Source: Psammoneis japonica
Lineage: Eukaryota
Direction of reading: 5' to 3'
NCBI GenBank assembly: GCA_008632985.1
Contig: QPGO01000027.1
Coordinates: 248,001 to 312,000, forward strand
Length of the DNA: 64,000 nt
In this document: positions 1 to 64,000 of the stretch, in pieces
Numbering within the stretch: the first letter of the stretch is position 1
Layout: the number at the start of each line of letters is the position of its first letter
The notes under the pieces: generated by a model
What the model was told of the DNA's origin: nothing
The model's database searches: none
The model's input: only the letters and a program-made list of their open reading frames with translations
Made by a program: the position numbers and the translations under genes

Positions 1-314
1 GGAGCGCTTTCTGCGCCATTGCTCGAGGCGGCTCCGTCGGTTCCGCTTGAAGCGCTCTCACGGCCACCAGTGTTCGAAGCGGATCCGCTCGAAGCGCTGT
101 TACTACCACTGCTGGAGCCCCCGCCACCACGTGAAGTCCCACTGGAACCTATTTGTTTAAAAGGTTCAAGGCAAAGAGTTTTTGAGCATCATGCTTTCAT
201 AAGGCAAGAGAACAAGAGAGGAACATGTCAATAACGTAGCAACTTACTTCCCGTGGCGGCGCTAATCAATCCAAGAAAGGCAACGAAGAGGAGGATCTTT
301 GGAGAGAGCTTCAT
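1..314 (-). CDS. Secreted Ser/Gly-rich low-complexity protein, 5' part (runs off the window start)
   Basis: ATG at 314 gives signal peptide MKLSPKILLFVAFLGLISAATG; GT-AG intron 149-247; exon 2 reads SSSGTSRGGGGSSSGSNSASSGSASNTGG and stays open to position 1. Confidence 0.75.
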
Positions 315-965
315 GATATCGTCTAGATGGACCTAAATTTTGTTGTCTCGGACGATTTATGGCAGCAAAGTGAGATTTTGTGTGTGGGCTGAGGTAAGTA
401 TGTTATGTCGGAAAAGTCATAAAAAGTGATCCCCGTTTCTCGATTCGGTCTTGGTTTCGCTGGAGACATTCTGAACACATGTATTGAAGCGTCCAGCCAT
501 GAGGAATTTGGCAATATTAAAAATGCTTTTTGACCTCATAGTACGATTATTGCCCTGTCTTTTTCAATCTGTTGTCGTGGTTTCGCCGGTTAGGTCTGCC
601 AATGGAATTCTTCCGTTCTAATCGTTGCTTCACCGGTTTGTACTTGTAGGACTACCAACGAAGTGAAACTAGGCTAATAGATGGAAAATCTAGGTGGGCC
701 ATGCGGGGTCTACCGGATTTTCTTTGCATCTGACGAAACGGTAGTAAACGACTGGAAATCAAACAACACCGTATCTAATGATAATTAGTCACTCTCTACT
801 AGAGAGCTTCTCACCAAAAACCTTTATAGAATAGATTCGGGAGTCATTCGGCTGTTGTTGCAACCTAGCCTCCCATACAATTACAATACAAACTAAAATG
901 TATGCAAGGATGCTGCAGCATCTCAATCAACAATCATGATAGGGATGCATTTAGAAGTCTTGTCT

Positions 966-1509
966 CTAGCCTTCTCGCTTGCATTCGATGCCGACGCAGG
1001 CTTCGCAACCGTCACCGGACATGTCTTCGAAGCAGCCACACACTTTGCAGAGACGGCAGGCAGCACGATGTTCAATTCTGTCAGTTTTGGTTCCCTCTCT
1101 GGCCTCTTTCATACCATCCCTAACCGAGTCAACACCGTCCTTGACACCCTGCCTTACTGCTTTCTTGACAGCTGCTTTCTTGACCGCTTTCTTGACCGCT
1201 GCTTTCTTGACGGGCGCAATTTTGCCGCCCCCCTTCCTTAGCATTTTCTTGACAGAGCCCTTCATACCATCATTGACTTTATCCCTAATCTTCTTCACCC
1301 TGTGCTTACCATCGCCGTCTCCTTTGGCGAGAAAACATAGAATCGAGAACCAACAAGCGTCAGTTCATGATCAAGAATCAGGACGCACAAACGGTGAACA
1401 ACAAACAACGGTGATGAAAATTGCCGTGCAACGTACCGTGGGTAGCATGGGCAATGGCAATAAAGCCAAAAAAGGTGAAGAAAAAGACAGTCCTGGAAGA
1501 CAGCTGCAT
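966..1509 (-). CDS. Small secreted Lys-rich protein with KKAAV/KKAV repeats and a Cys-rich C-terminus
   Basis: Signal peptide MQLSSRTVFFFTFFGFIAIAHA (1509-1437); GTACGT..AG intron 1322-1436 joins in frame to the 966..1298 ORF (VKKAAVKKAVKKAAVKKAV ... CRLCKVCGC..CEACVGIEC). Confidence 0.75.
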
Positions 1510-2357
1510 GTTTTTGGATGCTTTTTCTTGTTGAGTTGTGAGATTGTGGGAGATCTTTTGGCTAGGTACGGTACTCGTAGCGTCAAAAGTTCGGTCACAC
1601 CCAACACGGTCAAACGGTATTGTAGTCATAGATAGAAGACACTCAAAAAGTCAAAGGGCTTAATGATTTGTGTCATTTAGGGCTTATGTAATTTTTCCAA
1701 TGTCTTGCAGAAGTCATTTTCGCATATTCGAATATCACTTTTTATTTTTTCCCGAAAGATGTCAAGTACATACAGTTAGACTAGTAGCCCGCCCTACCGT
1801 ACTAGGCGTCTATGACTGGAATAAGACTTTAGAAAGTGTTTCGGATTCAAGCCCTTCTTACTTGGAGTGAGAGAGTACATCATGGTACAGTACTACCGGT
1901 ACAGAGGCTCTAGTTCCGTCGAGTTTTTTCCCGTGATTGCCCGGGATCGTCGTCTCTCTCTACTAGGGCTCTACTAGCTCTAGAATCTCTACGTAGTACC
2001 TTATATTTTCAAGTCAGTGATACTCTTGGGCACCAGATATCATGTCTTCGGTAGTGCCGGTAGCTAGAGAGTACGGTAGAACAGCTCTGCTTTGGGCCTA
2101 ACTAGCCACAGCAGAGAGCGAGGCTACCGTACCCTGTATATTAGAGCCTAGTAGTAGAGACCTACTGTAGCAAGGCATCGTCATGTTGCAGTGCTTTGAA
2201 ATACTATGTCTAGTACGTTGCTAAGTGTCCACGCAGCATGTTCTACAAGCTCTGCGGTGCCGATTGAGTCCATCACCCTAATGGACTCTGGAGGAAAAAG
2301 GGTCCTTTCCCATGTCCCGTTTCCCAGCAGCTTCAGCGCTTGCTTGAGCGGCGCTGT

Positions 2358-4228
2358 CTATTCATCCTCATTATTCCCCATATGATTTAGAGCGTATTCA
2401 TACTTGACAGGCAAGTGGTCATACAACTCATTCTTGTGAATGTAGATTCCAACTTTGCTCATCTTGAAGGAATCGGCAATCTCAAACTTGTAGTAGAAGT
2501 TACTAGTTGCTTGCTGCTCCTTGTCTCTCGTGGTATCATCCACGAATGGCCAGATCCAAACATTCCCCAAGGTTGGGACACGCATGCCTCGTGGCAAACC
2601 CTCTTTTCCCACTGGGAGTGGTTGACGTTGAATCTTGTGCAGCTTGGTAATAAGCTTCATGTCGGCTGGCTGATGCATACCCAACAAGAGTCTGGCGCGC
2701 TCCGTCTCGCTCAAGTTTGCCTTTTCAAGGGCGGCAATCATTTCCAATTGGTGACGAACCGCATCACCCGACAAAAAGGGTACACCATCGTACTGGTAAA
2801 TGTAATTGACGCAAGTCGTTCGAGACTCTGCGAGCACTTTTTTGTTGACGTGTGGAGTATACACCGGAGGACTCCCATAGGCAAAGGCTCGAAAGGGACG
2901 ACCAGTCATGCGCTCGTCTTGATGCAAGAGCATATTGATGAGGCAGGTGCACCCACCGCCAAGGCCGTGACCAGTCACAATCAACTCGTAGCCTTGGTGC
3001 TTGTCAAGCAACTCGATAATGTCAGAGCCAACCTTGTCCCAAAGTTGCTCCGACATGAGAGAAATGGACGCGTGTGCTTCCCCAGCCAAAAAGCTCCGCG
3101 AGTATTCATTGAAACCAATCATGGCCTCTCGACGAGCAAACGTGCCGCGAATTGCCAGGACGACCTTTTTTCTGCGCCGATCAATCGCTACAAAGTGCCA
3201 AAGCTGACTCGAATCCTTGTCGGTACCCACCGAAACAATATCGCCCCTTGGAATTCCCACATGCTCGGCGATTCCATCTGCAGTCAAGTTTCCTTGACGC
3301 CAGTCCAACAACAAGGACGAGCCGTACGCCGCCACGGCAAACTTGACCACATAAGCTGCATCTGTCATGGGGAAACGCTGCAAGAGAATCTTTTTCGTCT
3401 TGGCACTGTCCAAGAGCATTTCCTCCATTCGATGCTTTCCCATGGCATCCAAGTCGGCTTGCTGAAGGATACGCAAGATTGCCTTGTTTTCGTGAAACCG
3501 CTGGTCGCTCATGCGTTTGTCCGCCTCCTCGAAAAGTAGGTCTCGTTCCGAAGCGTACTGCGTTGTAGGTAAAATAACAACGATACGTATTGGAGTTAGA
3601 AACACCTTTTATAGCCACAAGTCAACCATACTCAGTAGGGCCTACCTTGTATAGAGTGCCATAGCTTTCCCATAAGGCCTTTAGCGAGCCAGTCGGATGA
3701 GACGTGACACAAGACGTGGTATCAACGTCACGCACGACTTGAAACAACGCTTGGTTTCCATTCTCTTTTTCTAGGCTACGCAGAATACTATTCTTTGTAT
3801 CAATCGAAAGCTCATCAAGAGAATACAGCAATGCCAAAGTCTCGATACCGTCCGCATCATTGCAAGCAGACACCAGACCGACTTTGTTTGCCACGTTGAA
3901 TGCACCATAAGCAACGGTTTCGGCGAGACTTAGACTCGATCTGACAAGAGCGCCCGAAAACGGAACAACTGATGTAACAGAAGGAATAACGGTCTCTGCA
4001 AGTTGAAAGACTAAACAACAAAACATAACAGTCAGCTACTGTGTAGCGAAAAAAAACATAGGAGCAAAACAGCACCAACAGGATCTTACCTGGATCCGCC
4101 ACAAACTTGACGGGAAGCAACCACCAGAACAGTACATTTCCTACAACGCCGTCAGCCTGCACCTGTTGTAAATCAACACGAAGGCCATGGATCTGCCCAC
4201 GCACCACCGCGTTGCTGCTGCTGCTCAT
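2358..4228 (-). CDS. Class-3 lipase-like alpha/beta hydrolase, 3 exons, nucleophile motif GHGLGG
   Basis: Exons 4228-4090, 3995-3646, 3557-2358 with GT-AG introns; Lipase_3 motifs VVLAIRGT, IVTGHGLGGG, AYGSPP, DGVP, and C-terminal DH. Confidence 0.8.
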
Positions 4229-4485
4229 GGTTTATTCTGTGATTACTGTAGACTAACACTATGATGATGTTCTGATGCTTGATGTGAAACGTGAAACGGA
4301 ATAATTCAAAAATGGGCTCGTCGCCCGAAAAAGTGAGCGCTGGACCAATCAAAATGGCCGGATCTTAACATTGGAATCCCTCAGATACGTAGAAATAACA
4401 AAAATACTTAGAATTAGCACAACCCGCTATCTATGATAACCTCGTACCTACTGCGGTGGTACTAATATTATGTACTTCTACTGTA

Positions 4486-4527
4486 CCATGCCATGCCATG
4501 CCATGCCATGCCATGCCATGCCATGCC
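4486..4527. repeat. (CCATG)n microsatellite, about 8 units
   Basis: Directly visible tandem CCATG. Confidence 0.95.
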
Positions 4528-4767
4528 GCAGAGAGTCTACTCTAGAGAGAGAAGCTACTACTAGAGTAGAGAGTAGATAGAAGTAACCTTTTAGCTCTTG
4601 AGTCTTTCTGGAGAGTAGCTCTAGTAGCTACTCTAGTCTACTCTAGAGCAGAGAGGGCTATCGTCGCTAATGCTGGAACTTCCTAAACACTAAAAACTAA
4701 AACTGTTATACATGCAGATGCCTCGTCATACGCAAAGTGGTATATGGAGGAACCAACCACAAGCATT

Positions 4768-7700
4768 TCAGCGAACCTCCCGCTGTCGTGCGAGAGAGAA
4801 CATGGTGCCAAGCGCAAGCACCAAAAAGAATGCCAGCAGCACTCCGATGTTGCCACTAACTGAAGGCGGGTTATCAAATGCATAAATCTCGTTTACAAGG
4901 TCCTCATGCACTGTACCCCGAAAGAAACTCAGCGCAAGACCCTGCAACGTGTACTTGCAAGGGCTCACCCACTGTAACCAACTGATAAAGCTTTCCATGG
5001 ATGGGAACGGGACAAAGCCGCCCGATAAAGCGAGGCTCACAGTCACCACACCCGATCCCATTAAGAATGCCAAGTCCTGCGAAGGGAGAATGATTGAATG
5101 GAAGAGAACCAAGGCACTTCCGGTCAGTCCGCTCGTTATCAGAACGGCAAGATAAGTGAAGAACGATTCCCACTTCTCCATTACAGGGCTCCACAGGTTG
5201 CACATGTTGACAATAATAATGGTTTCGATTGTCGCCGCAATGATAATCACCCATGTTTCCAGAATGATTTGTGAAAGGCAGTAAATCCAAGGTGAATACA
5301 AACCAAGCGCACTTTCCGCCAGGTAAAACTTCTTGTCGTGGACAAACACCGGGATCATCGCAAAGGGCAACAGGTACGAAACCAGTATGATAAAAGTCAT
5401 GGCCCCTACAATGGCGTTGACCTCTGCACCGAGGTTCACACCACCGTCAATATTGCCAACATTCCAGAACAGCAGGCCGTCCACCAAAGAGCATGCACCG
5501 TAAAGGACAATCCTACAGGCAAAGTTTGCAAGATTGCGGACGTAGTGGTTTGTGAGATTGCGCTTAACCACGAAGCGGAATTTCCACCAAGCACCTGGAG
5601 GTTTCGTAACATCATGGTCCATGTCCTTGATAGTTGAGACGAGGTCCTTGGACATGTCTCGCGTTAATGACGACCTGGCTTCGCCTGAAAGATCAGCGGC
5701 GCGAGCCACAATGTCAGACGGTAAATCATACCAATCTGGCAACTGTGCATGAAATACATTCTGGTAAAGAACTTCCAAGCGCAACATACAGTCAGAAAAG
5801 ACTGTTGCGCCTTTGTCAAGGAGTACGAGACGGTCAAACTCGCGGAAAAGAGCACCACTGGGTTGATGAATCACTACCATTGCAGCCACACTCCTTGAAA
5901 TACAAAGTCTCTTCAGAAGGCGAGTCACAGACAAAGCATTCTCGGAGTCCAATCCACTGTGAACAAAAAAGCGCAAGTTCATTCAATGTAACAATATCCA
6001 GGTGCAATGAGACCACAGAACCAACTGCACATACCTTGTGATTTCGTCAAGAAATAATACCCGCGGCTTGAGGGCAAGAGCGCAAGCCACAGCGAGGCGC
6101 TTCCGCTCACCACCAGACATACCGCGAATCGTAAGACCGCCTGCGAGCTCGCCTCCGATTGGACGCTGGCACGTCTTCCAACTGAAGTTTAAGGAACCAC
6201 ACGGCAAACATCAGAACACGCGTTTCGGTGTTGTCGTCCATTACGAAATAAACTTTCAACGTCTTACCTCAACCCGACCTCTTCGAGCACAGTTCGAACG
6301 CGACTCATGCGCACAGCATCACCGCGAGGGTCCTTGCCCTGTTTCAGATTCGCCGCGAACGCGACAGCTTCTTCTGGAGTTTGTGTCGGGAAGAACGCTT
6401 CGTGCTGTGGCACATATGCGGCAACAGAATTAAGAATGCTGCACGCGTTCCTTTTCTGTGCCTGCCTAGCACAATATTCATTGCCAAGAACTGAAATCCT
6501 ACCATCAAGCCTCCCAAGAGCCTTTCGTCCCGACAAAACGTCGAGAAGGGTACTTTTACCAGAACCACTGCCTCCCATAATCGCTGTCAACTCTCCCGGT
6601 CGTAGCTGGCCGTACGAGTCGTCGAGGCTAGTAACATCGGCATCCGACGCACTCTTTCCGCGATAGGAGCAGGAAACTCTCGACCACGACAGTAGTGGTG
6701 TTAGCGCCATCGTATCTTCTTCGTCTTCGGTATGTTGCATTGGAAAACTCTCTTCTTTCGAAGATCCCATTATGATGTCCCCACTTCCAACCCACGATGA
6801 CTTCGATCCCCGCCTTGGCGCATCAGGAGTGTCTTCAGTGTTCTTCCTCTGAAGAAGTGTCATTGTACAAACAATAGCACTGAATAGAAATGACACAGTA
6901 AGCAAAACGATCGAGAATATCAGAGGGAACACCTCCAAAGCGTTCTCGGCATATTGGTCCGCGTACTCCTCTAGAAACTGGTCCGACATAAACTCTGCAA
7001 GCATATAGACAGATGAAAGTAAGCCAGCGGACAGTGGGAAACGTCGAAGAACGGACGAGTCAACTACGCGAACACCAGTCAAGCCTCCCATCAGCTTCAA
7101 ATCGCCATCAACAACACTGCCAACTGCACAGCCACCCACAAAGTGCCAGTTGGTGTTTGAGGAGGCCGACAGCCATTCTTGCATTGTCAAGTTTCCCGGA
7201 CCTATTTCTTTCATCCCAAAGTCCGGTGGAAAACTGTTGACTACCTCTCGCATGGATTCGACGCAGTCTGACGCCATGAGAAAGTCTCGAGGATCTTCCA
7301 GAAAGTTGGTGTGGACCTCCGGCTGAGCAAAAGCGTCCTCCACATTCGAGATACTAATGTTTCCGGTACTAACCGAGTTCAATTCACAAATAGCTGCAAA
7401 GGTTGGCCGGTCTCTCGCTACGGTCCCCGCAAAAGAGGACGTTTGATATCCCAAGAGACCCGCTTTGCCTAAAGTACAGCTCAGAGCAATACCGTATGGG
7501 CCACCTTCACCGGTTTCAAACTGCCGCTGTGCTTCATCTGTTAGAAGCGTGGAGTTATTCGCCCAGTCCATAGGCCGTCCTTGATATTCACCCAACGCGC
7601 CAACAAGAAGTCTTGCTCTGGTGTCCGCGCCAACAGGAAGATCTGCAAGAATCGTGGCGACGCCCTTCTCCTTCAGCAATTCTGAAGGTCCAATTCCCGA

Positions 7701-8619
7701 CAACTGCAGTAATTTGGGCGACCCGTAGGGTCCTGCTGACAGAATGATTTCCTCCTTTGCTGAGATCCTCATTGGTTTCTCGAGATCACCAACAGAGGAC
7801 ACCACAAACTCGACTGGACCCTTCATGCGATTCAAATAGTCTTGTGACGGTTGCGTCCTGGATAACAGAGAGTGAATTCTTGCAGGTGCCTTGGAGGGCC
7901 GGTTTCAAGTACACTTCATCAGCACTAAATCGACGTCCATTTTCGTTGCCAAACAAGAAATTCAGCTCAACCGTGTTCCTGCTCACCCCTCCTGGAACCA
8001 GTTTCTCTGTATTCTCCTCAAAACCATTAGCTAAAAATGCATTGATCGCATCCTTTGTGTAGTTTTGTTGCACACCTTCTGCTGGCTGTGTAACAACCAA
8101 AGTTTTACTGACGCGCTCAAAGACTCGGTTTGCGACCGGGGTGACGAGTCCATTAATGCCCCATTGCTCGGCCGTACCATCGAGTGGGAGTGTGTACTGA
8201 AACGAAATGGTACTCGCCCCACCCAAGGTGGCAGCATCATACATTGGTACTTTTCGACCTAATCGACCAGTTTCGGTATCAAACATGTTTTCATTTGGTT
8301 GAGATACGATGGTTTTCCAGATGCCTTGTTGAGCGGGACTCGGTTTACTAAGGTACAAGAGCTCGTTCTGTCTAAAATTGTTTGCAGGGAATTCTTGATC
8401 GGCAGTACGAGGAGCGCCACGTTCCAGCATAACAATCTTTGCTTTCGGAAGATCTTGACACAATCTGGCTGCTAAAACACAGCCAGCTGAACCTCCTCCC
8501 ACAATTACAAAATCTGCTGATGTCGGAAGATCGTCCTTTCCTGCAACTAGCATGGCTGCTTCAGTCAATTGATTGGTCCAGAGGGTGGGAAAGCTGAGTA
8601 GCAGAGGCAGTAGTAGCAT
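4768..8619 (-). CDS. Fusion of a secreted GMC oxidoreductase, a TM helix and an ABCG half-transporter (NBD-TMD); one apparent frameshift near 7790-7805
   Basis: Signal peptide; FVIVGGGSAGCVLAARL (FAD binding), EIILSAGPYGSPKLLQLSGIGP, WHFVGGC, GVRVVDSS (GMC); hydrophobic helix; Walker A GGSGSGKST, signature MSGGERKR, Walker B LFLDE, IHQP, multi-TM ABC2 membrane domain; introns 6182-6267 and 5957-6034. The GMC C-terminus and NBD lie in one ORF (6264..7835). Confidence 0.85.
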
Positions 8620-9093
8620 GGTGATGCAGCAAGGGAAATTTACTCTCAGCGGCGACGAGATAACCGGCTTATCTTCAAAATGTCGAAAGGTTGTTCTCTT
8701 TTCTCTACCGGTATATCTTAAGGCAACCTGACAGTTAAAACTTATCCCGCCGCAAAAGCAACACTCGATAGACACTCGCCTACAACAAACGACAACCGGC
8801 GTAAAGTTACCCCTTGATTGATAGACAGCACACGCACAACTTGACTGAACATAGGGCCCTAGATATCAAACATCAGAGATAGAAAACCCAAAAAACCGAG
8901 GAGCAGAAAAATGAGAAGGCTTCACTTGTTGTAATCTCTATGTATGAAGGTTTTAATAACTTGTTGTGTTCGCTTTAGCTGCATCTCTAGAGAGGGCCTA
9001 CTCTGCTCTACAGTACCGTATGTACTGTACTGTACACAAATTCTTAAGTGTAGTATCTTTCCGTTGAAAGATCCTCACCTCTTGCGGCAAGCC

Positions 9094-9821
9094 ATGGGAA
9101 TCTTCCGTCGTAAGGTTACCGCCGTCGGATTGCTGGCTTGTAACATACTCAGTTGTGCACAAGGCTTGGCAGAAGTGGCCATGGTTGATGTTCAGAGGCT
9201 AGAAAGGAAGGTTGAGGACCTCTTCCAGGAGGTCAGCTCGTTGCCGATCCGCATGTCTCGCAAGAACGGCAACATTGAAGTGCGTTCCAAGTTTGACGGC
9301 AGCTGCATGGTTTCGGTAGCAGAAGCAAAGGAGATTAATCAACATCCACGTCACTTTCGAAAGTTTCTTGAAGAGTTTGCTGAAGCGTTCCCAAAGGTCA
9401 ACCCCATGGCCCAAAACGTTGTACCTCTCGAAGGAAATAAGGACCGTGAAGCGTAAAGAGCGTCTTGAACTTTCCGTTTCCTCTGACAAACCGAATCATG
9501 GTTCATTGGAAGTATCTGAAACTTGATCGTTCGCCAGATGAGCACATGTTGATTATTTCTGAAGAGGGCAACGAAGACGTCTTGGCCAAGCACTTGACAG
9601 AGGAAGACAAGAAAAGGTATGTGTTGGCTCGTACATTTCTCTGCGTTTACTGGATCAAACCAGTCCTGAAGAATGGGAAAGTCATGGGATCAAACATACG
9701 GTATGCTTTTAGTGGAGATACGGGTGGAAGTATCCCTGTTTGGATTCAAAATGCCGTGGGTCCAAAGACGGCTTATGACTCGGTGAACGGCCTAGTTGAC
9801 TACGTTAAGAAAGGCGCGTGA
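9094..9821 (+). CDS. START-domain (lipid-binding) protein, frameshift near 9450
   Basis: FPFPLTNR, SGDTGGSIPVWIQN are START-type motifs; adding one base at GAAGCGTAAAG restores EGVKSVLNFPFP and joins the two ORFs. Confidence 0.7.
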
Positions 9822-9922
9822 CCTTCAACCAGCGAAGTTCATGAAAGCGTCGCAATACATATAGAAATACGGTAGTTTCAAATAAGGTAGCATCGTACTT
9901 TTCGGAGCCGATCTTCGAAAAG

Positions 9923-10731
9923 TTATTCCGTGACATTTCGTACCCGAGCAAATGATGCAATGACAATCCGATGGTCACTACCGCCGCAAGATCCAATCCT
10001 GGCCCCTCCAGAGTCAAGCAACTGCAAATCCTTGGAATGAAAAATGTAATCATATTCAAAGCTCAACAAGGGTACACCGCATAAGCCAAAACTCCAAGTA
10101 GACGTATTCCACCCAATCTTGGGAACATTCATAAAGCTCATCCTCTCGAGGTAACGTATGCAGGCGCCGTTGGGACGCTCATTGAAGTCACCAACAATGA
10201 TAGTAGGTACATCTGTCAGGAGTTGTCTGAAGAATGTTTTGATTTCATCCAAGCGCTTCGCCTTGACGTCTTTCGAGAAGTATCCTCCGACCCAATCAGC
10301 ATGTACGCCGTACCAGTTGCGTTCGTGCGTGAAGAGAACCGGTGCCCGAAGATGGACTACCAAAATTTGGAGTATATCGTCATTGTTTGAGTAGTTTTCA
10401 TGCAAATCACGGTTGTTTGGCAATTTCAACATGATGCGTCCAGCTGGGTACCACCCACGCTCGGTTTCTTTTATTGTTTGAACGCAGTCGATTGGAAACT
10501 TTGAAAGACACGCAAATCCAGCCCATGGATTGTAAGACTCATTATGAAAATAACTAAAAGGATATTTTTCAAGATATCGTGCTGTTGTTTCAAGTAGGTT
10601 TCCCAATCACGGTTGATTTCTTGTACATCTGCGCCACACGTTGCAATCACCCGGGAAGTTGCTTCGTTCGACGGAGACTTGCAAATGTGGCTTACATTGT
10701 AAGTTGCGACGACAATATGATTTTCCGTCAT
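9923..10731 (-). CDS. Endonuclease/exonuclease/phosphatase (EEP) family protein, frameshifted
   Basis: VATYNV, DVQE, LSKFPI, VHL, IIVGDFN, YDYIF, GSDH motifs split over two frames; the shift plausibly lies at an A-run near 10565-10570. Confidence 0.75.
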
Positions 10732-11736
10732 GCTTGTGCTTTGGAAAAGGATACGCGTTAATGAAACGCCGTACTGCAGAGTGACAGCCTCCGGCTCCGC
10801 TCAGGTCATCATGGTCCGATTTTCGCTTTCTCCGATCGCTTTGCAGCACATGCGCCTATCCTGCAAGCGTCGGCCGTTTCTCGTCTGTACCTTGAGTCCA
10901 GTTGAACGGGATTTCGTTCAAATCGAGCTCGGTGAAGCGATCTGCTCTACGTGTGCTATGGTACAAACCTGTAGTGGCATGGTGTTAACATATATATAAT
11001 GAATAAAAGGGTACAAAAATGTGGACATTTTCAAAAAGAAATGCTGCACATAAAATGTGCAAGAAACAACATTTGAGTGAACGTCGAAAAACGAAAAACC
11101 TGCGCGAGCGGACGCAAAATCTGAAACAAGTCATCGGAGCTCGAGTCGATGTTGGCCAGTTGCGTAGAATGTAGAATGTACGCTGAACATGCACCAGGGA
11201 AAACCCGGATGTGTGGCCAACTTTGGCCAAAGCTGGACACAAGGGTGCGAGACCCGTCTGGCCGGCATCGAAGATCCAGGAAGTTCAAAGAGCGCGCAAT
11301 CCGATGAGATCCAGCATTCATCTAAGACCCGTTCCATTGCCCTTGCGAACCCCTGCGAAACCTGTGAAACGACATTTTTCAAAAATGTTTGAAATGACGT
11401 CACTTTCTGAATGTTGACGTCTCTGATGCTGTCACTGATCTCGCATTCGTAACGGCGAGAGCTGCGAGGTGCGCGGGGTTCGCTTCCACCGTGCTGGGAT
11501 GAAGCACCAGCATCAGTGCTGTTGACACAGAAAAAGCAAATCAACCACGCTCATGCGAACGTGCAATGTCTTCGTTTGATCAAGATGCACCAGATCTCAA
11601 TGCATTGGTGGCAATGAGACCAAGGAAAAAGAAAAAGAGGATGGCTCCATTGGCAGAACTCATTGCTGTGTTGTGTCTGCACGCTGACGCCATTGAACGA
11701 TGAGAATCATCATGCGAGCGTTCTCATGCGAGATGC

Positions 11737-12968
11737 ATGCTTCGGGACTTGCTTGATTCACGCTGTGCCTCCTTGCTCACCGGAGAATTTGCAACTGTTT
11801 TCAGAATGCCTCCACACGCCATGGAGTGCCTCCGAAACAAATTGCATCCGCACTTGAAGCCAAAGTTGTCGGATGCCAACACAGCCGGCCGACAGGATTG
11901 CGACCGGAGGCCACTTGCGGTCGATGAAAAGGTGCATCTCGGCTGCATGGGGTCTGGAGGTTGTTCTTTGGGTGGTCTCATTTTTGCTTTTGGCTTGGGT
12001 CACACGAGTGTGGAGGACACGTTGTTTGATTTTTTCAAAGCCATTGTTGAAGCCGGTGTTGGCACCACACATTTTCCCACGACAGAGCCAGAGCTGCGAC
12101 ACTTGGCAAATCAATTTTTACAAAACAAGAACAACCTTCCGGAATTGTGCGTTGGTCATGTGGGAGCAGGAGATGGACGTGCTGTGAGAATTCGCATGCC
12201 AGGCAGCGACGAATGCGAGAATCCAATGGCGCATGTCAATCGGAAGGGTTTTCCAGCCATCAGTGTTCAAGCGATTGCAGATGCAGTCTTAAAGTGTCGA
12301 GTGTTGGACGTCCATGCCACAGGAAATGCTCATGACAGGACAGCTTGGGAATTGTGCACCACAGCCACGAGATGGGAGAATGAAATGCGATCAAGCATCG
12401 AGGCACCGAGAGGCACTGCTGCATCTCTTTGGATGAGGCTTGTGGCTGTGGTGCAAATCGGGTTGGTCCATGGCCAGGCACTGGGCTTGCAGAGCGTGAG
12501 CCACACAAGGATGCCTTCAACTGTCATCTGAACAAAGGCCACCACAATTGCATTGAGCGCATGTGGGGCAATGTCCACCAGAAGTTTGGGATTTTTTGGC
12601 GTCCTTTGCTTTTTCCATTGCGCAGGTGTCCGGTGGTAATTCAATCTATTTTTCGTCTGCACAATTTCCTGAAAGACCTTGGTGTTGATGATGATGAATT
12701 GTGCGTTCCTTCAGTCAACAACGGACCGGGTCAGCATCGACAGGGTGAGCCATTCCTTTCCTCAGACGAGCCCATGGGGCACGACCACAACCTGTGTCCC
12801 ATGGACCAATGCTGGCTTGAAGACAGGGCCATCCCACGGGTGCGTCATGGGCAGTGTCCAATTCGGGAACAGATCACAGATTCATTGAGAACTGCCAACA
12901 TTGTTCGCCCACCTCGCAGTGGCGGCAGAAATGCAGTGTCGGCATTGATGGCATCGAATCACAACTAG
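11737..12968 (+). pseudogene. Harbinger (DDE_Tnp_4-type) transposase, frameshifted near 12430; true start probably further upstream
   Basis: FRM, GAGDG, NRKGFPAISVQAIAD, GNAHD, DEAC, FNCH, IERMWG, LHNF match the Harbinger/IS5 DDE core. Confidence 0.85.
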
Positions 12969-14545
12969 AGAACCGATCTGATGTGTGTGTGGAAATAACA
13001 GTGGAACCATTGGATGGCTCTTGTTCTGCAGATAATGCAATTGCCATTGATTGTCCCACAATTCCCAGTTCTTCTAAAGCAACGGCTAGTCAAGCACGTA
13101 GAGTGGGGTTTTGGCGCGCAACTACGGGTTATTTGGATAATTGAACACAGATTCGGATTTGCTTGTGGTGTGGAAATAAAAGCAACACCATTAGAAAGCT
13201 CTCGTCCTGTAGATGATTTTATTGCCATTTTTCATTGCCTGAGCTCAAGCACTTCTAAAGCAACAGCTAGTCAAGCAAAACGCAATTGGATTTTGGCGCC
13301 AAAAACAGGGGTTGTTTGGTTGTCAGAATGCCGATTGTTGATGATTCGGATCTGCTTGGGGTGTGGAAATGAAAGCAGTGCTGTTAGAAAGCTCTTGTTC
13401 TTGTTCTGTGGACAATGTGGTTACCGTTGATTGTCCCATAAATCCGAGTTCTTCTAAAGCAACTGCCAGCCAAGCAAGCGCAGTGGGATTGTGGCGCGCA
13501 ACTCTACGGGTTGCCGATTGTTGATCATTCGGATCCGCTTGGGGCATGGAAATGAAAGTAGTGCCATTAGAAAGCCCTCGTTCTTGTTCTGTAGATAATG
13601 CAATTGCCATTGATTGTCCCATAATTCCCAGTTGTTCTAAAGCAACGGCTAGCCAAGCAAACGCATTGCGCGAGAGGCGTTTTGACGGGATTTTGGCGCG
13701 CAACCGGGGTCGGCAGGACATCTGAATGCCGATTCGGATCTGCTCAGGGTATGGAAATAAAATTGACATCATTGGAAAGCTCTTAATCTATGGATGATGT
13801 TGTTGCCATTGATTGCACCACAATTCTAATTTCTCACAAAGCAACGCCCACTTGAGCAAAACGCATTGGGATTTTTGAGCGCAACTGCGCGATCGGCAAG
13901 ATGTCTGAATGCCGATTCGGTTCTGCTAGAGGCATCCAAATAAAAGCACCATCATTAGAAAGCTCTCGCTCTTTAGATGATGTCATTGTTGTGGATTGTG
14001 TCAACTCCAATTTCTTCTAAAGCAACACCTGCTCAAGCAAAACGCAATGTGACCCGGGTGCGCAAGTGCCGGTCGGCAGGATGTCTGAATGCAGATTCGG
14101 ATCTGCTTGGGGCATGGAAGCAGATCTAACATCATCAGAAAGCTCTTGATCTACAGATGATGTTTTTGCCTTTGATTGTGCCACAATTCCAATTTCTTAT
14201 AAAGCAACACCTGCTTGAGCAAAATGAACTGGGATTTTGGCGCGCATCCGGGGTCGGCGGGACATCTGAATGCCGATTCGGATCTGCTCAGGGCATGGAA
14301 ATAAAATTAACATCATTGGAAAGCTCTCATTCTACAGATGATGTCATTGCCATTGACTGTGCCACAATTCCTGTTTTTTCTAAAGCAACGCCCACTTGAG
14401 CAAGACGCACTGAGATTTTGGCACGCACCTGCGGGATCGTTGCGATGCATAAATGCCGATTCGGATCTGCTAGCTGGAGGGTCATAGAAGTAAAAGTTGC
14501 ACCATAAGAAAGCTGTGATTCTGTAAATGATGTCAAATGCATTAC
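12965..14545. repeat. Tandem array of about 8-9 diverged 180-200-bp units inside the Harbinger
   Basis: Anchor motif CTAAAGCAAC (or close variants) at about 13074, 13255, 13454, 13637, 13837, 14017, 14199, 14380. Confidence 0.9.
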
Positions 14546-14548
14546 ATT

Positions 14549-16447
14549 CTACTCACTGCTGTCTGAAGACGGAAAATCACCATCCGCAGTGTTGTTGTCC
14601 ACATTGGCACACGATGCAAATGCACAAACTTCCGACCCGCCAGTGCAATCAGGGTGCCCACAAGTCAGGGAAGTAGGGTCATCTTCGTCAAGGTGAGCTT
14701 TGCAACCAACACGATGCAAGTGACGCCCACAATGTTCAAAGTTGGAGCACATGTTTGAAGACCAGGAACCCAAATCCGAGCAGTTGAAATCGTGGTGTTC
14801 CGCCTCGTCTTTCGTTCCAACTGGCTCATTCCGCTTGTTGCATTCTATGTAGCCGCAGTGCACTAGTTCATTGCGTGAATCGCTCTTGCTGTCAGACTGG
14901 ACATCTTCTTCCAGCTCTGTAGACTCATTCCCTCGGTCGTCGCCATCGGAGCAGTTTCCCGCAGAGACTTCCCTGGATTTGTTCCTTGCGCAGCATTGGC
15001 GGCTCTTGTGTTTGCAGCAAAGGTTGAGTTGGCGCAAATCATTGACATCACAAACAGCACAAAGAACATACAAGGCACTCACCTCATCGTCGCCGCTGCT
15101 GGACGGCACAGACAGAAGAAAAGAAGTGTCGTCGTGCTCAGTGTCGCTGTCCAACTCAACTTTTCGCGCTTTCGCCACCTCTTTCTCAAGCTCTTCGCAC
15201 TCACTCCAGGCTCTTTTGCACTGCTTGATCTTTCTCTCACGCTTGCTCAAGTCACCAGCCTTTCCATGCCTCATGGCCCGAATCTCATCGGCCAGTCGCT
15301 CCGACTTGTTCTGTGCGCGGTCTCTGTTCTGCTGCAAGAAAAACATGTTCTCCTTGTTTTCCTCATTCATCATGTCGCTTTTCATCTCACTGACCACATT
15401 CAAGATTCTTTCAGACATGCTCTGTGACTTGCTGGAGGAGCTGTCACCCTTTCCCCTGCTGCGCAAGATGGAGTTGGCGGCGTCCAGGCTGCGTTGAATG
15501 GTGCTGGGATCCGACGAGTCAACGCCACAGCCACCTGGGAGGAGGAGCACAAACTTGTTGAGAACAGATGAATCACCATTTTGGTCAATTACCTTCCACC
15601 AATAGAGAATGGATTGGTCCAGTGGGTCAGTCAGATCAAGAGCATTCTCAAAACCTTCCGGATCCGAGCCGCTCTTCGTGCCGACCTTGTGCACCACTGT
15701 CAACCTGCTGCGAAGCTGTCCAACCCTCAATTTCAACACATCTGGAGCACGGGAAGAAATGGTCTTGTCATTGGGATTGAAGGCTTTGAGAAGTGGGTCA
15801 TCTGGAAACCGATGGGTCGGTTTGTACTTGTCAAAATTGTTGTGCAAAACAGCAATGAATTGTCGGCACACAGACATGAGGGGCGGGTCGCCTTCGTCAA
15901 GCACAACACGTGGAGCCTTTTGGTGAAGGCACTGGAGGGGTTTCTGGAAGCTCGGGTCACTTAAAATCTCAATGATGCGAGAATCTTCTTTGGAAGCGCT
16001 GAAGGGGCGCTTGTCGATGCGTGCTTCTTCCTGCCGGAAGACGCAGAACCACGTCATCAGACGCTTCTTCAAGTGGCCAGAATTGCCTGTGGTGGAAATG
16101 TTTTTTGGTGCAGGATTGTCATCACGAACATGCTTACACTTATGGCAAAGAGATCTGAGACTGGCCACTTTCATTGACATGATGCTCGCGTCCGCAAGCG
16201 TCTTTTCTTCTGCAGACAGTTCTTCGCCGTCACAAACATGCAAGGACATGAACAGCTTTTGATCAAAGAGGTGAGGGGTTGGCACAAGCCCCATGTCCTT
16301 ATCATAAGGCATACCACCATTGTTGCTGTCTTGCATTGGTGGCACTTGGTTGGTGCCATTTGTGTTATCAGTGCCGTCGCTTGAAGACGACATGGTACGA
16401 TCGATTTTTTGTGTTGATTGTTTTCTAGAGCGCGTCTCGTGATGCAC
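14549..16447 (-). CDS. Harbinger accessory (putative DNA-binding) protein with SAP-like segment, coiled coil and Cys/His-rich tail
   Basis: 632-aa ORF between the TIRs, convergent with the transposase; MKVASLRSLC..TTGNSGHLKKRL resembles a SAP motif. Confidence 0.6.
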   Translation of the reverse strand: MHHETRSRKQSTQKIDRTMSSSSDGTDNTNGTNQVPPMQDSNNGGMPYDKDMGLVPTPHLFDQKLFMSLHVCDGEELSAEEKTLADASIMSMKVASLRSLCHKCKHVRDDNPAPKNISTTGNSGHLKKRLMTWFCVFRQEEARIDKRPFSASKEDSRIIEILSDPSFQKPLQCLHQKAPRVVLDEGDPPLMSVCRQFIAVLHNNFDKYKPTHRFPDDPLLKAFNPNDKTISSRAPDVLKLRVGQLRSRLTVVHKVGTKSGSDPEGFENALDLTDPLDQSILYWWKVIDQNGDSSVLNKFVLLLPGGCGVDSSDPSTIQRSLDAANSILRSRGKGDSSSSKSQSMSERILNVVSEMKSDMMNEENKENMFFLQQNRDRAQNKSERLADEIRAMRHGKAGDLSKRERKIKQCKRAWSECEELEKEVAKARKVELDSDTEHDDTSFLLSVPSSSGDDEVSALYVLCAVCDVNDLRQLNLCCKHKSRQCCARNKSREVSAGNCSDGDDRGNESTELEEDVQSDSKSDSRNELVHCGYIECNKRNEPVGTKDEAEHHDFNCSDLGSWSSNMCSNFEHCGRHLHRVGCKAHLDEDDPTSLTCGHPDCTGGSEVCAFASCANVDNNTADGDFPSSDSSE

Positions 16448-16507
16448 CTCTCAGGAGGCATACAGTCGGATTGAACATACCACAAATTCGCACGTAGGTT
16501 CTACGGA

Positions 16508-16551
16508 TTGCGAACTTGCCAGTCGATTTGAATCGACTGGCAAGTTCGCAA
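16508..16551. repeat. Perfect 21-bp inverted repeat with 2-nt spacer
   Basis: TTGCGAACTTGCCAGTCGATT-TG-AATCGACTGGCAAGTTCGCAA. Confidence 0.95.
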
Positions 16552-16896
16552 CAATTATGGGCGAAGTTCTGCGAGGGAAATGCGAGAAAAGTCACTAAAT
16601 GTCCCTTGACGTTTTTATCAAAATATCCGGCCTCGAAGTTCGCAGGTTTCGCAGGATTCGCAAGGGTAACGGAAGGGCCCTAAGAAGCGACCTCGCTCAG
16701 CGCGGTTCCGTCCGGCCTTCGTACGGGACCTTTCGAAAACCACTTGCACAAAACATCACAAAAATCGCACACCATGACGAGTGCCGCCGACGCGTCGTCG
16801 TGTAGCGCTATAACTTTTATGATAACAACTACCAAACCTTGCACACACGATCTAACAGTATTCAAGTACATGTTCATGTTTTAGATTTGCTGAAAT

Positions 16897-18105
16897 ATGT
16901 CGGTTTCATCGATTGCGCCGCGGTTGAATGGCGACACTCATGGAAGCACACAAAATGCGGCTCCGATGTATGGCATGACCCAGGAGAGGCAAATTATGCT
17001 TGTTGATCCCAAAATCAACCTTTCAATCGTTCGAGCACTTGGTTTGAAATACAATGGATGCGAGACACCACGTCACATTCTCGGTTATGATGCCAATTGG
17101 CAAAACGTTTTTCGGAAGGTCCGAGATTTCGTCAAAATGGATGCCGCTGAGCAGAAGATCGAGAAGAACCGCTGGGGCAAGTTCCCACGATGGGAAAAAG
17201 ACATGTATGAACGAAGGATTCGCGTGTTGAATGAGCAAAAGGCTGCCATTCATGAAAAGCATGCGCAAGCAACCATCGGAACTGCAAAATTACCGCGATC
17301 AGTTTCACCCGTGCCAGAACCGGTCGCGCAACAAACATCAGTCGCTACAGACAATGATGCCGCCGGAGAACAACAGGTAGAGCCACCCAGCAGTGTATCT
17401 GACAAAAGACTGACATCAGCCGGTTTGTCAGAATCGTCAAAGGTTTTTAAGAGGCAAGAGCAGAAAGCGTCGAAGCAGAACTCCAGCGTCGGAGTCTGTG
17501 GAACAAACAAGCGCCCCCGCCAACGACGGTAGATCGAGTTTCAATCTGAAAGCTACATCACTTTTTTCCCCAGTAGAAGAACGTCTGGCTTTGGTAGAAG
17601 ATGCAGAAAAGGTAAAAAAATCTCGAGACACTTTGCATCTGATGGGAACGAATGCAGCTTCTCTCAGCCAACAGGCGGACAGAACTGCGATTGATTCGAT
17701 TCACGCACTGTTGAAGAAAGCGGGAACTGCTGCTGATACGACACACTATCCAAATCGGCTTGATAATGAACCGTGTGTGCGTGTTGTGTGCTTGGTTTTG
17801 AACGGGGTTGAACCTTCCGAGACGGATGGCGGGCAACGAAATGCAATCGACCTTCCTGCCAAAAAGCCGGAGTTGCTGTTGGTCACGCATTCAGGGGACG
17901 ACATAAAGCTGTAATGCAAGCGTTCAAGGCTGTCACTAGGAGTGAAACAAGAAGCAATGATGCTTTTCACTTTTACCCATTAGTTGCTGGCAAGGATGGT
18001 TTGGTTTCATCTGCCGTTGAGAAGTGCATTGATGCTTTCAAGAAGAGTCGTAGGAAACCATCCAAAAAGCCTCGAGCGTACCCTGAAGTCATCGAAGAAT
18101 TATGA
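16897..18105 (+). CDS. Unknown protein inside the TIR element, apparently split into three consecutive ORFs (16897-17532, 17498-17914, 17914-18105)
   Basis: Head-to-tail overlapping ORFs with protein-like composition; no recognised domain. Confidence 0.4.
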
Positions 18106-18225
18106 GCAGTTGTTGGATGGACAGCATGTAGTATTTCAATATCTAAAGTACACTACTAGAATGAATCAACACACCACTACTTTAGAAAAATTGACAGCCA
18201 GGGGATTGGGATTGAGCAAATCCCG

Positions 18226-18966
18226 TCAACCCATGCCGAGTAGATGCATCAGACGATCGTACAGAGTATGCGGAGGAAGTATCCCGAGACAGAGGGGAGG
18301 GCGGTACAGCCGCAGACGGATCAATATGTCGCTGCTGCATTCAATTGGATACTTACGTATGAACTGGGAACGGACATTTTGATTAACCGAGAAGATATCT
18401 TGATCGATCTCGGCTTTCAGTTTTGCTTCAAAGTCTGCATTTTCAGTAACCCTCTCAGACTGTCGATTTGCCTTGTACTCTTCCTTTCGTAACTCTGGCC
18501 AATTCGGATCTATTGTTCGCATTGATTGTCTTCCTAGTATAAGTCGGTGAACTTTTGATGCCTTGTTCAAACTCCCTTTGATCGGTTTTGGGTACGCCGC
18601 CACGATTGCTTTCCATCTTTCGGACTCTATTTCACCTTTCACATATGCAAGCTCCTTGTCGAGTTCTGGGACAGTGTATACACTCCTAGTCATCAGAAAG
18701 CTGTAGTCTTCGGAACAGCATCGTTTCAGCTCGTCCTGCAATGCGGTGTCCTTCTTGTCCGCTTCTGGTGGGACACAAAGAGCACATTTTCCAGCACAAC
18801 CCAGCTCAATAAAGCTTTCCATACATGTATAGATCTGATTCTCACAAGCTGTACATGACTTAATGGTCGAATGAAGCGTATCGAGCTCACAATCGACTGT
18901 GACCCTGTTTGACGGAGAAGATTTACCATGCACTTTCCGACGCCTTTTTTTTAATGGTTGTGACAT
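18226..18966 (-). CDS. Unknown 246-aa protein with N-terminal NLS-like KKRRRK and Cys pairs
   Basis: ATG-initiated ORF starting about 90 bp inside the right TIR; CTAC, CAGKCALC. Confidence 0.55.
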   Translation of the reverse strand: MSQPLKKRRRKVHGKSSPSNRVTVDCELDTLHSTIKSCTACENQIYTCMESFIELGCAGKCALCVPPEADKKDTALQDELKRCCSEDYSFLMTRSVYTVPELDKELAYVKGEIESERWKAIVAAYPKPIKGSLNKASKVHRLILGRQSMRTIDPNWPELRKEEYKANRQSERVTENADFEAKLKAEIDQDIFSVNQNVRSQFIRKYPIECSSDILIRLRLYRPPLCLGILPPHTLYDRLMHLLGMG

Positions 18967-19320
18967 TTTGTGACAATACTGAAGCTACCCCAGTGATCTG
19001 AGATGAAAGAGTAACCGAGTCTATTAGTGGTATTGGATAATACTAAACGGTTGTTGAGCTACACGACGACGCGTCGGCGGCACTCGTCATGGTGTGCGAT
19101 TTTTGTGATGTTTTGTGCAAGTGGTTTGCGAAAGGTCCCGTACGAAGGTCGGACGGAACCGCGCTGAGCGAGGTCGCTTCTTAAGATGAGTATGTGATCC
19201 AGGATCCAGCCATAAACGAAAACGGATGAAGCGTGAACCTCTCATTGTTCATGCTGATCGCATCTCATTTATCATCATTGATTCATAGATTCTGAACATC
19301 AGATACAATAACACTACCAC

Positions 19321-20088
19321 ATGAGTTCACCCAACAAGATTGCCTTTGTCACTGGCGGCAGCCGCGGCCTTGGTCGCTCGATTTGCTTGCATCTTGCCGA
19401 TTGCGGAGTAGACAGCGTCTTTACGTACCTGTCCAACCGTGACGCTGCCGACGAGGTGATTCGCGAGATTGAGTCACGTGGGGCCAAAGCTGCCGTAATT
19501 CAGCTCGATGGTGGCGATAGCACCCAGTACGAGCGTGCTGCCAACGAACTTGCCTCGTTGTTAAAAGACAAGTTCCAAACAGACAAGTTTGACTTTTTAG
19601 TCAACAATGCCGGGCATGGCCTTCATGCCGCTATTGATGAGACGACCGAAGAAGACTTTGATAGGCTTGTTGACGTTCACTTTAAGAGTACATTCTTTTT
19701 GACGCGCAAGCTGCTTCCAATGATGCGTGACGGTACTGGCAGGATTGTCAACATTACGACCGGCCTCACGCGCTTTTGCTTTCCGGGATATGCGGCGTAT
19801 GCTTCTGTCAAGGGCGCCGTCGAAGTCTTGACGCGATTCCAAGCCATGGAGCTTGGGCCGCGCGGTATTACCGTCAATTCCATCGCTCCTGGAGCCATTG
19901 AGACGGACTTTGGGGGAGGCGCCGTTCGTGACGTAAAGGAAATCAACGAGCTTATTGCCAAGGACACGGCGCTTGGTCGTTGTGGTTTGCCGGAGGATAT
20001 AGGTGGGTGTGTCGCTAGCTTCCTTACGGGCGGTAACGGTTGGGTCAATGCGCAACGCATCGAGGTTTCTGGAGGGCAGAGGATTTGA
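19321..20088 (+). CDS. Classical short-chain dehydrogenase/reductase (SDR), intronless
   Basis: TGGSRGLG, NNAG, YASVK (YxxxK), IAPGAIETD, NAQRIEVSGG. Confidence 0.95.
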   Translation: MSSPNKIAFVTGGSRGLGRSICLHLADCGVDSVFTYLSNRDAADEVIREIESRGAKAAVIQLDGGDSTQYERAANELASLLKDKFQTDKFDFLVNNAGHGLHAAIDETTEEDFDRLVDVHFKSTFFLTRKLLPMMRDGTGRIVNITTGLTRFCFPGYAAYASVKGAVEVLTRFQAMELGPRGITVNSIAPGAIETDFGGGAVRDVKEINELIAKDTALGRCGLPEDIGGCVASFLTGGNGWVNAQRIEVSGGQRI

Positions 20089-21026
20089 GATAGTTCGACT
20101 TTTGAATTTTATAACTCCACTATTCCCTGCCTTTGGTTTCTGTACAATTGAGTGTGATAGTCCTCGCAGACTTCGAGCCAGAATCTGAGACATGTATCGT
20201 TGGGGCCCTCTCATAGTTTGTGCAGCTGGGATCTTGTATCAGGAGATTGCGTCCTTGGAGAGAACGATGGCAGGAGAATGGAAAATAATCAATCAAATAG
20301 AACATGAACGTAAAGTCTCCGTCCGCCTCTAACGTGAAGGATAATACATGGTGCAATAAGGTTTGTGTTTTCATTGAAAGCCTTTTAACGTTCATTCGAT
20401 GGCCTGCTCCCTCGACTCTTCCTCGACCTGCTCAATTTGAACGGCTTGTTCTTCCTTGTTGACGACGTCAGATTCCAGTTCGTCATACTTTCCTCCTGAG
20501 ACTTCCACAAATGCGTCTCTTAAATCTGCTGGCGTCGACCTGCCTTTCATATCCAAGTACACTTGCATGAGGACGTTGGCAAGGACATTAGCGGCTTCGT
20601 TGGCCGTCGGGGCATATTGCGGCGGGCGGAAGGTCGTGCCAAGCAGGTTGGAATTGACCGTCTATAGAGATCTCTCTTCGATTGGCAACGAATCTTGTCT
20701 GCGCCAACGTAAATCAGCGATCACGAGACGATTTCATTTCTCGCTGTTGCTAAAACATGGTTTACTCTGAGCCTGTGTGATATGAAATGAAATAATGCTG
20801 AGTGGGATCCTTATTCAAGCTGAGTTGCATTCTTGAACCTACGACTCGTCGATCGAAAACAGCACGGATAAGGAAATGGTCGCAGGGAATCTATTTAGAT
20901 ATTATGGACAGAGAGACAAAACATTATGTAGAAGGTTTATCATGAAATGCATCGGTGGGGGTAGAGAACTGACCTAGTCCGGCTTCACTTGAGGCAGATG
21001 ACCCTGCTGACTGCTCGACCACTGGA

Positions 21027-22871
21027 TCAATTCACCTTTGATAAACGAACATTGTAAACTGACATTTTTGGCAGTTTCTCTGCTTCGTCGCAATCAAGAA
21101 GAGTAATGCTCATCACTTGCCGTCCCTTCATTAGAGTCCTTTGTCCGATATTGTTATATTTTACGTCACCAGAGAGCACCACTGTGCTCGCCACTTCCCC
21201 GATCCGTAACCGAATTTTGGTTCCTCTCGGAATCCTCTCTGCGTATAGCCTGATGTTGTATGCAGCGGTAGCAAGCACATCTACCTTTACTTGCTGGATG
21301 CTACCGACCTCGAGAAATCTCGTGCTGGCCCTGTCCACTTTAAACTTGCCCATGGCACGGAAGATGTATTCCCATGCGACATACACTTCATTGAATCCGG
21401 GAATGCCAATCAGTTGAACTGGAGCAGACCAGGCATGGGGATCTTGTCGTATGTTATGGAGCACGCCAAAGTACGACGCATTCATAGTTCGAAACTTTTC
21501 AGGGTAGAGTCTTGACAAGTTTTTCTTTTGCTGGGGATCCTTCAAAACGTTATATAATCTGAAGTCACCCTTCCTGTTCACAATCACCCAGCCACCCTGC
21601 ACAAAAAAAGTTTCGCGTTTGAGCACGGAAAAGGTGTGGTACTTGGTAAAACGGTAAGTCCAGCCATCGGCGGCCACGAATGGCCTTGGGTTGCCAGGGT
21701 GTCCAGATAGATAACCGCGGTTATTCGGCCAAAAGGACGGGTTGCCCATAAGGAAAGGCTCCAAGCTTAGACCATCCAAGGGTGGAGCTTCTGTTTTTCG
21801 CTCTGATCCTGCCAGGGCGAGAACGGTGGGGTAGATGTCCATCGTTAAGGTCATGTTGGGGACAGCTTTAGGACTGAACATCGCAGGACAGTAGATACTG
21901 AGCCTGTTGCGTACTCCATTTTCCCAACCCGAGGCTTTGTCGCCACGCAGGCCAGAAGGATTACGGTGGGACCATTCAGTCTCGTTAAGCTCGTATGAAG
22001 TTCCGGTGTGGACATATAACCGGCTGGATTTTTCATTTCTGCGGAGAATACGTGTTTTCTCCGTCGGACCATTATCACCAAAGAAAAAAAATACGGTGTT
22101 CTCCGAAAGTCCGTTCTTTTCTAGCGTGCGGAAGAGACGCCCAATTTGGATATCGAGCTGCTCCATCATGCCAAGGAACATTGCGTAGAATTCGCTGGCG
22201 CCCTTTTCAATGTATTTATTCTGTAACGGCTTAGGGCAGAGCCATGGTTCATGAGGCTGAGAGTAAGGGAGATACAGGAAGAACGGTTCTGCTTTGTGAC
22301 TTTCAATGAAGTTGATAGCTTTATCTGTCACGAGCTCCACCTGCCACCCGTTCTCAACTCCAGACCAGCTCCCGTTGCGCCAAAACGACGGGTTCACGTG
22401 AGTGTAGCGACCTTGGTGGCGCTCGTTTTCTTGCCCTAGAACCCACGTTTCGTCAAAACCACGGTTAAATGGCAGATCGGCATCAGAGTTACCGAGGGCC
22501 CACTTGCCAACCATGCCTGTCACATAGCCTGCGTCCTTCATCGCTTCGCTTAGTAGGTATTCGTCGAGATGCGGTGCTTCCCCACCATAGCCAGCTGAAG
22601 CTGTCCCTGTTCGCATGAAGTGCCGGCCCGTCATCAGTTGAGAGCGGGTCGGAGAACAAGAGGCCGTAGTGTAGAAACGAGTGAATTGCACTCCTTCATT
22701 CACTAGCTTGTCCATATTCAGCGTTTCCAAAAGAGGTTGGAGATACCCGTAGTCCTCAAATCCTTGGTCATCCGTTAAGATCACAATGAAATTAGGCTTT
22801 TGCGCTGAGGCAGGCCTGGAGGTCCCGGCCACGAACATTAAAACGGTGAGAGGTAGACAGAATCGGAGCAT
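21027..22871 (-). CDS. Secreted formylglycine-type (S1) arylsulfatase, intronless
   Basis: Signal peptide; PNFIVILTDDQG, CSPTRSQLMTGR (CxPxR), GKWALG, PHEP, GDNG. Confidence 0.95.
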   Translation of the reverse strand: MLRFCLPLTVLMFVAGTSRPASAQKPNFIVILTDDQGFEDYGYLQPLLETLNMDKLVNEGVQFTRFYTTASCSPTRSQLMTGRHFMRTGTASAGYGGEAPHLDEYLLSEAMKDAGYVTGMVGKWALGNSDADLPFNRGFDETWVLGQENERHQGRYTHVNPSFWRNGSWSGVENGWQVELVTDKAINFIESHKAEPFFLYLPYSQPHEPWLCPKPLQNKYIEKGASEFYAMFLGMMEQLDIQIGRLFRTLEKNGLSENTVFFFFGDNGPTEKTRILRRNEKSSRLYVHTGTSYELNETEWSHRNPSGLRGDKASGWENGVRNRLSIYCPAMFSPKAVPNMTLTMDIYPTVLALAGSERKTEAPPLDGLSLEPFLMGNPSFWPNNRGYLSGHPGNPRPFVAADGWTYRFTKYHTFSVLKRETFFVQGGWVIVNRKGDFRLYNVLKDPQQKKNLSRLYPEKFRTMNASYFGVLHNIRQDPHAWSAPVQLIGIPGFNEVYVAWEYIFRAMGKFKVDRASTRFLEVGSIQQVKVDVLATAAYNIRLYAERIPRGTKIRLRIGEVASTVVLSGDVKYNNIGQRTLMKGRQVMSITLLDCDEAEKLPKMSVYNVRLSKVN

Positions 22872-24162
22872 GTTAGCTTGAAACTTCAGAACGGTCTTCT
22901 CGGTGTTGAATCAGGGTGGTGAGGGAGCACTTGGTGTCGTTTGTTGGGGGAACGCACAAATGCGGTGAGTTTCAAGTTGCAGAAGAGACATGTTCAACGA
23001 GATCAAGATGAGAAAAACGAATTAATGGGAGGACAACGGTGGATAAATGAAAGAGATGCTTACAAGGGACGTGGAGAGAAGGGCGCGTAAAGGAAGTACT
23101 ATGAGATCAAATTATACGTCGAGAAGAGGAAAATGTTTGATGCAAGCGTTTGATGGTCGTGTCTTTATGCGTTTTGAGGTCATGCTTTCACCAATCTCTT
23201 CTCCCGCCAAATTCACAAGGTTCGACAGGCAGAGCGAGTAGAGAGAAGCTCTGGAACAACTGCTCAAGTTCGTAAAACGCCAGGTGGTTTTCTCGGCGCC
23301 CGCAAATCGATCATCTGCACCTTACTTAGGCAAAACGATCGATTAGCTGAAATCGTTTGTCTTTCGGTCGCTAGAGTGTTAAACAACCAAACGCGGCTTT
23401 CCTTTTTGTTTTGACAGATTGAAACAACTGTTGCGAAACTTTTGGCGCCAATCGTCAGATTCTTGTACTGTACTGGACGTCACACGTTGGATTCTACAGG
23501 GATCTGCTCTTCCATTCTGACGGACAGACTACTTGGCTATCTCTAATGGGTGGCTGGGCCCTCTCTGAGGGTCTAGAGTAGATAGATAGATAGAAGTACC
23601 GGTAGTCTAGTCTCAGCACCGGTAATACAGTAGCTACTTCTAGCTTGAACTTCTATTAGGGTGTAGCTCCATTTGCAATTTTGAATTTGAGTTAGGTGTC
23701 AAACTCCGCCATTATGATTCCCGTCTCCCGCATCCTTGCTTCCCTTTTTTGCACCTGACAGTCTGTCACACCTGCAGTCCCACTCGCACTACCTCCTTCC
23801 TGACGTGCAGTTTGTTTTCGTGCCTGCTGCTGATACTTGAACGAAACATAGAGACGTTTTGAGACAACACCAGACAATGTGCAACTTCTACGTATCGGGT
23901 GCAGCACGGTTCCGACAGACGGCCAAAACCGATTTCAATTTGTCGTCTAGCAAGGTGGGAGGTTCCTGATGATATCACCACATTGTTAGTCGGGACCAAA
24001 ACACTCTATGTTAACTTATTCACTCCATTTTTTCATCCCTACATCTTTTCACAACATCTTTTCACAACTTTCCACCAACGTTTTATTCTCCACATACTTG
24101 AGTCACTACTTGAATCCTTGATACGGTAAAAACACATCACATTCACATGCTGTTGATCAGCG

Positions 24163-25540
24163 TCAAGATTCCTTCGCAGGTGGGCCTGCTGTCCCATCAA
24201 CCTTATTCGCGTTGCTATTGTTGCGTGCAAATCTCGCTGATCTCGAACTCGGTTTCAATATTTGGAAAGAACACATCAAATTCTCATCCACCGAAATCAT
24301 GCCTCCAGCATTATCGAATTCACCGCAGTAGTTTGGTGCTGAGAACAAGGTAACCAATCTCCGACCGGCAAAGAATTCGTATCCATCCTCCACTACTTGG
24401 TGTGCACGAATGACCAAGTCTAAGTCAAATTGGTCCAAGACACTAGCCACGACATCGGCGCCAAAAGTAAATGAAACGCCACGATCGTTCTCAGCCCAGC
24501 CCTGAATACATGAAGCAACATGATAAGCAAGTGGTACGGTTTAGTGACTCTCAAAAGTCAACGCATACCGGAGTTGCCACGCTTTCTCTTAACTTACCGA
24601 CGTGTCTGGATTCGGATCACTCCATAGCAAATCGCACATGAGTCCAACATCAGGAACATCGCAAGGCCGTTGCAAATTGGCAATTTGTTGCAACGATGCT
24701 AATTCGGGGCTGAGCCCACCATGCATGCAAAGAATCTTTTCATCCACCAGGGCCGACACGGGCAAACAGTTGAAGACATCGGAAAACACTTTCCACAACT
24801 TTATGCTATACCGACGTTTGCACTCATCATAAAATCCATAAATACGGTTGATACCTGCACTCTCGTGGTTCCCTCTCAAAATGAAAAAGTTCTCCGGATA
24901 CTGTATTTTGTAAGACAACAAGAGGCATATAGTTTCTAGACTCTGCTTGCCGCGATCGACATAATCGCCTAAAAACAAGTAATTGGCCTGATCGAGAAAC
25001 AACAAGAGAGAGAGAGATTAAGAACGTGAGTCACGATGCATACCAGCAAAACAACAAGAGCAACGAAAAACAAAGGTCACGACGTGTACTCACTTCTGGA
25101 GGGAACCCGCCGTATTCTAGCAAGCGCAACAAGTCTGTGTATTGACCGTGGACATCACCACAAATTTTGAGAGGCGCTTCCAGTTCCAACAGCATCGGCT
25201 GTTGCAGCAGAATTGGTCGAACTTTTTGGCATAGCATTTTTATTTCTTGTTCTGAAAGACTCGCCAAAGTACCGGGCGGCGACCCACGCAAACCTAGCAG
25301 TCGTTGTGTTATACTCACAACTCCCTCCAATGAAGCATCTTGTATCGGCGGGGTCGCTTCGGGAGCATGATGAGACACTGGTCCTTGTGAAGGCGGCTGC
25401 TGCATGGAGTTTGAGGAAAAGTTACTGTCGAGGCTGCTACTGCTGTGAGTACTTCCGACCGTGATATTTGTACTGGTATCATCAGGACCATCTGTCATTG
25501 CTGATGAAGACTGCGGTGATGATGGCGGAGATATATCCAT
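24163..25540 (-). CDS. PP1: Ser/Thr protein phosphatase PP1 catalytic subunit, 3 exons, Ser-rich N-terminal extension
   Basis: GDVHGQ, GDYVDRG, RGNHE, HGGLSP, SAPNYC; exons 25540-25094, 24987-24598, 24501-24163 with GT-AG introns. Confidence 0.97.
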
Positions 25541-26327
25541 GCTGGGCGTAGTTGTGTGTCCGTAGAATGTTTGTATTCAGTCTGTATCACTGTGAAGCAA
25601 GCGAAAATCGTTCTTGATCGTCCACCACTGGTATCTCGCTCTTCTAATCACACTGGGGGGCAGCCTCTAGCAACACTGTTCATGCAGAGAGCTTCCGACT
25701 CCTTCCAATGCTTTCCGACGGGCTTATCTGAATTCGTCACTGTTCGCAATACGTCGTGGTCGTCGCAATTTGCTCGTTTCATCTCACAGTTACGAGCGAG
25801 TACCGTATAATATCAATGCGTTCTCGGTCGCGTGTTCGTCGCTGGCATTTTTTGTGACGTTTTACTCGCAACCGAACACCAAGACTCGCAACAGCAATTT
25901 TTAGAAACACTTTATTTAAAGAGGGCAATTCACCTTATGTGTCGTAAAAATCATCTTCATTCCTTTGAATTTGCATAGACAATCGTGCTTTCGTCGTCAG
26001 GCGGACTTGCTGTCGATTCTGTTGAAATTCGATTATATCGATCGAATATATCGAATGAATCGATCAACACGACCGCGAAAATTATTCGAAGCGTACCTTT
26101 ATCAGCAAATGAAATTGGCAGTTAGACCTTACCAAATTACAAAAGTAGTATCGTACACAGAAACGTTGAGAGCAAGATATTCTGAACGGTTTCTAATTTG
26201 CATATTATGCTTTGTGTGCGATTGTAAATTGCAATGTCCCAACAGCCAACAGGAGCAATGCTCCAGTCCTCTATTAACACAAGTACTAACATCATTCATA
26301 TGTCTACCTGATAACTACCTTTCCTTC

Positions 26328-26861
26328 TCAAAAAGATGCTTGAGTAGCGGTTTTGGCGGAGAAAAACCCACGCTTTGACGCCGCCTTTTCACTCTTGGCT
26401 GCAGACGCTTCTTCTGGCTTTTTGGCAGTGACAGCCTTCTTATTCTTTCGGTTCTTTTTCTTTGAAGAATCAGGTGATACCTTAGATCTTTTTCTCGGCA
26501 TGTTTACAAGAACCACGAGAACGCTCTCTACCTCACGATCGACATCGTCTTCCGTGGGGTGTGACGTAACAATCGTGTCTTTCTTGCCATCAAATCCCAC
26601 CTCGACTGCGTCTCCATCGTTTTCATTTGTTTCTTTGGGCGTCGCAATAATGAGATCCGCAACATCCTTGCCTTTTCCTTGAACTGCCTCTACAGAATCG
26701 GCATGACGAACAAGATTGGCCAGGTTTTCACAGTTCTCGGCCTGCTCCAAGAAAATGTTGTGCATGGCAGTTTTGCCCAATTCGATGGAGGAAATGTCGT
26801 CCTTCGAGAGGGGTATCTCGGAAGAGTCTTTGCTATTGGAATTTTTCAATTCGTCGGTCAT
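26328..26861 (-). CDS. Hypothetical charged protein (acidic N-half, Lys-rich C-terminus)
   Basis: 177-aa ATG ORF with coding-like composition; no domain recognised. Confidence 0.5.
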   Translation of the reverse strand: MTDELKNSNSKDSSEIPLSKDDISSIELGKTAMHNIFLEQAENCENLANLVRHADSVEAVQGKGKDVADLIIATPKETNENDGDAVEVGFDGKKDTIVTSHPTEDDVDREVESVLVVLVNMPRKRSKVSPDSSKKKNRKNKKAVTAKKPEEASAAKSEKAASKRGFFSAKTATQASF

Positions 26862-27423
26862 GGCGCAATCTTTCTTTCACTTTTTGCGTTCGAACGTTGT
26901 TTATTCTTGCGAAATGTGAGTTTGTGACTGGTTGTGAGCGAGGAGGTCGCGGTGCTTTTTTTGATGTCGTACCAAAACTGCGCGACGCATTGCAAAAATT
27001 TCAAAATAGGTATTGAATGTACTCGTTTTCTTATGTTCATATAATTTAATTAGGTTTAAACTCCCCTTTAATGATGATAGTAAGACTTGGCTACATACAG
27101 TTGCGAAGCTTATAAATAACCTTTGTCGCCGTATTCAATCGTTACTTATTAAAATCATATGAATATGTATGTTTTTCATATTCCTGAAATGTCGTGCTGT
27201 GTTGCGGGACTGTCGAAAATGTCGATTAAAATGGCGGGAAAACGCGAGCCGCGGTTTGGGTGCAAAGGAGGCAGGTAGTGCAAGCAGCTGATGAGTTTTT
27301 GTTTGAGTGGGTGACAGGACGACCTCCACAAAAACCACCACTTCCTCCTTCCGACATGGTGTACTGTAATTGAAAGTGTTGGTACCGGTACATCCACAAG
27401 CCATAGCAAAGGCAGCTATCATC

Positions 27424-27879
27424 ATGGCTTTTTGGATTACGAGTAGCCCGTTGTCGAACGGCGACTCTTTCGAATCCGTCGAAGAGCAAGCTGCTGTAAC
27501 GCGGCTTGTCAATGATACGTATCAATTGGGCGAAGATGCGGTTAGTAGAATTCAATCTATTGTGGACTCCCACACTAAGCTTCGAACAATGAAGCAAGAA
27601 AGCATCAAGTTTGTCGAACAGCACATGAGCATACCAGATGTGCCTAGCACAACAAAACACCAGCGGGTTTGTTTCGACAAAGAATCCGAAGCGGATACCC
27701 TTGTCAATAGTTTCCAGGAAACGTTGGAGAGAGGCAAGTCTGTCGTCCTGTGTGCTCTGTTTGGTGAATCTCAAGACGTCGACTTTGGTCAGTTGGAACA
27801 TTCGCAGTTGGAGCATTCGATGGATAGCGAAACAGTGCGACTTTATGAGGCGAACTACAGTACTGCAACAGGTTGGTGA
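27424..27879 (+). CDS. Hypothetical protein
   Basis: ORF with plausible composition (MAFWITSSPLSNGDSF...); ends uncertain. Confidence 0.4.
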   Translation: MAFWITSSPLSNGDSFESVEEQAAVTRLVNDTYQLGEDAVSRIQSIVDSHTKLRTMKQESIKFVEQHMSIPDVPSTTKHQRVCFDKESEADTLVNSFQETLERGKSVVLCALFGESQDVDFGQLEHSQLEHSMDSETVRLYEANYSTATGW

Positions 27880-28607
27880 GCGCGTTGATGAGGAAAGCGA
27901 TTCTATGGAATTTGCTTATGAAACGAAAGGCCCACCAGCTGTAACTACGTTTGTTTGATTCACTCGAGCACATTTTTGCTGAACATGTATCATTCATGCG
28001 AATGGGTGTTTGATATCTCCGCGTTGGTAAAAACTTCTTCTCTTCGAGATCTGATGCGACCAGTAGAGTGGACTGCCTTCAATTAGCGGCTCATGAATTA
28101 CACAACCAATGTCACTAATCATTCAGTTTCTTAGTTTTCATTTGTCCTCTAGAGATTCTGTGCGAGAGTCTGATATAGGCGTCAGTTGTAACGAGACTGC
28201 ATCACAAAGAGAACCCTTGACAGAAAAACAAGAAGCGCTCACCGAACGAAAGATCATGGTGATTGAGTCGGTCAGGAGACAATATTTCGCGGATGAGCAC
28301 AGTGGCGCGTGTTGTCGAAGCTTGCTCCAGGCAGAGCGCGCCGATTCGTGATCCTTGTTATTATTTGTAGATACTTTAACTCGAAACCGCTGTCCTCATA
28401 AGTTCGAGCTGGTGATATACTAACAAGGCAAGCGTGGTCTCCCCAACTACCGTATATCGAAATGATGGCAGCATCGAGGTTATTTGTATGCACTGTGAGT
28501 AACTCCGGTGTAACAACAACTAAAATTCAAAATGAAATCGATATCTTCCTATCTGGAATATTCTAGTAATGCTATGCAAGATCATCAACATCAACCCAAC
28601 CTGCTGC

Positions 28608-29182
28608 CTATTTGTCGAAGTCAACGTAATCGATCGAATTGAGTCTGTGGAAAGCTTCGGCCTCGTCCTCCAACATTTGACGGTGTGCCTACAGCAATGC
28701 GAATAGCAAGAAAAACGAGCACCATTAACACACGTAACACGGAGGAAATCCTTGTGTCTCGACCAAAACCTACCTCCTCGTCCCTATTCTTCAACGATTC
28801 AAGCTTGCGTCCGAAATTTGTAATCTGCCTGTTGATGCGTTCGTGATCCTGGGGGGTTAACAAAAAAGAGAACTCCAGAGGTTAGTATGCAAAGCACCAA
28901 AACGTAGCTTGACTTACAATCTCCCTCCACCTTACTCACTTCACGTTCCAAAAGCACACGTCCAGATCTGTGGTTCTCGAGTTGTTCCTTTCGTTCATCC
29001 AACATTTGGCTAAGTCTCTCCAAACGACGGTCGTGCCTATCGGAAAGCAGCTGAACAATGTGTTCCTTCTTGAGCTTATTGAACGTGTTGGCCCTCAACT
29101 CTTTGATTTGTTCGTGAACCACGTTCTGCGCCGACGCAGCAGCAGCCAATGCCAAGAGGCAAAGGATAGAAAAGGTCTTCAT
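28608..29182 (-). CDS. Small secreted coiled-coil protein, 3 exons
   Basis: MKTFSILCLLALAAAASA signal peptide; exons 29182-28940, 28848-28774, 28688-28608 splice in frame with GT-AG introns and end ...IDYVDFDK*. Confidence 0.8.
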
Positions 29183-30661
29183 TGTGTTGCGGTTGTCTAC
29201 TAGAGGGAGGCATAAAAAGAATGTGAGGGGGCTGCACACAAAACTCGAGCGGGATTAACCGGAAATTCCAGGTTACTTCGACACAAAGACCGCTAAATAA
29301 ATCGACTGGAGCAGAAGTCGTGCCAAGACGAACTGAAAGCAACCAAATTTCTATCGCCATGGCGACGAGTTCAACTAGTCACTCCACTCGTTACGACAAT
29401 AAAAGGACTTCTGCCACATATCACTAACGTTCAGGAACAACAGCAATGCCCATGCCTACAACGGAAGCAGCAAACACACAACGCACCTTCGAAATGCTCT
29501 AACAAAAAAAATATTTGACAGAGCCAGGACAAAAGCCTGAATGACTAATCAAAAATGTCTGATACTTACTTACCTAGGGCCCTATGTCCTTTCTACATAC
29601 GAAGCAGTATTTTGTATTGTACATTTTACTGTATCAAAAATGGGAATAATAATTTCAATGACCGTCTCATGACCGCACCATAAAAAATGTTTCATGATCA
29701 ACACGAAATGTTAATGAATGAATGAACGTATTTTAACGGGGACCCCCCGTAAGTCTGTACGTTGCCCGTGGCTACTTCCGCTCCGCGATACAGTAGCTGC
29801 GTGTTGTTTTTTTTCATCACAAAAACAACAAACCAACCATGAAGATTACTGAGTCCGTAAGGCTTCTTATCACCGCATTCCCGGCTACCTATTGAGGTGT
29901 ATGGATGGATTGTGACCTTGCTCTGAAGGCACTAAGACATGGCGGCTTTTCGGGACTTCATAAGTCCAACATCTCGTCTGTACTCCAAGATGCCTCAAAT
30001 TCGGTTGCCCTTCCTGTAGTCAGCTGCTAAGGGATTTACTGCTACGCTGTTGATCTGGCGGGTGAAGAACTCCAGTACAATTGCCATCAAGCACAGGAGT
30101 CTGAAGGGTGGCTTCCTCAAAGGATTGGGAACAAATATTTCCTCAGCAACTCAAGGGAAAAGGACGGCACTGCAACGGCAGCACTGCAGTGGAGGTATGT
30201 CGGAAGCAGTCTACTCGTACAAGGAGAACAATGGTGATGCAAGTTCCGAAAGAAGTCTCATAGGCACAGAAGAAAACAATCATCTAGAGATCACTAGAGT
30301 GCCATGAAAAAAAAACACAAGTGAAACATAGAAATGCTTTGTACGGTGTACAAATAATGGTAACTAGCACATGTGCTATGCATGTAAATATTATAGAAGC
30401 TAAATCTCGTTACGTTAGGCCCTAGGACTACTTAAGAAAAGCCCCTTTATGAATCGTAGCCCCTCTTTTTAAATCATAACTCACAATGAATGCGGCGTTG
30501 TCGCCGAAGTCAATAAAGCTAAGAAACCTGTTGTGTTCCAACAACACCCTTGAATGAGCTTGTCAAGATTCTATGAAATATCACCCAACCATTTGGCAAC
30601 AACAAAGCCATAACGGCTCCCTTACATTCAATGTCTCCCGCTCGCACTTCTTTCTCCACTT

Positions 30662-31195
30662 CTTTTCGTTGGCTTTTTCTTCCATTTGGGTGGGATTAGA
30701 GGCGTTTGTTGTAGTGTCGCTGCGCGGTAACGGCGACATTCAAGAACACAATAACATTGTCGTAAAAAAACCTTCTGCTGTCGATCCTTTCAATCAAACC
30801 TCACCAATGGGATCAGAACAAACGATTTATAGGAAAGTATTGACAGCAGGGCAGTTGTAACGAGCAAACAAACGTTTATTAGATACGAGACGTTGATGCG
30901 ACACGACAAAGAACATTTATATTTTGCGACTTACTCCTGGTACTGAAACCCTGGTTTTCTTTCATACTAGCACCATACATCATGTAACGGGATTGCATGC
31001 TTCTTTTCGTCGGCTTTTTCTTCTGTTTGGGTGGGCTTGGAGGCGTTTGGAGCATCGCTGCTTGGCAACGTCGACACATTCAGAAACACAATTATTGTTG
31101 TCAAAATACACTTTCTGCTGGCGATCGTTTCGACCGAACCTCAGCAACAGGAGTAGAATAAACGATTTATCGAAAAGGATCGCCAGCAGGACAGC
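30662..31195. repeat. Diverged direct repeat of about 200 bp (about 30662-30870 and 31003-31195)
   Basis: CTTTTCGTYGGCTTTTTCTTC..TTTGGGTGGG..GAGGCGTTTG..ACACAAT..TTCTGCTG.CGATC..AAACGATTTAT..CAGCAGG occurs twice, about 341 bp apart. Confidence 0.8.
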
Positions 31196-31599
31196 TACAA
31201 CAAGGTTGGTATGCAACAGACTCCAAAGGAAGATTATCGCGGTGACAACACGAGAAGAGTTGCGTTCAACTCGCAAAAAATGCTCCATCGGATGGTCGTA
31301 CAGACTTACGGGCGGTCCGGAGATAGCCTTGTACACTTTTTACGTAGAAGCTACACGAGAGACAAGCACGTACATTCCTACACAGACGCAGTACAAAAAC
31401 AGAAAGCATGACACGCCCATCACGACGACACCGCGTGACGACCATGCATCAAAATGGCGTCGTCCGTGTCTTTCTGTAGCTCCTCTTTCACTTACCCGAT
31501 TGCTCCAAAAGGGCCAGGGAAAGCTCATATGCTTCTGTTATGATGAAATGATGTAAACTAAAGTTGTTCTTTTCATTCCACAATCTCAGAATACAGTGC

Positions 31600-34500
31600 A
31601 ACAGATTGTCAAGGCGCACCCGCACGTTGGCTGCACTGTCAGCCAAATCAACGCCATTTGCTGTTCACTCTAGAACAACAACGGAGATGTTGTGCCCCAA
31701 CATGTGCACTCTACACTCACTTGTTAAATTACAAAGCTAATGATTCTTGTTGGCTGAAACTCTTGAGCCACTTTTGAGACTTGACACAATGACCCATTTG
31801 TCCCGTCCTTCACCCTCTAAATTTGTTGCATTGGCCAACAAATGGGGCAAATGAGTCACATGTTTCCACTGCAGGTCACAAACTGCCTTGCAGCCGGAAG
31901 AAGTAATCTGTGCCTTTAGAACCACCATGATGCACTGGTCTGCCAAGTCAAACTCCGCATCACCTTCTGGGTGCACGTCAAATGCGCGGCAAAATTGCTC
32001 CACGACAAGTCTGAGCTGTTGAGAGCTTGAACATCTTCAAACACCACAGACCCAAGCTTCTGTGTTTGTGTGTTTATGATGAAGTCATCCTGATGCTGTG
32101 TCTGTGACTTGGACTTGTCGTCAGACTGCCGTGGCCGTTGCAAGGTAGAAGCGACATTCAAAGCAAGCTTTTCTCTCTCAGGGATGGCTCATGGCAAGGG
32201 AGACCCTGCAGAACAAAACAACAATGAGGAAAGACAACATGTGTGTAAGTTGAAAGAATGTGAACGTGTGAGTGCTCAACAAAATGCACAGCATGAATGG
32301 TGATGCATGAGTTGCGTGTTGATGCAACAAAATCGGCGGTGTCAACACCAATCTTCAGTTCAAAATTTTGCCATGATCCACCCATGTGAACCTGGACATT
32401 CTCAAGCTTGTCTCGCATCTTATGATGTGACGCACCAAATTCCATTGAGAGCACACAGGTTCCAACCTCAGAGACGATCGCATTTTTCAAATCGGTGAAA
32501 CGCCATTGTCCGTGTTGTTTTGCGTGTTGTTTTGAGCCGCGAGCCAGAAAACACTCCCAAAAACTGTTCTGCAGGGCGAAATGCACTGAATCTACACAGA
32601 TTTGGGTTGCACCAGGCCACGTAGAAAGTGAACGGGCCAAAAACTCCAGTGCGCCCACTTAAATGAGTGAATGAACCAATCAAAATAACGTCTGATCAAG
32701 TTGCCCCCAACGCATCATGTCATTTTCTGATGCCCCAGGTCCCAGGCGACGTCGACGACGTTGGAACAACAGCCGCTGTCCACCAGGTCTGGATTTGTAA
32801 AATCAGAGATTGGCCTCTGGAAGCAACCACACTTCTGGATTGTGCTGCCAGATCAATTTTCATTTTAGAAAGGGCCGCTGCTGTGCTGAGCACTTGTTGC
32901 CATTTTTTTCTGCTTCGACACGCAGCATTCCCAACCTTTGTGTTTCTTGCTTGTGCTGCCAACAATGTGGACTTGTTGGCATTCTTGTTCTCAGTCTCTT
33001 GCTGTGCTCTTTGTTGGCCCAGTTCTCATTTTCTCATTGCTGTCAAGGAACCCCGTCTCAGTGTGGCTGAGAGCGGGCCAGCAGCCAGACAGAGCTTGCC
33101 TGGCGATGATCTTTGTGCGTTTTCTCCACTCCCTTGGTTTCATCAACATGACCTTCAGGCTCATGACCTTTTCATGTTCCAACACACTCCTGCAACAGCT
33201 CAGGTTGTTGACTGGTGGGCTTTTGTTGTCTCACCCACCCTTCAACAATGTGGGCTTCTTGAGCCCTTGTGTTCTTGGCCTCATTTTTGTGCTCTTCATT
33301 GGCCCAGCTCTCATTTTCTCATTGCTGTCAACCCCTCTCAGTGCTGCTGAGAGCAGGCCAGCCAGAGAGATTGCCTGACAATGATCTTTGTGCATTTGCT
33401 CCACTCCCTTGGTCTCATCAACATGCCCTTCAGGCTCATGACCTTTTCACATTTTCCAACACATTTCTGCAACAGCTCAGGTTGTTGACTGGGCTTTTGT
33501 TGTCTCATCCGCCCTTCCATGATCTGGCACCTGGCTCAGACAAAGTTCTGCCCTTGCCACTGCTTTGTCAGGAAGCCCATTGGTGATGAGCTGGTTGGGT
33601 TGAACACCAAAAGCTGTGCCACATCAGAGGGTGTTTCAAGGCCACCAATCATCAATTTCCACGGGTCTTGCACAAGCCGTGCATGTCATTTGGTTGTTTT
33701 CTGTGTTTGCAGCCCAGCCTCTTTTTGAGGGCAGCTCTCCACTGTGCACTGAGAGCCCTTCTTCATTGTTTTTGTGCTTCTGCATTGGCACGTTGGGGGG
33801 AAGGCATTGCTTGTTTTGTGACAGGTGTCTGTCTTTTGCCCACACTCCTGGTTTCCTGCTGTGGCTTCTGCTGTTTTGTTTTTGCTGTGGTCCACTCCTG
33901 AGATTTCTTTGTGGGTCACTTTTTGGTGTTTTTCAACTTGATCTGCACATGTGACACTTTTTGGCATTTTTCAACTTTGTCTGCACATGTGACTCTGGAG
34001 TTGTCAACTTTGTTTTTGGCACTGGAGTCCTTGCCAGGCTGTTGTCTTTTCCTGTCAGTTCTGTGTTGTTGGAGCCACCAATTTCATCAGAGTGCTGCTC
34101 AGTCATGGAAGTTGACCAAAGGTCAAGGTGCTGGGGGTCGTGAGATTGCCAACATTGCAGGAGCACTGCAGTGTGTGTGTTTTGTTGTCACATTGTCATG
34201 GTCAACTTTTCCAGCTGAGATGTGGTTGAGTTGGGCACTGAAGTGGGCTTTTCATCTTGGGGATGATGGACAAACTGAGTCTGATGCTGAAGTCTGAGAC
34301 AGTTTGGTGGTGTGCCAGCCAAACTCAACTTTTGTGCTCAATGTGTTGTCTGACCACACATGCCACCATGTGACCAGGGCACAATCTCAGCCACACAATC
34401 CATGATGAACTCACCCGTCAGTTGGACTTTTCTTGCATGCAGGCAGCATCACTCCACACCCAGCCATCAGCTGAGCACACAACCATTGACAAACCCACTG

Positions 34501-37500
34501 GTCAGCTGGATTTTTCTAGTCAATTGGCAGCCACACTTGTCTGCTGAACCCCCCAACCTGATGGGTTTGTGCCCATGTCCCAAGATGCCAAAAAGAGTGT
34601 TCCGCTTGCAGCAGAATGTGTTTCAGCATTTTTCATTGTGGAGGACTGTTTCATCCCCTGGCTGCGCTGACAACCCAGATGTGAGGTGCACCGCAGTGCA
34701 GTGCACAAACAGTGGCAACTTCTTTTCAATGGACACAACTTCTCCTGTTTGTGGAGTGACACGCAGATGTCTGGTCTGCTGGATGATGGGGGCTGTTTTC
34801 CCAGAGCCAGAGCTCAAAGAACTGGCACTTGGGTTGTGAGCAGCTGTGACTGGTGCTTTTGTTTGCCCCCCCCCCAGTGGCGGGGTTTCTGCAGGACTCA
34901 CATGATGACATTCAAGGTTGTGACTCACAGAGACCAGGAAGTTGGCACAGCATCATGACACGGAAGCTGAGGTGAGGGGGGCAACCTGCTCAAGAGTTGG
35001 TGGTTGCTTGGCAAAGGACAAGGCAAACTGCAGTTGCCTCCTTGCTTGCTCAGTGTGCAGGGTTGCAAAGAAACTGGTTGGCTGTGGTGGAGCTGATGTT
35101 CAAATCAAGCACAAGAGAGGCTCACCTGGAGGCATGTGTGAGCCATTGCTGGTTGCTTTGACACAGCATCTGGCTTGTTGGCAACAAAGTTTTTGGGTGG
35201 AAGTGTGGCAGAACTTTTAAAATGCAAATTTTGTGTTTTGTTTTGCAGCTCACAACTTGTGCCCCAATGTCAGCTGCAGATTGGAGTTTTGGTCATTGAT
35301 CAACCCACATGTGTTCACCAATGGTGGTGCCTCCAATGACTTTGACACAGCAGCTCTGTGCCTCCGATGGAGGAAAATTTTCTTGGGAGTTGCTTTTTGA
35401 CAAATTCTCTGACACACCTGCTCCCACACATCACAACATGTGATGGACTCAGTCCTGCCCCATGCAGCTCCTGGGTCTCACCAATGAAGGTGCAGCCATC
35501 CCTGATGAAGTGACTGAGTTGTGTTTTCCCAATGACAGCTCTTTCCACATGTTGACATTGGCAATGTTGCTCAAGCTGATGTGCCTGATTCTTTGCCAGT
35601 TTGTGGGCAAGAGATTAACCCTGTGACTGTCCACCATGGTTTTAAATTGATGCCAGGCTGGCACCAGCAGCCACCACAATGTCCCTCCTTGGGGGGTCCC
35701 TTTGGTGTGCAGATGTTTGGCTGGTGCACCCTGTTTTGACCTCCAGCTCCACAGCTGGTGCCAAATGTCTGGTCTCCTCTCCCAGACACACAGGCCAGAA
35801 TGATGGACCATGGCTCTCAAAGCATTCTTGCCTGGCACCCACAAAAGACACTTGGATCCTTCAGCCTGCAGTGGTTTGGCTGGTGCACTCCATTTTTACC
35901 TTGAACACAAAGCTGGCAAAATGCTCAGCTTCTTTTTGTTGCAACACTTGAAAATGCCAAGTGTCCAAATCATTTGTTTTCACAAAACATTGGCACTCAT
36001 TGCTTGGAGTGTTTGTGGGAAGGCCGGTTGTTGCAGCTGGCCAACTCAGTTGGAAAAGTTGAGATCAGAGCAGCTGATGCAGTTGCCACAGAAACCAAAA
36101 CACAATGTGCAAGTCTCGTCAACCAGCAAAATTGGGTGTCTTCCCATTTTCCTCCACAGCTTCATCATGTGACTGGTTGTGCCATTGCCTCCACACCCAA
36201 CATGTCACAACAAAGATGACATGAGTGCCTTGTTGTTGTTGTTGTTGTTGCCGTTGTTTTGCTGTTTTCCAAATGAAAACTGAGGAGCACTCGTGAGTCC
36301 TCATGGTCTTGCTCGAGCAAGACAAAAGCAGCAAACATGCAAAACAAGAAGACTCATGATGCTGGAGAAAAGGATTGGATTCAGAAGGCAGCAAAAGACC
36401 TGGCAGAATGCAGGGAAGCACCAGAGAACAACCACAGCCATGGCAAAAAAGCAACAGCAACAGCAATGATGAAACCACCAGACAAGGAGGAGCACACAGC
36501 ACACAGATGAGATGCAAGAGCAATGCCAGGAGAGCATGGGTGGTGATCAGCATGGTGAAGACAACAGGTGTGGTGATGGTGAGCAAGAGGAAGAAAATGC
36601 TGGCAGGCAGGGCCAACAGAAAAAGCCCAAAAAAGGAGCAAACAGCAACAGGCCATGCCAGCAACCACACAAAGGGACAGCTGCTTGTGGTGCAATTTGT
36701 TGTGCACACTTGACAGACACAAACACACTCAGTTGTGTGCAGGCAGTGGTTGACTTTTGAGTGCAAGACAGAACTCTGACAAAAATGTGCTTGTGGAGCC
36801 AATTTGCAGCCAACAAAATGATTGGCTGAAATGGAGTTGTTGCTGCTGGGATGCATCTGAGTGTTTTCCACCTGGCAAAGTGGGAGGTGAAAATCAAAAA
36901 CAGGCTGTGGTTGCTGTGGCGGGTGAGAGTTTTCCCGCCTGATGGGTGGGGAAATGTGACTTGCAGACATTGTTTGTGCAGCCAATCAGCAGAAAACATC
37001 ACATGTCAGATGGGACATTCTTGCATTTAGGACAAAAAATCCTGCCATGCAGAGATGGCCAGATGTCAGGTTGTCTGCACCTTGGACATTGTTTTGTTCA
37101 CACAGCAAGCCCAGCATGAGTGCTTGTTCAAGTCCAGCTGGGACAAACACCAGGCAAGTTGGCTGCTCCTGTCTCTTTTTCTTGGAGCATTTTCTCTCCA
37201 AGTGTGGTGCTCCCCTTCTCATCACACATTGGCACCATGACCCAGTGGTTTTTTGTCTCCATTTGTCTTTTTCTTTTCTTTTCTTTCCATCATTTCCAGC
37301 AGCACTGTCAAGTGCTGCTCCACTGCCACCTTTTGCACCAGCAAGACAAAAGTCTTGCTCACCTAAAAACTCTCATGAGCGCCATGTGGGTTGGACCCAC
37401 ACTTCTTAGATGTTGATCGCCCATCAGTGAGAAAACATCAAACAGCAACTTCTTTGTCAATGGGCAGCTCTGCATGCAATCTGCACCCAGCAGAAGCACA

Positions 37501-39300
37501 ACAGAAGACAGACGCACTTTTTCACCTTCTTCTGAGTGTCCAATTTTTCAGCATGTGTTGCCCCTGTCATGTTGATTCCTTTTTGGGTTGTGGCACAGTC
37601 TGGGACCACCACTTTGTTGTGATTTTCAACAGATCCCTTGTCTCTTTGGCTGTGCCCACAGATGCACACTGAGATGGTCAAACACTGCTCTTGGACAGAG
37701 CTGTGTGCTGTCATCCTCAGTGCACACCACAGAAGCTCCTCAGTGCAATGCAGATGCTCTCAACTGGGTCCTGTTTGTCTTGAAAATTGTGCAACACACA
37801 TCAATCAGATGATTTTGAGCAGGCTGGCGCAGCACCAAAAGCTGCAACCACATCATCTTGCAGCACACTTGTTCTTTGCATCAATCTCATGTTGCACAAC
37901 ATGGCTGCACTGTTTCCAGACAATGATGCGCACTTTGCTCATGTTTTGTCAATGCAATTTCTTCATCTTGACACCACCCTTGAGCTCCTTGCACCCCAAC
38001 TTTCCTTCCTTGTCAGATTTGTCCATTTCTCTGCTTTCATCTTTCTCAGAAAGTCTTTGGCTTGTCAGGAGTCAAAGTCATGTTTGTCAGCTGCTCAATT
38101 GCCTCTTTCATGCAGCCACTGTTGCCAAGCATTTTCACAACAAAGTTGGCAATTTTCTCCTGTGCTGGTTGCTTCTTGCTTCCTGTCCCATCATGTGCAT
38201 CATGGCCACACTCTGTGAATTTTGGCAGTGTCTTGAACACCAGCCCATTCTTGGAGCTTCTTGTGCATTTTTTGCTCAGATTTTTGGGTGGCTTCATTGC
38301 TGCAGATTTTTTGCTGGTTGCAAAATTGCAGAACACCCCACAGAAGCAACCACGCACCCATGCAGCCTGTGCTGTTGGGTCAATTTTCACCCCCCCCCCN
38401 CCCCCCGGCAGTTTTGCTGCTGTGCCTTGTCCTTGGCTTTCCCAGTGTTTTTGCTGATGCCACCACCAACACGGCCCCCCACATTGTTCACATCCTTCTT
38501 TTTGTTCTCATTCTTGCACTCTCTTTCTTGGCCTGCCTGGCTCTCATTGCTTTTGCTCCTGTTTGCTGAGATTCTCCCTCTTTTTTTGATCTCATGGACT
38601 CTCTTGTCTCATCCAATGAGCCAGCTGGTGCGTGTGCATGATGTCAGAAGAGACAAGTTGGAAAATGCACAAAAAACTGTTTTTGTTCAATGTGAAGCAA
38701 GCTGGGTTTTCAATGTCAAAAGATGAAATGGTGCACTCAGCTGACGGAGGGCAGCGGAGGAGCATTTGTGGGTGATGGGGGGTGGGGCACAGCTCAGCGC
38801 CTGCCATCATGAAACTCCATGCCTTGCCACAGGTGAGCCTTGTGGGAGACAGCCTTGTGGGAGACATGAAAGTTTTGAAGCAAGAAAGCACAAGTCAAAT
38901 GGGCTGGCAACCAAAGCCCAACACAACATGGCTGTGTCAGCTGTGCACAAGTGGGAGGCTTCTGCAAACTCCCTTTTTGCTTCTTGCAAGCAACGCTGTC
39001 ACACAATGTGCTGCAAGACAGAGAGAGGCATTCAAAAGATGGGCTGATTGATTGATGCCCCCATTTTTCAAGGGCTCCAAAACAAAACAAAAAATGGGTG
39101 TGAAATGCTCAGCTTTGTCCGTGCAAGCCCCCAGCTTTTTTGTGCACTCTGCTGTGCCTCCTGTGGTGTGGCACACACCACCACTCTGCCCTTCTCTTTC
39201 TTTCACACTCTGGTGGTGTGGCCTCAAGCCAGCGTGTTTTCGAAAATTCTAGGACAGCAGTCTACCCTCTCTGTCTTCTTGTGCTGTCCCATCACTTCAC
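31600..39300. mobile_element. Highly degenerate repeat-derived tract; includes a possible Ty1/copia (CoDi-type) gag remnant on the minus strand near 37.5-38.5 kb
   Basis: Near-total TpA and strong CpG loss; minus-strand peptide RIIVWKQCSHVVQHEIDAK resembles the diatom copia gag IWGQC motif; boundaries set from composition only. Confidence 0.55.
33003..33517. repeat. Imperfect direct repeat of about 240 bp (about 33003-33243 and 33288-33517)
   Basis: TGGCCCAG.TCTCATTTTCTCATTGCTGTCAA ... CCTTCAGGCTCATGACCTTTTCA ... CTGCAACAGCTCAGGTTGTTGACTGG occurs twice. Confidence 0.9.
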
Positions 39301-39608
39301 TCTCTCTTTTGTGAACAGTGACATTTTATTTGTGTCGATGTGTCAGGCAGGCCCCACACCTTGCATGTTCGATCGATCGATCGAGACCTGTCTTCCTAGC
39401 GTCCGTCCGCGATCCGACTGGTGACGACTCCTCTCCGCTCTCTCTCATTTTTTCCAATCTCGCATCTCGCTCGTGACGATCGATGATTGATGATGAGCGG
39501 CTGCGATAATGAAAGAGATGGGCGAAGAAAACTGATGCGCTGCCTTGTCATTGGTGCTTTGGATGCCACTGCTCTCTCTCTTACTACCTCCAACTTGTTC
39601 AGCATGCG

Positions 39609-40689
39609 TTGGTGGATTTCAGTGTTAAAAAGAAGGAACAGTGGAAGCAGAAGCAGAGAATGTCGCCACCTAAGAAGAATGCATCAATGTCATTCAATGA
39701 CGTCGTATGCCCAGACCCTCCAGAAGAAAGGCCTTGCAATCTACGGTATAATTTGGCGGAATGGGCATGTTTATCGGAAGAGAGTTTTACAGAAATGAAG
39801 AATTTTTTGCCAGAGAGTGACATTGCGATTGCCATTGTGGACTTGGCGCATCATCAACGGGGACACTGTGATTACGGGTTGTAATATGAATACACCTGGG
39901 CGGGGGACGCCTTGGGCATTACTCACGAAGACCACGCCATTGTCGAAAGTGCCAGTCCCGGGTTTGGTTCCGCCATCATTTCCGTATTGGATCTTGTCAG
40001 TGTCGTCGACGAGGGATCTCCCTCTTTCGGATACGTTGGATTGGAACGATGGAACCAAAACCATCCTGGAGACGGAGCATTTTCGTATTATCATGACCTA
40101 TGGGCCACGGCCAAACACGACTTCAAGCGGGGAGGAAGTATTTGTAAATTATGATAAAGTTGGTTTGGAACACGACAAGGGAGCATGGGAGCTTTTCTTC
40201 TCAAGGGAGATTATCGAAAGGCCGACTTGTATTTACGGCGCTAAAGCAGAAATGCAATGACACCATACCCCGCGTCTTGGAGGGACTATGGAAAATCCTT
40301 TTACTCGACAAGCCAACCGCGGAATCCAACATTTTGAATGAGTTACCAAACAACCACAACGATTTGTGGCTTGCCATGTAATGGCACAGAAGACGATGCG
40401 AAGATACTCTACAAAGGAAGACATTATTAGTAGATTGCGGTATCAATATCCTGTTGGCTGTGATCGTATCAATCCTCCCTCATACGGAGCGACTTGGAGC
40501 ACGAGCCAAGGGGTTGCGACAAGTGAGATAGCACTTTTGGTACGTAGATACAATTACAGGGACGAAAGGATGCCAGAAAGATTCAACACTAATATTTTTT
40601 ATTTTTTTCGTATCAAGGCGGCTCCTCACGTGCCTCGGAAGGTATATCAAGAAAGAATGACAAGGTCCTGGCTCCTCTGTGACATGTAA
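39609..40689 (+). pseudogene. Fragmented coding sequence of unknown function
   Basis: Consecutive overlapping ORFs 39609-39884, 39817-40260, 40366-40689 with protein-like composition. Confidence 0.3.
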
Positions 40690-40805
40690 CGTGCATTGCC
40701 CATCAAGCCCACCATACCGCCAATATAGCAGCACCCCTGTCTCATCGTACTGAATAGGAACTGGTGTATAGTGGGAGGGACATTTCCTACTAGGACACTC
40801 AGTCC

Positions 40806-41515
40806 TTACAAATCAGGGAATTCGTCCTTGATGTACGAGCGCACGAGCTTGTCCACGATGGCTTCATAAGGGCTGCGTAAGAAGGACGACTCTTCGGGCG
40901 TGTTCTCCTTGACCACAACGCGGAAATGCTCAGACTTGATCAACTGTTCCGCCGTGAAAGTGGCGACACTCTCATCAGCCGGAATGTCCAACTTGGCCAT
41001 CATGTTGAGCACGAAGGAGGCGCAGTTATTGGTCCATAAGTCGTAGTCTTCACCGTTCCCTCCCCAGAACGGGTGGGTTTGGCCTCATGAAGGGCAGAGG
41101 CAATCTTGGAGAGCTCCCTGGTAGCCAGAATGAGACGGGGCTGCACAAAAGCCAGGTCGTTCATGACGCGAACCATCTTCACACCCGCGTCGTCGTGGAA
41201 TTCAAAGTCAAAGCTGAGAACAGGGCAGTCCATCTCCTCGTCCTTCTTCATGGGCTCTGCCATGAGGAAGATGTGACTGTTGACGAACAAGGAGATCTCA
41301 TAGAGTTCGGACGCGCACTCACCATCCGCCATCATAGCCGTCGACTCTTCGAGAGAAAGAAGACGGCGATCTTCGCAATCTTCTGGTGGATCGTCTACCA
41401 CATCACACCTTAGATCAGGGTCCTCATTTTGATTCGTTCCTCCCTCAACGGAAGAAGGGAGGATGGCAAGGGTGACAAGCCCAGTGAGGATGGCAAATGC
41501 AGAAGCAAACTTCAT
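40806..41515 (-). CDS. Secreted permuted papain-like (NlpC/P60, PPPDE/LRAT-like) protein, frameshift near 41060
   Basis: Signal peptide, RRL site, NSHIFL (His), then in the shifted frame DYDLWTNNCASFVLNMM (Y.L..NNC..F motif) continuing into the 40806..41012 ORF. Confidence 0.6.
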
Positions 41516-42733
41516 GATTGCGTAATGTATGGCAGAGGAGAGAGCTTTTCAGAACGGCAAGATTTGATTTATGTGCCAAAACCAAGAGGAAGGACCTTCA
41601 CTCAGAACTTGGCCACCGGAATAAAAACCCAACTGAAGGTTCGGATTTTGGTCACCTGACATAATGATGACCGACTCGTCCAATAGCAAGCTGGTGTTTG
41701 CTTCTGACGCACGCGATGGAGCGACACGAGAGGCCATCGCGGTCATGTGAAGAATCCTGTAAGTAGTAATATCGTTAAATGGATCCCTCTCCGTGCAGTG
41801 TTGTTAAGAAAAAAGCGCCTACGTACTGGGACGTTCACGGAAAAGACCAGTGGCGAGGACAGAGTAGGACCAGCCAAAAGCTGCAAGCAGGATTTGCGAT
41901 GCAAAAAGAAGTGACGAGAGTCAGTATACGTGACATAATCATGACCGTCTCATTAAATATAGCAAGTTAGGATCGCTGGTGACGCAGTTGATTGAGTGTC
42001 CCGCCCAAGATACAATGTCTCGGTGTCAGCCACGAATCCTGCCCAAGCAGTGTTGTCGAATGGAAAAAGGGTCTGATGTCACGCTCATGCTGAAAAAAGT
42101 CTAGAATGATGTCACGTCGATAAATGGATCCCTCGCTGTGCAGTATACTAGTAGTTTTAAAAAAGGAAAAGGGTCTCTATGCAGGCATTGTGATGCTCAC
42201 TGGGAATAGATATTATGTGTTATGTGGCGAGGAGAGAGCCAAAAAAGCTGCAGGATTTGTGGTCATGAGAAGGGCAATACCGCGTGCGAGAGTGTGTAAT
42301 GTCTCGGGACATGCACAATAAATGTTGAAAGCGTGTGTGAAATGTCTTCGGTAGAATATGTACTTGAAGTCACATCAGTACATTTCTACGGAGACATCCT
42401 TTTCAACAGCATAAAGACTGCATAGACATAAATGACTGCATGGACAAGGAATGAGTAACATTATGTACCAGGGTGTACGTAGGCCCCCACTATTTCTGAA
42501 ATTATGTTCGTCGGCAGGAAAGATTCTGTTTGAGGTTATGGGCGCTGCGGCGCGCCGAATACCATATGATACATACCGGTAGTAAATCACTAATCCACCG
42601 TACGCACGTCGTCGGGCAAGATTACTACGGGTAACTGTTACTGTTACTGGCCGATGGCCGATGGTTTGACAATGGCGTATGTATGCGTCGGATGCTGCAG
42701 TAATTAATTCAACAAACATAGACTAGACGAAAT

Positions 42734-43660
42734 ATGTACAAAGAGCATGGGTGGAATAGGCGATTCACTCCAAGAAAGTGTCGTGGGTTACGACTCCCCT
42801 ATGTTTTGTTGGTTGTCACGCTCACATCCTCTGCTGGATTTTCCACAGTTTCCTATGGAGATGCTGCAGCTTACAGATCGCACCGATCAAGGACAGTTGT
42901 TTTTAATATGGTTTCAGTAGCGTCCAATAACGAAAAGGACGATGTTGATAACGACGATGACGAAGAAGACGATACAGAATGGCTCAACGCGGAACTCGTA
43001 GACGATGCTGAATTTTATGAAAGCGGAGATCAAGAAGAGGATTGGTTGCCGGATCGTGAGATTGCCAAGCAACGGAAAACAGCCAACCAAGCTTATTATC
43101 AATCAGCGGCTGCTACTAGACCAGCACGCGTTTCAGATGGCAATCGTGCCGTGTCCCCAGAAGACGATAGAAAAAATGAATCAGCTCATTCTGTACCAAA
43201 ACAGGGCCACGTTTACACACCAGAGGAGGAAGAATTGATTAGTGCCATGGGTGGCAAGTTCAAAGACGGACCTACGAAACGCCAACCGGGATATTTGGGG
43301 GATTGTACCTTGCAAGAAATTGCAACCGACTATTCTGTGCCCGTGTGCTATCTTGCCGACGTGTTGACCATGTGGGGTGTTCCAGTGCCAATCAATGTGA
43401 AGGATCGATTGGGAGACTTGGTGACTGGAGAACAAGCGTTTGCAATTTTGGAAGCCATTCATAGTTTGGATATCGCCGCCTTGCACGATCGTTATTCTGA
43501 CATGAATTTGAGTGCTGTGTGCGATTGGTATGATATCGATTTGAAGGAGGCCTTCGAAATGTGTGTCAAGGAAGGATGGAGTTTGCCTTTTGGGGTGCAG
43601 ACGTGTTTGCGTGTCGAGCAAGAAGAAGAGCTTGTACGCACCCTTGCGAGCGTTGTGTGA
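42734..43660 (+). CDS. Probable plastid-targeted protein with IF2_N-like small repeated domains
   Basis: Hydrophobic stretch followed by SAGF (bipartite-targeting-like); TLQEIATDYSVPVCYL..WGV and LSAVCDWYDIDL..QTCLRVE resemble cyanobacterial IF-2 N-terminal-domain proteins. Confidence 0.65.
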   Translation: MYKEHGWNRRFTPRKCRGLRLPYVLLVVTLTSSAGFSTVSYGDAAAYRSHRSRTVVFNMVSVASNNEKDDVDNDDDEEDDTEWLNAELVDDAEFYESGDQEEDWLPDREIAKQRKTANQAYYQSAAATRPARVSDGNRAVSPEDDRKNESAHSVPKQGHVYTPEEEELISAMGGKFKDGPTKRQPGYLGDCTLQEIATDYSVPVCYLADVLTMWGVPVPINVKDRLGDLVTGEQAFAILEAIHSLDIAALHDRYSDMNLSAVCDWYDIDLKEAFEMCVKEGWSLPFGVQTCLRVEQEEELVRTLASVV

Positions 43661-44151
43661 AAACAAGTTAGAGTGAAAACTAGATGCACCTCTGGAAGCA
43701 AGGTAGACACAAAATATTCTGAATACTAGGGCTGTTTGTTCTCAAGCTCTGTCAACGTTTTCACCGACGGATAACGCATAGGGACGTTTTTGGTCGCCTG
43801 CTAGCGCTTTAGAATTTTTTGGGATATGGCGCTTCCCCAAGCCAGCACCAGATGAAACGAAAATAGGCTAGACATACTTCATATTTCATTTCTGCCAAGG
43901 TAAAACTGGTGTTGAGTTTTTTGGTCAGGGAAACTACTTGTGATACCGTGTTCCATCGCGCGGCTTATTACTCTAGGGCCCTACTTGTACTGGCAAGTGC
44001 GTGGCCAGAAAGATCGCGTGTCAGCGGTCAGCGCATCGCATCTCGGCATATCTTTCCTGCGTTGGGTTGCGAACTGCGAACACTACTGTACTTGACATGC
44101 ACTAAGTAGTTGTCGTTGTTACCACACACTGTAGCGTGTTTTGTTTACAAT

Positions 44152-46281
44152 ATGGAGACGCGTCCGCCAACACTTCTGGAGGAAGTGGAGGAGGCTCTGG
44201 CTCAGTCACTCCTCGTGTTTATGGTTGCTGATCTTCGGTTAATGTCGGCGACTGGAAGGGTGGAGACAAAGTACGAAACAATCGCTGTTGCTAGCGACCC
44301 TCCCACCCGGTCCACCGCTGCCGAACTGGCGGGACTTCTTGACGCTGGGAGTTTGCTTGACGAAGATCGCGGTATAGAACGAGAACCGCCAAAGGAGAGG
44401 ACAAAAGCATGTTGGAAAGACAACAAGATGGCTTGTCTCCGGCGCAAATCATGGCGGTGTTGCTGATTGAGTTGTACAAATCTACTGCACAGCATCAAAC
44501 GCAGAGAGCCGGAGGTAACGAAAGCGAGATAAAGAACGACAACTTTTTTGATTGGAAGCATGATGGAAAGCGCAAGAGCCGAGCTAAGGACGATGATATG
44601 CACTCTCTTCTTCGTGCTTATGCAGACATGATTGGAGAAGACGTAAAGGTAGACGTTCCACACATTGAAAAACGCAAGTCTCTGATGAATCTGAATGTAT
44701 CCGATCAGGGAGTCCATCAGACTGCGCTGGCTGCGGTGCAAGAGGGAGACGAAGAAAACGAGTCAGAGGAGGGCAAGGAACAGGATGCGTTTGACGAGGC
44801 TGTTGGACAAATAGGCAGGGCTGCCGCAGGTGCCAGGGTGAGAGTCGATGAACCAAGACGACGTGTTAGAAGGATGCGAGACTCAGTTATGAGAACTGCA
44901 GAAGAACGTCAAAAGGAGGAATTTAAGGAAGTCACCGATGCCGTATTCCAGATGGGCGTCACAAATCGCAACCTCAGTGATTCGATTAATTTAGAATCCT
45001 CCGGCAATGCTGTTGCGTCCGACAGGAGCTTCTTTACCAAAGAAGAGCTTTTGGAGTTTATGGAAAAAGCTGTTGCGACAAGGATACCCGGTAAGCTCGA
45101 TTTTCTTGCTGGTTTCTTCAAAGAAGGATCTGTGTCGAAGCTAATGGCCCAAAGTAAAGGGCGATTAGTTTGGATGAATGATTGGTATCCTCTCAAGGTG
45201 AGGCTCATGATGAGATTTGGCAGTGATATCTGTATTTGTAACTGAATCATTTCTCACTCTTCAATTCTTCTTTCACGGCAGGATCTGACCTACTCCATTG
45301 CGGTTGATACCGATAAAAGACGAGTTCTGGTTGTGTTTCGAGGCGCTATCACAAAGCAAGATTGGTCGAAAGGTATCGAGTCTAGAAACTTTCGTGAAGT
45401 CCCAAACCCCGTCGAAGAAGATTACGAGGGTAAAACAGAAACGATCAACGTATCGAGGGGTTTCTATGAGTACCTTGGTCGCGTCAGGAAGGACACGGGC
45501 TCGGTGAAGTACGACGAAATTGCCAACCTAGCGCACAAGTTCGGAACAGAACGAATCGGTGATGACTATATTCTAGTAGTGAATGGACATTCCCTTGGAG
45601 GGGCGTTAAGCACCACTTTCTCTTTTTTTGCGTCGACAGATGAGCGCTTTACAAAGAATGGGCCTGTGAAGTGTTTCAATTTCGGGGCCCCTTATGTGGG
45701 AGGAAAGGATTTTATGAAAGCTTTTCATCATCAAGAACAGAAGAAAAAGCTGATCTATGCTCGTTTGTTCAATCACAACGATATTGGTACGCTGTGTTCA
45801 TGGTATTCAGCAAGACATGTTTCTATGGTTTCTAACTTTGCGTATTTCGTGTCTCGCATGTTGTGTAGTTGCCCACCTTCCTCCCAACATGCAAGTCACC
45901 AAAGACGGAGGGAAGTTCCGCCACGTAGGTATTAGTGTGCGGCTCCCGAGTGTTCCATGGGGAATACTAGCCCGTTTTCGAAAGTGGAAACCAGATGTGT
46001 TTTACATTAAGGAAGAGGGTTTTGCTCGCTCTTATTGGCGCGCGATTCGTGACAATTTCATTCTGAAGTTTCCGATACCGCCTTGGAGGTTTGCTCGGAT
46101 GCACAAGCTGGAAGAGTTACAAAGCCGGTTAATGTATGGAAGCAAGATTGGAGGCGGCAACCAGTTCGATTTGTTGCTCAAGCCAGTCGAAGAGCTTTAC
46201 GATAAGATGGTCGGAACTGACTACGGAGTAAAAGGCGAACATTTTAAGGATGTCGCATCCATGTCCATCTCCCGAAAATAG
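44152..46281 (+). CDS. Class-3 lipase with long N-terminal extension; introns 45198-45281 and 45787-45868; apparent frameshift near 44380
   Basis: VLVVFRG, NGHSLGGA, FGAPYVG, NHNDIVAHLP, FRHVG. Confidence 0.85.
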
Positions 46282-46938
46282 TGAACCCATAATGCAGAAA
46301 TGCTATTCGTTTTTTAAAACCCACTGTTGTTACGTACCATCACTACACTAATTATATTCTGAATGGTACTGCTTCCGGAGTGCCGAGTATTCAGAGTGAG
46401 CAATTGTACTACCGTCGACTCTTAGCTACTCTACCAGCTAGAGAGTAGGCCTCTACTAGAGCTAGCTTCTAGAGTACAGAGTAGCTACTCTCTACTCTAG
46501 ACTCTAGAGCCCTCTACTCTAGTAGAGCTACTCTCCACTCTACTCTACTACTAGTTAGAGTTGAGGGAGGGTCACACTTTCCAGCTTTGTACCGGTAGCC
46601 CTACTCTCTACAGTACTACAGTAGTAGCTAGCTAGAGTAGAGCAGACTGTTCTACAGCACAGCACAGCGCAGTCACTTGAGCGGGGTATCTATAGGCACC
46701 AGAGGGGGGGTGATATTTTGAGATAGTGACGTGTGCTTAGTTGAAGGGGGCGGTGCACTTCAAGTGCACTGGCATAGTTTCCGGTGCACTGCGGTGCACT
46801 GATAAGTAATTTTTGACTTTCTTTCGTCCCTAAGTAGCTTTGTCCAAAGGGTCATTCGAAAACTCGAGGGGCGCGCCAAAAGAAAATCATCAAAAACTCG
46901 CATTTCTCGTTCGCGAGAGAGAAAACACACACTCGACG

Positions 46939-49047
46939 ATGACATCTTACGTTATTTTGAAGGGCGGCGGATTCAAAATAACGCAGCAAACCCGCTCTCT
47001 TGGTGAGTCGAGCTTGAATAAGACACTGAAGAAGTACAAGCTTGACACAACGTCACCAAAACTTGCAATTACAGGAAAGAACAAAAAGACCGGCGAAGTA
47101 GGCACTGACGCTGTTGCGACTAGTTCTATTGCACGGTATGAACCCATATGGAGGCTTTTTCGTGACTTCTGCTACCTGATTGATGATTCTGAAAGTGCCA
47201 TGCTGCCGGCACGTGACTTGTGTCCATCAGATCCTTTTCCTTCGAATTTGGATACAGCAATCCAGTTTACTCAGTTCAGGACAAAACAGAAAGGCGAACC
47301 ACTACTTCACAACCGCACGAACGCTCCTGTAAAGGACCGGTATGGAAACCCTATCACCTGCATTGGTGATTGGAAAGGTCATTCTTCCATTGGGCTCTTC
47401 CGCACTGCCATGAGCAAGCTTCACAAGCACTACGAAACGACCAATGGCGAATACCGAGAAATGTGCACTGCTTGTCATGAGATTGGCGAGGAGGAAGCCC
47501 GAAAGGGCACTGGATGCCGCAAACACCCTGGTGATCCCCATTTCTGGCGTCGTGGAAATACCACCAAACATGAAGATTTCAAGGCTGCAATTGACCAATG
47601 GCAAGACTACGCATCAAACTACTACGAAGCTAGAAGTGCTTTTGCATTCTTGCCGGGCGAGGTGCGGGCTATTCGAGACTACTGTTTGTCACATAATGAC
47701 AAGTATCATCTAATGCTTTGGACTATCATTATTGTTGGTACAAAGTTATTTCTACGCTGTGAAGAAGTTTTGGAGATGACGGTTGAAAAGTTTGTCACCG
47801 AGTACTTCCAAGTGTCGGAAAATGCCGTCAAGGGTCTCTGCACCAAAATCCGTGGCAAGCGTGACGAGAAGGATCTTCATTTCATGATTTGGGACGATGA
47901 AGAATGTCCTGAATTCTCAGGAACTATTGCTATTCTCCTTTGGATGCATTATTCCGGCATCAAGTCGGGCAAGTTGTTTCCCACTAGAGACGAGTTGGAG
48001 CTCAACAAGGAACATCACGACGAAAATTTTCCATACGACTCGCTCCTGGATTTTTTCAAGTTTGCTTGCGAAACCATTCTGGGAAGAGACATTGATAAGA
48101 TGTCAACTGAAATCATTGGAACACACATTCTTCGAAGGACTGGCTTTGCGTTTGCTGAATGGGGCTCTACGCATGACGGAGGGCGGCTGGGTGAGATGGC
48201 CGAAGCGAACATATTGCTGAGCGCTCGTCACAAGAATATATCAAGTACCGCGACTTACCTTTCTGACAGTGGTACACTGAAGGCTCTAGTTGATAGGGAA
48301 AAGGACAAGGATGCTCACCGTGTTGGTAAATGGGAGCCCATCCATATGAAGCATCTTTCTTCATTTGCATCCGTCATGGTAGACTCTGCCAGGTACCGCA
48401 AGCCTCTGCCAGAACTTGCTGATTAGTACGTGACGGAACTGCTTGGTGTGCAGCAGAGCAACTTATTGACTGTCAAGCAGCTGTTCACAAAAGCTACATC
48501 ATACACCCCGGACTTGTCTGATGAAGAAGAAATGAAGCAGTTCTTGATTCGTGAGCTTGGATCTAGCAAGGCAGAGGTGGTGATGCGAATGCACGACAAG
48601 TCGGCTGCAGAAAGAGTGCGTGCTGCACAGTCTACAACTTTTGAAGTACTCACCAATACCAACAGTGCAAGGGAGAAGCGAGCTGCTACTGACCCAGCTC
48701 AAGATGAAAGGAACACCAAAAAAACCAAGTCCACAGGTGACACCGTCGTACAGTTTGATCGTGACTACCAATCTGAATTTAAATCCACCAAGGACGCTGC
48801 TACCAAGGTTCAGGTATTTGTGGATGCATGCCAGGACGTGAAAGATCAGGTGCGCGCCGGTAAGTCCTTGGAAGATCCTATCAAAAGCTTTGCATATCGA
48901 GCTGCTAGGGTCGTACAGTGCCTTGACGACTGCTACGACGGCAAGGTTGATTGTTTTTTGCAAGAGAATTCTGGGCCCCTGTCAAAGTTCAGGACGTGCA
49001 ACAAGGGTGTCAATCACAAGCCTACATTCGATATGGCAAAACTGTAA
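46939..49047 (+). mobile_element. Tyrosine recombinase (Crypton-like), interrupted by one in-frame TAG at 48424-48426
   Basis: Catalytic set in canonical order: LFLR (R), GKRD (K), THILRR (HxxR), ARH (H), TATY (Y); ORF 48430..49047 is in the same frame, giving about 700 aa on read-through. Confidence 0.85.
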
Positions 49048-49515
49048 GAGGACAGGACTTACCAATACATAGAAATACATAGCGTTGTTCATCATTGTCT
49101 ACAGTGGTATCGCGCCGTGCTTCACTCGTTCGCGTTTCGACGAGCGACTCTCAATTCTGGTGAGCGGCAGTGCCTCCGTTGCTTTTCTACGACTACAAGT
49201 ACGACCAGGTACGATCAATGCCACGACTACCCACGACCACGCGTGACGTGTACTTCGGTCTATAGTATGCTCTGTAGGCGCCAGTACTGATTCTACGTGA
49301 GTGCACAGTGCACAGCACATCTGTGCTGTATCTCTCCTTGAGCTCTTCTGAATTCGGGGTCATCATTGACATTTTCAAGACCTTTTATGGGGGTCATTCT
49401 CACAAATTGATGGGACGAAGTAAGAAAACACTTATTGAAATCTTCCGAATTCTCGTTCTTCCCACAACATTTATTGAAACGAAACACACACTCTCTACTA
49501 TTCTGGTTAGGATTA

Positions 49516-50828
49516 ATGAAAGTCACAAACGGAACATTGCTCACTCTTCTTGCGTTCTCTTGCTTTGTCCACCCGATTGATACGCAAAGGGTTGGCGTGA
49601 AAAAGAGGTGCCGCCTCAGGAGGCCTAGCCGTACAAGAGTGCCACCATCACGCCGGAGGGTGTCGAGTATTGCGACACCTGACGATATTTCTGAGGAGAG
49701 TGAAATTGCTGGATATTTCTTCACTGAGGCTTACAAGCAACAGGAAAACAATTGTCAGAATGTGATTTTCGACCACAGAGATGCGAGTGGCATCATTCGT
49801 CAAGGGCAAGCCCCAACCCCAGCGCTGCAAAAGCTGGCAGATACCTACACTCCGGTAGTGAGAGAGAATTCTATCACTATTGGGATAGACTCAAGTATTA
49901 CCTCGAAAAGCTCCACCGAGAAGATTTGGATGTGGTAAGTAATACGTACGACATTATGCACTGTACTTGAGCAGCACAATGAGCTTTGCATTTGTAATTT
50001 TCGCCTCATGATTCATCATTCCATGTGTTTGAACAAAAGGTTTGGAACGAAAAAGAGGATCGGGTTGCTCGGGTTTAACACGGATACTCCATTTCCGGCC
50101 AACACAGTCATGAAGTGGGACTCAACTACGCCAAGTGGTACCTAGAAACTGTCAAGTCAGATGATTGGGATTTGATTAGTCTCGTTAATCCGAGCACGGA
50201 TGGAATCAAGATCAGAAGCATTGAAATTCGACACAGTGGAGTGAAGATTCTGGACTGGCAGAATGCTGGTGTTTGGCTGGACAATTCAAAGCACCAGAGT
50301 CACACCCATCTCGGGCTTTCGGCAAAGATCCTCGAAACCAAGCTCAACACCCCCGAAGTCAAGCCGTACAACTGGATTACCCAAATCCACTGGGCAGCAA
50401 GAGAATTGGGTAAGACTGATGGTAAGAATTATCAAGCCTTGGGGACCAATGCGTGGTGTAGTGAATTTGCATCGTGGACCCTGCGCAAAGCGCTATGGCA
50501 AACTCCACACAATTGGGCACCGAATGGGATTGGGGATGCGCAAGAGATGGAGAACTATTTCAGTAGCGTTGGCCGCTATGTTCCACATTCCTCGCTCGTT
50601 GGGGAAGGGTTTCGCCGTCTCAAAGCAGGCGACTACATTCGGTTCCAATGGCCAAGTGGCAGCCAGCATAGTGCAATCTTTATCTCCTACAAGGACGAGC
50701 CTACTGCGCTTAACCCCCCAACGAACAGCACTCGCATCAATACAATCGAAGGCAACACAGGCTCGAGAGTCGCGGTCAGAACCTCACGCACTCTTGGTCA
50801 GGTGCGTTCAGCAGGAAATACTCAGTAA
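49516..50828 (+). CDS. Secreted CHAP-domain (Cys/His amidohydrolase) protein; intron 49935-50039; apparent frameshift near 50140
   Basis: Signal peptide MKVTNGTLLTLLAFSCFVHP; AWCSEFASW, KAGDYIRF, QHSAIF, TIEGNT match bacterial/phage CHAP amidases. Confidence 0.75.
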
Positions 50829-50836
50829 GAGCATAG

Positions 50837-50971
50837 GCAAGATAATATGGAGAAGGCGTCTATGGTAGGTGATGACAATGAGGACTACATGAATCTTCAC
50901 ATGGAAAGCTTGGACAAGAGGCAAGATATGGAGAAGGCGCCCATGCTAGGTGATGCCATTGAGGACTACAT
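50837..50971. repeat. Direct repeat of about 50 bp downstream of the CHAP gene
   Basis: GCAAGATA..TGGAGAAGGCG..ATG.TAGGTGATG.CA.TGAGGACTACAT occurs twice. Confidence 0.85.
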
Positions 50972-51261
50972 ACCTTACATATTGAAAAACGACGGATAAA
51001 AGATTAGAAGGGATCGGGCTACGACTGCCTTCGGGAGAGAAGGCTCGATACTTACAATACATTTTGCATGATTCACGGACGAACACGATTTCGCATTGCA
51101 TCTTTAGCGTTTTCTTCTTAGTGGCTGACTGCAGCTGGATGTCTGCGATGTGAGGCCACTCGACATGCGACGCGCAAGTTAACGTTTGGAGCTTCGAAAA
51201 AAGTAAACCTAACCCAATGTTATGTCGTGCACATGTTCGTATATCCCGGAGGACTCTCGTT

Positions 51262-51903
51262 TCAAAGCCACGCGGTCGACGCTTCAGATCTTCCCTTGAT
51301 GCCCCCTGTTTTAGCATCCGTAGTGTCGGTCAATCGCGTCAGAACGTTCCTCGCAAATCTAGTCGCAGAATTGCGTTTGACATTGCGACCTGGATTGGCA
51401 ATTTGGGCCGCGTTGTGTAGTTCATCAACGAGTCGCTTCCGTGATTGGCCCCGAGACTGGCTCTCTCCGCTACTAGAAGTAGCGGCAACAATCGAAGCCA
51501 TTACATCTGTAGAAATCAAAGTAGGTCTACCTTGTTTAGGTTTGGAGAGCCCGTCAACGGCATGTCGGAGAGAAGTCTTGGAAAACTTCTTTTCGCGGAT
51601 GGCTTTCCTCAATTCTGTCACATTCTTGCATCCATACTGCTTGCACAGGGGTTCAATGGATCGACGAAAAGTCGTGTCGCCAAATCCATACAAGTTGTAC
51701 GCATAAGTCGCTTTCATGTCACCTGCCATGATTGCATAAGTACCCTGCTTCAGCTCCCATTCTGTGTAAGGGGTAAATTCGTGGACTTTGGCGTTGCATC
51801 TCTCGGTGACCCATCGAAATACAAACGTTGAGCTTCCGTAATTTGGTTCCTTTTCCAAAAGATCTGCGTGTACGTGTTGTGTTTCGTGTACCTTCTTTAC
51901 CAT
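51262..51903 (-). CDS. psq-type HTH protein resembling the N-terminus of pogo/CENP-B transposases; no DDE domain seen
   Basis: YTEWELKQG..AIMAGDMKATYAYNLYGFGDTTFRR followed by KQGRPTLIS. Confidence 0.5.
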   Translation of the reverse strand: MVKKVHETQHVHADLLEKEPNYGSSTFVFRWVTERCNAKVHEFTPYTEWELKQGTYAIMAGDMKATYAYNLYGFGDTTFRRSIEPLCKQYGCKNVTELRKAIREKKFSKTSLRHAVDGLSKPKQGRPTLISTDVMASIVAATSSSGESQSRGQSRKRLVDELHNAAQIANPGRNVKRNSATRFARNVLTRLTDTTDAKTGGIKGRSEASTAWL

Positions 51904-52411
51904 ATCATGGACCTCTCCTATGGTCAGAGTAGCACGTACCTGAAGACGCCTCCTCCTGCGGCGATTGCCACCTCTAGATTATACTCGTCGATAATGCAGA
52001 ATTATACGGCGACAAAACTAGATTTTGAAAGTTTCTTTGCTCAAAAAAAAAATCGGCGTACATATCGCATTGCTTCAAAATTCCCCAAATAGTTTCCCAT
52101 CCCTTCCCGCCAGACTGTCCAGCTCCATAAGCTCCTTTGGGTACTCCTTGCAGAGGCGGTCAACTTCTTTGAGGAGGATCCATCCTTCCTTGGCGTGTGA
52201 AAATAGCTTTCGATTGTTAACGAAGGTATCCTCGGGAAACGCGTCACAATGGAGATACTTGCCGGCACGGCTAAAGCACTCGCAGGACTCTGCCTCCGTC
52301 AGTCCATGTACACGCTCTAAATCCCGCTGCCATTCATCTCCTTGGCGCATGGTTTCCAGCAATAGTTCGTGTTTCTTGTTCTTCTGAAAAATCTGTGGGG
52401 CAAGTTGTTCA

Positions 52412-52690
52412 TCAAGGTCGGACTTGGACAAAATTGAAGCGTTGCTCATAGTGGAGACTTCGAAATGCCCCTGCTCCGAACTGTGCTTCAATTGCGTTTG
52501 CGAATGCTTGGATTTGTGCGTGGAAGACAGGGCCGGTGACATCTTCGCGCCGCCAGCACGAATGTTGGTATTTTTGACAGCCTCGTTGTACGAGATAGGC
52601 GTCAATGTATTCGTAGACTCTTTGGCGACGGGAGCCGTTGACATTTCCATTGTGGATGTGGAGGTCGTATTGGAAGCAGAAATCGGGCAT
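52412..52690 (-). CDS. VapD/Cas2-like small ferredoxin-fold nuclease (92 aa)
   Basis: FCFQYDL...RRQRVYEYIDAYLVQRGCQKYQHSCW fits the VapD/Cas2 pattern hhh(F/Y)D(L/I)...Y..h...L...G....QxSx(aromatic); size matches. Confidence 0.65.
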   Translation of the reverse strand: MPDFCFQYDLHIHNGNVNGSRRQRVYEYIDAYLVQRGCQKYQHSCWRREDVTGPVFHAQIQAFANAIEAQFGAGAFRSLHYEQRFNFVQVRP

Positions 52691-52716
52691 TCAAGGGGAA
52701 CGATATGATAAGGTTA

Positions 52717-52930
52717 GGCCTTGGGGGGCGTCTTTGGAAGTGAGATCGTCGAAGGCGGTCTGATCGCCAGTGCGTTTGGGGTTTTCCCAGTACAATTTGT
52801 ACGCAAAAAAAAACACGTAGGATCTGTCCAGAGGTCCCAAATACCCAATCGCACTGATTGACAGACTGTTTTAGTACAAATTCTACGTAACTTTCTTCGA
52901 CAGTCTCACTTCCGAAGACGTCCCCCAGCC
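52717..52930. mobile_element. MITE (Tourist/Harbinger-like), about 214 bp
   Basis: GGCCTTGGGGGGCGTCTTTGGAAGTGAGATCGTCGAAG pairs with CTTCGACAGTCTCACTTCCGAAGACGTCCCCCAGCC; flanked by TTA and TAG. Confidence 0.7.
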
Positions 52931-53279
52931 TAGAGATGATGCAAACTGACGGAGCAGTGCAGTGCGCGTGACAGCACCTTGCTTTTGTACACTCTCCATC
53001 GTGAGTCCATGCGTCGACCGTTGTCGTGTGCTCTGCGCACACCCAAGTCTCCTCATTGACCTTTTTTCTTTTCAAGTTTTTTGACTGAAAACGGACAGAC
53101 TGTACGACAACTCGAAATCGCATCGCTCGAGTTGAGTTGTTTTTCGCCAGTGGCATTTTCACTCCAACACCCCATTTCACACTTCACACTACGAGCGTGG
53201 TGGGTTCTCGCCATGAAGACACCAATGTTCTAACTGTTCGAAATCCACCCATTTGTTCACAAACAATGAGTGTCATTGA

Positions 53280-54260
53280 TCTCACTTCAGATCCGAATCG
53301 GCATTAAAATGTCGCATCGATCCAAAAGTTGTGCGCCAAAATCACAGTGCGTTTAGCTCAAGCAGGCGTTTCTTTAGAAGAACTTGGAATTGTGACACAT
53401 TAAATGACAACAACATCATCTACAGAACAAGAGCTTTCCAATGATGTTGTTTTTATTTCCACGCACCTGACAGATCCGAGTCATCATCCAGATGTCCTGT
53501 CGACGCCGCAGTTGCGCGCCAAAGTCATGTTCCGTTTTGCTCAAGCAGGCGTTGCTTTAGAAGCACTTGAAATTATGACACGATAAATGACAATAACATC
53601 ATCTACAGAACGAGAGCTTTCCAATGATGTCACTTTTATTTCCATGCCCCTGACAGATCCGAGTCATCATCCAGGTGTTCTGCCGACCCCGCAGTTGCGC
53701 ACCAAAATCCCATTGCGTTTTGCTCAAGTGGGCGTTGCTTTAGAAGTGCTTTAAATTATGACACAATAAATGACAATGACATCATCTACAGAATGAGAGC
53801 TTTCTGATGATGTTGCTTTCATTTCCATGTCCTCAACAGATCCGAATCATCATCCAGATGTCCTGCCGACCCCGCAGTTGCGCGCCAAAATCCCAGTGCA
53901 TTTTGCTCAAGTGGGCGTTGCTTTAGAAGAACTTGGAATTATGACACAACAAATGGCAGCAACATCATCTGCAGAACGAGAGCTGTCCAATGATGTCACT
54001 TTTATTTCCATGCCCCTGACAGATCCGAATCTTCATTCACACATCCTGCCGACCCCGCACTTGCGCGCCAAAATCCCAGTGCGTTTCGCTCAAGCAGGCG
54101 TTGCTTTAGAAGAACTTGGAATTGTGACACAACAAATGGCAGCAACATCATCTACAGAATGAGAGCCATCTGATGATGTTGCTTTCATTTCCACACCCGC
54201 AACAGATCCGAATCTTCATTCACATGTCCCACCGACCCCGCACTTGCGCGCCAAAATCCA
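53280..54260. repeat. 183-bp tandem array, about 5.3 units; same family as 12965-14545, inverted
   Basis: Unit anchors at 53404, 53587, 53770, 53953, 54136 (exact 183-bp period). Confidence 0.95.
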
Positions 54261-54674
54261 AGGCATTGCTGGCACACACCTGCAACATTTTAGGTCGTGG
54301 TCCGCCCAACTGGGTTTTCTACAACTGCTGCTCTGCAGCAGCTGTCAGCAGCAGGCGTTGCTCAAGAAGTTCTTGTCTCACCCGGGCCTTCCTCGCCCGA
54401 GTCTCCCTCGCTTGAGCCGTCACCACTCACATGCGCTCGCCGCAACAATGCAAAAAAGGGCAACACCCTGTCTGCATGCACACATTTGGGATCACTCAAT
54501 TTGCTTCACTTAACTGCATCGCTGTCAAACACATCGTAGCGAGCACTGTGTCCACAGCCAGCATTTCATTTTGCATCCCTTCCATTCTTGACGGCCGCCT
54601 CCTCCTGCGCACCTGGCAGCTTTTCAATCATCAACTCTGACACGGGTTGTGCAATGTCACACGACTGGGACCTT

Positions 54675-56630
54675 TCATTCCTGGGACCCAAGAGCAATTA
54701 GAAATGGTTGCCGGTTAGGTGTGGGGCGCTCAACACCCCAATGGTGACACTGCGTCCACACAGCAACGCCTGGATGATGGCAGAGACCGCACCCTGCTTG
54801 GCACGCTGCACAGCAACAGCGCATCATACGACTGAACTTCCCAAGATTGTGCCCATCCTGTTCGAACGTCGTCTTCTTAACCATGAGTTGAAGCAGAACC
54901 ATGCATTCTTGAAACAGGGGCTTCTCACCCACACCCGCAAGCTTTCGAGTTTTTTCTTCATGTTGTTGAGATGCGCGGCATTTTGAAATGATGCACACTG
55001 ATTGTTTGTTAGGACCCCATGCAACAGCATGGCACAGCAGCTCTTGCAACTCCTGAACTCGCTTCAGCGCTTCAGACAAATTCTTCTGGGTTTTCTGGTT
55101 CCCGATTGCCTGAAACTCTTCATGCACGAAGTCTGGATCTACATCCGGGGCCTTGGATGCTGTGGCATCGAAGTTGTCTGTAAACGATCCGTTGTCACAG
55201 AGTTTGTGGGTGTCCGCAAAAAAATCATTCAGCAATTTTTCCACAGTGACGCGACGACAGCACGAGTGACCGAAGTGTCTCCCCAGCGCTCTTCTTGTGA
55301 CCAGCATCAATCTTTGAAAAAATCCCATTGGTGTGCTTGTTTTGATCAAAGTGGGAAGTCGTTGTCAGACGCTGCTTTTCCATGCACATGCAGCGTCGCA
55401 GGCACGCAATCAATTCTTCCTTTTTCAACGCAGCACCGTCTTTTCCCGTCACATTTCCACTGCGTGCGATTGCCATGCCCATTAATTGTTGCTTGGTGCA
55501 TTCCTTAAGGTCACTCTTGCCTGTTGGCAGCCCCATGCCAACAATGTTGGAACGATCCTCCACGGAGTTGTGGCGCACATTGTGCGGTTGAAATTGGTCG
55601 AGCTTCATCTGATCGGCATTTGAGAACACAGCCACAGCTCGAGGATTCACTTTGCCTTTCATGTGATTCAACCGCTGTGCTGATGATTGTTCAACAATGC
55701 GCCCATCAGCTGTTGAACAAACACCCCCATTGGTGTCACAGCATGACCCACCTTTCGTGAACCAGTTTGTGACATGATGCACCGCCTGAGTGATGTCGTT
55801 CGCTGAATGTCGTTCCGCAGTGGCGGTGGCAGCACATTTCAAAAGTGTCTCAGCAAACTGCTCAGTCTCTAAATTGTCACAATCAGCAGCAGACAGGGAA
55901 TGGTCAAGTGCCTTGAGAAATGTTGCTTCCCCAATCCCCTTGATGCCGCTGCCGTTTTCTGTCACGTCACACCCCATCACCACCGCCCACCAATGCACCA
56001 CAATGATGCCAATTTTCTTTGTTGCCACATGCAGTGGGTGTTCAGTTGCAACCTCATCAGTTGATGTAGTTTCCATGTCAACAAAGCGACACTGCTCCGA
56101 ACCCCAACTGTCAACAAACAGAATCTCACCAGCGCCATGCCCAACGTGATCAGAGTCTCGGCACATTGTGATCGCCGATGCAACTTCTCGGCCTGCTTGC
56201 ATGTCAGCCTCTTGTGGAGCAACCACATGAGGCACGTGACAGCGATCGCAAATTTTGGCGCACATTGCAACAAACATTGATGGAATCCGTGGAGCAGTGT
56301 TCCCCGTCTCTTCACTGCACCGACGAGCATGTTCCGGCAGTTTCTCGATTGGCAGAACCCCATCAAAAATGAAAGTGATGTCCCATTGAAGAATGCAGTG
56401 CAAGAAGACAACTGTCTGGTGAAAATCTTGCAAGGATCGAGAGAAGTCTCCCTCAATGAATTGGTCTCTGTGACGGACAGCACAAACAAACACCAGCGTG
56501 CCGGCATCCAAGTGAACCGGAGTGCCTTTTCGTTGCAGTTGCGCAAATGATGAGAACCTTTTGATGTGTTTTCGTCTGTGAAACAGACATCAGGCAGGCA
56601 TTGTGCGCCATCAACATTGTCACAATCACA
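54675..56630 (-). pseudogene. Degenerate Exo1/XPG (FEN1-family) nuclease with SAP-like segment and SWIM zinc finger
   Basis: DAG, FIFDG, PHVVAPQEADMQ, DSD, GCD..GIKGIG (XPG-N/I and H3TH); TKQQLMGMAIARSG..KKEELI; CAACQAGCGLCHH then TISNCSWVP; frameshifted. Confidence 0.75.
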
Positions 56631-56807
56631 GACAGCAATTGTTTCTATCGTGGCAGTGAGGTGAATGCGATGTGTGTGCTTTCGATCGAGCGCGAGCGAT
56701 TTTGAGATGGATTTCGAGTTGTCGTACAGTCTGTCCATCGAACTTGAAAAGAAACCAGGCCTGCGGGGAGCATTGACCACTTGTCTTTCTTTGTGGGTGT
56801 CGGTGCA

Positions 56808-57200
56808 TGTGTGCCGTTGCATGCTGCATTGCCTGCACGTACGCAGGGCCCTGCTGCCAGGGCCGGCATTGTGACGGCTGAGTGGCGTGGCCACCGCAAC
56901 GGTGACGCGGATGACCGTCACATTTGATGTCTCATGCCATTTTTGGGGCTGCAGCGAGGTGCACGGACACTCTTTTTTTCCAATTTATCACCATAACAGC
57001 GCATCGCACAAACTCACTTGTTGTTTGACATGTTTTCCCCAGTGTGACTTTTTCATGTAGAATTCACGACAAATTGTCTTTGCACACAACTGAGTGCATT
57101 TTTAAACATGCCACGCCGGCAATCCCAATTTTTCAGAACTTTCGAGCTCTCCTGAAAAACCGTGCCACGCACCCGTCGTAGGGAATTTGTCAATTTTTTA
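56808..57200 (+). repeat. Direct repeat of about 390 bp, copy 1
   Basis: Aligns colinearly with 63606-64000 (GCCATTTTTGGGGCTGC, GGACACTCTTTTTTTCCAATT, AGCTCTCCTGAAAAACCGT, AGGGAATTTGTC). Confidence 0.9.
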
Positions 57201-57324
57201 GGATGTCCCCACAACCTCTCATGTCCTCAATGATGATTCCAAGAATCTGAAGAATTCATCTGCACTAAACAACCCACACCCTTTCAAAATCCAAGGGACA
57301 CACTTTCAAATTCAGACGGACAAC

Positions 57325-57378
57325 CCAACCCGACTGCCCGACCCCCCGACTGCCCGACTGCCCGACTGCCGGACCGAC
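57325..57378. repeat. (CCCGACTG)n short tandem repeat
   Basis: Directly visible. Confidence 0.85.
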
Positions 57379-57749
57379 ACGAAAAAGTCTGCAATCACCA
57401 ACCACTGAGTGGTCAATGAAAAGGTCAACAGACTCTTGCGCAAGGATTTGTGAGTCTGTCAGGATGTGCAAGCTCCGGTGCAAATCTGCGTGCGAGCCTG
57501 TTGCCATGCATGGCACGAACACCGTTAAAATTTGCGCTGGGTCTTACGGAGATCTGCGCGGGGCTTCTGACTCAGAGAACCTTGCATTTGCAACCACACT
57601 CACATGTGATTGTGTTTTACACACCTCGAAGACGAAACGTGATGGAGGAGGGAGAACAGACGGTTGCGAAACATGATGGAGGGGGGAGAACAGACGGTGG
57701 GAAAACACCCATGTGACGAATGTGTTTCCTCAACATGACATGTCAGCGG

Positions 57750-60360
57750 AGTTCGGTGAGTCAAGATTGCTTGAGGACCCCTGACCGCGCATGGCAACAC
57801 GTGCTCTGCGCAGCTTGTGCGTCCTGACAGAGTTGCAAATCTTTGCTCTCGCAGAAGTGAGACAGTCGATGCACCAAGTTCACATGCAGGCGATTTGTCA
57901 CCATGCCCTCCTGGTGTGTTTTGTGTGGAATTCTCTGCAGATGAGTTTTTTTTTTGCATGCAGAAACATGCGGGGATTCCGGAGGCATCGCAACAAACCA
58001 TCCATCTGACTTCCGCGAGAGTCCATGAGGAGACCTTTGGGTGCATGCGAGCACGTGAAGAACGGTTGAAGCATGGACTCATGATGGAGAATGCTTTTGT
58101 GCCGGCAGGGCTGCATGTCGTTGATTGCAGTTTGTTCATGGGTTGCTGTCTGTTGGCGTGCTGCGCTGCCATGGGTGGGGATGCCGCAGAAATCAAGCAG
58201 GTGCCATTTTTTTGAGCAAAATCAACCAAAAAAAGTGTCATCATCACGACTCACAAGACTCAACATGCAGTCACAATGCACAAGGCCAAGCTTCCATCTC
58301 CCACCACAGCCTTTGCCAAGCGACTACCCGACGTGCTCCAGGTCCAGGTGGGACCTCGTGCTGCTGAACTGTGACATCGACAGTTTTTTGAATCACGTCG
58401 TATGTCGTGCACGCAGATTTCTGCATGATTTTTTTGACATTTTGTGTCATTTTACGGCACACTCATTGATCAATCCATCGAAAAACTTTTGACATTTTTT
58501 GTTACAGCGCAATTCTATGATGTCTTAAGAATTGCGCAGGGCACCTGCATTTGCAAAAACACTGAGTGGCAAGAGGCACAATTGCACCACAAACTTGGCT
58601 GTTTGTTTGATGTTGAAGACAAATGCATTCATCAATTAAATTCTTGCACTGCAGAGCTCGCACGCAGAATTCTGCGGGCCCAATGTCACATGGAGTCCCA
58701 CCTGGGGCTGGAAGACGTCACCAAGTCAACCTGCCGCTTCTCACCAAATCGCTCTCATGCCCTCAGGATCATTGTAAAAAGCTGTGCTTTCCACACCATC
58801 ATGTCCGCCATCATTGAATTGGGCGGGGTGCATCAAAGCAGCACCACAACCTTTGACTGTGCAATTTCTCATCCCCAACAATTTTGAAATGTTTGCGAAC
58901 ACCCACACATCTTGTTTGACCAAGGTGCCATCTTTCAAATGGCACACTCACAAGAAAGAGTTCTGTTGTTTGCTGGAAACAAAGGCTGCAGATGCTTTGT
59001 CAATCAGCAAACAAGAGCATGCAATCCAATCTGTTCAATGTTTGCTGCTTTCCGCACAAGAAACACAAAGCATTTCCAACAAGCCATTTGAATGACAAAA
59101 AGCCGTGGTCCAGAAAATGCCACTGCATTTTTTGGTTGGTCCACTGGAGCAAAGCTCGTGACGGGTGAGGACCAGAACCTGAGGGTGCTTGCAGCTGCTT
59201 GTCGGTCTTCAACTTGGATGGGATGGTGCACCAAAAACAAACAACATGGCCAATGTTCTGCCCATTTGGAAAAGGACTTGTGCGACATTGCAGCCAACCC
59301 ACAATTTGCTGCTTGCTGGGATGTGCCTGTGAGCAGCAACCTGAGGCAACTTGATGACACCATCCACAATCAGCAAGGCAGTTTGAGTGCTTCTCAGAGC
59401 CAGCAACAAGATTTCATCACATCATGAGGAAAGCATTCTCACAAAAACAGAAGAACAGGGGGTGCCAGCTGCTGCCTGTCAAAATTCTGAAGATTTCAAA
59501 TCTCCTCCTGCCAAATGCACATGATCAAGGTTGAGGTCTGCAAGTCCTGCTCCAGCACAGACAGTCACACCCGGCACTGTTCTGCCAGAAATTCCAGCTC
59601 TGGCTGTGGGAGAGCCATCATCACACAAGGGAAGGATGGAGAAGGGACACTTGCTTTCAGCGGGCTCCTCCCTGAGGCACTCCGCCTTCAATCTCTTAAA
59701 GGTGTCTGCCAGGATGAGCTCACTTGCCTTGAATTCGCAATTCATCTGCCAGATGACTCAAAGAGTGAGAATGAGGGGGATGGGGATCTGATTGTGGAGT
59801 TCAAGAAGATTGCTCTTGGTGCTCTGACTGCAATTGGCACCGATTCTTTGCAGAACCTGTCTGGAAAAACAGTGTCGGCAGCTGGCCAAAATGTCAAGTC
59901 AGCTTGGAAGAGCATTTTTGACGCCATTCCAAGTGGCCTTTTCCTTCCAGAAGAAGAGTGTTGTCTGTGCAAGTGGGCAAGAGATGATTGTCGGCATTCT
60001 GAAGGTGCAAGACTTCCTGCTGAAAACTGTGAAAAGCTCCCAGACAACAACCATCTGTGGCTCACAGACGTTGCAGTGCACATCATGCGCCACATCACAT
60101 GTTGTTGTGACATTTCAATGCGCTGCTTTCCAGCTCTGATGACATGCTTTGCAATGCTGTTTCTTCATTGTCCCCTCTCCAAAGAGGAATTTTCAAGTGT
60201 CACGACTGTTTGTGATCAACTCCATCACTTGCACATTGTTGATCAGTGCCATCTCAACAAACACTTTGAGAAGTTTCATTTCCACTCCTGACAAACAATG
60301 TGGGTTCTGTCATTGGCGGTGCATGGTCACAGATGACTCAAAACATTTTGACTGAAACAG
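57750..60360 (+). pseudogene. Degenerate transposon-like coding region ending in a possible Ulp1 (C48) peptidase-like segment
   Basis: Chain of broken ORFs almost lacking Tyr; WLTDVAVH followed downstream by CHWRCMV resembles Ulp1 WL.D and HW motifs. Confidence 0.35.
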
Positions 60361-61679
60361 GCACATGTGTGTGTCATGTCAGCCGCATTTGGAGATGAGC
60401 TGTTGGGATCACCACCAACTCTGTGTTTTTGTCTGTTGACGGCTGGTGAGTGCATGTGTTGCACATGTGTGACTCATTCCACCCTCATTGAGAAAGGACA
60501 AAAATGCAGAGGTTGAACATGTTAGAAAATGGGACCTTTTCATGTGGCAAAGCATGGGAAAAGCAAGAAAGAGGCTGTTGATTGTTCTCTGCAGCTGGAG
60601 CAACAGCGCAGTGGTGGATGTCATGACAGCCGCAACGACATTCCAAAACTGCAAACGAGTTTTTGTTCTGGGTGCGCTCACACTCGCGCTGCAGCAGGGC
60701 CCTGTCAGCATTTTGTTGTTTCTTGTTGTTGCCTTTTGTGGTGCATCCGGTGGACGGACAAGGTTGGCAGGTGCAGCAAAAGGCAAAACCTCAGTGCAGG
60801 CCCCGTGAAGGCAATTGTGTTGCTGGTTGCGAGGCACTGCAAAGTGCAAACAACAAAGTGACAGGCAAGGGGAAGGGACAAGTCAACCACTGTGCTCTTC
60901 AAAAACTCATTTCCCCATTGTCCTTGTTTCCATTGTGGAGCATCTTGCCACATGCTGTGTGCACCCAAAAGAGGTGTGTGGGGGACAGATCTACAAAAAC
61001 AGCACAACAAAAATTTGCTCCTTGTGGTGGTGTTTGGCATGGCAGCACTCTTGCCACATGGAGAGCCATCTTTGTCATGCTCACAGATGTGCAAAGTTGC
61101 CATTGTCCACCATCATCATTGTTGTTGTTGTGGGGTCAAAAGTGACAGGTTCTGTGCTGCCATTGACAAGCACATCAAGAGTCAAACTACAACTTCTGGA
61201 ACCCAGGCAGTGCTGCTGCTGCCAATGAGCAAAATGGAACAAAGAAGAAAAAGAAAATCAGCTGGACAACTCAAACAATGATGTGCTTCACATGGCAGAA
61301 GAAGCAACAAGCCCGCCAAACAAAATGCTGTTGCCCCATGGAACAAGAAATGGCAGATGCTGCATGACCAACAGGAAGACCATGTGATCCTTTCTCATTG
61401 TGTTCAAACTGTCAAGCCATTTTTCATGATGGACTTCAAAGGAATCATTTGTGAGAATGAAAATGCTCTGGGCATGTTCTTCAATGTCTGCAAAACACAC
61501 CCGGGCAAACTGTTGGTGGTGCACTGCAAGTGTGAAGGAGGAGACACGTTCGTAAAATTGCCTCTTTTTCTGTTGGCAATCATCCACATTTTCATTGCTT
61601 GACAAATTTGCCACGGAGCTTGCACACAGAATTCTGCGGGCCCAATGTCACATGGAGTCCCACCTGGGGCTGGAACCCG

Positions 61680-63300
61680 TCCGATGCTGAGATTTGTCCG
61701 AAACACCAAAAACTTGAGACACACTCAATTGGTTTGCCATCAATTTCAAAAGGAACAGACTCATCTGAGATCGTCAAACATTGACAATTCAAAAGGACCA
61801 TGCTCGTTGCTCTGACTGAGCAATGAAACTGGGATTGGAAGTGTTTCTCTGTCAAACAAATGACCAACATGCCACAACAAGGGCATTGAACAAATTGTGA
61901 AAGAGCTCCAGTCAAATGGAAATGATTCAATGGATGTCGGACGCACAGGTGACGGTGAAGGCCGCATGAGTCATGAAGTGCAAACAAGTTGGTCAAGGAA
62001 GCTGGACACTCAGGGACTGAGCAGACCACATGATCAGAGTTTAAACTGATTGTGTGGTGATTGAGCAAAAGTGGAAGGTCAGTTGCATGTGAGCACTTGC
62101 AAGGTGGGGGCAAAGTGCAATTGTCTTCAGTGCTCACATTTTTGTCAAGCACCAAATGATGGACATGGTGAGTGTGAGTGGGCAAGCGCTGATTGCTCAT
62201 TGCACCACAGCAATGAGGACACAGCACTTTTGCAAGCTTCTGAGCATGACAAGCAGGAGTGTCGTCGGAATCAAAATGGTGCTTGCATGCAATGTTTGAC
62301 ACAAAGTCAGGACAACGATGACCTGTGCTTGTCATTGCCTTTTTCTCAACAACATTCGGAAGCAATCCAACATGAGCAAACAAGCTCAGAAGTGCACCAA
62401 AATCTTCCTGCACACTGCCCCTGTCAAAACCAGCGATTCAACCATCATCGGCATGAAACTTGCCAACAGCAACTCATTGAATCTGATGATGCCATTGAAG
62501 GAGAACACAGTCAACAACAATGCTCAAAAACAAAGGAGAAAGGACATCTCCTTGCCAAACCCCTTGATCTGAGCCAACATGTGAACCGCGGTGCCCCATC
62601 TGTCGAAGCACAAGACAGGCATTGTCCCAGCTCCAGCAGAGAAATTGTCAAACATTTGGGCCAAAACCTCAGGCTTGCAAAATGACAAGCAAACGTTCGT
62701 GATCAACAGAGTCACACTCTTTTGTCAAGTCAAGAAATGTTTGGAAGTGTGGAATGGCATGGAAAGCTCAATGAAAGCCATGGATGTCAGGATGAAATCG
62801 AATCACTTGAACCGCTTGCAGACACACAATCATTCCCCACAGCTTGTGCGGAATCTCCAAAAGAGTGGCACCACAAAATTTGCCGTGTTGATTCTTGGGA
62901 ATGAGAGCCAGTGTTGCTTGTGAGTGGGCTGTCAGAATTTTGCACCCCAGAAACGAAATCTGAGCCAAACCAGTCATCAACTGTCGTGCATCAGGAGCTT
63001 TTTGTTCCCACTTGACGAGCAAATGCTTGACTTTCATTTTGGAAGGACCAGGGGCACAGCCCCTGCACAGACGATGCAAAGCCTCCCGAATTTTGTCTTC
63101 TTCCGGTGTCTCATTGGGGATGTCACAAGGAGTGATCTGTGGGACAAGAGGAAGAGCATCAGCAGGTTGCCATGAGTGCAATGTTTCACATTCATGACTG
63201 AGTCGTTGGAGATCTTCAAACAATGGTTTTGACTGGAGGTTGCTTCATTCATGACACCAACCAGATGTGGCTCGGCAAGCCTCATGAACTTGTCCATTCA
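61680..63300 (-). mobile_element. Non-LTR retrotransposon (LINE) reverse-transcriptase remnant
   Basis: APGPS, LALIPK, LLEIPHKL, IHGF, FHADDG (YADD at 62444-62455), IECVSSFWCFG, zinc-finger-like segments; stops and frameshifts. Confidence 0.85.
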
Positions 63301-63539
63301 CGAGATGACATTCAGCTTGCAAAGCTGTTCAAGCTGCATGTTCCTCGCGAGCCTTGCGAAGAGCAGCACGAATCTGGTGACCCAATGAGTGAAACCAAGA
63401 ACAACATTCCGCGTGACACAATCCCTGAGTGGGTCTCTCAATTTGAGTGTTGCCGCTGGTGAATCGTCAAGATGATGATGAAATTTGTGCTGATGCACAA
63501 GAGCAGAGCGACAATCAATCAATCTCCACGTTTCTCGCA

Positions 63540-63541
<2 letters not shown>

Positions 63542-63607
<66 letters not shown>

Positions 63608-63612
63608 GTGTG
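63542..63612. repeat. (GT)n microsatellite
   Basis: Directly visible. Confidence 0.98.
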
Positions 63613-64000
63613 CGTTGCCTGCCACATTGCCTGCACATGCGCAGAGCCATGCCACAGTGGGCTGGCATTGCAGCAGCAGAGCGGCACAGCCGCCACACTG
63701 GCGACATGGATGACCATCACATTTCATGTCTCACGCCATTTTTGGGGCTGCTGCGAGGTGCGCGGACACTCTTTTTTTCCAATTCATTGCCAAAACAGTG
63801 CATCACACAAACACACTCATTGTTCGACATGTTTTTTCCAATGTGATTGTTTTGTGCACAATTCATGACAAATTGTCTTTGTCGAGGAAAGCTGAGTGCA
63901 TTTTTCAACATGCCACGCTGGCAATCCCAGTTTTGCAGCATTTTCAAGCTCTCCTGAAAAACCGTTCCATGCACCCATCACAGGGAATTTGTCGATTTTT
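63606..64000 (+). repeat. Direct repeat of about 390 bp, copy 2 (runs off the window end)
   Basis: Aligns with 56808-57200. Confidence 0.9.

Follow-up and report, generated by a model that had tools for sequence, protein, structure and literature searches.

A decayed PIF/Harbinger transposon with apparent post-insertion conversion of TpA to CpA and TpG

Analysis of the window, which is the whole 64-kb stretch of DNA studied here, revealed a PIF/Harbinger DNA transposon at positions 11326-16680. We consider it likely that this element belongs to a multi-copy transposon family, is dead, and underwent strand-symmetric conversion of its TpA in place after insertion. The proposed process would change TpA to CpA or TpG by transition once the element had inserted, with repeated or foreign DNA as its target and neighbouring host DNA spared. 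Since TA is its own reverse complement, a single event in which A is read as G yields TG on one strand and CA on the other. In coding sequence, TAY codons (Tyr) would become TGY (Cys) or CAY (His), TAA and TAG stops would be removed, and spurious open reading frames would lengthen. The process would be separate from the decay of CpG to TpG or CpA and would have run roughly ten times faster, or more, in this copy, where the loss of CpG would have only begun, as in the differences between the terminal inverted repeats (TIRs), two Arg codons of the second gene (ORF2) and a stop that arose by CGA>TGA. We infer a hypermutation of the type A>G/T>C at TpA that is restricted to repeats within the 64-kb window.

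The element is bounded by imperfect TIRs of ~43 bp and a TAA duplication; inside it lie a pseudogene of a DDE_Tnp_4 transposase, a tandem array with a 181-183 bp period and, on the other strand, a second gene. Its features and the left flank are as follows.

10920..11322, no strand: left flank, also genome-repeated, TA-poor from ~11013 (5 TA in 311 bp); from k-mer depth and TA positions
11323..11325, no strand: left TAA target-site duplication; from the sequence
11326..11368, plus strand: left TIR; from inverted pairs with the right arm
11566..12968, plus strand: DDE_Tnp_4 (PIF/Harbinger) transposase pseudogene; from tblastn of the relatives P0001-3 and Pfam PF13359
12945..14535, no strand: internal tandem array of ~8.5 units of 181-188 bp; from TRF, unit mapping and alignment
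14549..15109, minus strand: ORF2 read-through extension of ~180 codons, 9.3% Cys; the relatives stop near query residue 446-452
15110..16393, minus strand: portion of ORF2 with homology to ~450-aa relatives; from 43 relatives
16639..16680, minus strand: right TIR; from inverted pairs with the left arm
16681..16683, no strand: right TAA target-site duplication; from the sequence

The transposase, the TAA duplication and the TIRs agree with the original prediction that the element is a Harbinger. At 19050-19190 (reverse complement), the window contains a paralogous site without an insertion, which carries a single (T)TAA and reads TCATCTTAAGAAGCG, and the alignment of both flanks plus one TAA to this site is continuous across the junction. 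The TIR match is composed of 32 nt at 78% (pair I1) and 17 nt at 94% (pair I7), which are adjacent and collinear. The left TIR contains ..TTCCATTGCCC.. at 11332-11342, and the right TIR, in reverse complement, reads ..TTCCGTTACCC.. The two arms differ (left versus right) as CCAT/CCGT and TTGC/TTAC, as had been described earlier. The left TIR is the more mutated arm, with TG against TA in the right arm and with CA and TG against CG, and the right TIR retains both TA at 16667 and CG at 16670. At position 11365, the window has T (TG), compared with C (CG) in 9/9 of the other-copy contigs aligned there. The left flank begins where a single-copy contig stops at 10919, and there the summed k-mer depth, 57 up to that point, climbs to 270-357; this flank is probably a piece of a different repeat and not of the Harbinger.

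In PIF/Harbinger elements, the 3-bp target duplication is typically TWA and the second ORF encodes a Myb/SANT-like DNA-binding protein. The present element resembles the superfamily in its DDE_Tnp_4 transposase, 3-bp TAA duplication, short TIRs and opposite-orientation second gene of ~450 aa. It differs in having an internal 183-bp satellite array, in the inactivation of this copy, and in that Pfam and fold searches of its second gene detected no Myb/SANT-like domain. Searches of the 64-kb window with HMMs of the relatives and by tblastn with the window ORFs found no transposase or ORF2 copy beyond the element, and the element sequence was not seen among the RNA data sets listed.

Comparison with three intact relatives (P0001-3), which are 68-72% identical to the window transposase, defined the coding sequence of the pseudogene. 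A tblastn search of the window with these proteins gave two HSPs with 65-77% identity, and the reading runs in frame +1 to ~12389 and then in frame +3 from 12390 to a TAG at 12966-12968. A single transposase gene is thus disrupted twice: its frame shifts near 12390, and at 11701-11703 it carries an in-frame TGA, in place of which other copies have CGA. The frame and the N-terminus of P0002 point to ATG 11566 as the putative start. The window copy scored 19.5 bits against Pfam PF13359 (E 8.2e-4), under the cut-off of 24.8, compared with 39.4 bits (E 6e-10) for P0001, and all three relatives have a precomputed PF13359 match. The motifs GDG.., ..LDEA.. and ..IER.. are recognisable in the alignment of the window with the relatives.

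The transposase pseudogene contains 0 Tyr and has 5 TA in its 1329 bp. The two transposase ORFs first reported as free of Tyr, at 11737-12531 (264 aa) and 12429-12968 (179 aa, in a different frame), indeed have none, compared with 3.7-4.2% Tyr (16-18 residues) in P0001-3 and 1.6-4.8% in five host ORFs of the window. Alignment to the relatives also upheld the motifs that had been quoted at Tyr positions: AHVNRKG corresponds to AYRNRKG or SYVNRKG, DEAC to DEAY or DDAY, and FNCH to FNYY. When a Tyr column was defined as Tyr in at least two of the three relatives, the window differed at 16/16 columns, with nine CAY (His), six TGY (Cys) and one CGT (Arg). By comparison, 286/386 transposase columns are identical overall (Fisher p = 1.6e-10 for the loss at Tyr columns). 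The change of one Tyr to Arg (TAT>CGT) needs a second change outside the TA context, which counts against the proposed process.

The transposase differs from the relatives at 100 columns, of which 20-21 can be explained by one transition at TA, 10 by A>G/T>C elsewhere, 3 by changes at CG and 4-5 by further C>T/G>A changes; TA positions thereby hold 20-21 of the 37-39 inferred single-step transitions. Nine inferred A>G changes that lie away from TA likewise count against the proposed process. The relatives are known as proteins only, and the polarisation therefore excludes synonymous sites; scans of metagenome contigs with the transposase alignment and with the ORF2 alignment confirmed no DNA loci of the relatives. 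The intact relatives bear Tyr at the converted positions, and the TA-context excess is evident. These data sustain the earlier proposal that TpA loss is distinct from CpG decay, with TA>CA/TG changes polarised by Tyr-bearing relatives and few changes of the CpG type. The Arg columns of the transposase are largely intact (29/32, 22 of these CGN), and CpG-type changes, to Cys, His, Gln or Trp, affect 0/32 of them and 2/25 of those in ORF2. The further proposal that TpA loss is the faster of the two holds for this copy, in which the transposase lost 16/16 Tyr codons compared with at most 3/25 possible CGN Arg codons.

ORF2 displays a similar pattern. Six of its eight informative Tyr codons are lost, compared with 2/15 possible CGN Arg codons, and Tyr makes up 0.7% of its residues compared with 2.0-3.3% in the relatives. 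The 13 Tyr columns of ORF2 comprise two that are kept, four His, two Cys, four Phe and one Val. Across both genes the His:Cys split is 13:8, without strand bias (p = 0.38).

Analysis of the dinucleotide composition indicated that the TpA observed/expected ratio (O/E) is 0.07 in the coding cores of the element and 0.66 in host DNA. In the cores, TA alone falls (0.07) and CA and TG alone rise (1.59 and 1.46), with the other 13 dinucleotides within ~0.2 of host values. The whole element contains 85 TA, compared with 344 expected by base composition or 224 expected at the host O/E; the TpA O/E within it is 0.07-0.25, and CpA is enriched at 1.5-1.6. CG is still frequent in the element, as the original prediction had remarked, with 253 observed and 324 expected (O/E 0.78, host 0.94). 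In the cores, the CG O/E is 0.73 against the host value of 0.94, with GT and CC 0.12 lower. Four TA-poor blocks are present within the 64-kb window, against 0.66 and 0.83 for host DNA, and at repeat edges the TpA O/E drops from 0.6-0.7 to 0.0-0.1 over a few hundred bases. This sharp drop makes it very unlikely that TpA is hypermutable genome-wide, with unconstrained DNA drifting TA-free and selection preserving TA in genes. Such an untargeted process would fit the lowish TpA O/E of host coding ORFs (0.57, as in many genomes), but the ratio is higher, at 0.83, in host DNA outside ORFs of at least 120 aa (10,812 bp).

CpG is strongly depleted in two of the blocks, with an O/E of 0.10 at 33-39 kb and 0.35 at 58.5-64 kb. 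In the block at 53-58.5 kb, which shares only the satellite with the Harbinger, TpA is almost gone and CpG is near the host level. Low CpG with normal TpA occurred in 0/128 windows of 500 bp in the 64-kb window. Blocks with TpA loss only, together with blocks that have lost both TpA and CpG, fit an order of events, with ~four independent blocks bearing on it, and a CpG loss limited to certain elements would give the same pattern. It is plausible that the present copy stands at an intermediate stage of decay. One activity could in principle account for both losses, such as a deaminase of loose specificity that attacks A in TpA as well as C in CpG: TG and CA are the end products of both, CpG-poor 500-bp windows are always TpA-poor, and ADAT2 enzymes with reported activity on both bases in DNA are cited in bioRxiv 10.64898/2026.01.13.699255. 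We nevertheless give this explanation little credence, because the Harbinger and the 53-58.5 kb block are nearly TpA-free with CpG near host values, so that the two rates can be told apart by a factor of ten or more. In addition, CpG methylation of diatom transposons, an ordinary cause of CpG decay, is described in PMC2806351 and PMC9998398. Two separate processes thus remain our preferred reading. Pfam searches matched no family, either in 25 ORFs read from stop to stop in the TA-poor blocks and the right flank or in the ATG-started ORFs of the TA-poor blocks. A 412-bp repeat pair in the window (56782-57198 and 63579-64000) was considered as an LTR clock and was dropped; 27 of its 73 difference events are transversions, which makes two LTRs of one insertion unlikely, and the pair was therefore not used for dating.

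The TpA loss is very uneven within the element. Only 6 TA are left in 11326-12968 and 5 in 15000-16100, compared with 51 in the tandem array (32 per kb) and 9 in the last 233 bp; a uniformly acting process would not predict this, and the unevenness counts against the proposed explanation. The array units vary among themselves chiefly as TA/CA/TG and CG/CA/TG alternatives, with CA and TG co-occurring at 27 adjacent column pairs compared with 5-13 in seven control classes, and the repeat family of the array recurs at 53288-54267. Copy number was also considered as the cause of TA retention and was rejected, since the weak positive correlation between summed contig depth and TA count per bin (rho +0.38, p 0.04, 29 bins) leaves the cold cores unexplained.

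Comparison among copies drew on 598 contigs (run X1) placed on 10500-17500 at an identity of at least 80%, and on a spectrum chosen by support, namely the best 40 of 1232 difference rows. The 29 differences with the best support that fall within the element include five adjacent CA<->TG pairs and five single TA<->CA/TG differences, with TA lost by the window in two of the latter and by other copies in three. At Tyr codon 11713, which is among these best-supported differences, the window has TGC and other copies have CAC. CpG-type differences with the window derived number three in this set, and they lie in the left TIR/5' region. The presence of CA in other copies where the window has TG, and vice versa, indicates that each copy lost its TpA on its own, once it had separated from the others. 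As judged from sequence, the direction, the TA specificity, the locality and the between-copy independence of the change are demonstrated.

The same data bear on four further explanations which, as a group, seem exceedingly improbable: a family inherently free of TA or Tyr, RNA editing with reverse transcription, GC-biased gene conversion, and an assembly artefact. The Tyr residues of the intact relatives contradict the first. Nothing specific speaks for any of the four. RNA editing of the ADAR type prefers U preceding the edited A (mentioned in bioRxiv 10.64898/2026.01.13.699255), but this DNA transposon moves by cut and paste, and the change also reaches the TIRs, satellite and flanks. Against gene conversion stand a GC content that is barely raised (0.49 against 0.48) and the few A>G changes away from TA. 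An artefact of assembly is countered by an independent contig set, in which 65% of the element's 31-mers are present and 132/598 contigs are at least 99% identical to the stretch.

As for the agent of the TpA conversion, our favoured guess, held tentatively and by analogy, is that an enzyme deaminates DNA adenine within 5'-TA-3' to inosine, which is then read as G (A>I), and we infer that the rewriting serves as a genome defence. A lesion on thymine with the same TpA>CpA/TpG targeting, such as one made when a TET/JBP-type enzyme oxidises T of silenced repeats, with 5-hydroxymethyluracil, or a derivative, then mispairing with G (T>C), would leave an identical signature by the symmetry of TA, and the present data fit both. 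In dinoflagellate DNA, 5-hydroxymethyluracil is reportedly enriched at TpA, which counts in favour of the thymine route. We regard this route as unlikely, since the sole experimental precedent proposes, likewise without proof, an ADAT2-like adenine deaminase (bioRxiv 10.64898/2026.01.13.699255).

The signature matches the TpA>CpA/TpG hypermutation otherwise reported in one unrelated alga, the chlorarachniophyte Bigelowiella natans, in which integrated viral and foreign DNA is affected TpA-specifically (Mettrop et al., bioRxiv 10.64898/2026.01.13.699255). According to that preprint, integrated viral DNA in mutation-accumulation lines gained 230/231 mutations as A>G/T>C, every one of them at TpA, and domains enriched genome-wide in TpA-poor coding sequences include reverse transcriptase and 'DDE superfamily endonuclease'; the words 'diatom', 'stramenopile', 'tyrosine' and 'CpG' do not occur in its available text. 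The two cases share A>G/T>C changes at TpA giving TpG/CpA, confinement to particular non-host regions, and long-term TpA depletion with CpA/TpG enrichment. They differ in that the changes in B. natans are de novo mutations, chiefly in NCLDV and virophage insertions, at an episodic rate ~1000-fold above background, whereas those described here are deduced from the divergence of one decayed transposon and its paralogues. Furthermore, B. natans is a rhizarian, whereas the present host, judged by its genes, is probably a diatom (Stramenopiles). A protein-atlas search with the host sulfatase hit only bacterial sulfatase clusters and so said nothing about taxonomy. Literature searches found no report of TpA>CpA/TpG hypermutation in diatoms, and the B. 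natans preprint was the only source that they gave for the signature; PMC9258296 and PMC4504042 proved irrelevant to it.

The pattern also resembles ascomycete RIP, in that both involve irreversible transitions in a dinucleotide context within repeats, missense and nonsense changes in transposases, and a skew usable as an index. RIP, however, changes C>T mostly at CpA, creates TpA and adds stops, whereas TpA is destroyed here, CpA/TpG are created and TAA/TAG are removed; the TpA excess that marks RIP, seen as a high TpA/ApT index, is absent from the element. Similarly, deamination of 5-methylcytosine at CpG shares a self-complementary dinucleotide, strand symmetry and TpG/CpA products, but it concerns another dinucleotide and another base, and the TpA O/E of the element lies far below its CpG O/E. 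A RIP-like TpA defence that is SAR-wide (Rhizaria and Stramenopiles) or has evolved repeatedly, acts on ordinary diatom DNA transposons and provides a fast first step before slower CpG-methylation decay is a possibility that we hold as rather doubtful. On that reading, the cold spots on the two coding cores, with the satellite and one end spared, would hint at homology- or RNA-guided targeting and not at a positional effect.

If TpA rewriting operates in diatoms, a mutational form of genome defence, so far known from one preprint of 2026, would reach major marine primary producers, and DNA-editing immunity beyond animals and fungi would be deeply conserved or repeatedly invented. Homology searches would then miss transposases with rewritten Tyr, Ile and Leu codons, and transposon ages based on total divergence would come out too high. 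A multi-copy Harbinger with conserved Tyr codons would serve as a natural reporter, in which the converted TAY fraction could be read as exposure against CpG decay and a transversion-based age. Because TA-free DNA is without TAA and TAG, gene finders would call long false ORFs in decayed repeats.

ORF2 has 43 relatives at E <= 1e-3, the best of which, P0004, is 57% identical across query residues 35-446. Pfam assigned no family to the window ORF or to six relatives, and a Foldseek search against the PDB returned nothing at E <= 1e-3; its best match was the Sap1 DNA-binding domain (E ~1, probability 0.44). With VIA-align, the match of ORF2 was restricted to a generic C-terminal helical hairpin (Z ~8). 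The read-through extension is most likely not ancestral coding sequence, as suggested by the end of the relatives near query residue 446-452 and by the scarcity of TAA and TAG in TA-depleted DNA. The look-alikes of ORF2 in the protein atlas are unnamed oomycete proteins, which we note as a lead only.

Analysis of the region 11326-16680 indicated that it is a PIF/Harbinger DNA transposon and a clean case of TpA-directed hypermutation on such an element. From left to right, it consists of a transposase gene on the plus strand, a tandem array, a second gene on the minus strand, and the right end.

11326-11368 and 16639-16680: imperfect terminal inverted repeats (TIRs), two adjacent collinear matches (32 nt at 78% and 17 nt at 94%)
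11323-11325 and 16681-16683: flanking TAA on both sides
12945-14535: tandem array, about 8.5 units of 181-188 bp each
14549-16447, minus strand: ORF2, the second gene of the element
14549-15109, minus strand: Cys-rich (9.3%) extension of ORF2 without homologues, in TA-free DNA
14871-15497, plus strand: antisense ORF of 208 aa without homologues, in TA-free DNA

The TIR differences named in the original prediction (TTAC versus TTGC, CCGT versus CCAT) were confirmed between the two arms. Directly to the right of the element, 16681-16814 forms an inverted duplication of 134 bp with 19050-19183 (96% identity). When the element flanks are joined with a single TAA, they align across the junction to the 19050-19183 paralogue, reading TCATCTTAAGAAGCG, so that this paralogue serves as an empty site. 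Between the two copies of the duplication lie about 2.2 kb carrying three ORFs with no annotation, and 17000-18000 is moderately TA-poor (observed/expected ratio [O/E] of 0.26-0.39) with raised contig depth, the latter covering positions up to 17500. The region bounded by the duplication may be another mobile element, with the Harbinger inserted in its end. The left flank is repeated from about 10920 and TA-poor from about 11013.

A search of 5.8 billion proteins with the transposase yielded three intact relatives (P0001-3) of 390-459 aa, with 68-72% identity and E ≤ 1.5e-91. All three carry a precomputed match to PF13359, for which P0001 scores 39.4 bits and the window ORF 19.5 bits, under the cut-off of 24.8. 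The tblastn alignment revealed a single gene over two frames, running in frame +1 to about 12389 and then in frame +3 to a TAG at 12966, with an in-frame TGA at 11701-11703. Translation bore out that the two ORFs named earlier (264 and 179 aa) contain no Tyr; its share is 3.7-4.2% in the relatives (16-18 residues) and 1.6-4.8% in five host ORFs from the window. At least two relatives share the same residue at 386 aligned columns; the window matches 286 of these but retains none of the 16 with consensus Tyr (Fisher p = 1.6e-10). These 16 codons read CAY (His) at nine positions, TGY (Cys) at six and CGT (Arg) at one, and the motifs AHVNRKG, DEAC and FNCH, previously proposed as former Tyr sites, all align as converted ones. 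Compared with its own relatives (P0004-6), ORF2 retains Tyr at 2 of 13 columns and has four His, two Cys, four Phe and one Val at the others (p = 3e-4).

The whole element contains 85 TA dinucleotides, compared with 344 expected from base composition and 224 at the host O/E; CG, as first noted, is still frequent (253 versus 324 expected). In the two coding cores, the O/E values are 0.07 for TA, 1.59 for CA, 1.46 for TG and 0.73 for CG, with the remaining dinucleotides within about 0.2 of the host and the biggest shifts, in GT and CC, being about 0.12. Among the single-step changes inferred over 100 differing transposase columns, those in a TA context comprise 12 T>C, 8 A>G and 1 ambiguous, and those outside it 9 A>G and 1 T>C. 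CG changes number three and further C>T/G>A changes four to five, while 34 columns require a transversion and 26 multiple steps. CpG decay was probed through the Arg columns. The transposase preserves 29 of its 32, 22 of them with CGN codons, and at none of the 32 is there Arg>Cys, His, Gln or Trp; ORF2 preserves 19 of its 25 and shows Arg>Gln and Arg>Trp once each. The Tyr and Arg counts thus indicate that, in this copy, TpA loss is total or almost total at a CpG loss of about 0-13%. For this copy, the claim that TpA loss is a process distinct from CpG decay and outpaces it is therefore supported.

One public run contains 65% of the element 31-mers and 598 contigs matching 10500-17500 at ≥80% identity (132 at ≥99%, 101 at 95-99%, 152 at 90-95% and 213 below 90%), which shows that the family is multi-copy. 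Among the best 40 of 1232 rows of between-copy differences, 29 lie inside the element. In these, CA and TG are exchanged as an adjacent pair five times, and TA differs singly from CA or TG another five times (derived in the window at two and in the other copies at three); five further differences are of CpG type and nine of other kinds. One of the CA<->TG pairs is at Tyr codon 11713, which reads TGC in the window versus CAC in other copies. Since one copy carries CA, another TG and the outgroup TA, the same TpA was lost independently after the copies separated. The tandem units give the same picture: 27 adjacent column pairs (176 kept columns) hold both CA and TG, versus 5-13 for seven control classes, and the third state is often TA or CG. 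The premature TGA at 11701 reads CGA in other copies, and is therefore a CpG>TpG change.

TAA and TAG together have a density per kb of about 20 in the host and 2.4 in the core of the transposase, where that of TGA is unchanged at about 20. This scarcity accounts for ORF2 overshooting the end of its relatives by about 180 codons, and the long ORFs at 14549-15109 (minus) and 14871-15497 (plus) are expected to be artefacts of the absent TAA/TAG stops. Long ORFs in TA-free DNA are thus a trap for gene callers. Where the ORF2 relatives stop (15080-15095, minus strand), the window reads ..GAG/GTGAGT.., which by its sequence looks like a 5' splice donor.

Host TA O/E is 0.66 overall, 0.57 in ORFs of at least 120 aa and 0.83 outside them; the least constrained host DNA is the TA-richest, which argues against a genome-wide drift from TA. 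TA is scarce in four blocks of the window: two of them, the Harbinger and 53-58.5 kb, have lost TpA only, and the other two, 33-39 kb and 58.5-64 kb, have lost both TpA and CpG (CpG O/E of 0.10 and 0.35, respectively). Of 128 windows of 500 bp, 18 combine low TpA with low CpG and 20 combine low TpA with normal CpG, but low CpG is never accompanied by normal or intermediate TpA. The nested pattern of the four blocks would fit the earlier suggestion that the Harbinger copy may be at an intermediate stage of decay. TA is unevenly distributed inside the element: 11326-12968 has 6 and 15000-16100 has 5, compared with 51 for the satellite and 9 for the final 233 bp. The depth of related contigs fails to explain this unevenness.

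The segments 31600-39400 and 58500-64000 show TpA O/E of 0.02-0.03 and CA/TG of 1.7-2.0, with no Pfam family in any of their long ORFs, and are probably old, doubly decayed repeats. The block 53000-58500 (TA O/E 0.07-0.35, CpG near-normal) starts with five units of the Harbinger's 183-bp satellite in opposite orientation (53288-54267), and HMM searches found no transposase or ORF2 homology in it. The stretches 56782-57198 and 63579-64000 are direct repeats of each other (about 417 bp, 80% identity), the right copy being the CpG-decayed one; their 73 difference events comprise 25 CG<->TG/CA, 7 CA<->TG pairs, 4 TA-type, 10 other transitions and 27 transversions.

The direction, context, locality and between-copy independence of the TpA loss were observed here; as to the agent, the simplest explanation would be that adenine is deaminated in 5'-TA-3', on one strand or the other. 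A thymine-modification route is an alternative with an identical sequence outcome. An ADAT2-like deaminase has been proposed as the agent in B. natans (Mettrop et al., bioRxiv 10.64898/2026.01.13.699255), where two integrated viral regions received 231 of the 302 nuclear mutations seen in mutation-accumulation lines, and 230 of these 231 were A>G/T>C, all at TpA. In the same report, 'DDE superfamily endonuclease' and reverse transcriptase domains are over-represented among TpA-poor CDS genome-wide; its main text does not contain 'diatom', 'stramenopile', 'tyrosine' or 'CpG'. Diatoms are already known to have Harbinger elements and CpG-methylated transposons (PMC2806351). The full-text literature search found the signature only in Mettrop et al., and within that scope TpA-directed hypermutation has not been reported in the present lineage.

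Two host genes, for an ABCG transporter and a PP1 phosphatase, indicate that the host is probably a diatom. None of the window's proteins has a counterpart at about 100% identity in the protein collection, so the genome is not one of those already annotated, such as that of B. natans. Among the nearby host genes, 4768-8865 (minus strand) encodes a GMC oxidoreductase (PF00732/PF05199) and an ABCG half-transporter (PF00005/PF01061) in a single open frame, a fusion also found in two metagenome relatives of about 1250 aa (P0048, P0051). The sole organism-named match of the ABCG fragment is Stauroneis constricta (47% identity). At 24592-25576 (minus strand), a PP1-type Ser/Thr phosphatase spans two ORFs (STPPase_N, then Metallophos), suggesting a short intron, among the few visible in this gene-dense window. 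The top E-value rows for the PP1 fragment are plant and animal multi-domain proteins (69-77% identity), and the matches named at 88-90% are all diatoms: Astrosyne radiata, Thalassionema nitzschioides, Leptocylindrus danicus (two rows), Attheya septentrionalis and Chaetoceros sp.

Follow-up and report, generated by a model that had tools for sequence, protein, structure and literature searches.

The window, the 64-kb stretch of DNA analysed here, contains an unstranded single-copy block at 32870..39245 in which TA dinucleotides are almost erased and CpG is scarce, as defined by TA and CG counts, contig depth, a lack of Pfam matches and its edges. The reading we favour, with a probability of roughly 60%, is that this is a silent, probably foreign or mobile-derived block, present as a single copy, in which A:T>G:C hypermutation at TpA, along with a slower decay of CpG, is near completion. 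Between 32880 and 39240 (6361 nt), 8 TA were found against approximately 279 expected from the density in the TA-normal DNA of the window (Poisson P 6e-107), and 41 CG against approximately 335 expected at the same TA-normal density (Poisson P 4e-92). The observed/expected ratios in this focal block were 0.02 for TA, 0.11 for CG, 1.98 for CA, 1.74 for TG and 1.24 for AA, compared to 0.49 for TA, 0.86 for CG, 1.30 for CA and 1.29 for TG in the remainder of the window, and the TpA depletion of the block amounts to 50-fold. The surviving sites are CTAG at 34517, TTAA at 35218, 35616 and 35643, TTAC at 35897, TTAG at 37028 and 37407, and CTAA at 37364. The first-pass annotation, made by eye, had given about eight TA, seven in YTAR context and one TTAC, and the recount returned exactly the same eight sites; its description of CpG as scarce and of TG and CA as dominant agrees with the ratios above. 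The longest TA-free runs span 1651, 1131 and 1843 nt, in a window where the median TA gap is 15 nt.

More than 97% of the TA sites of the focal block were converted, and its edges are sharp to approximately 100 nt or less. The sharp boundaries described earlier hold fully on the right side, where TA resumes at 39250 and dense CG at 39336. On the left side, the CG density drops past 32774 and the final TA is located at 32866, but the TA reduction begins already at approximately 31918, within the adjoining high-copy repeat, and the left TA edge is therefore a step from partly to fully depleted DNA. Inside the block, BLAST identified a tandem duplication of approximately 280 nt (32960..33517, plus strand, 83.7% identity), the two copies of which differ by 20 transitions and 10 transversions. 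No Pfam family was matched by the 21 ORFs of at least 100 aa (E<=0.1) or by the 77 ORFs of 45-99 aa (E<=0.01), and no relative of the block was found within the 64-kb window, even in purine/pyrimidine code. Logan contigs from run X1 matched 32618-36981, 36953-38406 and 38392-40722 with 1, 0 and 1 letter differences, respectively, and thus reproduce 8.1 kb with two letters off, an agreement that is not independent support, since the window may itself derive from X1. At 38391-38406, where two of these contigs join, lies a poly-C tract with one N.

An HMM identified four TA-poor blocks, the focal block being one, which together occupy 21.4 of the 64 kb; the TA observed/expected ratio of the window's normal DNA is 0.61-0.66, and nearby genes have CG ratios of approximately 0.93-1.02. 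Block A (11180..12965, unstranded; 6 TA, TA observed/expected 0.06, CG 0.76) and block B (14551..16299, unstranded; 12 TA, observed/expected 0.12) are TA-poor with normal CpG. Block A includes an ORF at 11704-12528 (plus strand) with a weak match to DDE_Tnp_4 (E 9e-4, 19.4 bits against a cut-off of 24.8 bits), while block B holds most of ORF P0241 (14552-16450, minus strand, 633 aa), for which 43 relatives, the best at 57% identity, and no matching Pfam family were found. Block E (53788..63999, unstranded; 47 TA, observed/expected 0.07) extends past the window end. Its first part, 53788-58500, carries 7.6 TA and 47.3 CG per kb, with CpG near normal up to approximately 58500, and its second part, 58501-63999, carries 2.0 TA and 19.8 CG per kb, a low CpG level. 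Within block E, tblastn located a frameshifted copy of an XPG-like 5'-3' exonuclease gene (54425..56562, minus strand; a protein of approximately 730 aa with a Cys/His-rich C-terminal part), onto which P0243-P0245 aligned in three to four frame-shifted pieces. One homologue carries the JGI label '5'-3' exonuclease', P0243 and P0244 matched XPG_N and XPG_I weakly, and nothing was found when viral contigs were scanned with the exonuclease family. ORF P0242 (454 aa) lacks Tyr entirely, and for two proteins of the window the best identity in a search of 5.8 billion clusters did not exceed 64%. With a weak DDE_Tnp_4 match in block A, an orphan family in block B, an XPG-like pseudogene in block E and no recognisable gene in the focal block, a viral or transposon origin of the targets is a possibility. 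An Exo_endo_phos ORF (9926-10606) and a 134-nt inverted-repeat pair (16681/19050) are not TA-poor despite their likeness to mobile elements, and targeting is therefore not simply of 'all mobile DNA'.

The normal DNA of the window contains 44.0 TA, 52.6 CG and 145.0 TG+CA steps per kb (sum 241.6), compared to 1.3, 6.4 and 230.2 (sum 237.9) in the focal block; the sum in the other TA-poor blocks is 234-256 per kb. As the gain in TG+CA approximately equals the losses of TA and CG, the pyrimidine-purine steps were kept and recoded solely by transitions. Homologous proteins allowed the changes to be polarised. At Tyr columns of P0244 the window has His or Cys in 15 of 24 cases, against a background of 24/649 (3.7%), and in a second set of Tyr columns in 13 of 26 (background 4.8%). 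In block B, 7 of 15 Tyr columns of P0246 have turned into one of these two residues (background 7/384, P 6e-8). Over the union of homologue Tyr columns (n=72), the window residue is Cys 17 times, His 12, Phe 14, Tyr 3 and another residue 26 times. Metagenomic relatives of the exonuclease gene (L001-L004) have normal TA ratios of 0.61-0.66, and four aligned TA of a repeat copy at 56792..57198 (plus strand; 81% identity to its partner at 63589-64000) are TG (1) or CA (3) in the partner. Since residues that are Tyr in outgroups are now His or Cys in blocks B and E, and the relatives of the exonuclease gene are TA-normal, the TA loss is derived. The direction TA>TG and TA>CA was thus demonstrated in blocks B and E, and by analogy would apply to the focal block. 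Both strands were affected alike (761 TG vs 703 CA in the focal block; Cys:His 17:12 in the Tyr columns), and TG and CA were not clustered beyond the level of normal DNA. Two earlier suggestions, an A:T>G:C process at TpA and the destruction of Tyr codons, are hereby supported.

The loss of TA was fastest at RTAY, slowest at YTAR and intermediate in mixed contexts. YTAR makes up 7/8 of the survivors in the focal block compared to 19% in normal DNA (binomial P 6e-5), and the bias recurs in the other TA-poor blocks (24/65, P 7e-4). With an expected context baseline of host DNA or distant relatives rather than the true ancestor, survival fell from TTAA (0.39) over CTAA/TTAG (0.18) and further contexts to GTAC (0.035), ATAC/GTAT (0.023) and ATAT (0), and the bias persisted when TE relatives served as the baseline. 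Depletion was hence unequal among the NTAN contexts, and a single uniform rate was rejected in favour of flank dependence (likelihood-ratio P 5e-11). An additive per-strand model fitted the data (residual deviance 15.4 on 12 df), with rates of 2.16 for T, 1.45 for C, 1.08 for G and 0.51 for A as the base 3' of A; written around T, the same rule becomes ATA>GTA>CTA>TTA, and the flank that is read may be either the base 3' of A or the base 5' of T. The first-pass annotation had proposed that YTAR is spared and TAY is the target. The flank dependence is real, but the sparing is not, as only 7 YTAR are left in the focal block of approximately 53 expected, and because this is still a depletion of approximately 7.6-fold, YTAR is better described as slowed.

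The loss of CpG is confined to the TA-poor blocks and reaches 6.4 CG per kb in the focal block compared to 52.6 in normal DNA. Blocks A and B and the 53788-58500 part of block E are TA-poor yet retain near-normal CpG at 47-50 per kb, and the two losses are therefore separable in time or cause. In the repeat pair 56792..57198 / 63589-64000, CG in one copy stands opposite TG or CA in the other at 17 columns in one direction and at 8 in the reverse direction. Within shared domains, CpG loss would come after TpA loss. CpG decay accounts for about half of the gain in TG and CA (46/85 per kb). CpG survival was 0.41-0.47 at SCGS but 0.12-0.16 at WCGW, an order matching spontaneous deamination, which depends on duplex stability.

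The process had initially been thought of as repeat-directed, which the copy number data do not support. Contig depth, counted at a 90% identity threshold and showing present copy number, was 55-95 (approximately 67) in the focal block, 55-64 in the unique flank and 2100-7842, summed, in the adjoining high-copy repeat (31331..32654, unstranded, delineated by depth and TA/CG density). This repeat is only partly TA-depleted, with 21 TA and 36 CG per kb, against 1.3 TA per kb in the single-copy focal block. By these depths, TA depletion does not follow present copy number.

A RIP-like mutator triggered by duplication could nevertheless have acted if the focal block was once a repeat that has since diverged past recognition. 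Three TA-poor blocks carry mobile-element-like genes or repeats, and the adjoining high-copy family varies from copy to copy by TG<->CA changes at two adjacent bases (31467/8, 31549/50, 31634/5, 32099/100 and 32369/70). Saturated recoding of TA and CG alone would by our estimate place copies approximately 10% apart, and old copies could therefore drop below the 90% depth threshold. We still regard this origin as unlikely, given the single-copy depth of the block, the far milder depletion of the abundant repeat, the absence of any match within the window even after reduction to purines and pyrimidines, a code unaffected by transitions, and the hypermutated NCLDV insert of Bigelowiella natans, which is reported as single copy (10.64898/2026.01.13.699255). 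Another route starts from the thymine of TpA, which in silenced DNA could be modified (e.g. hydroxylated by a TET/JBP-like enzyme) and then turned into C by faulty copying or repair. Because T>C on one strand is A>G on the other, at the palindromic TA step adenine and thymine damage leave the same A:T>G:C signature, inseparable by sequence, and the flank rule can equally be read around T. Thymine-modifying enzymes and 5-hydroxymethyluracil are present in some protists. To our knowledge, however, no thymine-modification pathway yields clean, saturating T>C transitions, and a literature search returned no paper joining 5-hydroxymethyluracil, dinoflagellate and TpA. As the sole experimental report of the signature proposes, albeit without proof, adenine deamination (10.64898/2026.01.13.699255), the thymine route also appears improbable. 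A single ADAT2-like deaminase acting on both adenine and cytosine would explain both losses without cytosine methylation; it agrees with the restriction of CpG loss to TA-poor blocks and with the ADAT2 enzymes cited in the same preprint as deaminating A and C in DNA (10.64898/2026.01.13.699255). We consider it quite improbable, as blocks A, B and 53788-58500 kept their CpG, the change falls on the 3' position in TA and on the 5' position in CG, and the excess of SCGS over WCGW survivors fits spontaneous deamination.

ADAR-like editing of element dsRNA, fixed through reverse transcription and reinsertion, would produce A>G changes on both strands, and a U 5' of the edited A is usually favoured by ADARs according to the preprint (10.64898/2026.01.13.699255). 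Such editing is very unlikely here: TA alone was lost while AA and CA are in excess, the genes that were hit belong to DNA transposons or nucleases by type rather than to reverse transcriptases, the focal block is an in-place single-copy domain with sharp edges and near-complete conversion, and the B. natans mutations appeared in integrated DNA during clonal growth (10.64898/2026.01.13.699255). TA is under-represented in most genomes, including the normal DNA of this window, and a native composition, or selection for nuclease or restriction avoidance or RNA stability, might accordingly have removed TA and CG or never provided them. This is highly improbable in view of the change of conserved Tyr to His or Cys inside a frameshifted pseudogene whose relatives are TA-normal, the conserved total of pyrimidine-purine steps, and the lack of a recognisable coding function in the focal block on which selection could act. 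A sequencing or assembly artefact is barely conceivable. Though the stretch is present in one study only and the poly-C tract with its N falls where two contigs meet, the X1 re-assembly reproduced the region at normal depth, no chemistry-induced artefact strips TA and CG while leaving adjacent genes normal, and the signal is biologically coherent, with Tyr changed to His or Cys at conserved columns.

In the favoured reading, hypermutation of silenced DNA at TpA, foreign or mobile-element-derived DNA would have been silenced while present once in the chromosome, and a TadA/ADAT2-like deaminase would be recruited to the silenced chromatin domain. This enzyme would deaminate the adenine of 5'-TA-3' in DNA on both strands, and the inosine product would be copied as G, giving TA>TG and TA>CA at a rate set by the flanks (RTAY fastest, mixed contexts intermediate, YTAR slowest). 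A slower CpG>TpG/CpA decay, most simply by 5-methylcytosine deamination, would proceed in the same silenced domain. Adenine deamination, like 5-methylcytosine, is putative here, and the chemistry is drawn by analogy from the B. natans preprint, where it is itself unproved. We infer that targeting would be by chromatin or foreignness rather than duplication, and that the focal block is probably of foreign origin. No deaminase family was matched in Pfam by window ORFs of at least 130 aa. A bolder version, which we put forward only tentatively, is a widespread, chromatin-domain-wide eukaryotic defence: in an organism other than B. natans, TpA hypermutation would have reached saturation in one third of a 64-kb region that bears genes, with the flank code as a fingerprint of a TadA/ADAT-type enzyme and CpG lost subsequently.

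Targeted A:T>G:C hypermutation of chromosomal DNA is so far described in a single 2026 preprint on a single alga, and should the present DNA come from a species other than B. natans, the process would be no single-species curiosity. The identity limit of 64% for two window proteins and the occurrence of the stretch in one study only argue, though not conclusively, against the annotated B. natans reference. The window displays the end state of the process: hardly any TA is left, Tyr codons have become codons for His and Cys, and the order of purines and pyrimidines is unaltered. Absent from the main text of that preprint are the quantitative flank rule, with RTAY lost fastest and YTAR slowest and the effects of the two strands adding up, which is both a biochemical prediction for candidate deaminases and a recognition mark for the process in other genomes, and the order of events, with TpA loss followed by CpG loss in the same domains. 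A natural TA-specific DNA adenine deaminase would also be of interest for base-editing work.

Among known systems, fungal RIP acts by C>T changes and thereby creates TpA. RIP, a C-to-T change (PMC3318451), shares with the present process the defence-like character, the dinucleotide-specific and saturating transitions, the sharply bounded domains and the destruction of coding capacity. It requires duplicated DNA, whereas the focal block is single copy at present, and the change here is A:T>G:C with TpA destroyed; RIP was therefore rejected, since TpA is lost rather than enriched and the block is at single-copy depth. Decay of 5-methylated CpG resembles the low CG (0.11) with TG/CA excess in silent blocks next to genes of normal CG, but TpA loss is beyond its reach, and it covers only part of the TG/CA gain. 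The adenine attacked by tRNA adenosine deaminases is preceded by a pyrimidine (U33-A34 in tRNA). The natural substrate of ADATs is tRNA rather than DNA. The 'YAC' preference of a TadA-8e variant, a TadA-derived editor (PMC13109818), resembles TA followed by a pyrimidine, if the flank is read as the base 3' of A, although the 3' order here is T>C>G>A and not C-specific. ADAR hyperediting is likewise antiviral or directed at repeats, and its A>G changes fall on both strands. ADARs edit an A less often when the base before it is G than when it is A, C or U (PMC8586724). Here TA alone was lost, with AA at 1.24 and CA at 1.98, and the apparent substrate is the chromosomal DNA itself, in situ.

The closest system is that of Mettrop et al. 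(bioRxiv 10.64898/2026.01.13.699255), who describe viral DNA integrated in the B. natans genome that undergoes de novo hypermutation from TpA to TpG or CpA; the statement in the first-pass annotation that no mechanism was described is thus out of date, and the TpA hypermutation is of an already known kind. Of the 231 mutations that mutation-accumulation lines gained in two hypermutable viral regions, 230 were A>G or T>C, all of these at TpA. A de novo rate raised approximately 1000-fold in the domain belongs to the B. natans type, and one of the regions, the NCLDV insert, is reported to be single-copy and transcriptionally silent; an ADAT2-like deaminase is proposed as an unproven candidate (10.64898/2026.01.13.699255). 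Shared features are the exclusive TA>TG and TA>CA changes on both strands, the local TpA-poor, CpA+TpG-rich domains, and targets that include DDE-transposase-type and unannotated genes. The focal values (TA 0.02, CA/TG 1.74-1.98), taken over the whole block rather than in 1-kb windows, pass the B. natans cut-offs of TA <=0.43 and CA/TG >=1.52 (10.64898/2026.01.13.699255). Here the flank rule is measurable and CpG is also lost, whereas the main text of the preprint presents neither and does not contain the terms 'CpG', 'context', 'flanking' or 'tetranucleotide' (10.64898/2026.01.13.699255). The process is also saturated here, with 97% of TA gone, while the B. natans NCLDV region retains 3.3% TpA, and TA-poor blocks make up a third of this window, compared to 124 TpA-poor, CpA+TpG-rich clusters in the 95-Mb B. 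natans genome (10.64898/2026.01.13.699255).

Between positions 32880 and 39240 (6361 nt; the focal block), only eight TA dinucleotides were counted, in the contexts CTAG, TTAA (three times), TTAC, TTAG (twice) and CTAA, exactly the list that the first-pass annotation had drawn up by eye. Taking the density in the TA-normal DNA of the window as baseline, approximately 279 TA and 335 CG would be expected in the block (Poisson P 6e-107 and 4e-92, respectively), and 41 CG were found. The observed/expected ratio was 0.02 for TA and 0.11 for CG, compared to 0.49 and 0.86 in the rest of the window, and those of CA and TG were 1.98 and 1.74, compared to 1.30 and 1.29. The longest TA-free run spanned 1843 nt, the median TA spacing in the window being 15 nt. 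The right edge was sharp: TA reappeared at 39250, followed by dense CG from 39336. At the left edge, CG dropped after 32774 and the last TA lay at 32866, with TA already thinned from about 31918, within the repeat adjoining the block.

The sequence from 32618 to 40722 was reproduced in three pieces by Logan contigs of run X1, with 1, 0 and 1 differing letters, which excludes an assembly slip; this support is not independent, since the window itself may derive from run X1, the sole DNA run containing the stretch. At 38391–38406 there is a poly-C tract with one N, whose length is uncertain because the Logan contigs 36953–38406 and 38392–40722 end and begin there. A second run, X2, covered 31000–31222, parts of 31950–32512 and the sequence from 39466 on, leaving the focal block uncovered, and is neutral on expression; no RNA run containing the stretch was listed.

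Since transitions preserve the purine or pyrimidine class of a base, conversion of TA and CG into TG and CA must conserve the total of pyrimidine–purine steps. Normal DNA held 44.0 TA, 52.6 CG and 145.0 TG+CA per kb (sum 241.6), and the focal block 1.3, 6.4 and 230.2 (sum 237.9), so that a loss of 88.9 TA+CG per kb was matched by a gain of 85.2 TG+CA; in the other TA-poor blocks the sums ranged from 234 to 256 per kb. The focal block is recoded DNA and not DNA of odd composition. Strand-coordinated clustering of TG versus CA (z -3.4) is not specific to it, since one normal segment gave a similar value (z -3.1).

A two-state hidden Markov model of TA occurrence delimited four TA-poor blocks, together 21.4 of the 64 kb: block A (11180–12965), block B (14551–16299), the focal block with its partly depleted edges (31918–39581) and block E (53788–63999), which continues past the window end. 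In the normal DNA between them, TA stood at 44 per kb, with observed/expected ratios of 0.44–0.66 for TA and 0.79–1.02 for CG, and genes for a sulfatase, a PP1-type phosphatase, an SDR, lipases, a GMC oxidoreductase and an ABC transporter were recognised. Rfam and tRNA scans of the whole window gave no match. The sulfatase (21027–22871, intron-less) and the SDR (19312–20085) have best relatives at most 54% and 63–64% identical, respectively, among 5.8 billion protein clusters, mostly unnamed metagenome or bacterial proteins. Both sit in a eukaryotic context, with the PP1 phosphatase and its STPPase_N domain at 24592–25576, and are candidates for acquisition from bacteria. On the minus strand, the C-terminal GMC-oxidoreductase domain and, after it, the beginning of an ABC-transporter ATPase share one open frame (6267–7904), which represents either a fused gene or two genes not separated by an in-frame stop.

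The direction of change was polarised in blocks B and E, since the focal block is without a recognisable relative. On the minus strand from 56562 to 54425, block E contains a gene copy disrupted by frameshifts, whose intact product would be about 730 aa long; of the three homologues, one bears the label 5'-3' exonuclease, and two gave weak XPG_N and XPG_I matches under the Pfam cut-off. For the block E open reading frame P0242, neither solved structures (E<=1) nor Pfam (E<=10) gave a match, and a scan of viral contigs did not recover its family. Where homologue P0244 has Tyr, the window encodes His or Cys at 15 of 24 columns, compared to 24 of 649 at other columns; homologue P0245 gave 13 of 26 and 30 of 623. 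The same was seen in block B, where alignment of its open reading frame P0241 with the closest relative, P0246, gave His/Cys at 7 of 15 Tyr columns versus 7 of 384 (P 6e-8), and eight further homologues displayed the same excess (P 5e-6 to 0.04). When the Tyr columns of the two blocks are combined into a union of 72, the window has Cys at 17, His at 12, Phe at 14, Tyr at 3 and other residues at 26. Tyr columns now occupied by Cys or His mean that TAY became TGY or CAY, and the Cys:His ratio of 17:12 indicates approximately equal change on the coding and template strands. Four metagenomic relatives of the block E gene (L001–L004) have normal TA contents (observed/expected 0.61–0.66, 21–33 per 500 nt); the depletion is therefore derived in this genome and no trait of the family.

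Repeats pointed the same way. In the pair 56792–57198 and 63589–64000, all four TA that could be aligned in one copy correspond to TG or CA in its partner, and the reverse never occurs. Copies of the high-copy family at 31331–32654 differ by adjacent TG/CA double changes, as is expected where an ancestral TA or CG became TG in some copies and CA in others. The P0241 frame itself (14552–16450, minus strand; 43 relatives, in an alignment too variable for a locus scan) is intact over 633 aa despite recoding of most Tyr codons. It belongs to no Pfam family; its residues include 5 Tyr, 22 His and 26 Cys, and the last 180 aa, rich in Cys, His and Asp, lack an equivalent in the relatives. Block E also contains a (GT)35 microsatellite at 63542–63612.

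The loss of TA depended on the flanking bases. Among 88 survivors in the pooled TA-poor blocks, survival relative to normal DNA differed by context class (chi-square P 4e-8), being highest for TTAA (0.39), followed by CTAA/TTAG (0.18), GTAA/TTAC (0.13), CTAC/GTAG (0.12), ATAA/TTAT (0.08), CTAG (0.07), ATAG/CTAT (0.06), GTAC (0.035), ATAC/GTAT (0.023) and ATAT (0). A claimed sparing of YTAR was thus correct as to the bias, which is replicated in the remaining TA-poor blocks (24 of 65 survivors, compared to 19% in normal DNA; P 7e-4) and persists with L001–L004 as baseline (16% YTAR; P 7e-8). It did not hold as sparing, since the focal block retains 7 YTAR of approximately 53 expected; all other contexts together retain 1 of approximately 226. 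The YTAR bias is a matter of rate, not of exemption. An additive model, in which one flanking base determines how fast the adenine of each strand is lost and the contributions of the two strands are summed, gave an adequate fit (residual deviance 15.4 on 12 df), superior to that of a single rate (P 5e-11), with fitted rates of 2.16 for T, 1.45 for C, 1.08 for G and 0.51 for A. Since TA is palindromic, the base 3' of A and the base 5' of T fit the same numbers. Tests of the flank side gave, on product tetramers, Pearson r of 0.38 and 0.48 for the two models, compared to 0.65 for a uniform split, and, on Cys/His at 29 Tyr codons, log-likelihoods of -21.9 and -20.6. The surviving TA are unlikely to be back-mutations, as, of the 1464 tetramers of the focal block with a central TG or CA, only 79 (5%) are TTGA/TCAA, yet TTAA accounts for 3 of its 8 TA.

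Loss of CpG in the window was confined to TA-poor DNA, and no CG-poor but TA-normal stretch occurs in the 64 kb. Blocks A, B and 53788–58500 retain 47–50 CG per kb, 58501–63999 retains 19.8 and the focal block 6.4. CpG survivors were enriched in SCGS (0.41–0.47) over WCGW (0.12–0.16; P 0.002). The simplest reading is that deamination of 5mC would act on the same silent domains as a second process, slower than the first.

A repeat-directed process had been proposed, for which the present state of the DNA offers no support, while a repeated state in the past is conceivable. The focal block has a contig depth of 55–95, compared to 55–64 in the unique flank, while the repeat to its left (31331–32654), with a summed depth of 2100–7842 versus about 67 for unique DNA, is much less depleted (21 TA per kb). 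No further relative of the block was found within the window by purine/pyrimidine-coded 26-mer self-comparison, and self-BLAST, as well as tblastn searches of the window with the open reading frames from every TA-poor block, returned only an internal duplication of the focal block. Terminal direct or inverted repeats of the block were searched for with nothing convincing found; its 21 open reading frames of at least 100 aa had a best Pfam E of 0.11, none of the 77 frames of 45–99 aa matched at E<=0.01, and six-frame translation gave nothing protein-like by eye. The first-pass interpretation therefore stands in its A:T>G:C class of chemistry and in the destruction of Tyr codons, as polarised in blocks B and E, but neither in repeat triggering nor in absolute YTAR sparing.

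Further repeats lie in the window. The copies of the 31331–32654 family, which has no Pfam match, differ by transitions at 50 of 62 variant places in run X1. Arrays of a 181–183-nt satellite at 12975–14535 and 53288–54262, in opposite orientation and 39 kb apart, adjoin blocks A and B (left array) and E (right array). They are 70–78% alike, with many differences being TA/TG/CA step changes, and may belong to a single element family or delimit a large composite element. Inverted repeats of 134 nt at 16681–16814 and 19050–19183 (96% identical) flank about 2.2 kb of normal TA content with several open reading frames, and may delimit a young terminal-inverted-repeat element (yet) untouched by the TA process. 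An Exo_endo_phos domain (E 4e-8) is encoded on the minus strand at 9926–10606, where TA is at normal density. The open reading frame may be a retroelement endonuclease or equally a host gene; in the former case, not all mobile DNA would be targeted.

The most probable explanation for the recoding is deamination of the adenine in 5'-TA-3' at the DNA level, on either strand, by an enzyme that would be TadA/ADAT-like and recruited to silenced foreign chromatin. A TadA-derived editor with a 'YAC' preference has been described (PMC13109818), which demonstrates that both neighbours of the adenine are readable for this enzyme lineage. ADAR-type RNA editing would also act on adenine but is unlikely, given that ADARs tolerate A, C or U as the base preceding the target (PMC8586724), yet AA and CA are in excess here. 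In addition, the affected genes are no retroelements, and the recoded domain lies in place and has reached saturation. Modification of thymine would leave a signature identical to that of adenine deamination; we consider this route improbable, and no paper joining 5-hydroxymethyluracil, dinoflagellates and TpA was found.

The full-text literature search found TpA-erasing hypermutation reported only in a preprint on Bigelowiella natans (Mettrop et al., bioRxiv 10.64898/2026.01.13.699255), whose main text does not contain the words CpG, context, flanking or tetranucleotide. In mutation-accumulation lines of that alga, 231 of 302 nuclear mutations fell in giant-virus and virophage regions, 230 of the 231 being A>G or T>C and all 230 on TpA, and the giant-virus region, which is integrated, is reported as single-copy and transcriptionally silent. 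The B. natans genome holds 124 clusters that are TpA-poor and rich in CpA and TpG, the TpA-poor genes being enriched in DDE endonucleases and reverse transcriptases, and an ADAT2-like protein is the deaminase proposed, though not proven (Mettrop et al.). The low identities of the sulfatase and SDR of the window to their best relatives, and the occurrence of its DNA in a single study, argue against the annotated, much-sequenced B. natans reference as its source, without amounting to proof. The kind of process recorded in the P. japonica window is accordingly one already described, but only just (Mettrop et al., 2026).

Follow-up and report, generated by a model that had tools for sequence, protein, structure and literature searches.

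VapD and Cas2 are, to our knowledge, regarded as prokaryotic proteins. Three bacterial toxin-antitoxin systems of type II (VapXD, VapYD, and VapWD) have VapD as their toxin, a protein distantly related to Cas2. The occurrence of a small open reading frame (ORF) of VapD-like appearance in a 64,000-nt stretch of the Psammoneis japonica assembly, hereafter termed the window, raises the questions of whether this ORF is a real gene, whether its resemblance to VapD reflects common descent, and what such a gene may do in a eukaryotic genome. The ORF is located as follows:

52412..52690 (including the stop codon), minus strand: VapD-like ORF of 92 amino acids, with its ATG at 52690 and its TGA at 52414-52412

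The preliminary description of this locus had reported an intact 92-aa ORF, and its coordinates and quoted motifs (FCFQYDL, VYEYIDAYLVQRG, and QHSCW) are verified on the minus strand in the present analysis.

The VapD-like gene and its genomic setting

The word-indexed search of 5.8 billion proteins returned six candidates, and all six are relatives of the VapD-like ORF with 63-83% identity. Five of them are co-linear with it from the initial methionine through the identical stop; in the sixth (P0005), the match begins at residue 25 and the N-terminus is encoded in another frame. When 1.84 billion cluster representatives were searched exhaustively with an HMM, 31 family proteins were identified at E ≤ 1e-3; for 16 of them E is at most 1e-10, and for 3 at most 1e-30. 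The family comprises 31 clusters at 50% identity. Because co-linear relatives exist and 31 proteins were recovered by the HMM search, the VapD-like ORF is, by the measure of sequence conservation, a real gene and not a chance ORF. The preliminary description had made its reading depend on homologues that conserve the frame; 31 relatives keep it. The family alignment used below (A2) consists of the window's VapD-like protein and 30 relatives; P0005 was omitted from it for its out-of-frame N-terminus, and P0017, P0023, P0027, and P0034 were omitted as partial matches. In one and the same protein database, there are 6 finds for the VapD-like protein versus 35 for the partner protein encoded by the overlapping downstream ORF (see below). 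Prokaryote-style gene callers seem to omit the VapD-like ORF often because the overlapping frame is longer, and the family has probably been overlooked so far.

The gene content of the window identifies it as eukaryotic nuclear DNA: the ABCG-type transporter gene is interrupted by two short GT..AG introns (GTAAGA...TTCAG and GTATGT...CACAG), which upholds the eukaryotic host assumed at the outset, and the N-terminal domain of a PP1-type phosphatase is encoded in the window as well. The G+C content of the gene pair formed by the VapD-like ORF and its partner is 0.50 versus 0.48 for the window. In the source sample, the pair matches its flanks in depth (53 and 50 versus 57-61), lies on single contigs with 0-1 differences, and is single-copy at an identity of at least 85%. 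The pair is neither contamination nor a repeat at this level of identity.

Two further features are located immediately upstream of the VapD-like gene:

52722..52927, no strand assigned: MITE-like element of 206 bp, multi-copy, with 33-nt terminal inverted repeats and GCCT on both sides
52691..52721, minus strand: short ATG-free leader that separates the MITE from the VapD-like start codon

The arms of the element (52722-52754 and 52895-52927, 33 nt each) are 88% complementary, and the adjoining GCCT copies occupy positions 52718-52721 and 52928-52931. Source-sample contigs that cover exactly 52722-52927 have a summed depth of 5,700-14,000 compared with ~53 on the flanks (a 100- to 260-fold excess), and loose contig ends with unlike flanking sequences were found in run X1 at positions 52722 (12 contigs), 52927 (14 contigs), and 52928 (7 contigs). 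This is a genuine multi-copy MITE-like element. The arms, the copy number, and the loose ends in the source sample thus bear out the earlier assertion that a MITE lies directly upstream of the VapD-like ATG; the gap of 26 bp given for it is 26 nt if the edge of the element is placed at 52717, and becomes 31 nt with the edge at 52722. The position of the MITE corresponds to the presumed promoter or leader region of the VapD-like gene.

The proposal that the VapD-like gene is carried by a mobile element in a mobile region found no support. At an identity of at least 85%, the source sample contains one copy of the gene pair; its flanks are not shared with L001, a microbial-mat metagenome locus and the sole DNA relative of the pair obtained; and the surrounding ORFs scanned, between 24 and 64 kb of the window, match no transposase, integrase, or viral family. 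No Cas1 family was matched among the window ORFs scanned, and the Rfam and tRNA scans of the window returned nothing. By eye, two ORFs resembled a tyrosine recombinase (46840-48426) and an XPG/FEN-like protein (55225-56511), respectively; both resemblances were set aside, with no match for either ORF in Pfam or the PDB.

Relationship to bacterial VapD and Cas2

The profile of 18 full-length members of the family (A5) was compared by hhalign with an alignment of 11 annotated plasmid VapD proteins (A6), which represent pJD1 of N. gonorrhoeae and nine other plasmids. The two profiles match over residues 4-63 with a probability of 95.3-95.8% and E from 2e-8 to 8e-9, and the match of A5 to the single VapD of pJD1 has a probability of 67% and E of 5e-5; the identity of the VapD-like protein to VapD is ~17%. 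Controls included the reversed A6 alignment (E 0.29, no match), 50 column-shuffled versions of A6 (best E 0.0088), the unrelated profile of the partner protein (A4; E 0.27, no match to the VapD-like profile), and the one Cas2 sequence tried, that of E. coli (E 0.55, probability 0.1% against A5). The same E. coli Cas2 yields E of 0.28 against the bacterial VapD alignment A6. Since the profile-profile comparison reaches E of 2e-8 and none of the controls (reversed, shuffled, Cas2, or unrelated) reproduces the match, the family is classified by its sequence profile as a true but distant relative of VapD, and it is nearer in sequence to VapD than to the E. coli Cas2 tried. The initial label 'VapD/Cas2-like' is thus supported by the profile in its VapD half, and its Cas2 half is left without a profile match to the E. 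coli protein.

The curated models do not recognize this family. Neither Pfam nor NCBIfam contains a family that the window's VapD-like protein matches at E ≤ 1, the VapD/Cas2 model of Pfam (PF09827) matches none of the 31 aligned family members, and phmmer of the VapD-like protein against the PDB found nothing. The PDB profile search with A2 returned two sequences, both of them H. influenzae VapD (E 0.36 and 0.40), with the Asp of the YDL motif placed on D7 and the pattern Y..I...L...G..R.Q.S in register.

The AF2 model of the VapD-like protein, built from seven sequences, is of moderate confidence (pLDDT 68.6) and contains the elements E3-8, H18-35, E39-41, E45-48, H53-71, H75-81, and E85-90. 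The predicted fold of ~90 residues is therefore of the beta-alpha-beta-beta-alpha-(alpha)-beta, ferredoxin-like type. In the Foldseek search with this model, the top rows are almost all Cas2 and VapD chains at weak E values of 0.06-0.5. The top chain in VIA-align is VapD of C. jejuni (9kan_A; Z 8.8, rmsd 2.8, 82 residues), followed by a second tier with Cas2 chains and H. influenzae VapD at Z 7.9 and many Cas2 chains at Z 7-7.9, and the top row alone exceeds the range reachable by a common arrangement. The best three ESM Atlas clusters are of VapD type, being named 'Endoribonuclease VapD family protein' (two clusters) and 'putative virulence protein', and their scores of 0.89, 0.85, and 0.85 all fall below 0.9 and constitute a lead only. 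The ferredoxin fold shared by VapD and Cas2 had been proposed at the start together with a check by fold and profile; the ferredoxin-like model, the Asp of the first strand, the Q-x-S motif, and the hhalign match to VapD all agree with it.

In the hhalign register, Y8-D9 of the window's protein fall on F6-D7 of VapD, Y26 on Y25, G37 on G36, Q42 on Q41, S44 on S43, and W46 on Y45, and these VapD positions (F6-D7, Y25, G36, Q41, S43, and Y45) are invariant or near-invariant columns of A6. The corresponding residues are well conserved among the A2 rows: D9 in 26 of the 28 rows that have a residue there, Q42 in 27 of 30, S44 in 28 of 30, Y26 in 29 of 31, and W46 in 27 of 31. These catalytic-type residues are retained even in relatives with 30% identity. 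The RNase activity of HP0315, the VapD of H. pylori, is reported to be lowered most by the substitutions D7A, L13A, S43A, and D76A (PMC3351183), the D7N variant of another VapD is described as non-toxic, and the account of the C. jejuni VapD structure names an Asp and a Ser as the catalytic pair (PMC11980593). The catalytic Asp is given as D7 in HP0315 and H. influenzae VapD and as D11 in C. jejuni VapD (PMC3351183, PMC11980593). A forced, low-confidence extension of the hhalign alignment to the C-terminus places the Asp of the VapD D-I-R motif (D74 in pJD1, D76 in HP0315) on A75, and VapD R76 and E81 on R77 and E82, respectively. Among the family members, position 75 is Ala in 11, Ile in 10, Val in 9, and Thr in 1. 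The active site of the VapD-like protein may be incomplete because the invariant D74 of VapD falls on A75.

The resemblance to VapD might instead be convergent or generic, the ORF encoding another small ferredoxin-like protein and its neighbor being an unrelated ORF that is merely packed close. Ferredoxin-like folds are very common, the structural scores stay at Z below 9 and Foldseek E above 0.05, and no curated family matches. Against this stand the profile-profile E value of 2e-8 with clean controls, the coincidence of D, Y, G, and Q-x-S-x-aromatic with invariant VapD columns, the agreement of four separate methods in favoring VapD over other ferredoxin folds, and the recurrence of both ORFs and of their overlap in relatives. 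We consider such convergence very improbable.

A partner gene in an overlapping frame

The VapD-like gene is followed on the same strand by a second ORF, for which two extents are considered:

52075..52449, minus strand: core of the partner ORF, 124 amino acids counted from the ATG of MSNAS, in frame +1, overlapping the last 38 nt of the VapD-like ORF
52075..52650, minus strand: long form of the partner ORF, 191 amino acids, starting at the second ATG, 40 nt after the VapD-like ATG

The first 67 residues of the long form are Ser/Thr-rich and are encoded within the VapD-like gene, and the partner frame is open from stop to stop back to 52713. The partner ORF is absent from the preliminary description and provides the main argument for the toxin-antidote reading discussed below.

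Of 40 candidate partner proteins, 35 are relatives at E ≤ 0.01, and 24 of these together with P0013 and P0018 form alignment A3; short or partial sequences (P0038, P0040, P0047, P0052, P0053, P0054, P0056, P0058, P0060, P0062, and P0069) were left out. The AF2 model of the partner is all-helical (pLDDT 84.3), with helices at 9-15, 25-46, 52-64, 73-76, 80-102, and 104-116. The partner belongs to no Pfam family, its best PDB sequence match has E of 0.64, the fold searches gave E of at least 1.5 in Foldseek and a best Z of 6.1 in VIA, which is below the noise level for helical models, and the ESM Atlas contains no look-alike (scores of at most 0.78). No DNA-binding domain was recognized in the partner protein. 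By its predicted structure, the partner is a new all-helical protein that has no known family or fold.

Comparison of the window with L001 revealed similarity exactly over positions 52692-52075 and nowhere else (68% in blastn over 631 columns; also tblastx), and L001 has the same gene order and overlap, with the partner ORF behind the VapD-like gene. In P0013 and in P0018, moreover, a single called protein begins in the VapD-like part and continues into that of the partner. At the sequence level, the VapD-like gene and its partner thus constitute a conserved two-gene module. The partner outside of the overlap shows pN of 0.17 and pS of 0.79 (saturated) between the window and L001, and codons 1-52 of the VapD-like gene show pN of 0.157 and pS of 0.397, with a ratio of 0.31. 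These values indicate strong purifying selection on the partner and purifying selection on the VapD-like gene as well. Synonymous divergence amounts to ~12 of 32 sites in the VapD-like codons of the overlap versus ~52 of 66 sites in the partner outside of it (Fisher p 1e-4), a reduction that favors translation of both frames, in a comparison that represents one pair of sequences, the window and L001, of which the latter has a broken VapD-like copy.

Met occupies the first MSNAS column in only 5 of 24 partner-family proteins, with Thr in 18 and Ile in one; all 19 proteins with a residue other than Met have N-terminal extensions of 8 to 87 residues that reach back into the VapD-like gene, and 13 of the 24 have at least 47 residues upstream of this column. 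Four proteins (those of the window, P0039, P0042, and P0049) share a start at the position of the +40 ATG of the window, with the motif M-[AE]-x-S-[TA], and in P0046 the same motif is preceded by six extra N-terminal residues. Counted from the VapD-like start, ATG triplets occur at 0 (frame 0), at 40, 46, 148, and 241 (all in frame +1), and at 278 (frame +2). The context of the VapD-like ATG is weak (T at -3, C at +4), and that of the second ATG at +40 is strong (A at -3, G at +4). L001 has a weak context at the first ATG and keeps the ATGs at +40 and +46, with C at -3 there, and contains an additional ATG at +20, which is degenerate. The open frame +1 taken alone was rejected as proof of dual coding: given the amino acid sequence of the VapD-like protein, the fraction of synonymous resamplings that leave this frame open is 18% (from 1 to 30% in the case of 15 relatives), which corresponds to p of 0.18 in the single-sequence test.

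Candidate roles of the gene pair

The explanation to which we give preference, as a tentative one that could well prove wrong, is that the two genes constitute a toxin-antidote pair, in which a VapD-type toxin and a new antidote are produced from one mRNA by leaky scanning. According to this scheme, a diverged, eukaryote-borne VapD-like protein would cut nucleic acid by means of D9 and S44, probably as a dimer, and the helical partner would bind and restrain this nuclease. Both proteins would be translated from a single mRNA by leaky scanning: the VapD-like protein would arise from the first AUG, in its weak context, whereas initiation 40 nt downstream, at the next AUG, which is in frame +1 and in a strong context, would yield the partner with a disordered N-terminal extension. 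The nuclease activity and toxicity of one product, its neutralization by the other, the translation mechanism, and any role in addiction, drive, or defense, including the addiction or antiviral toxin of the preliminary description, are putative.

Binding of the two proteins was addressed by prediction of their complex. In the benchmark, 51 of 78 solved complexes reached the mark, as did 2 of 108 mismatched pairs; at ipSAE of 0.60 or less, 5 of the 78 solved complexes reached the mark together with all 4 of the passing mismatches (of 180). The VapD-like protein and its partner have a median ipSAE of 0.59 versus 0.07 for the best control, a value from a range that is more often wrong than right unless the pairing is likely beforehand. 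At least 81% of the contacts agree between runs, and the partner has a pLDDT of at least 72. The predicted complex lends weak support to an interaction between the two proteins.

The pattern of gene decay in relatives also bears on this scheme. An internal deletion with its frameshift and the substitution Y8C distinguish the VapD-like gene of L001 from the near-identical and intact P0002, and the partner ORF of L001 is whole. In P0037, P0057, and P0066, the initial VapD-like stretch gives way to the partner frame, and P0051 looks internally deleted. A toxin-antidote pair would be expected to lose the nuclease and keep the partner; plain decay or assembly errors, which are possible in relatives on low-coverage contigs, are also compatible with these observations.

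The principal rival to the toxin-antidote reading is a domesticated, non-toxic nuclease or nucleic-acid-binding protein with a helical cofactor or regulatory subunit, acting for example in RNA processing or antiviral defense as an ordinary single-copy host gene. This alternative, which in our judgment is unlikely, is consistent with the single-copy state of the module at a depth equal to that of its flanks in the source sample, with purifying selection on both ORFs, with the diversity of the family (31 clusters at 50% identity), which fits long residence, and with the apparent absence of the second acidic residue of VapD. It is less easily reconciled with the decay of the VapD-like gene beside an intact partner in several relatives, which is easier to understand for a dispensable toxin than for a core enzyme, and with the lack of synteny between the window and L001 beyond the module.

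The gene pair resembles known systems to a varying extent. With the VapD endoribonuclease family (HP0315, the VapXD toxin of H. influenzae, the VapWD toxin of C. jejuni, and the protein of pJD1), the VapD-like protein shares a length of ~92 aa, the beta-alpha-beta-beta-alpha-beta fold, the Asp at the end of beta1, the Tyr in alpha1, the Gly before beta2, the Q-x-S-x-aromatic motif in beta2-beta3, and a second small co-oriented gene alongside. It differs from VapD in being unseen by Pfam and NCBIfam, in its identity of ~17%, in its eukaryotic, intron-bearing host, and in the apparent replacement of the C-terminal D-I-R Asp by A, I, or V. With Cas2 it shares the fold class; the E. coli Cas2, however, has no profile match, and the Q-x-S motif is of the VapD type.

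Bacterial type II toxin-antitoxin systems are similar in having two small adjacent co-oriented genes, one for a nuclease-type protein and one for a second protein, and in the relatives of the present pair the toxin-like gene often looks decayed and the partner persists. In contrast to these systems, the pair lies in a nuclear eukaryotic setting that lacks operon logic, the toxin gene comes first, and the overlap is long and dual-coding rather than of a few bases. Alternative starts that give paired or antagonistic products from one compact locus are known from eukaryotic poison-antidote elements such as the wtf genes of fission yeast and from viral leaky-scanning ORFs. The same type of mechanism is proposed for the pair described here, although there is no sequence relation, different frames are used, and the toxin-like part is of bacterial ancestry.

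In the VapXD, VapYD, and VapWD systems, VapX and VapY are described as SH3-like barrels and VapW as VapD-like, an inactive VapD (PMC11980593). The all-helical partner is of neither kind, showing no match to the VapD-like profile and no resemblance to any known antitoxin; unlike the partners in these systems, it is helical, encoded downstream, and overlaps the toxin-like gene by 38 to more than 200 nt. The plasmid vapD loci used for comparison have a putative antitoxin gene upstream of vapD, whereas the partner gene of the window lies downstream.

A VapD-type family in a eukaryote, missed by the curated models and tied to a novel helical partner through a long dual-coding overlap, is new. Full-text literature yielded nothing that combines VapD with diatoms; the titles and abstract openings of the literature on VapD, eukaryotes, and Cas2 mention no eukaryotic VapD, and those on diatoms mention no toxin-antitoxin system of a nuclear genome. 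In the text of the 2025 census of VapD, the stem 'eukaryot' occurs once, in the title of a reference (PMC11980593).

A conserved VapD-type gene with intact catalytic-type residues in an intron-bearing genome would be a further case of a bacterial conflict gene that eukaryotes have put to new use, and the gene pair represents a compact candidate toxin-antidote pair in a nuclear genome. The more specific proposal is that of a nuclear eukaryotic toxin-antidote element, in which a captured bacterial VapD and a newly evolved helical antidote are encoded in overlapping frames, expressed by leaky scanning, and act either in defense, by abortive infection, or selfishly, as a drive or addiction gene. 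We regard it as doubtful in this complete form; if true, such an element would be the eukaryotic counterpart of type II toxin-antitoxin systems.

The distribution of the family bears on another alternative, namely that a horizontal transfer or an integrated virus- or plasmid-like element left the pair behind as a decaying relic, which is no longer expressed in this genome. Short patterns derived from close relatives, a scan that would miss distant members, detected the family neither in 185,579 prokaryote species (one genome each) nor in IMG/VR, and tblastn of the VapD-like protein against 72,556 plasmids gave chance-level matches at E of at least 2. Metagenome or run assemblies are the origin of nearly all relatives, one has an NCBI source, and the sequence of one family member is present in 43 contigs from four sources. 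The absence from the prokaryote and IMG/VR sets at the sensitivity of the pattern scan, the origin of almost all relatives in metagenome or run assemblies, the MITE that landed in the upstream region, the frameshifts in many relatives, and the ORF of the CRESS-type Viral_Rep family located 2.3 kb from the module in L001 would all fit a relic. This reading is nevertheless improbable, given that both ORFs of the window are intact, that pN of the partner is far below pS and the ratio for the VapD-like gene is 0.31, and that the catalytic-type residues are kept across relatives with 30% identity.

Representation of the VapD-like family in protein databases

One protein database contains 35 partner-frame proteins (relatives of the all-helical protein encoded in frame +1 relative to the VapD-like gene), whereas VapD-like proteins number only 6. 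This imbalance is likely explained by a preference of gene callers for the longer of two overlapping frames: the longer frame is likely retained and the 92-aa VapD-like ORF discarded. If callers do discard this ORF, the VapD-like family is systematically under-called.

ORFs and repeats surrounding the module

Two features of the window lie close to the VapD-like/partner module:

50115-50828, + strand: 237-aa ORF with a weak match to CHAP (peptidoglycan amidase-type), E 0.02, under the Pfam threshold
53288-54319: tandem array of five copies of a 183-nt unit, the copies being 68-83% identical to the first

A distance of 1.3 kb separates the CHAP candidate from the module, and this candidate may represent a further gene of bacterial ancestry. 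The array encodes repeated units of ~61 aa on the + strand (ORFs 53404-54162). In the source sample its 183-nt unit occurs in multiple copies, the summed depth reaching up to ~3,700 and joints being numerous.

The window also contains two long ORFs and a direct repeat:

46840-48426, + strand: 528-aa ORF
55225-56511, - strand: 428-aa ORF
56815-57198 and 63613-64000: direct repeat of ~385 nt, 81-88% identity, copies spaced 6.8 kb apart

Searches of Pfam and PDB returned zero matches for both long ORFs. By eye, the H-x-x-R and R-H...Y spacing of the 528-aa ORF resembles that of a tyrosine recombinase, and the FDG...EAD pattern of the 428-aa ORF resembles that of XPG/FEN nucleases; neither likeness was confirmed by the Pfam or PDB search. 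The second copy of the direct repeat reaches the end of the window, and a Pfam scan assigned no family to the ORFs between the copies; the two copies could represent LTR-like sequences or the products of a segmental duplication.

Viral-type ORF in the metagenomic relative

L001, the microbial-mat metagenome sequence that is the only DNA relative of the module obtained, encodes a viral-type ORF:

L001 4608-5219, - strand: Rep ORF of CRESS-DNA-virus type (Pfam Viral_Rep, E 1e-6)

This ORF is 2.3 kb from the VapD-like module of L001, and the ORFs next to it include a P-loop-like piece, apparently split by frameshifts or introns. The region may be an endogenous viral element.

Distal genes of the window

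11737-12531, + strand: ORF with a weak, sub-threshold match to DDE_Tnp_4 (PIF/Harbinger-type transposase), E 8e-4
4768-8775, - strand: GMC oxidoreductase gene followed by a co-oriented ABCG-type half-transporter gene

The transposase-like ORF is 40 kb away from the module. The half-transporter gene contains two short GT..AG introns, and a single table-11 ORF bridges the end of the oxidoreductase gene and the start of the half-transporter gene.
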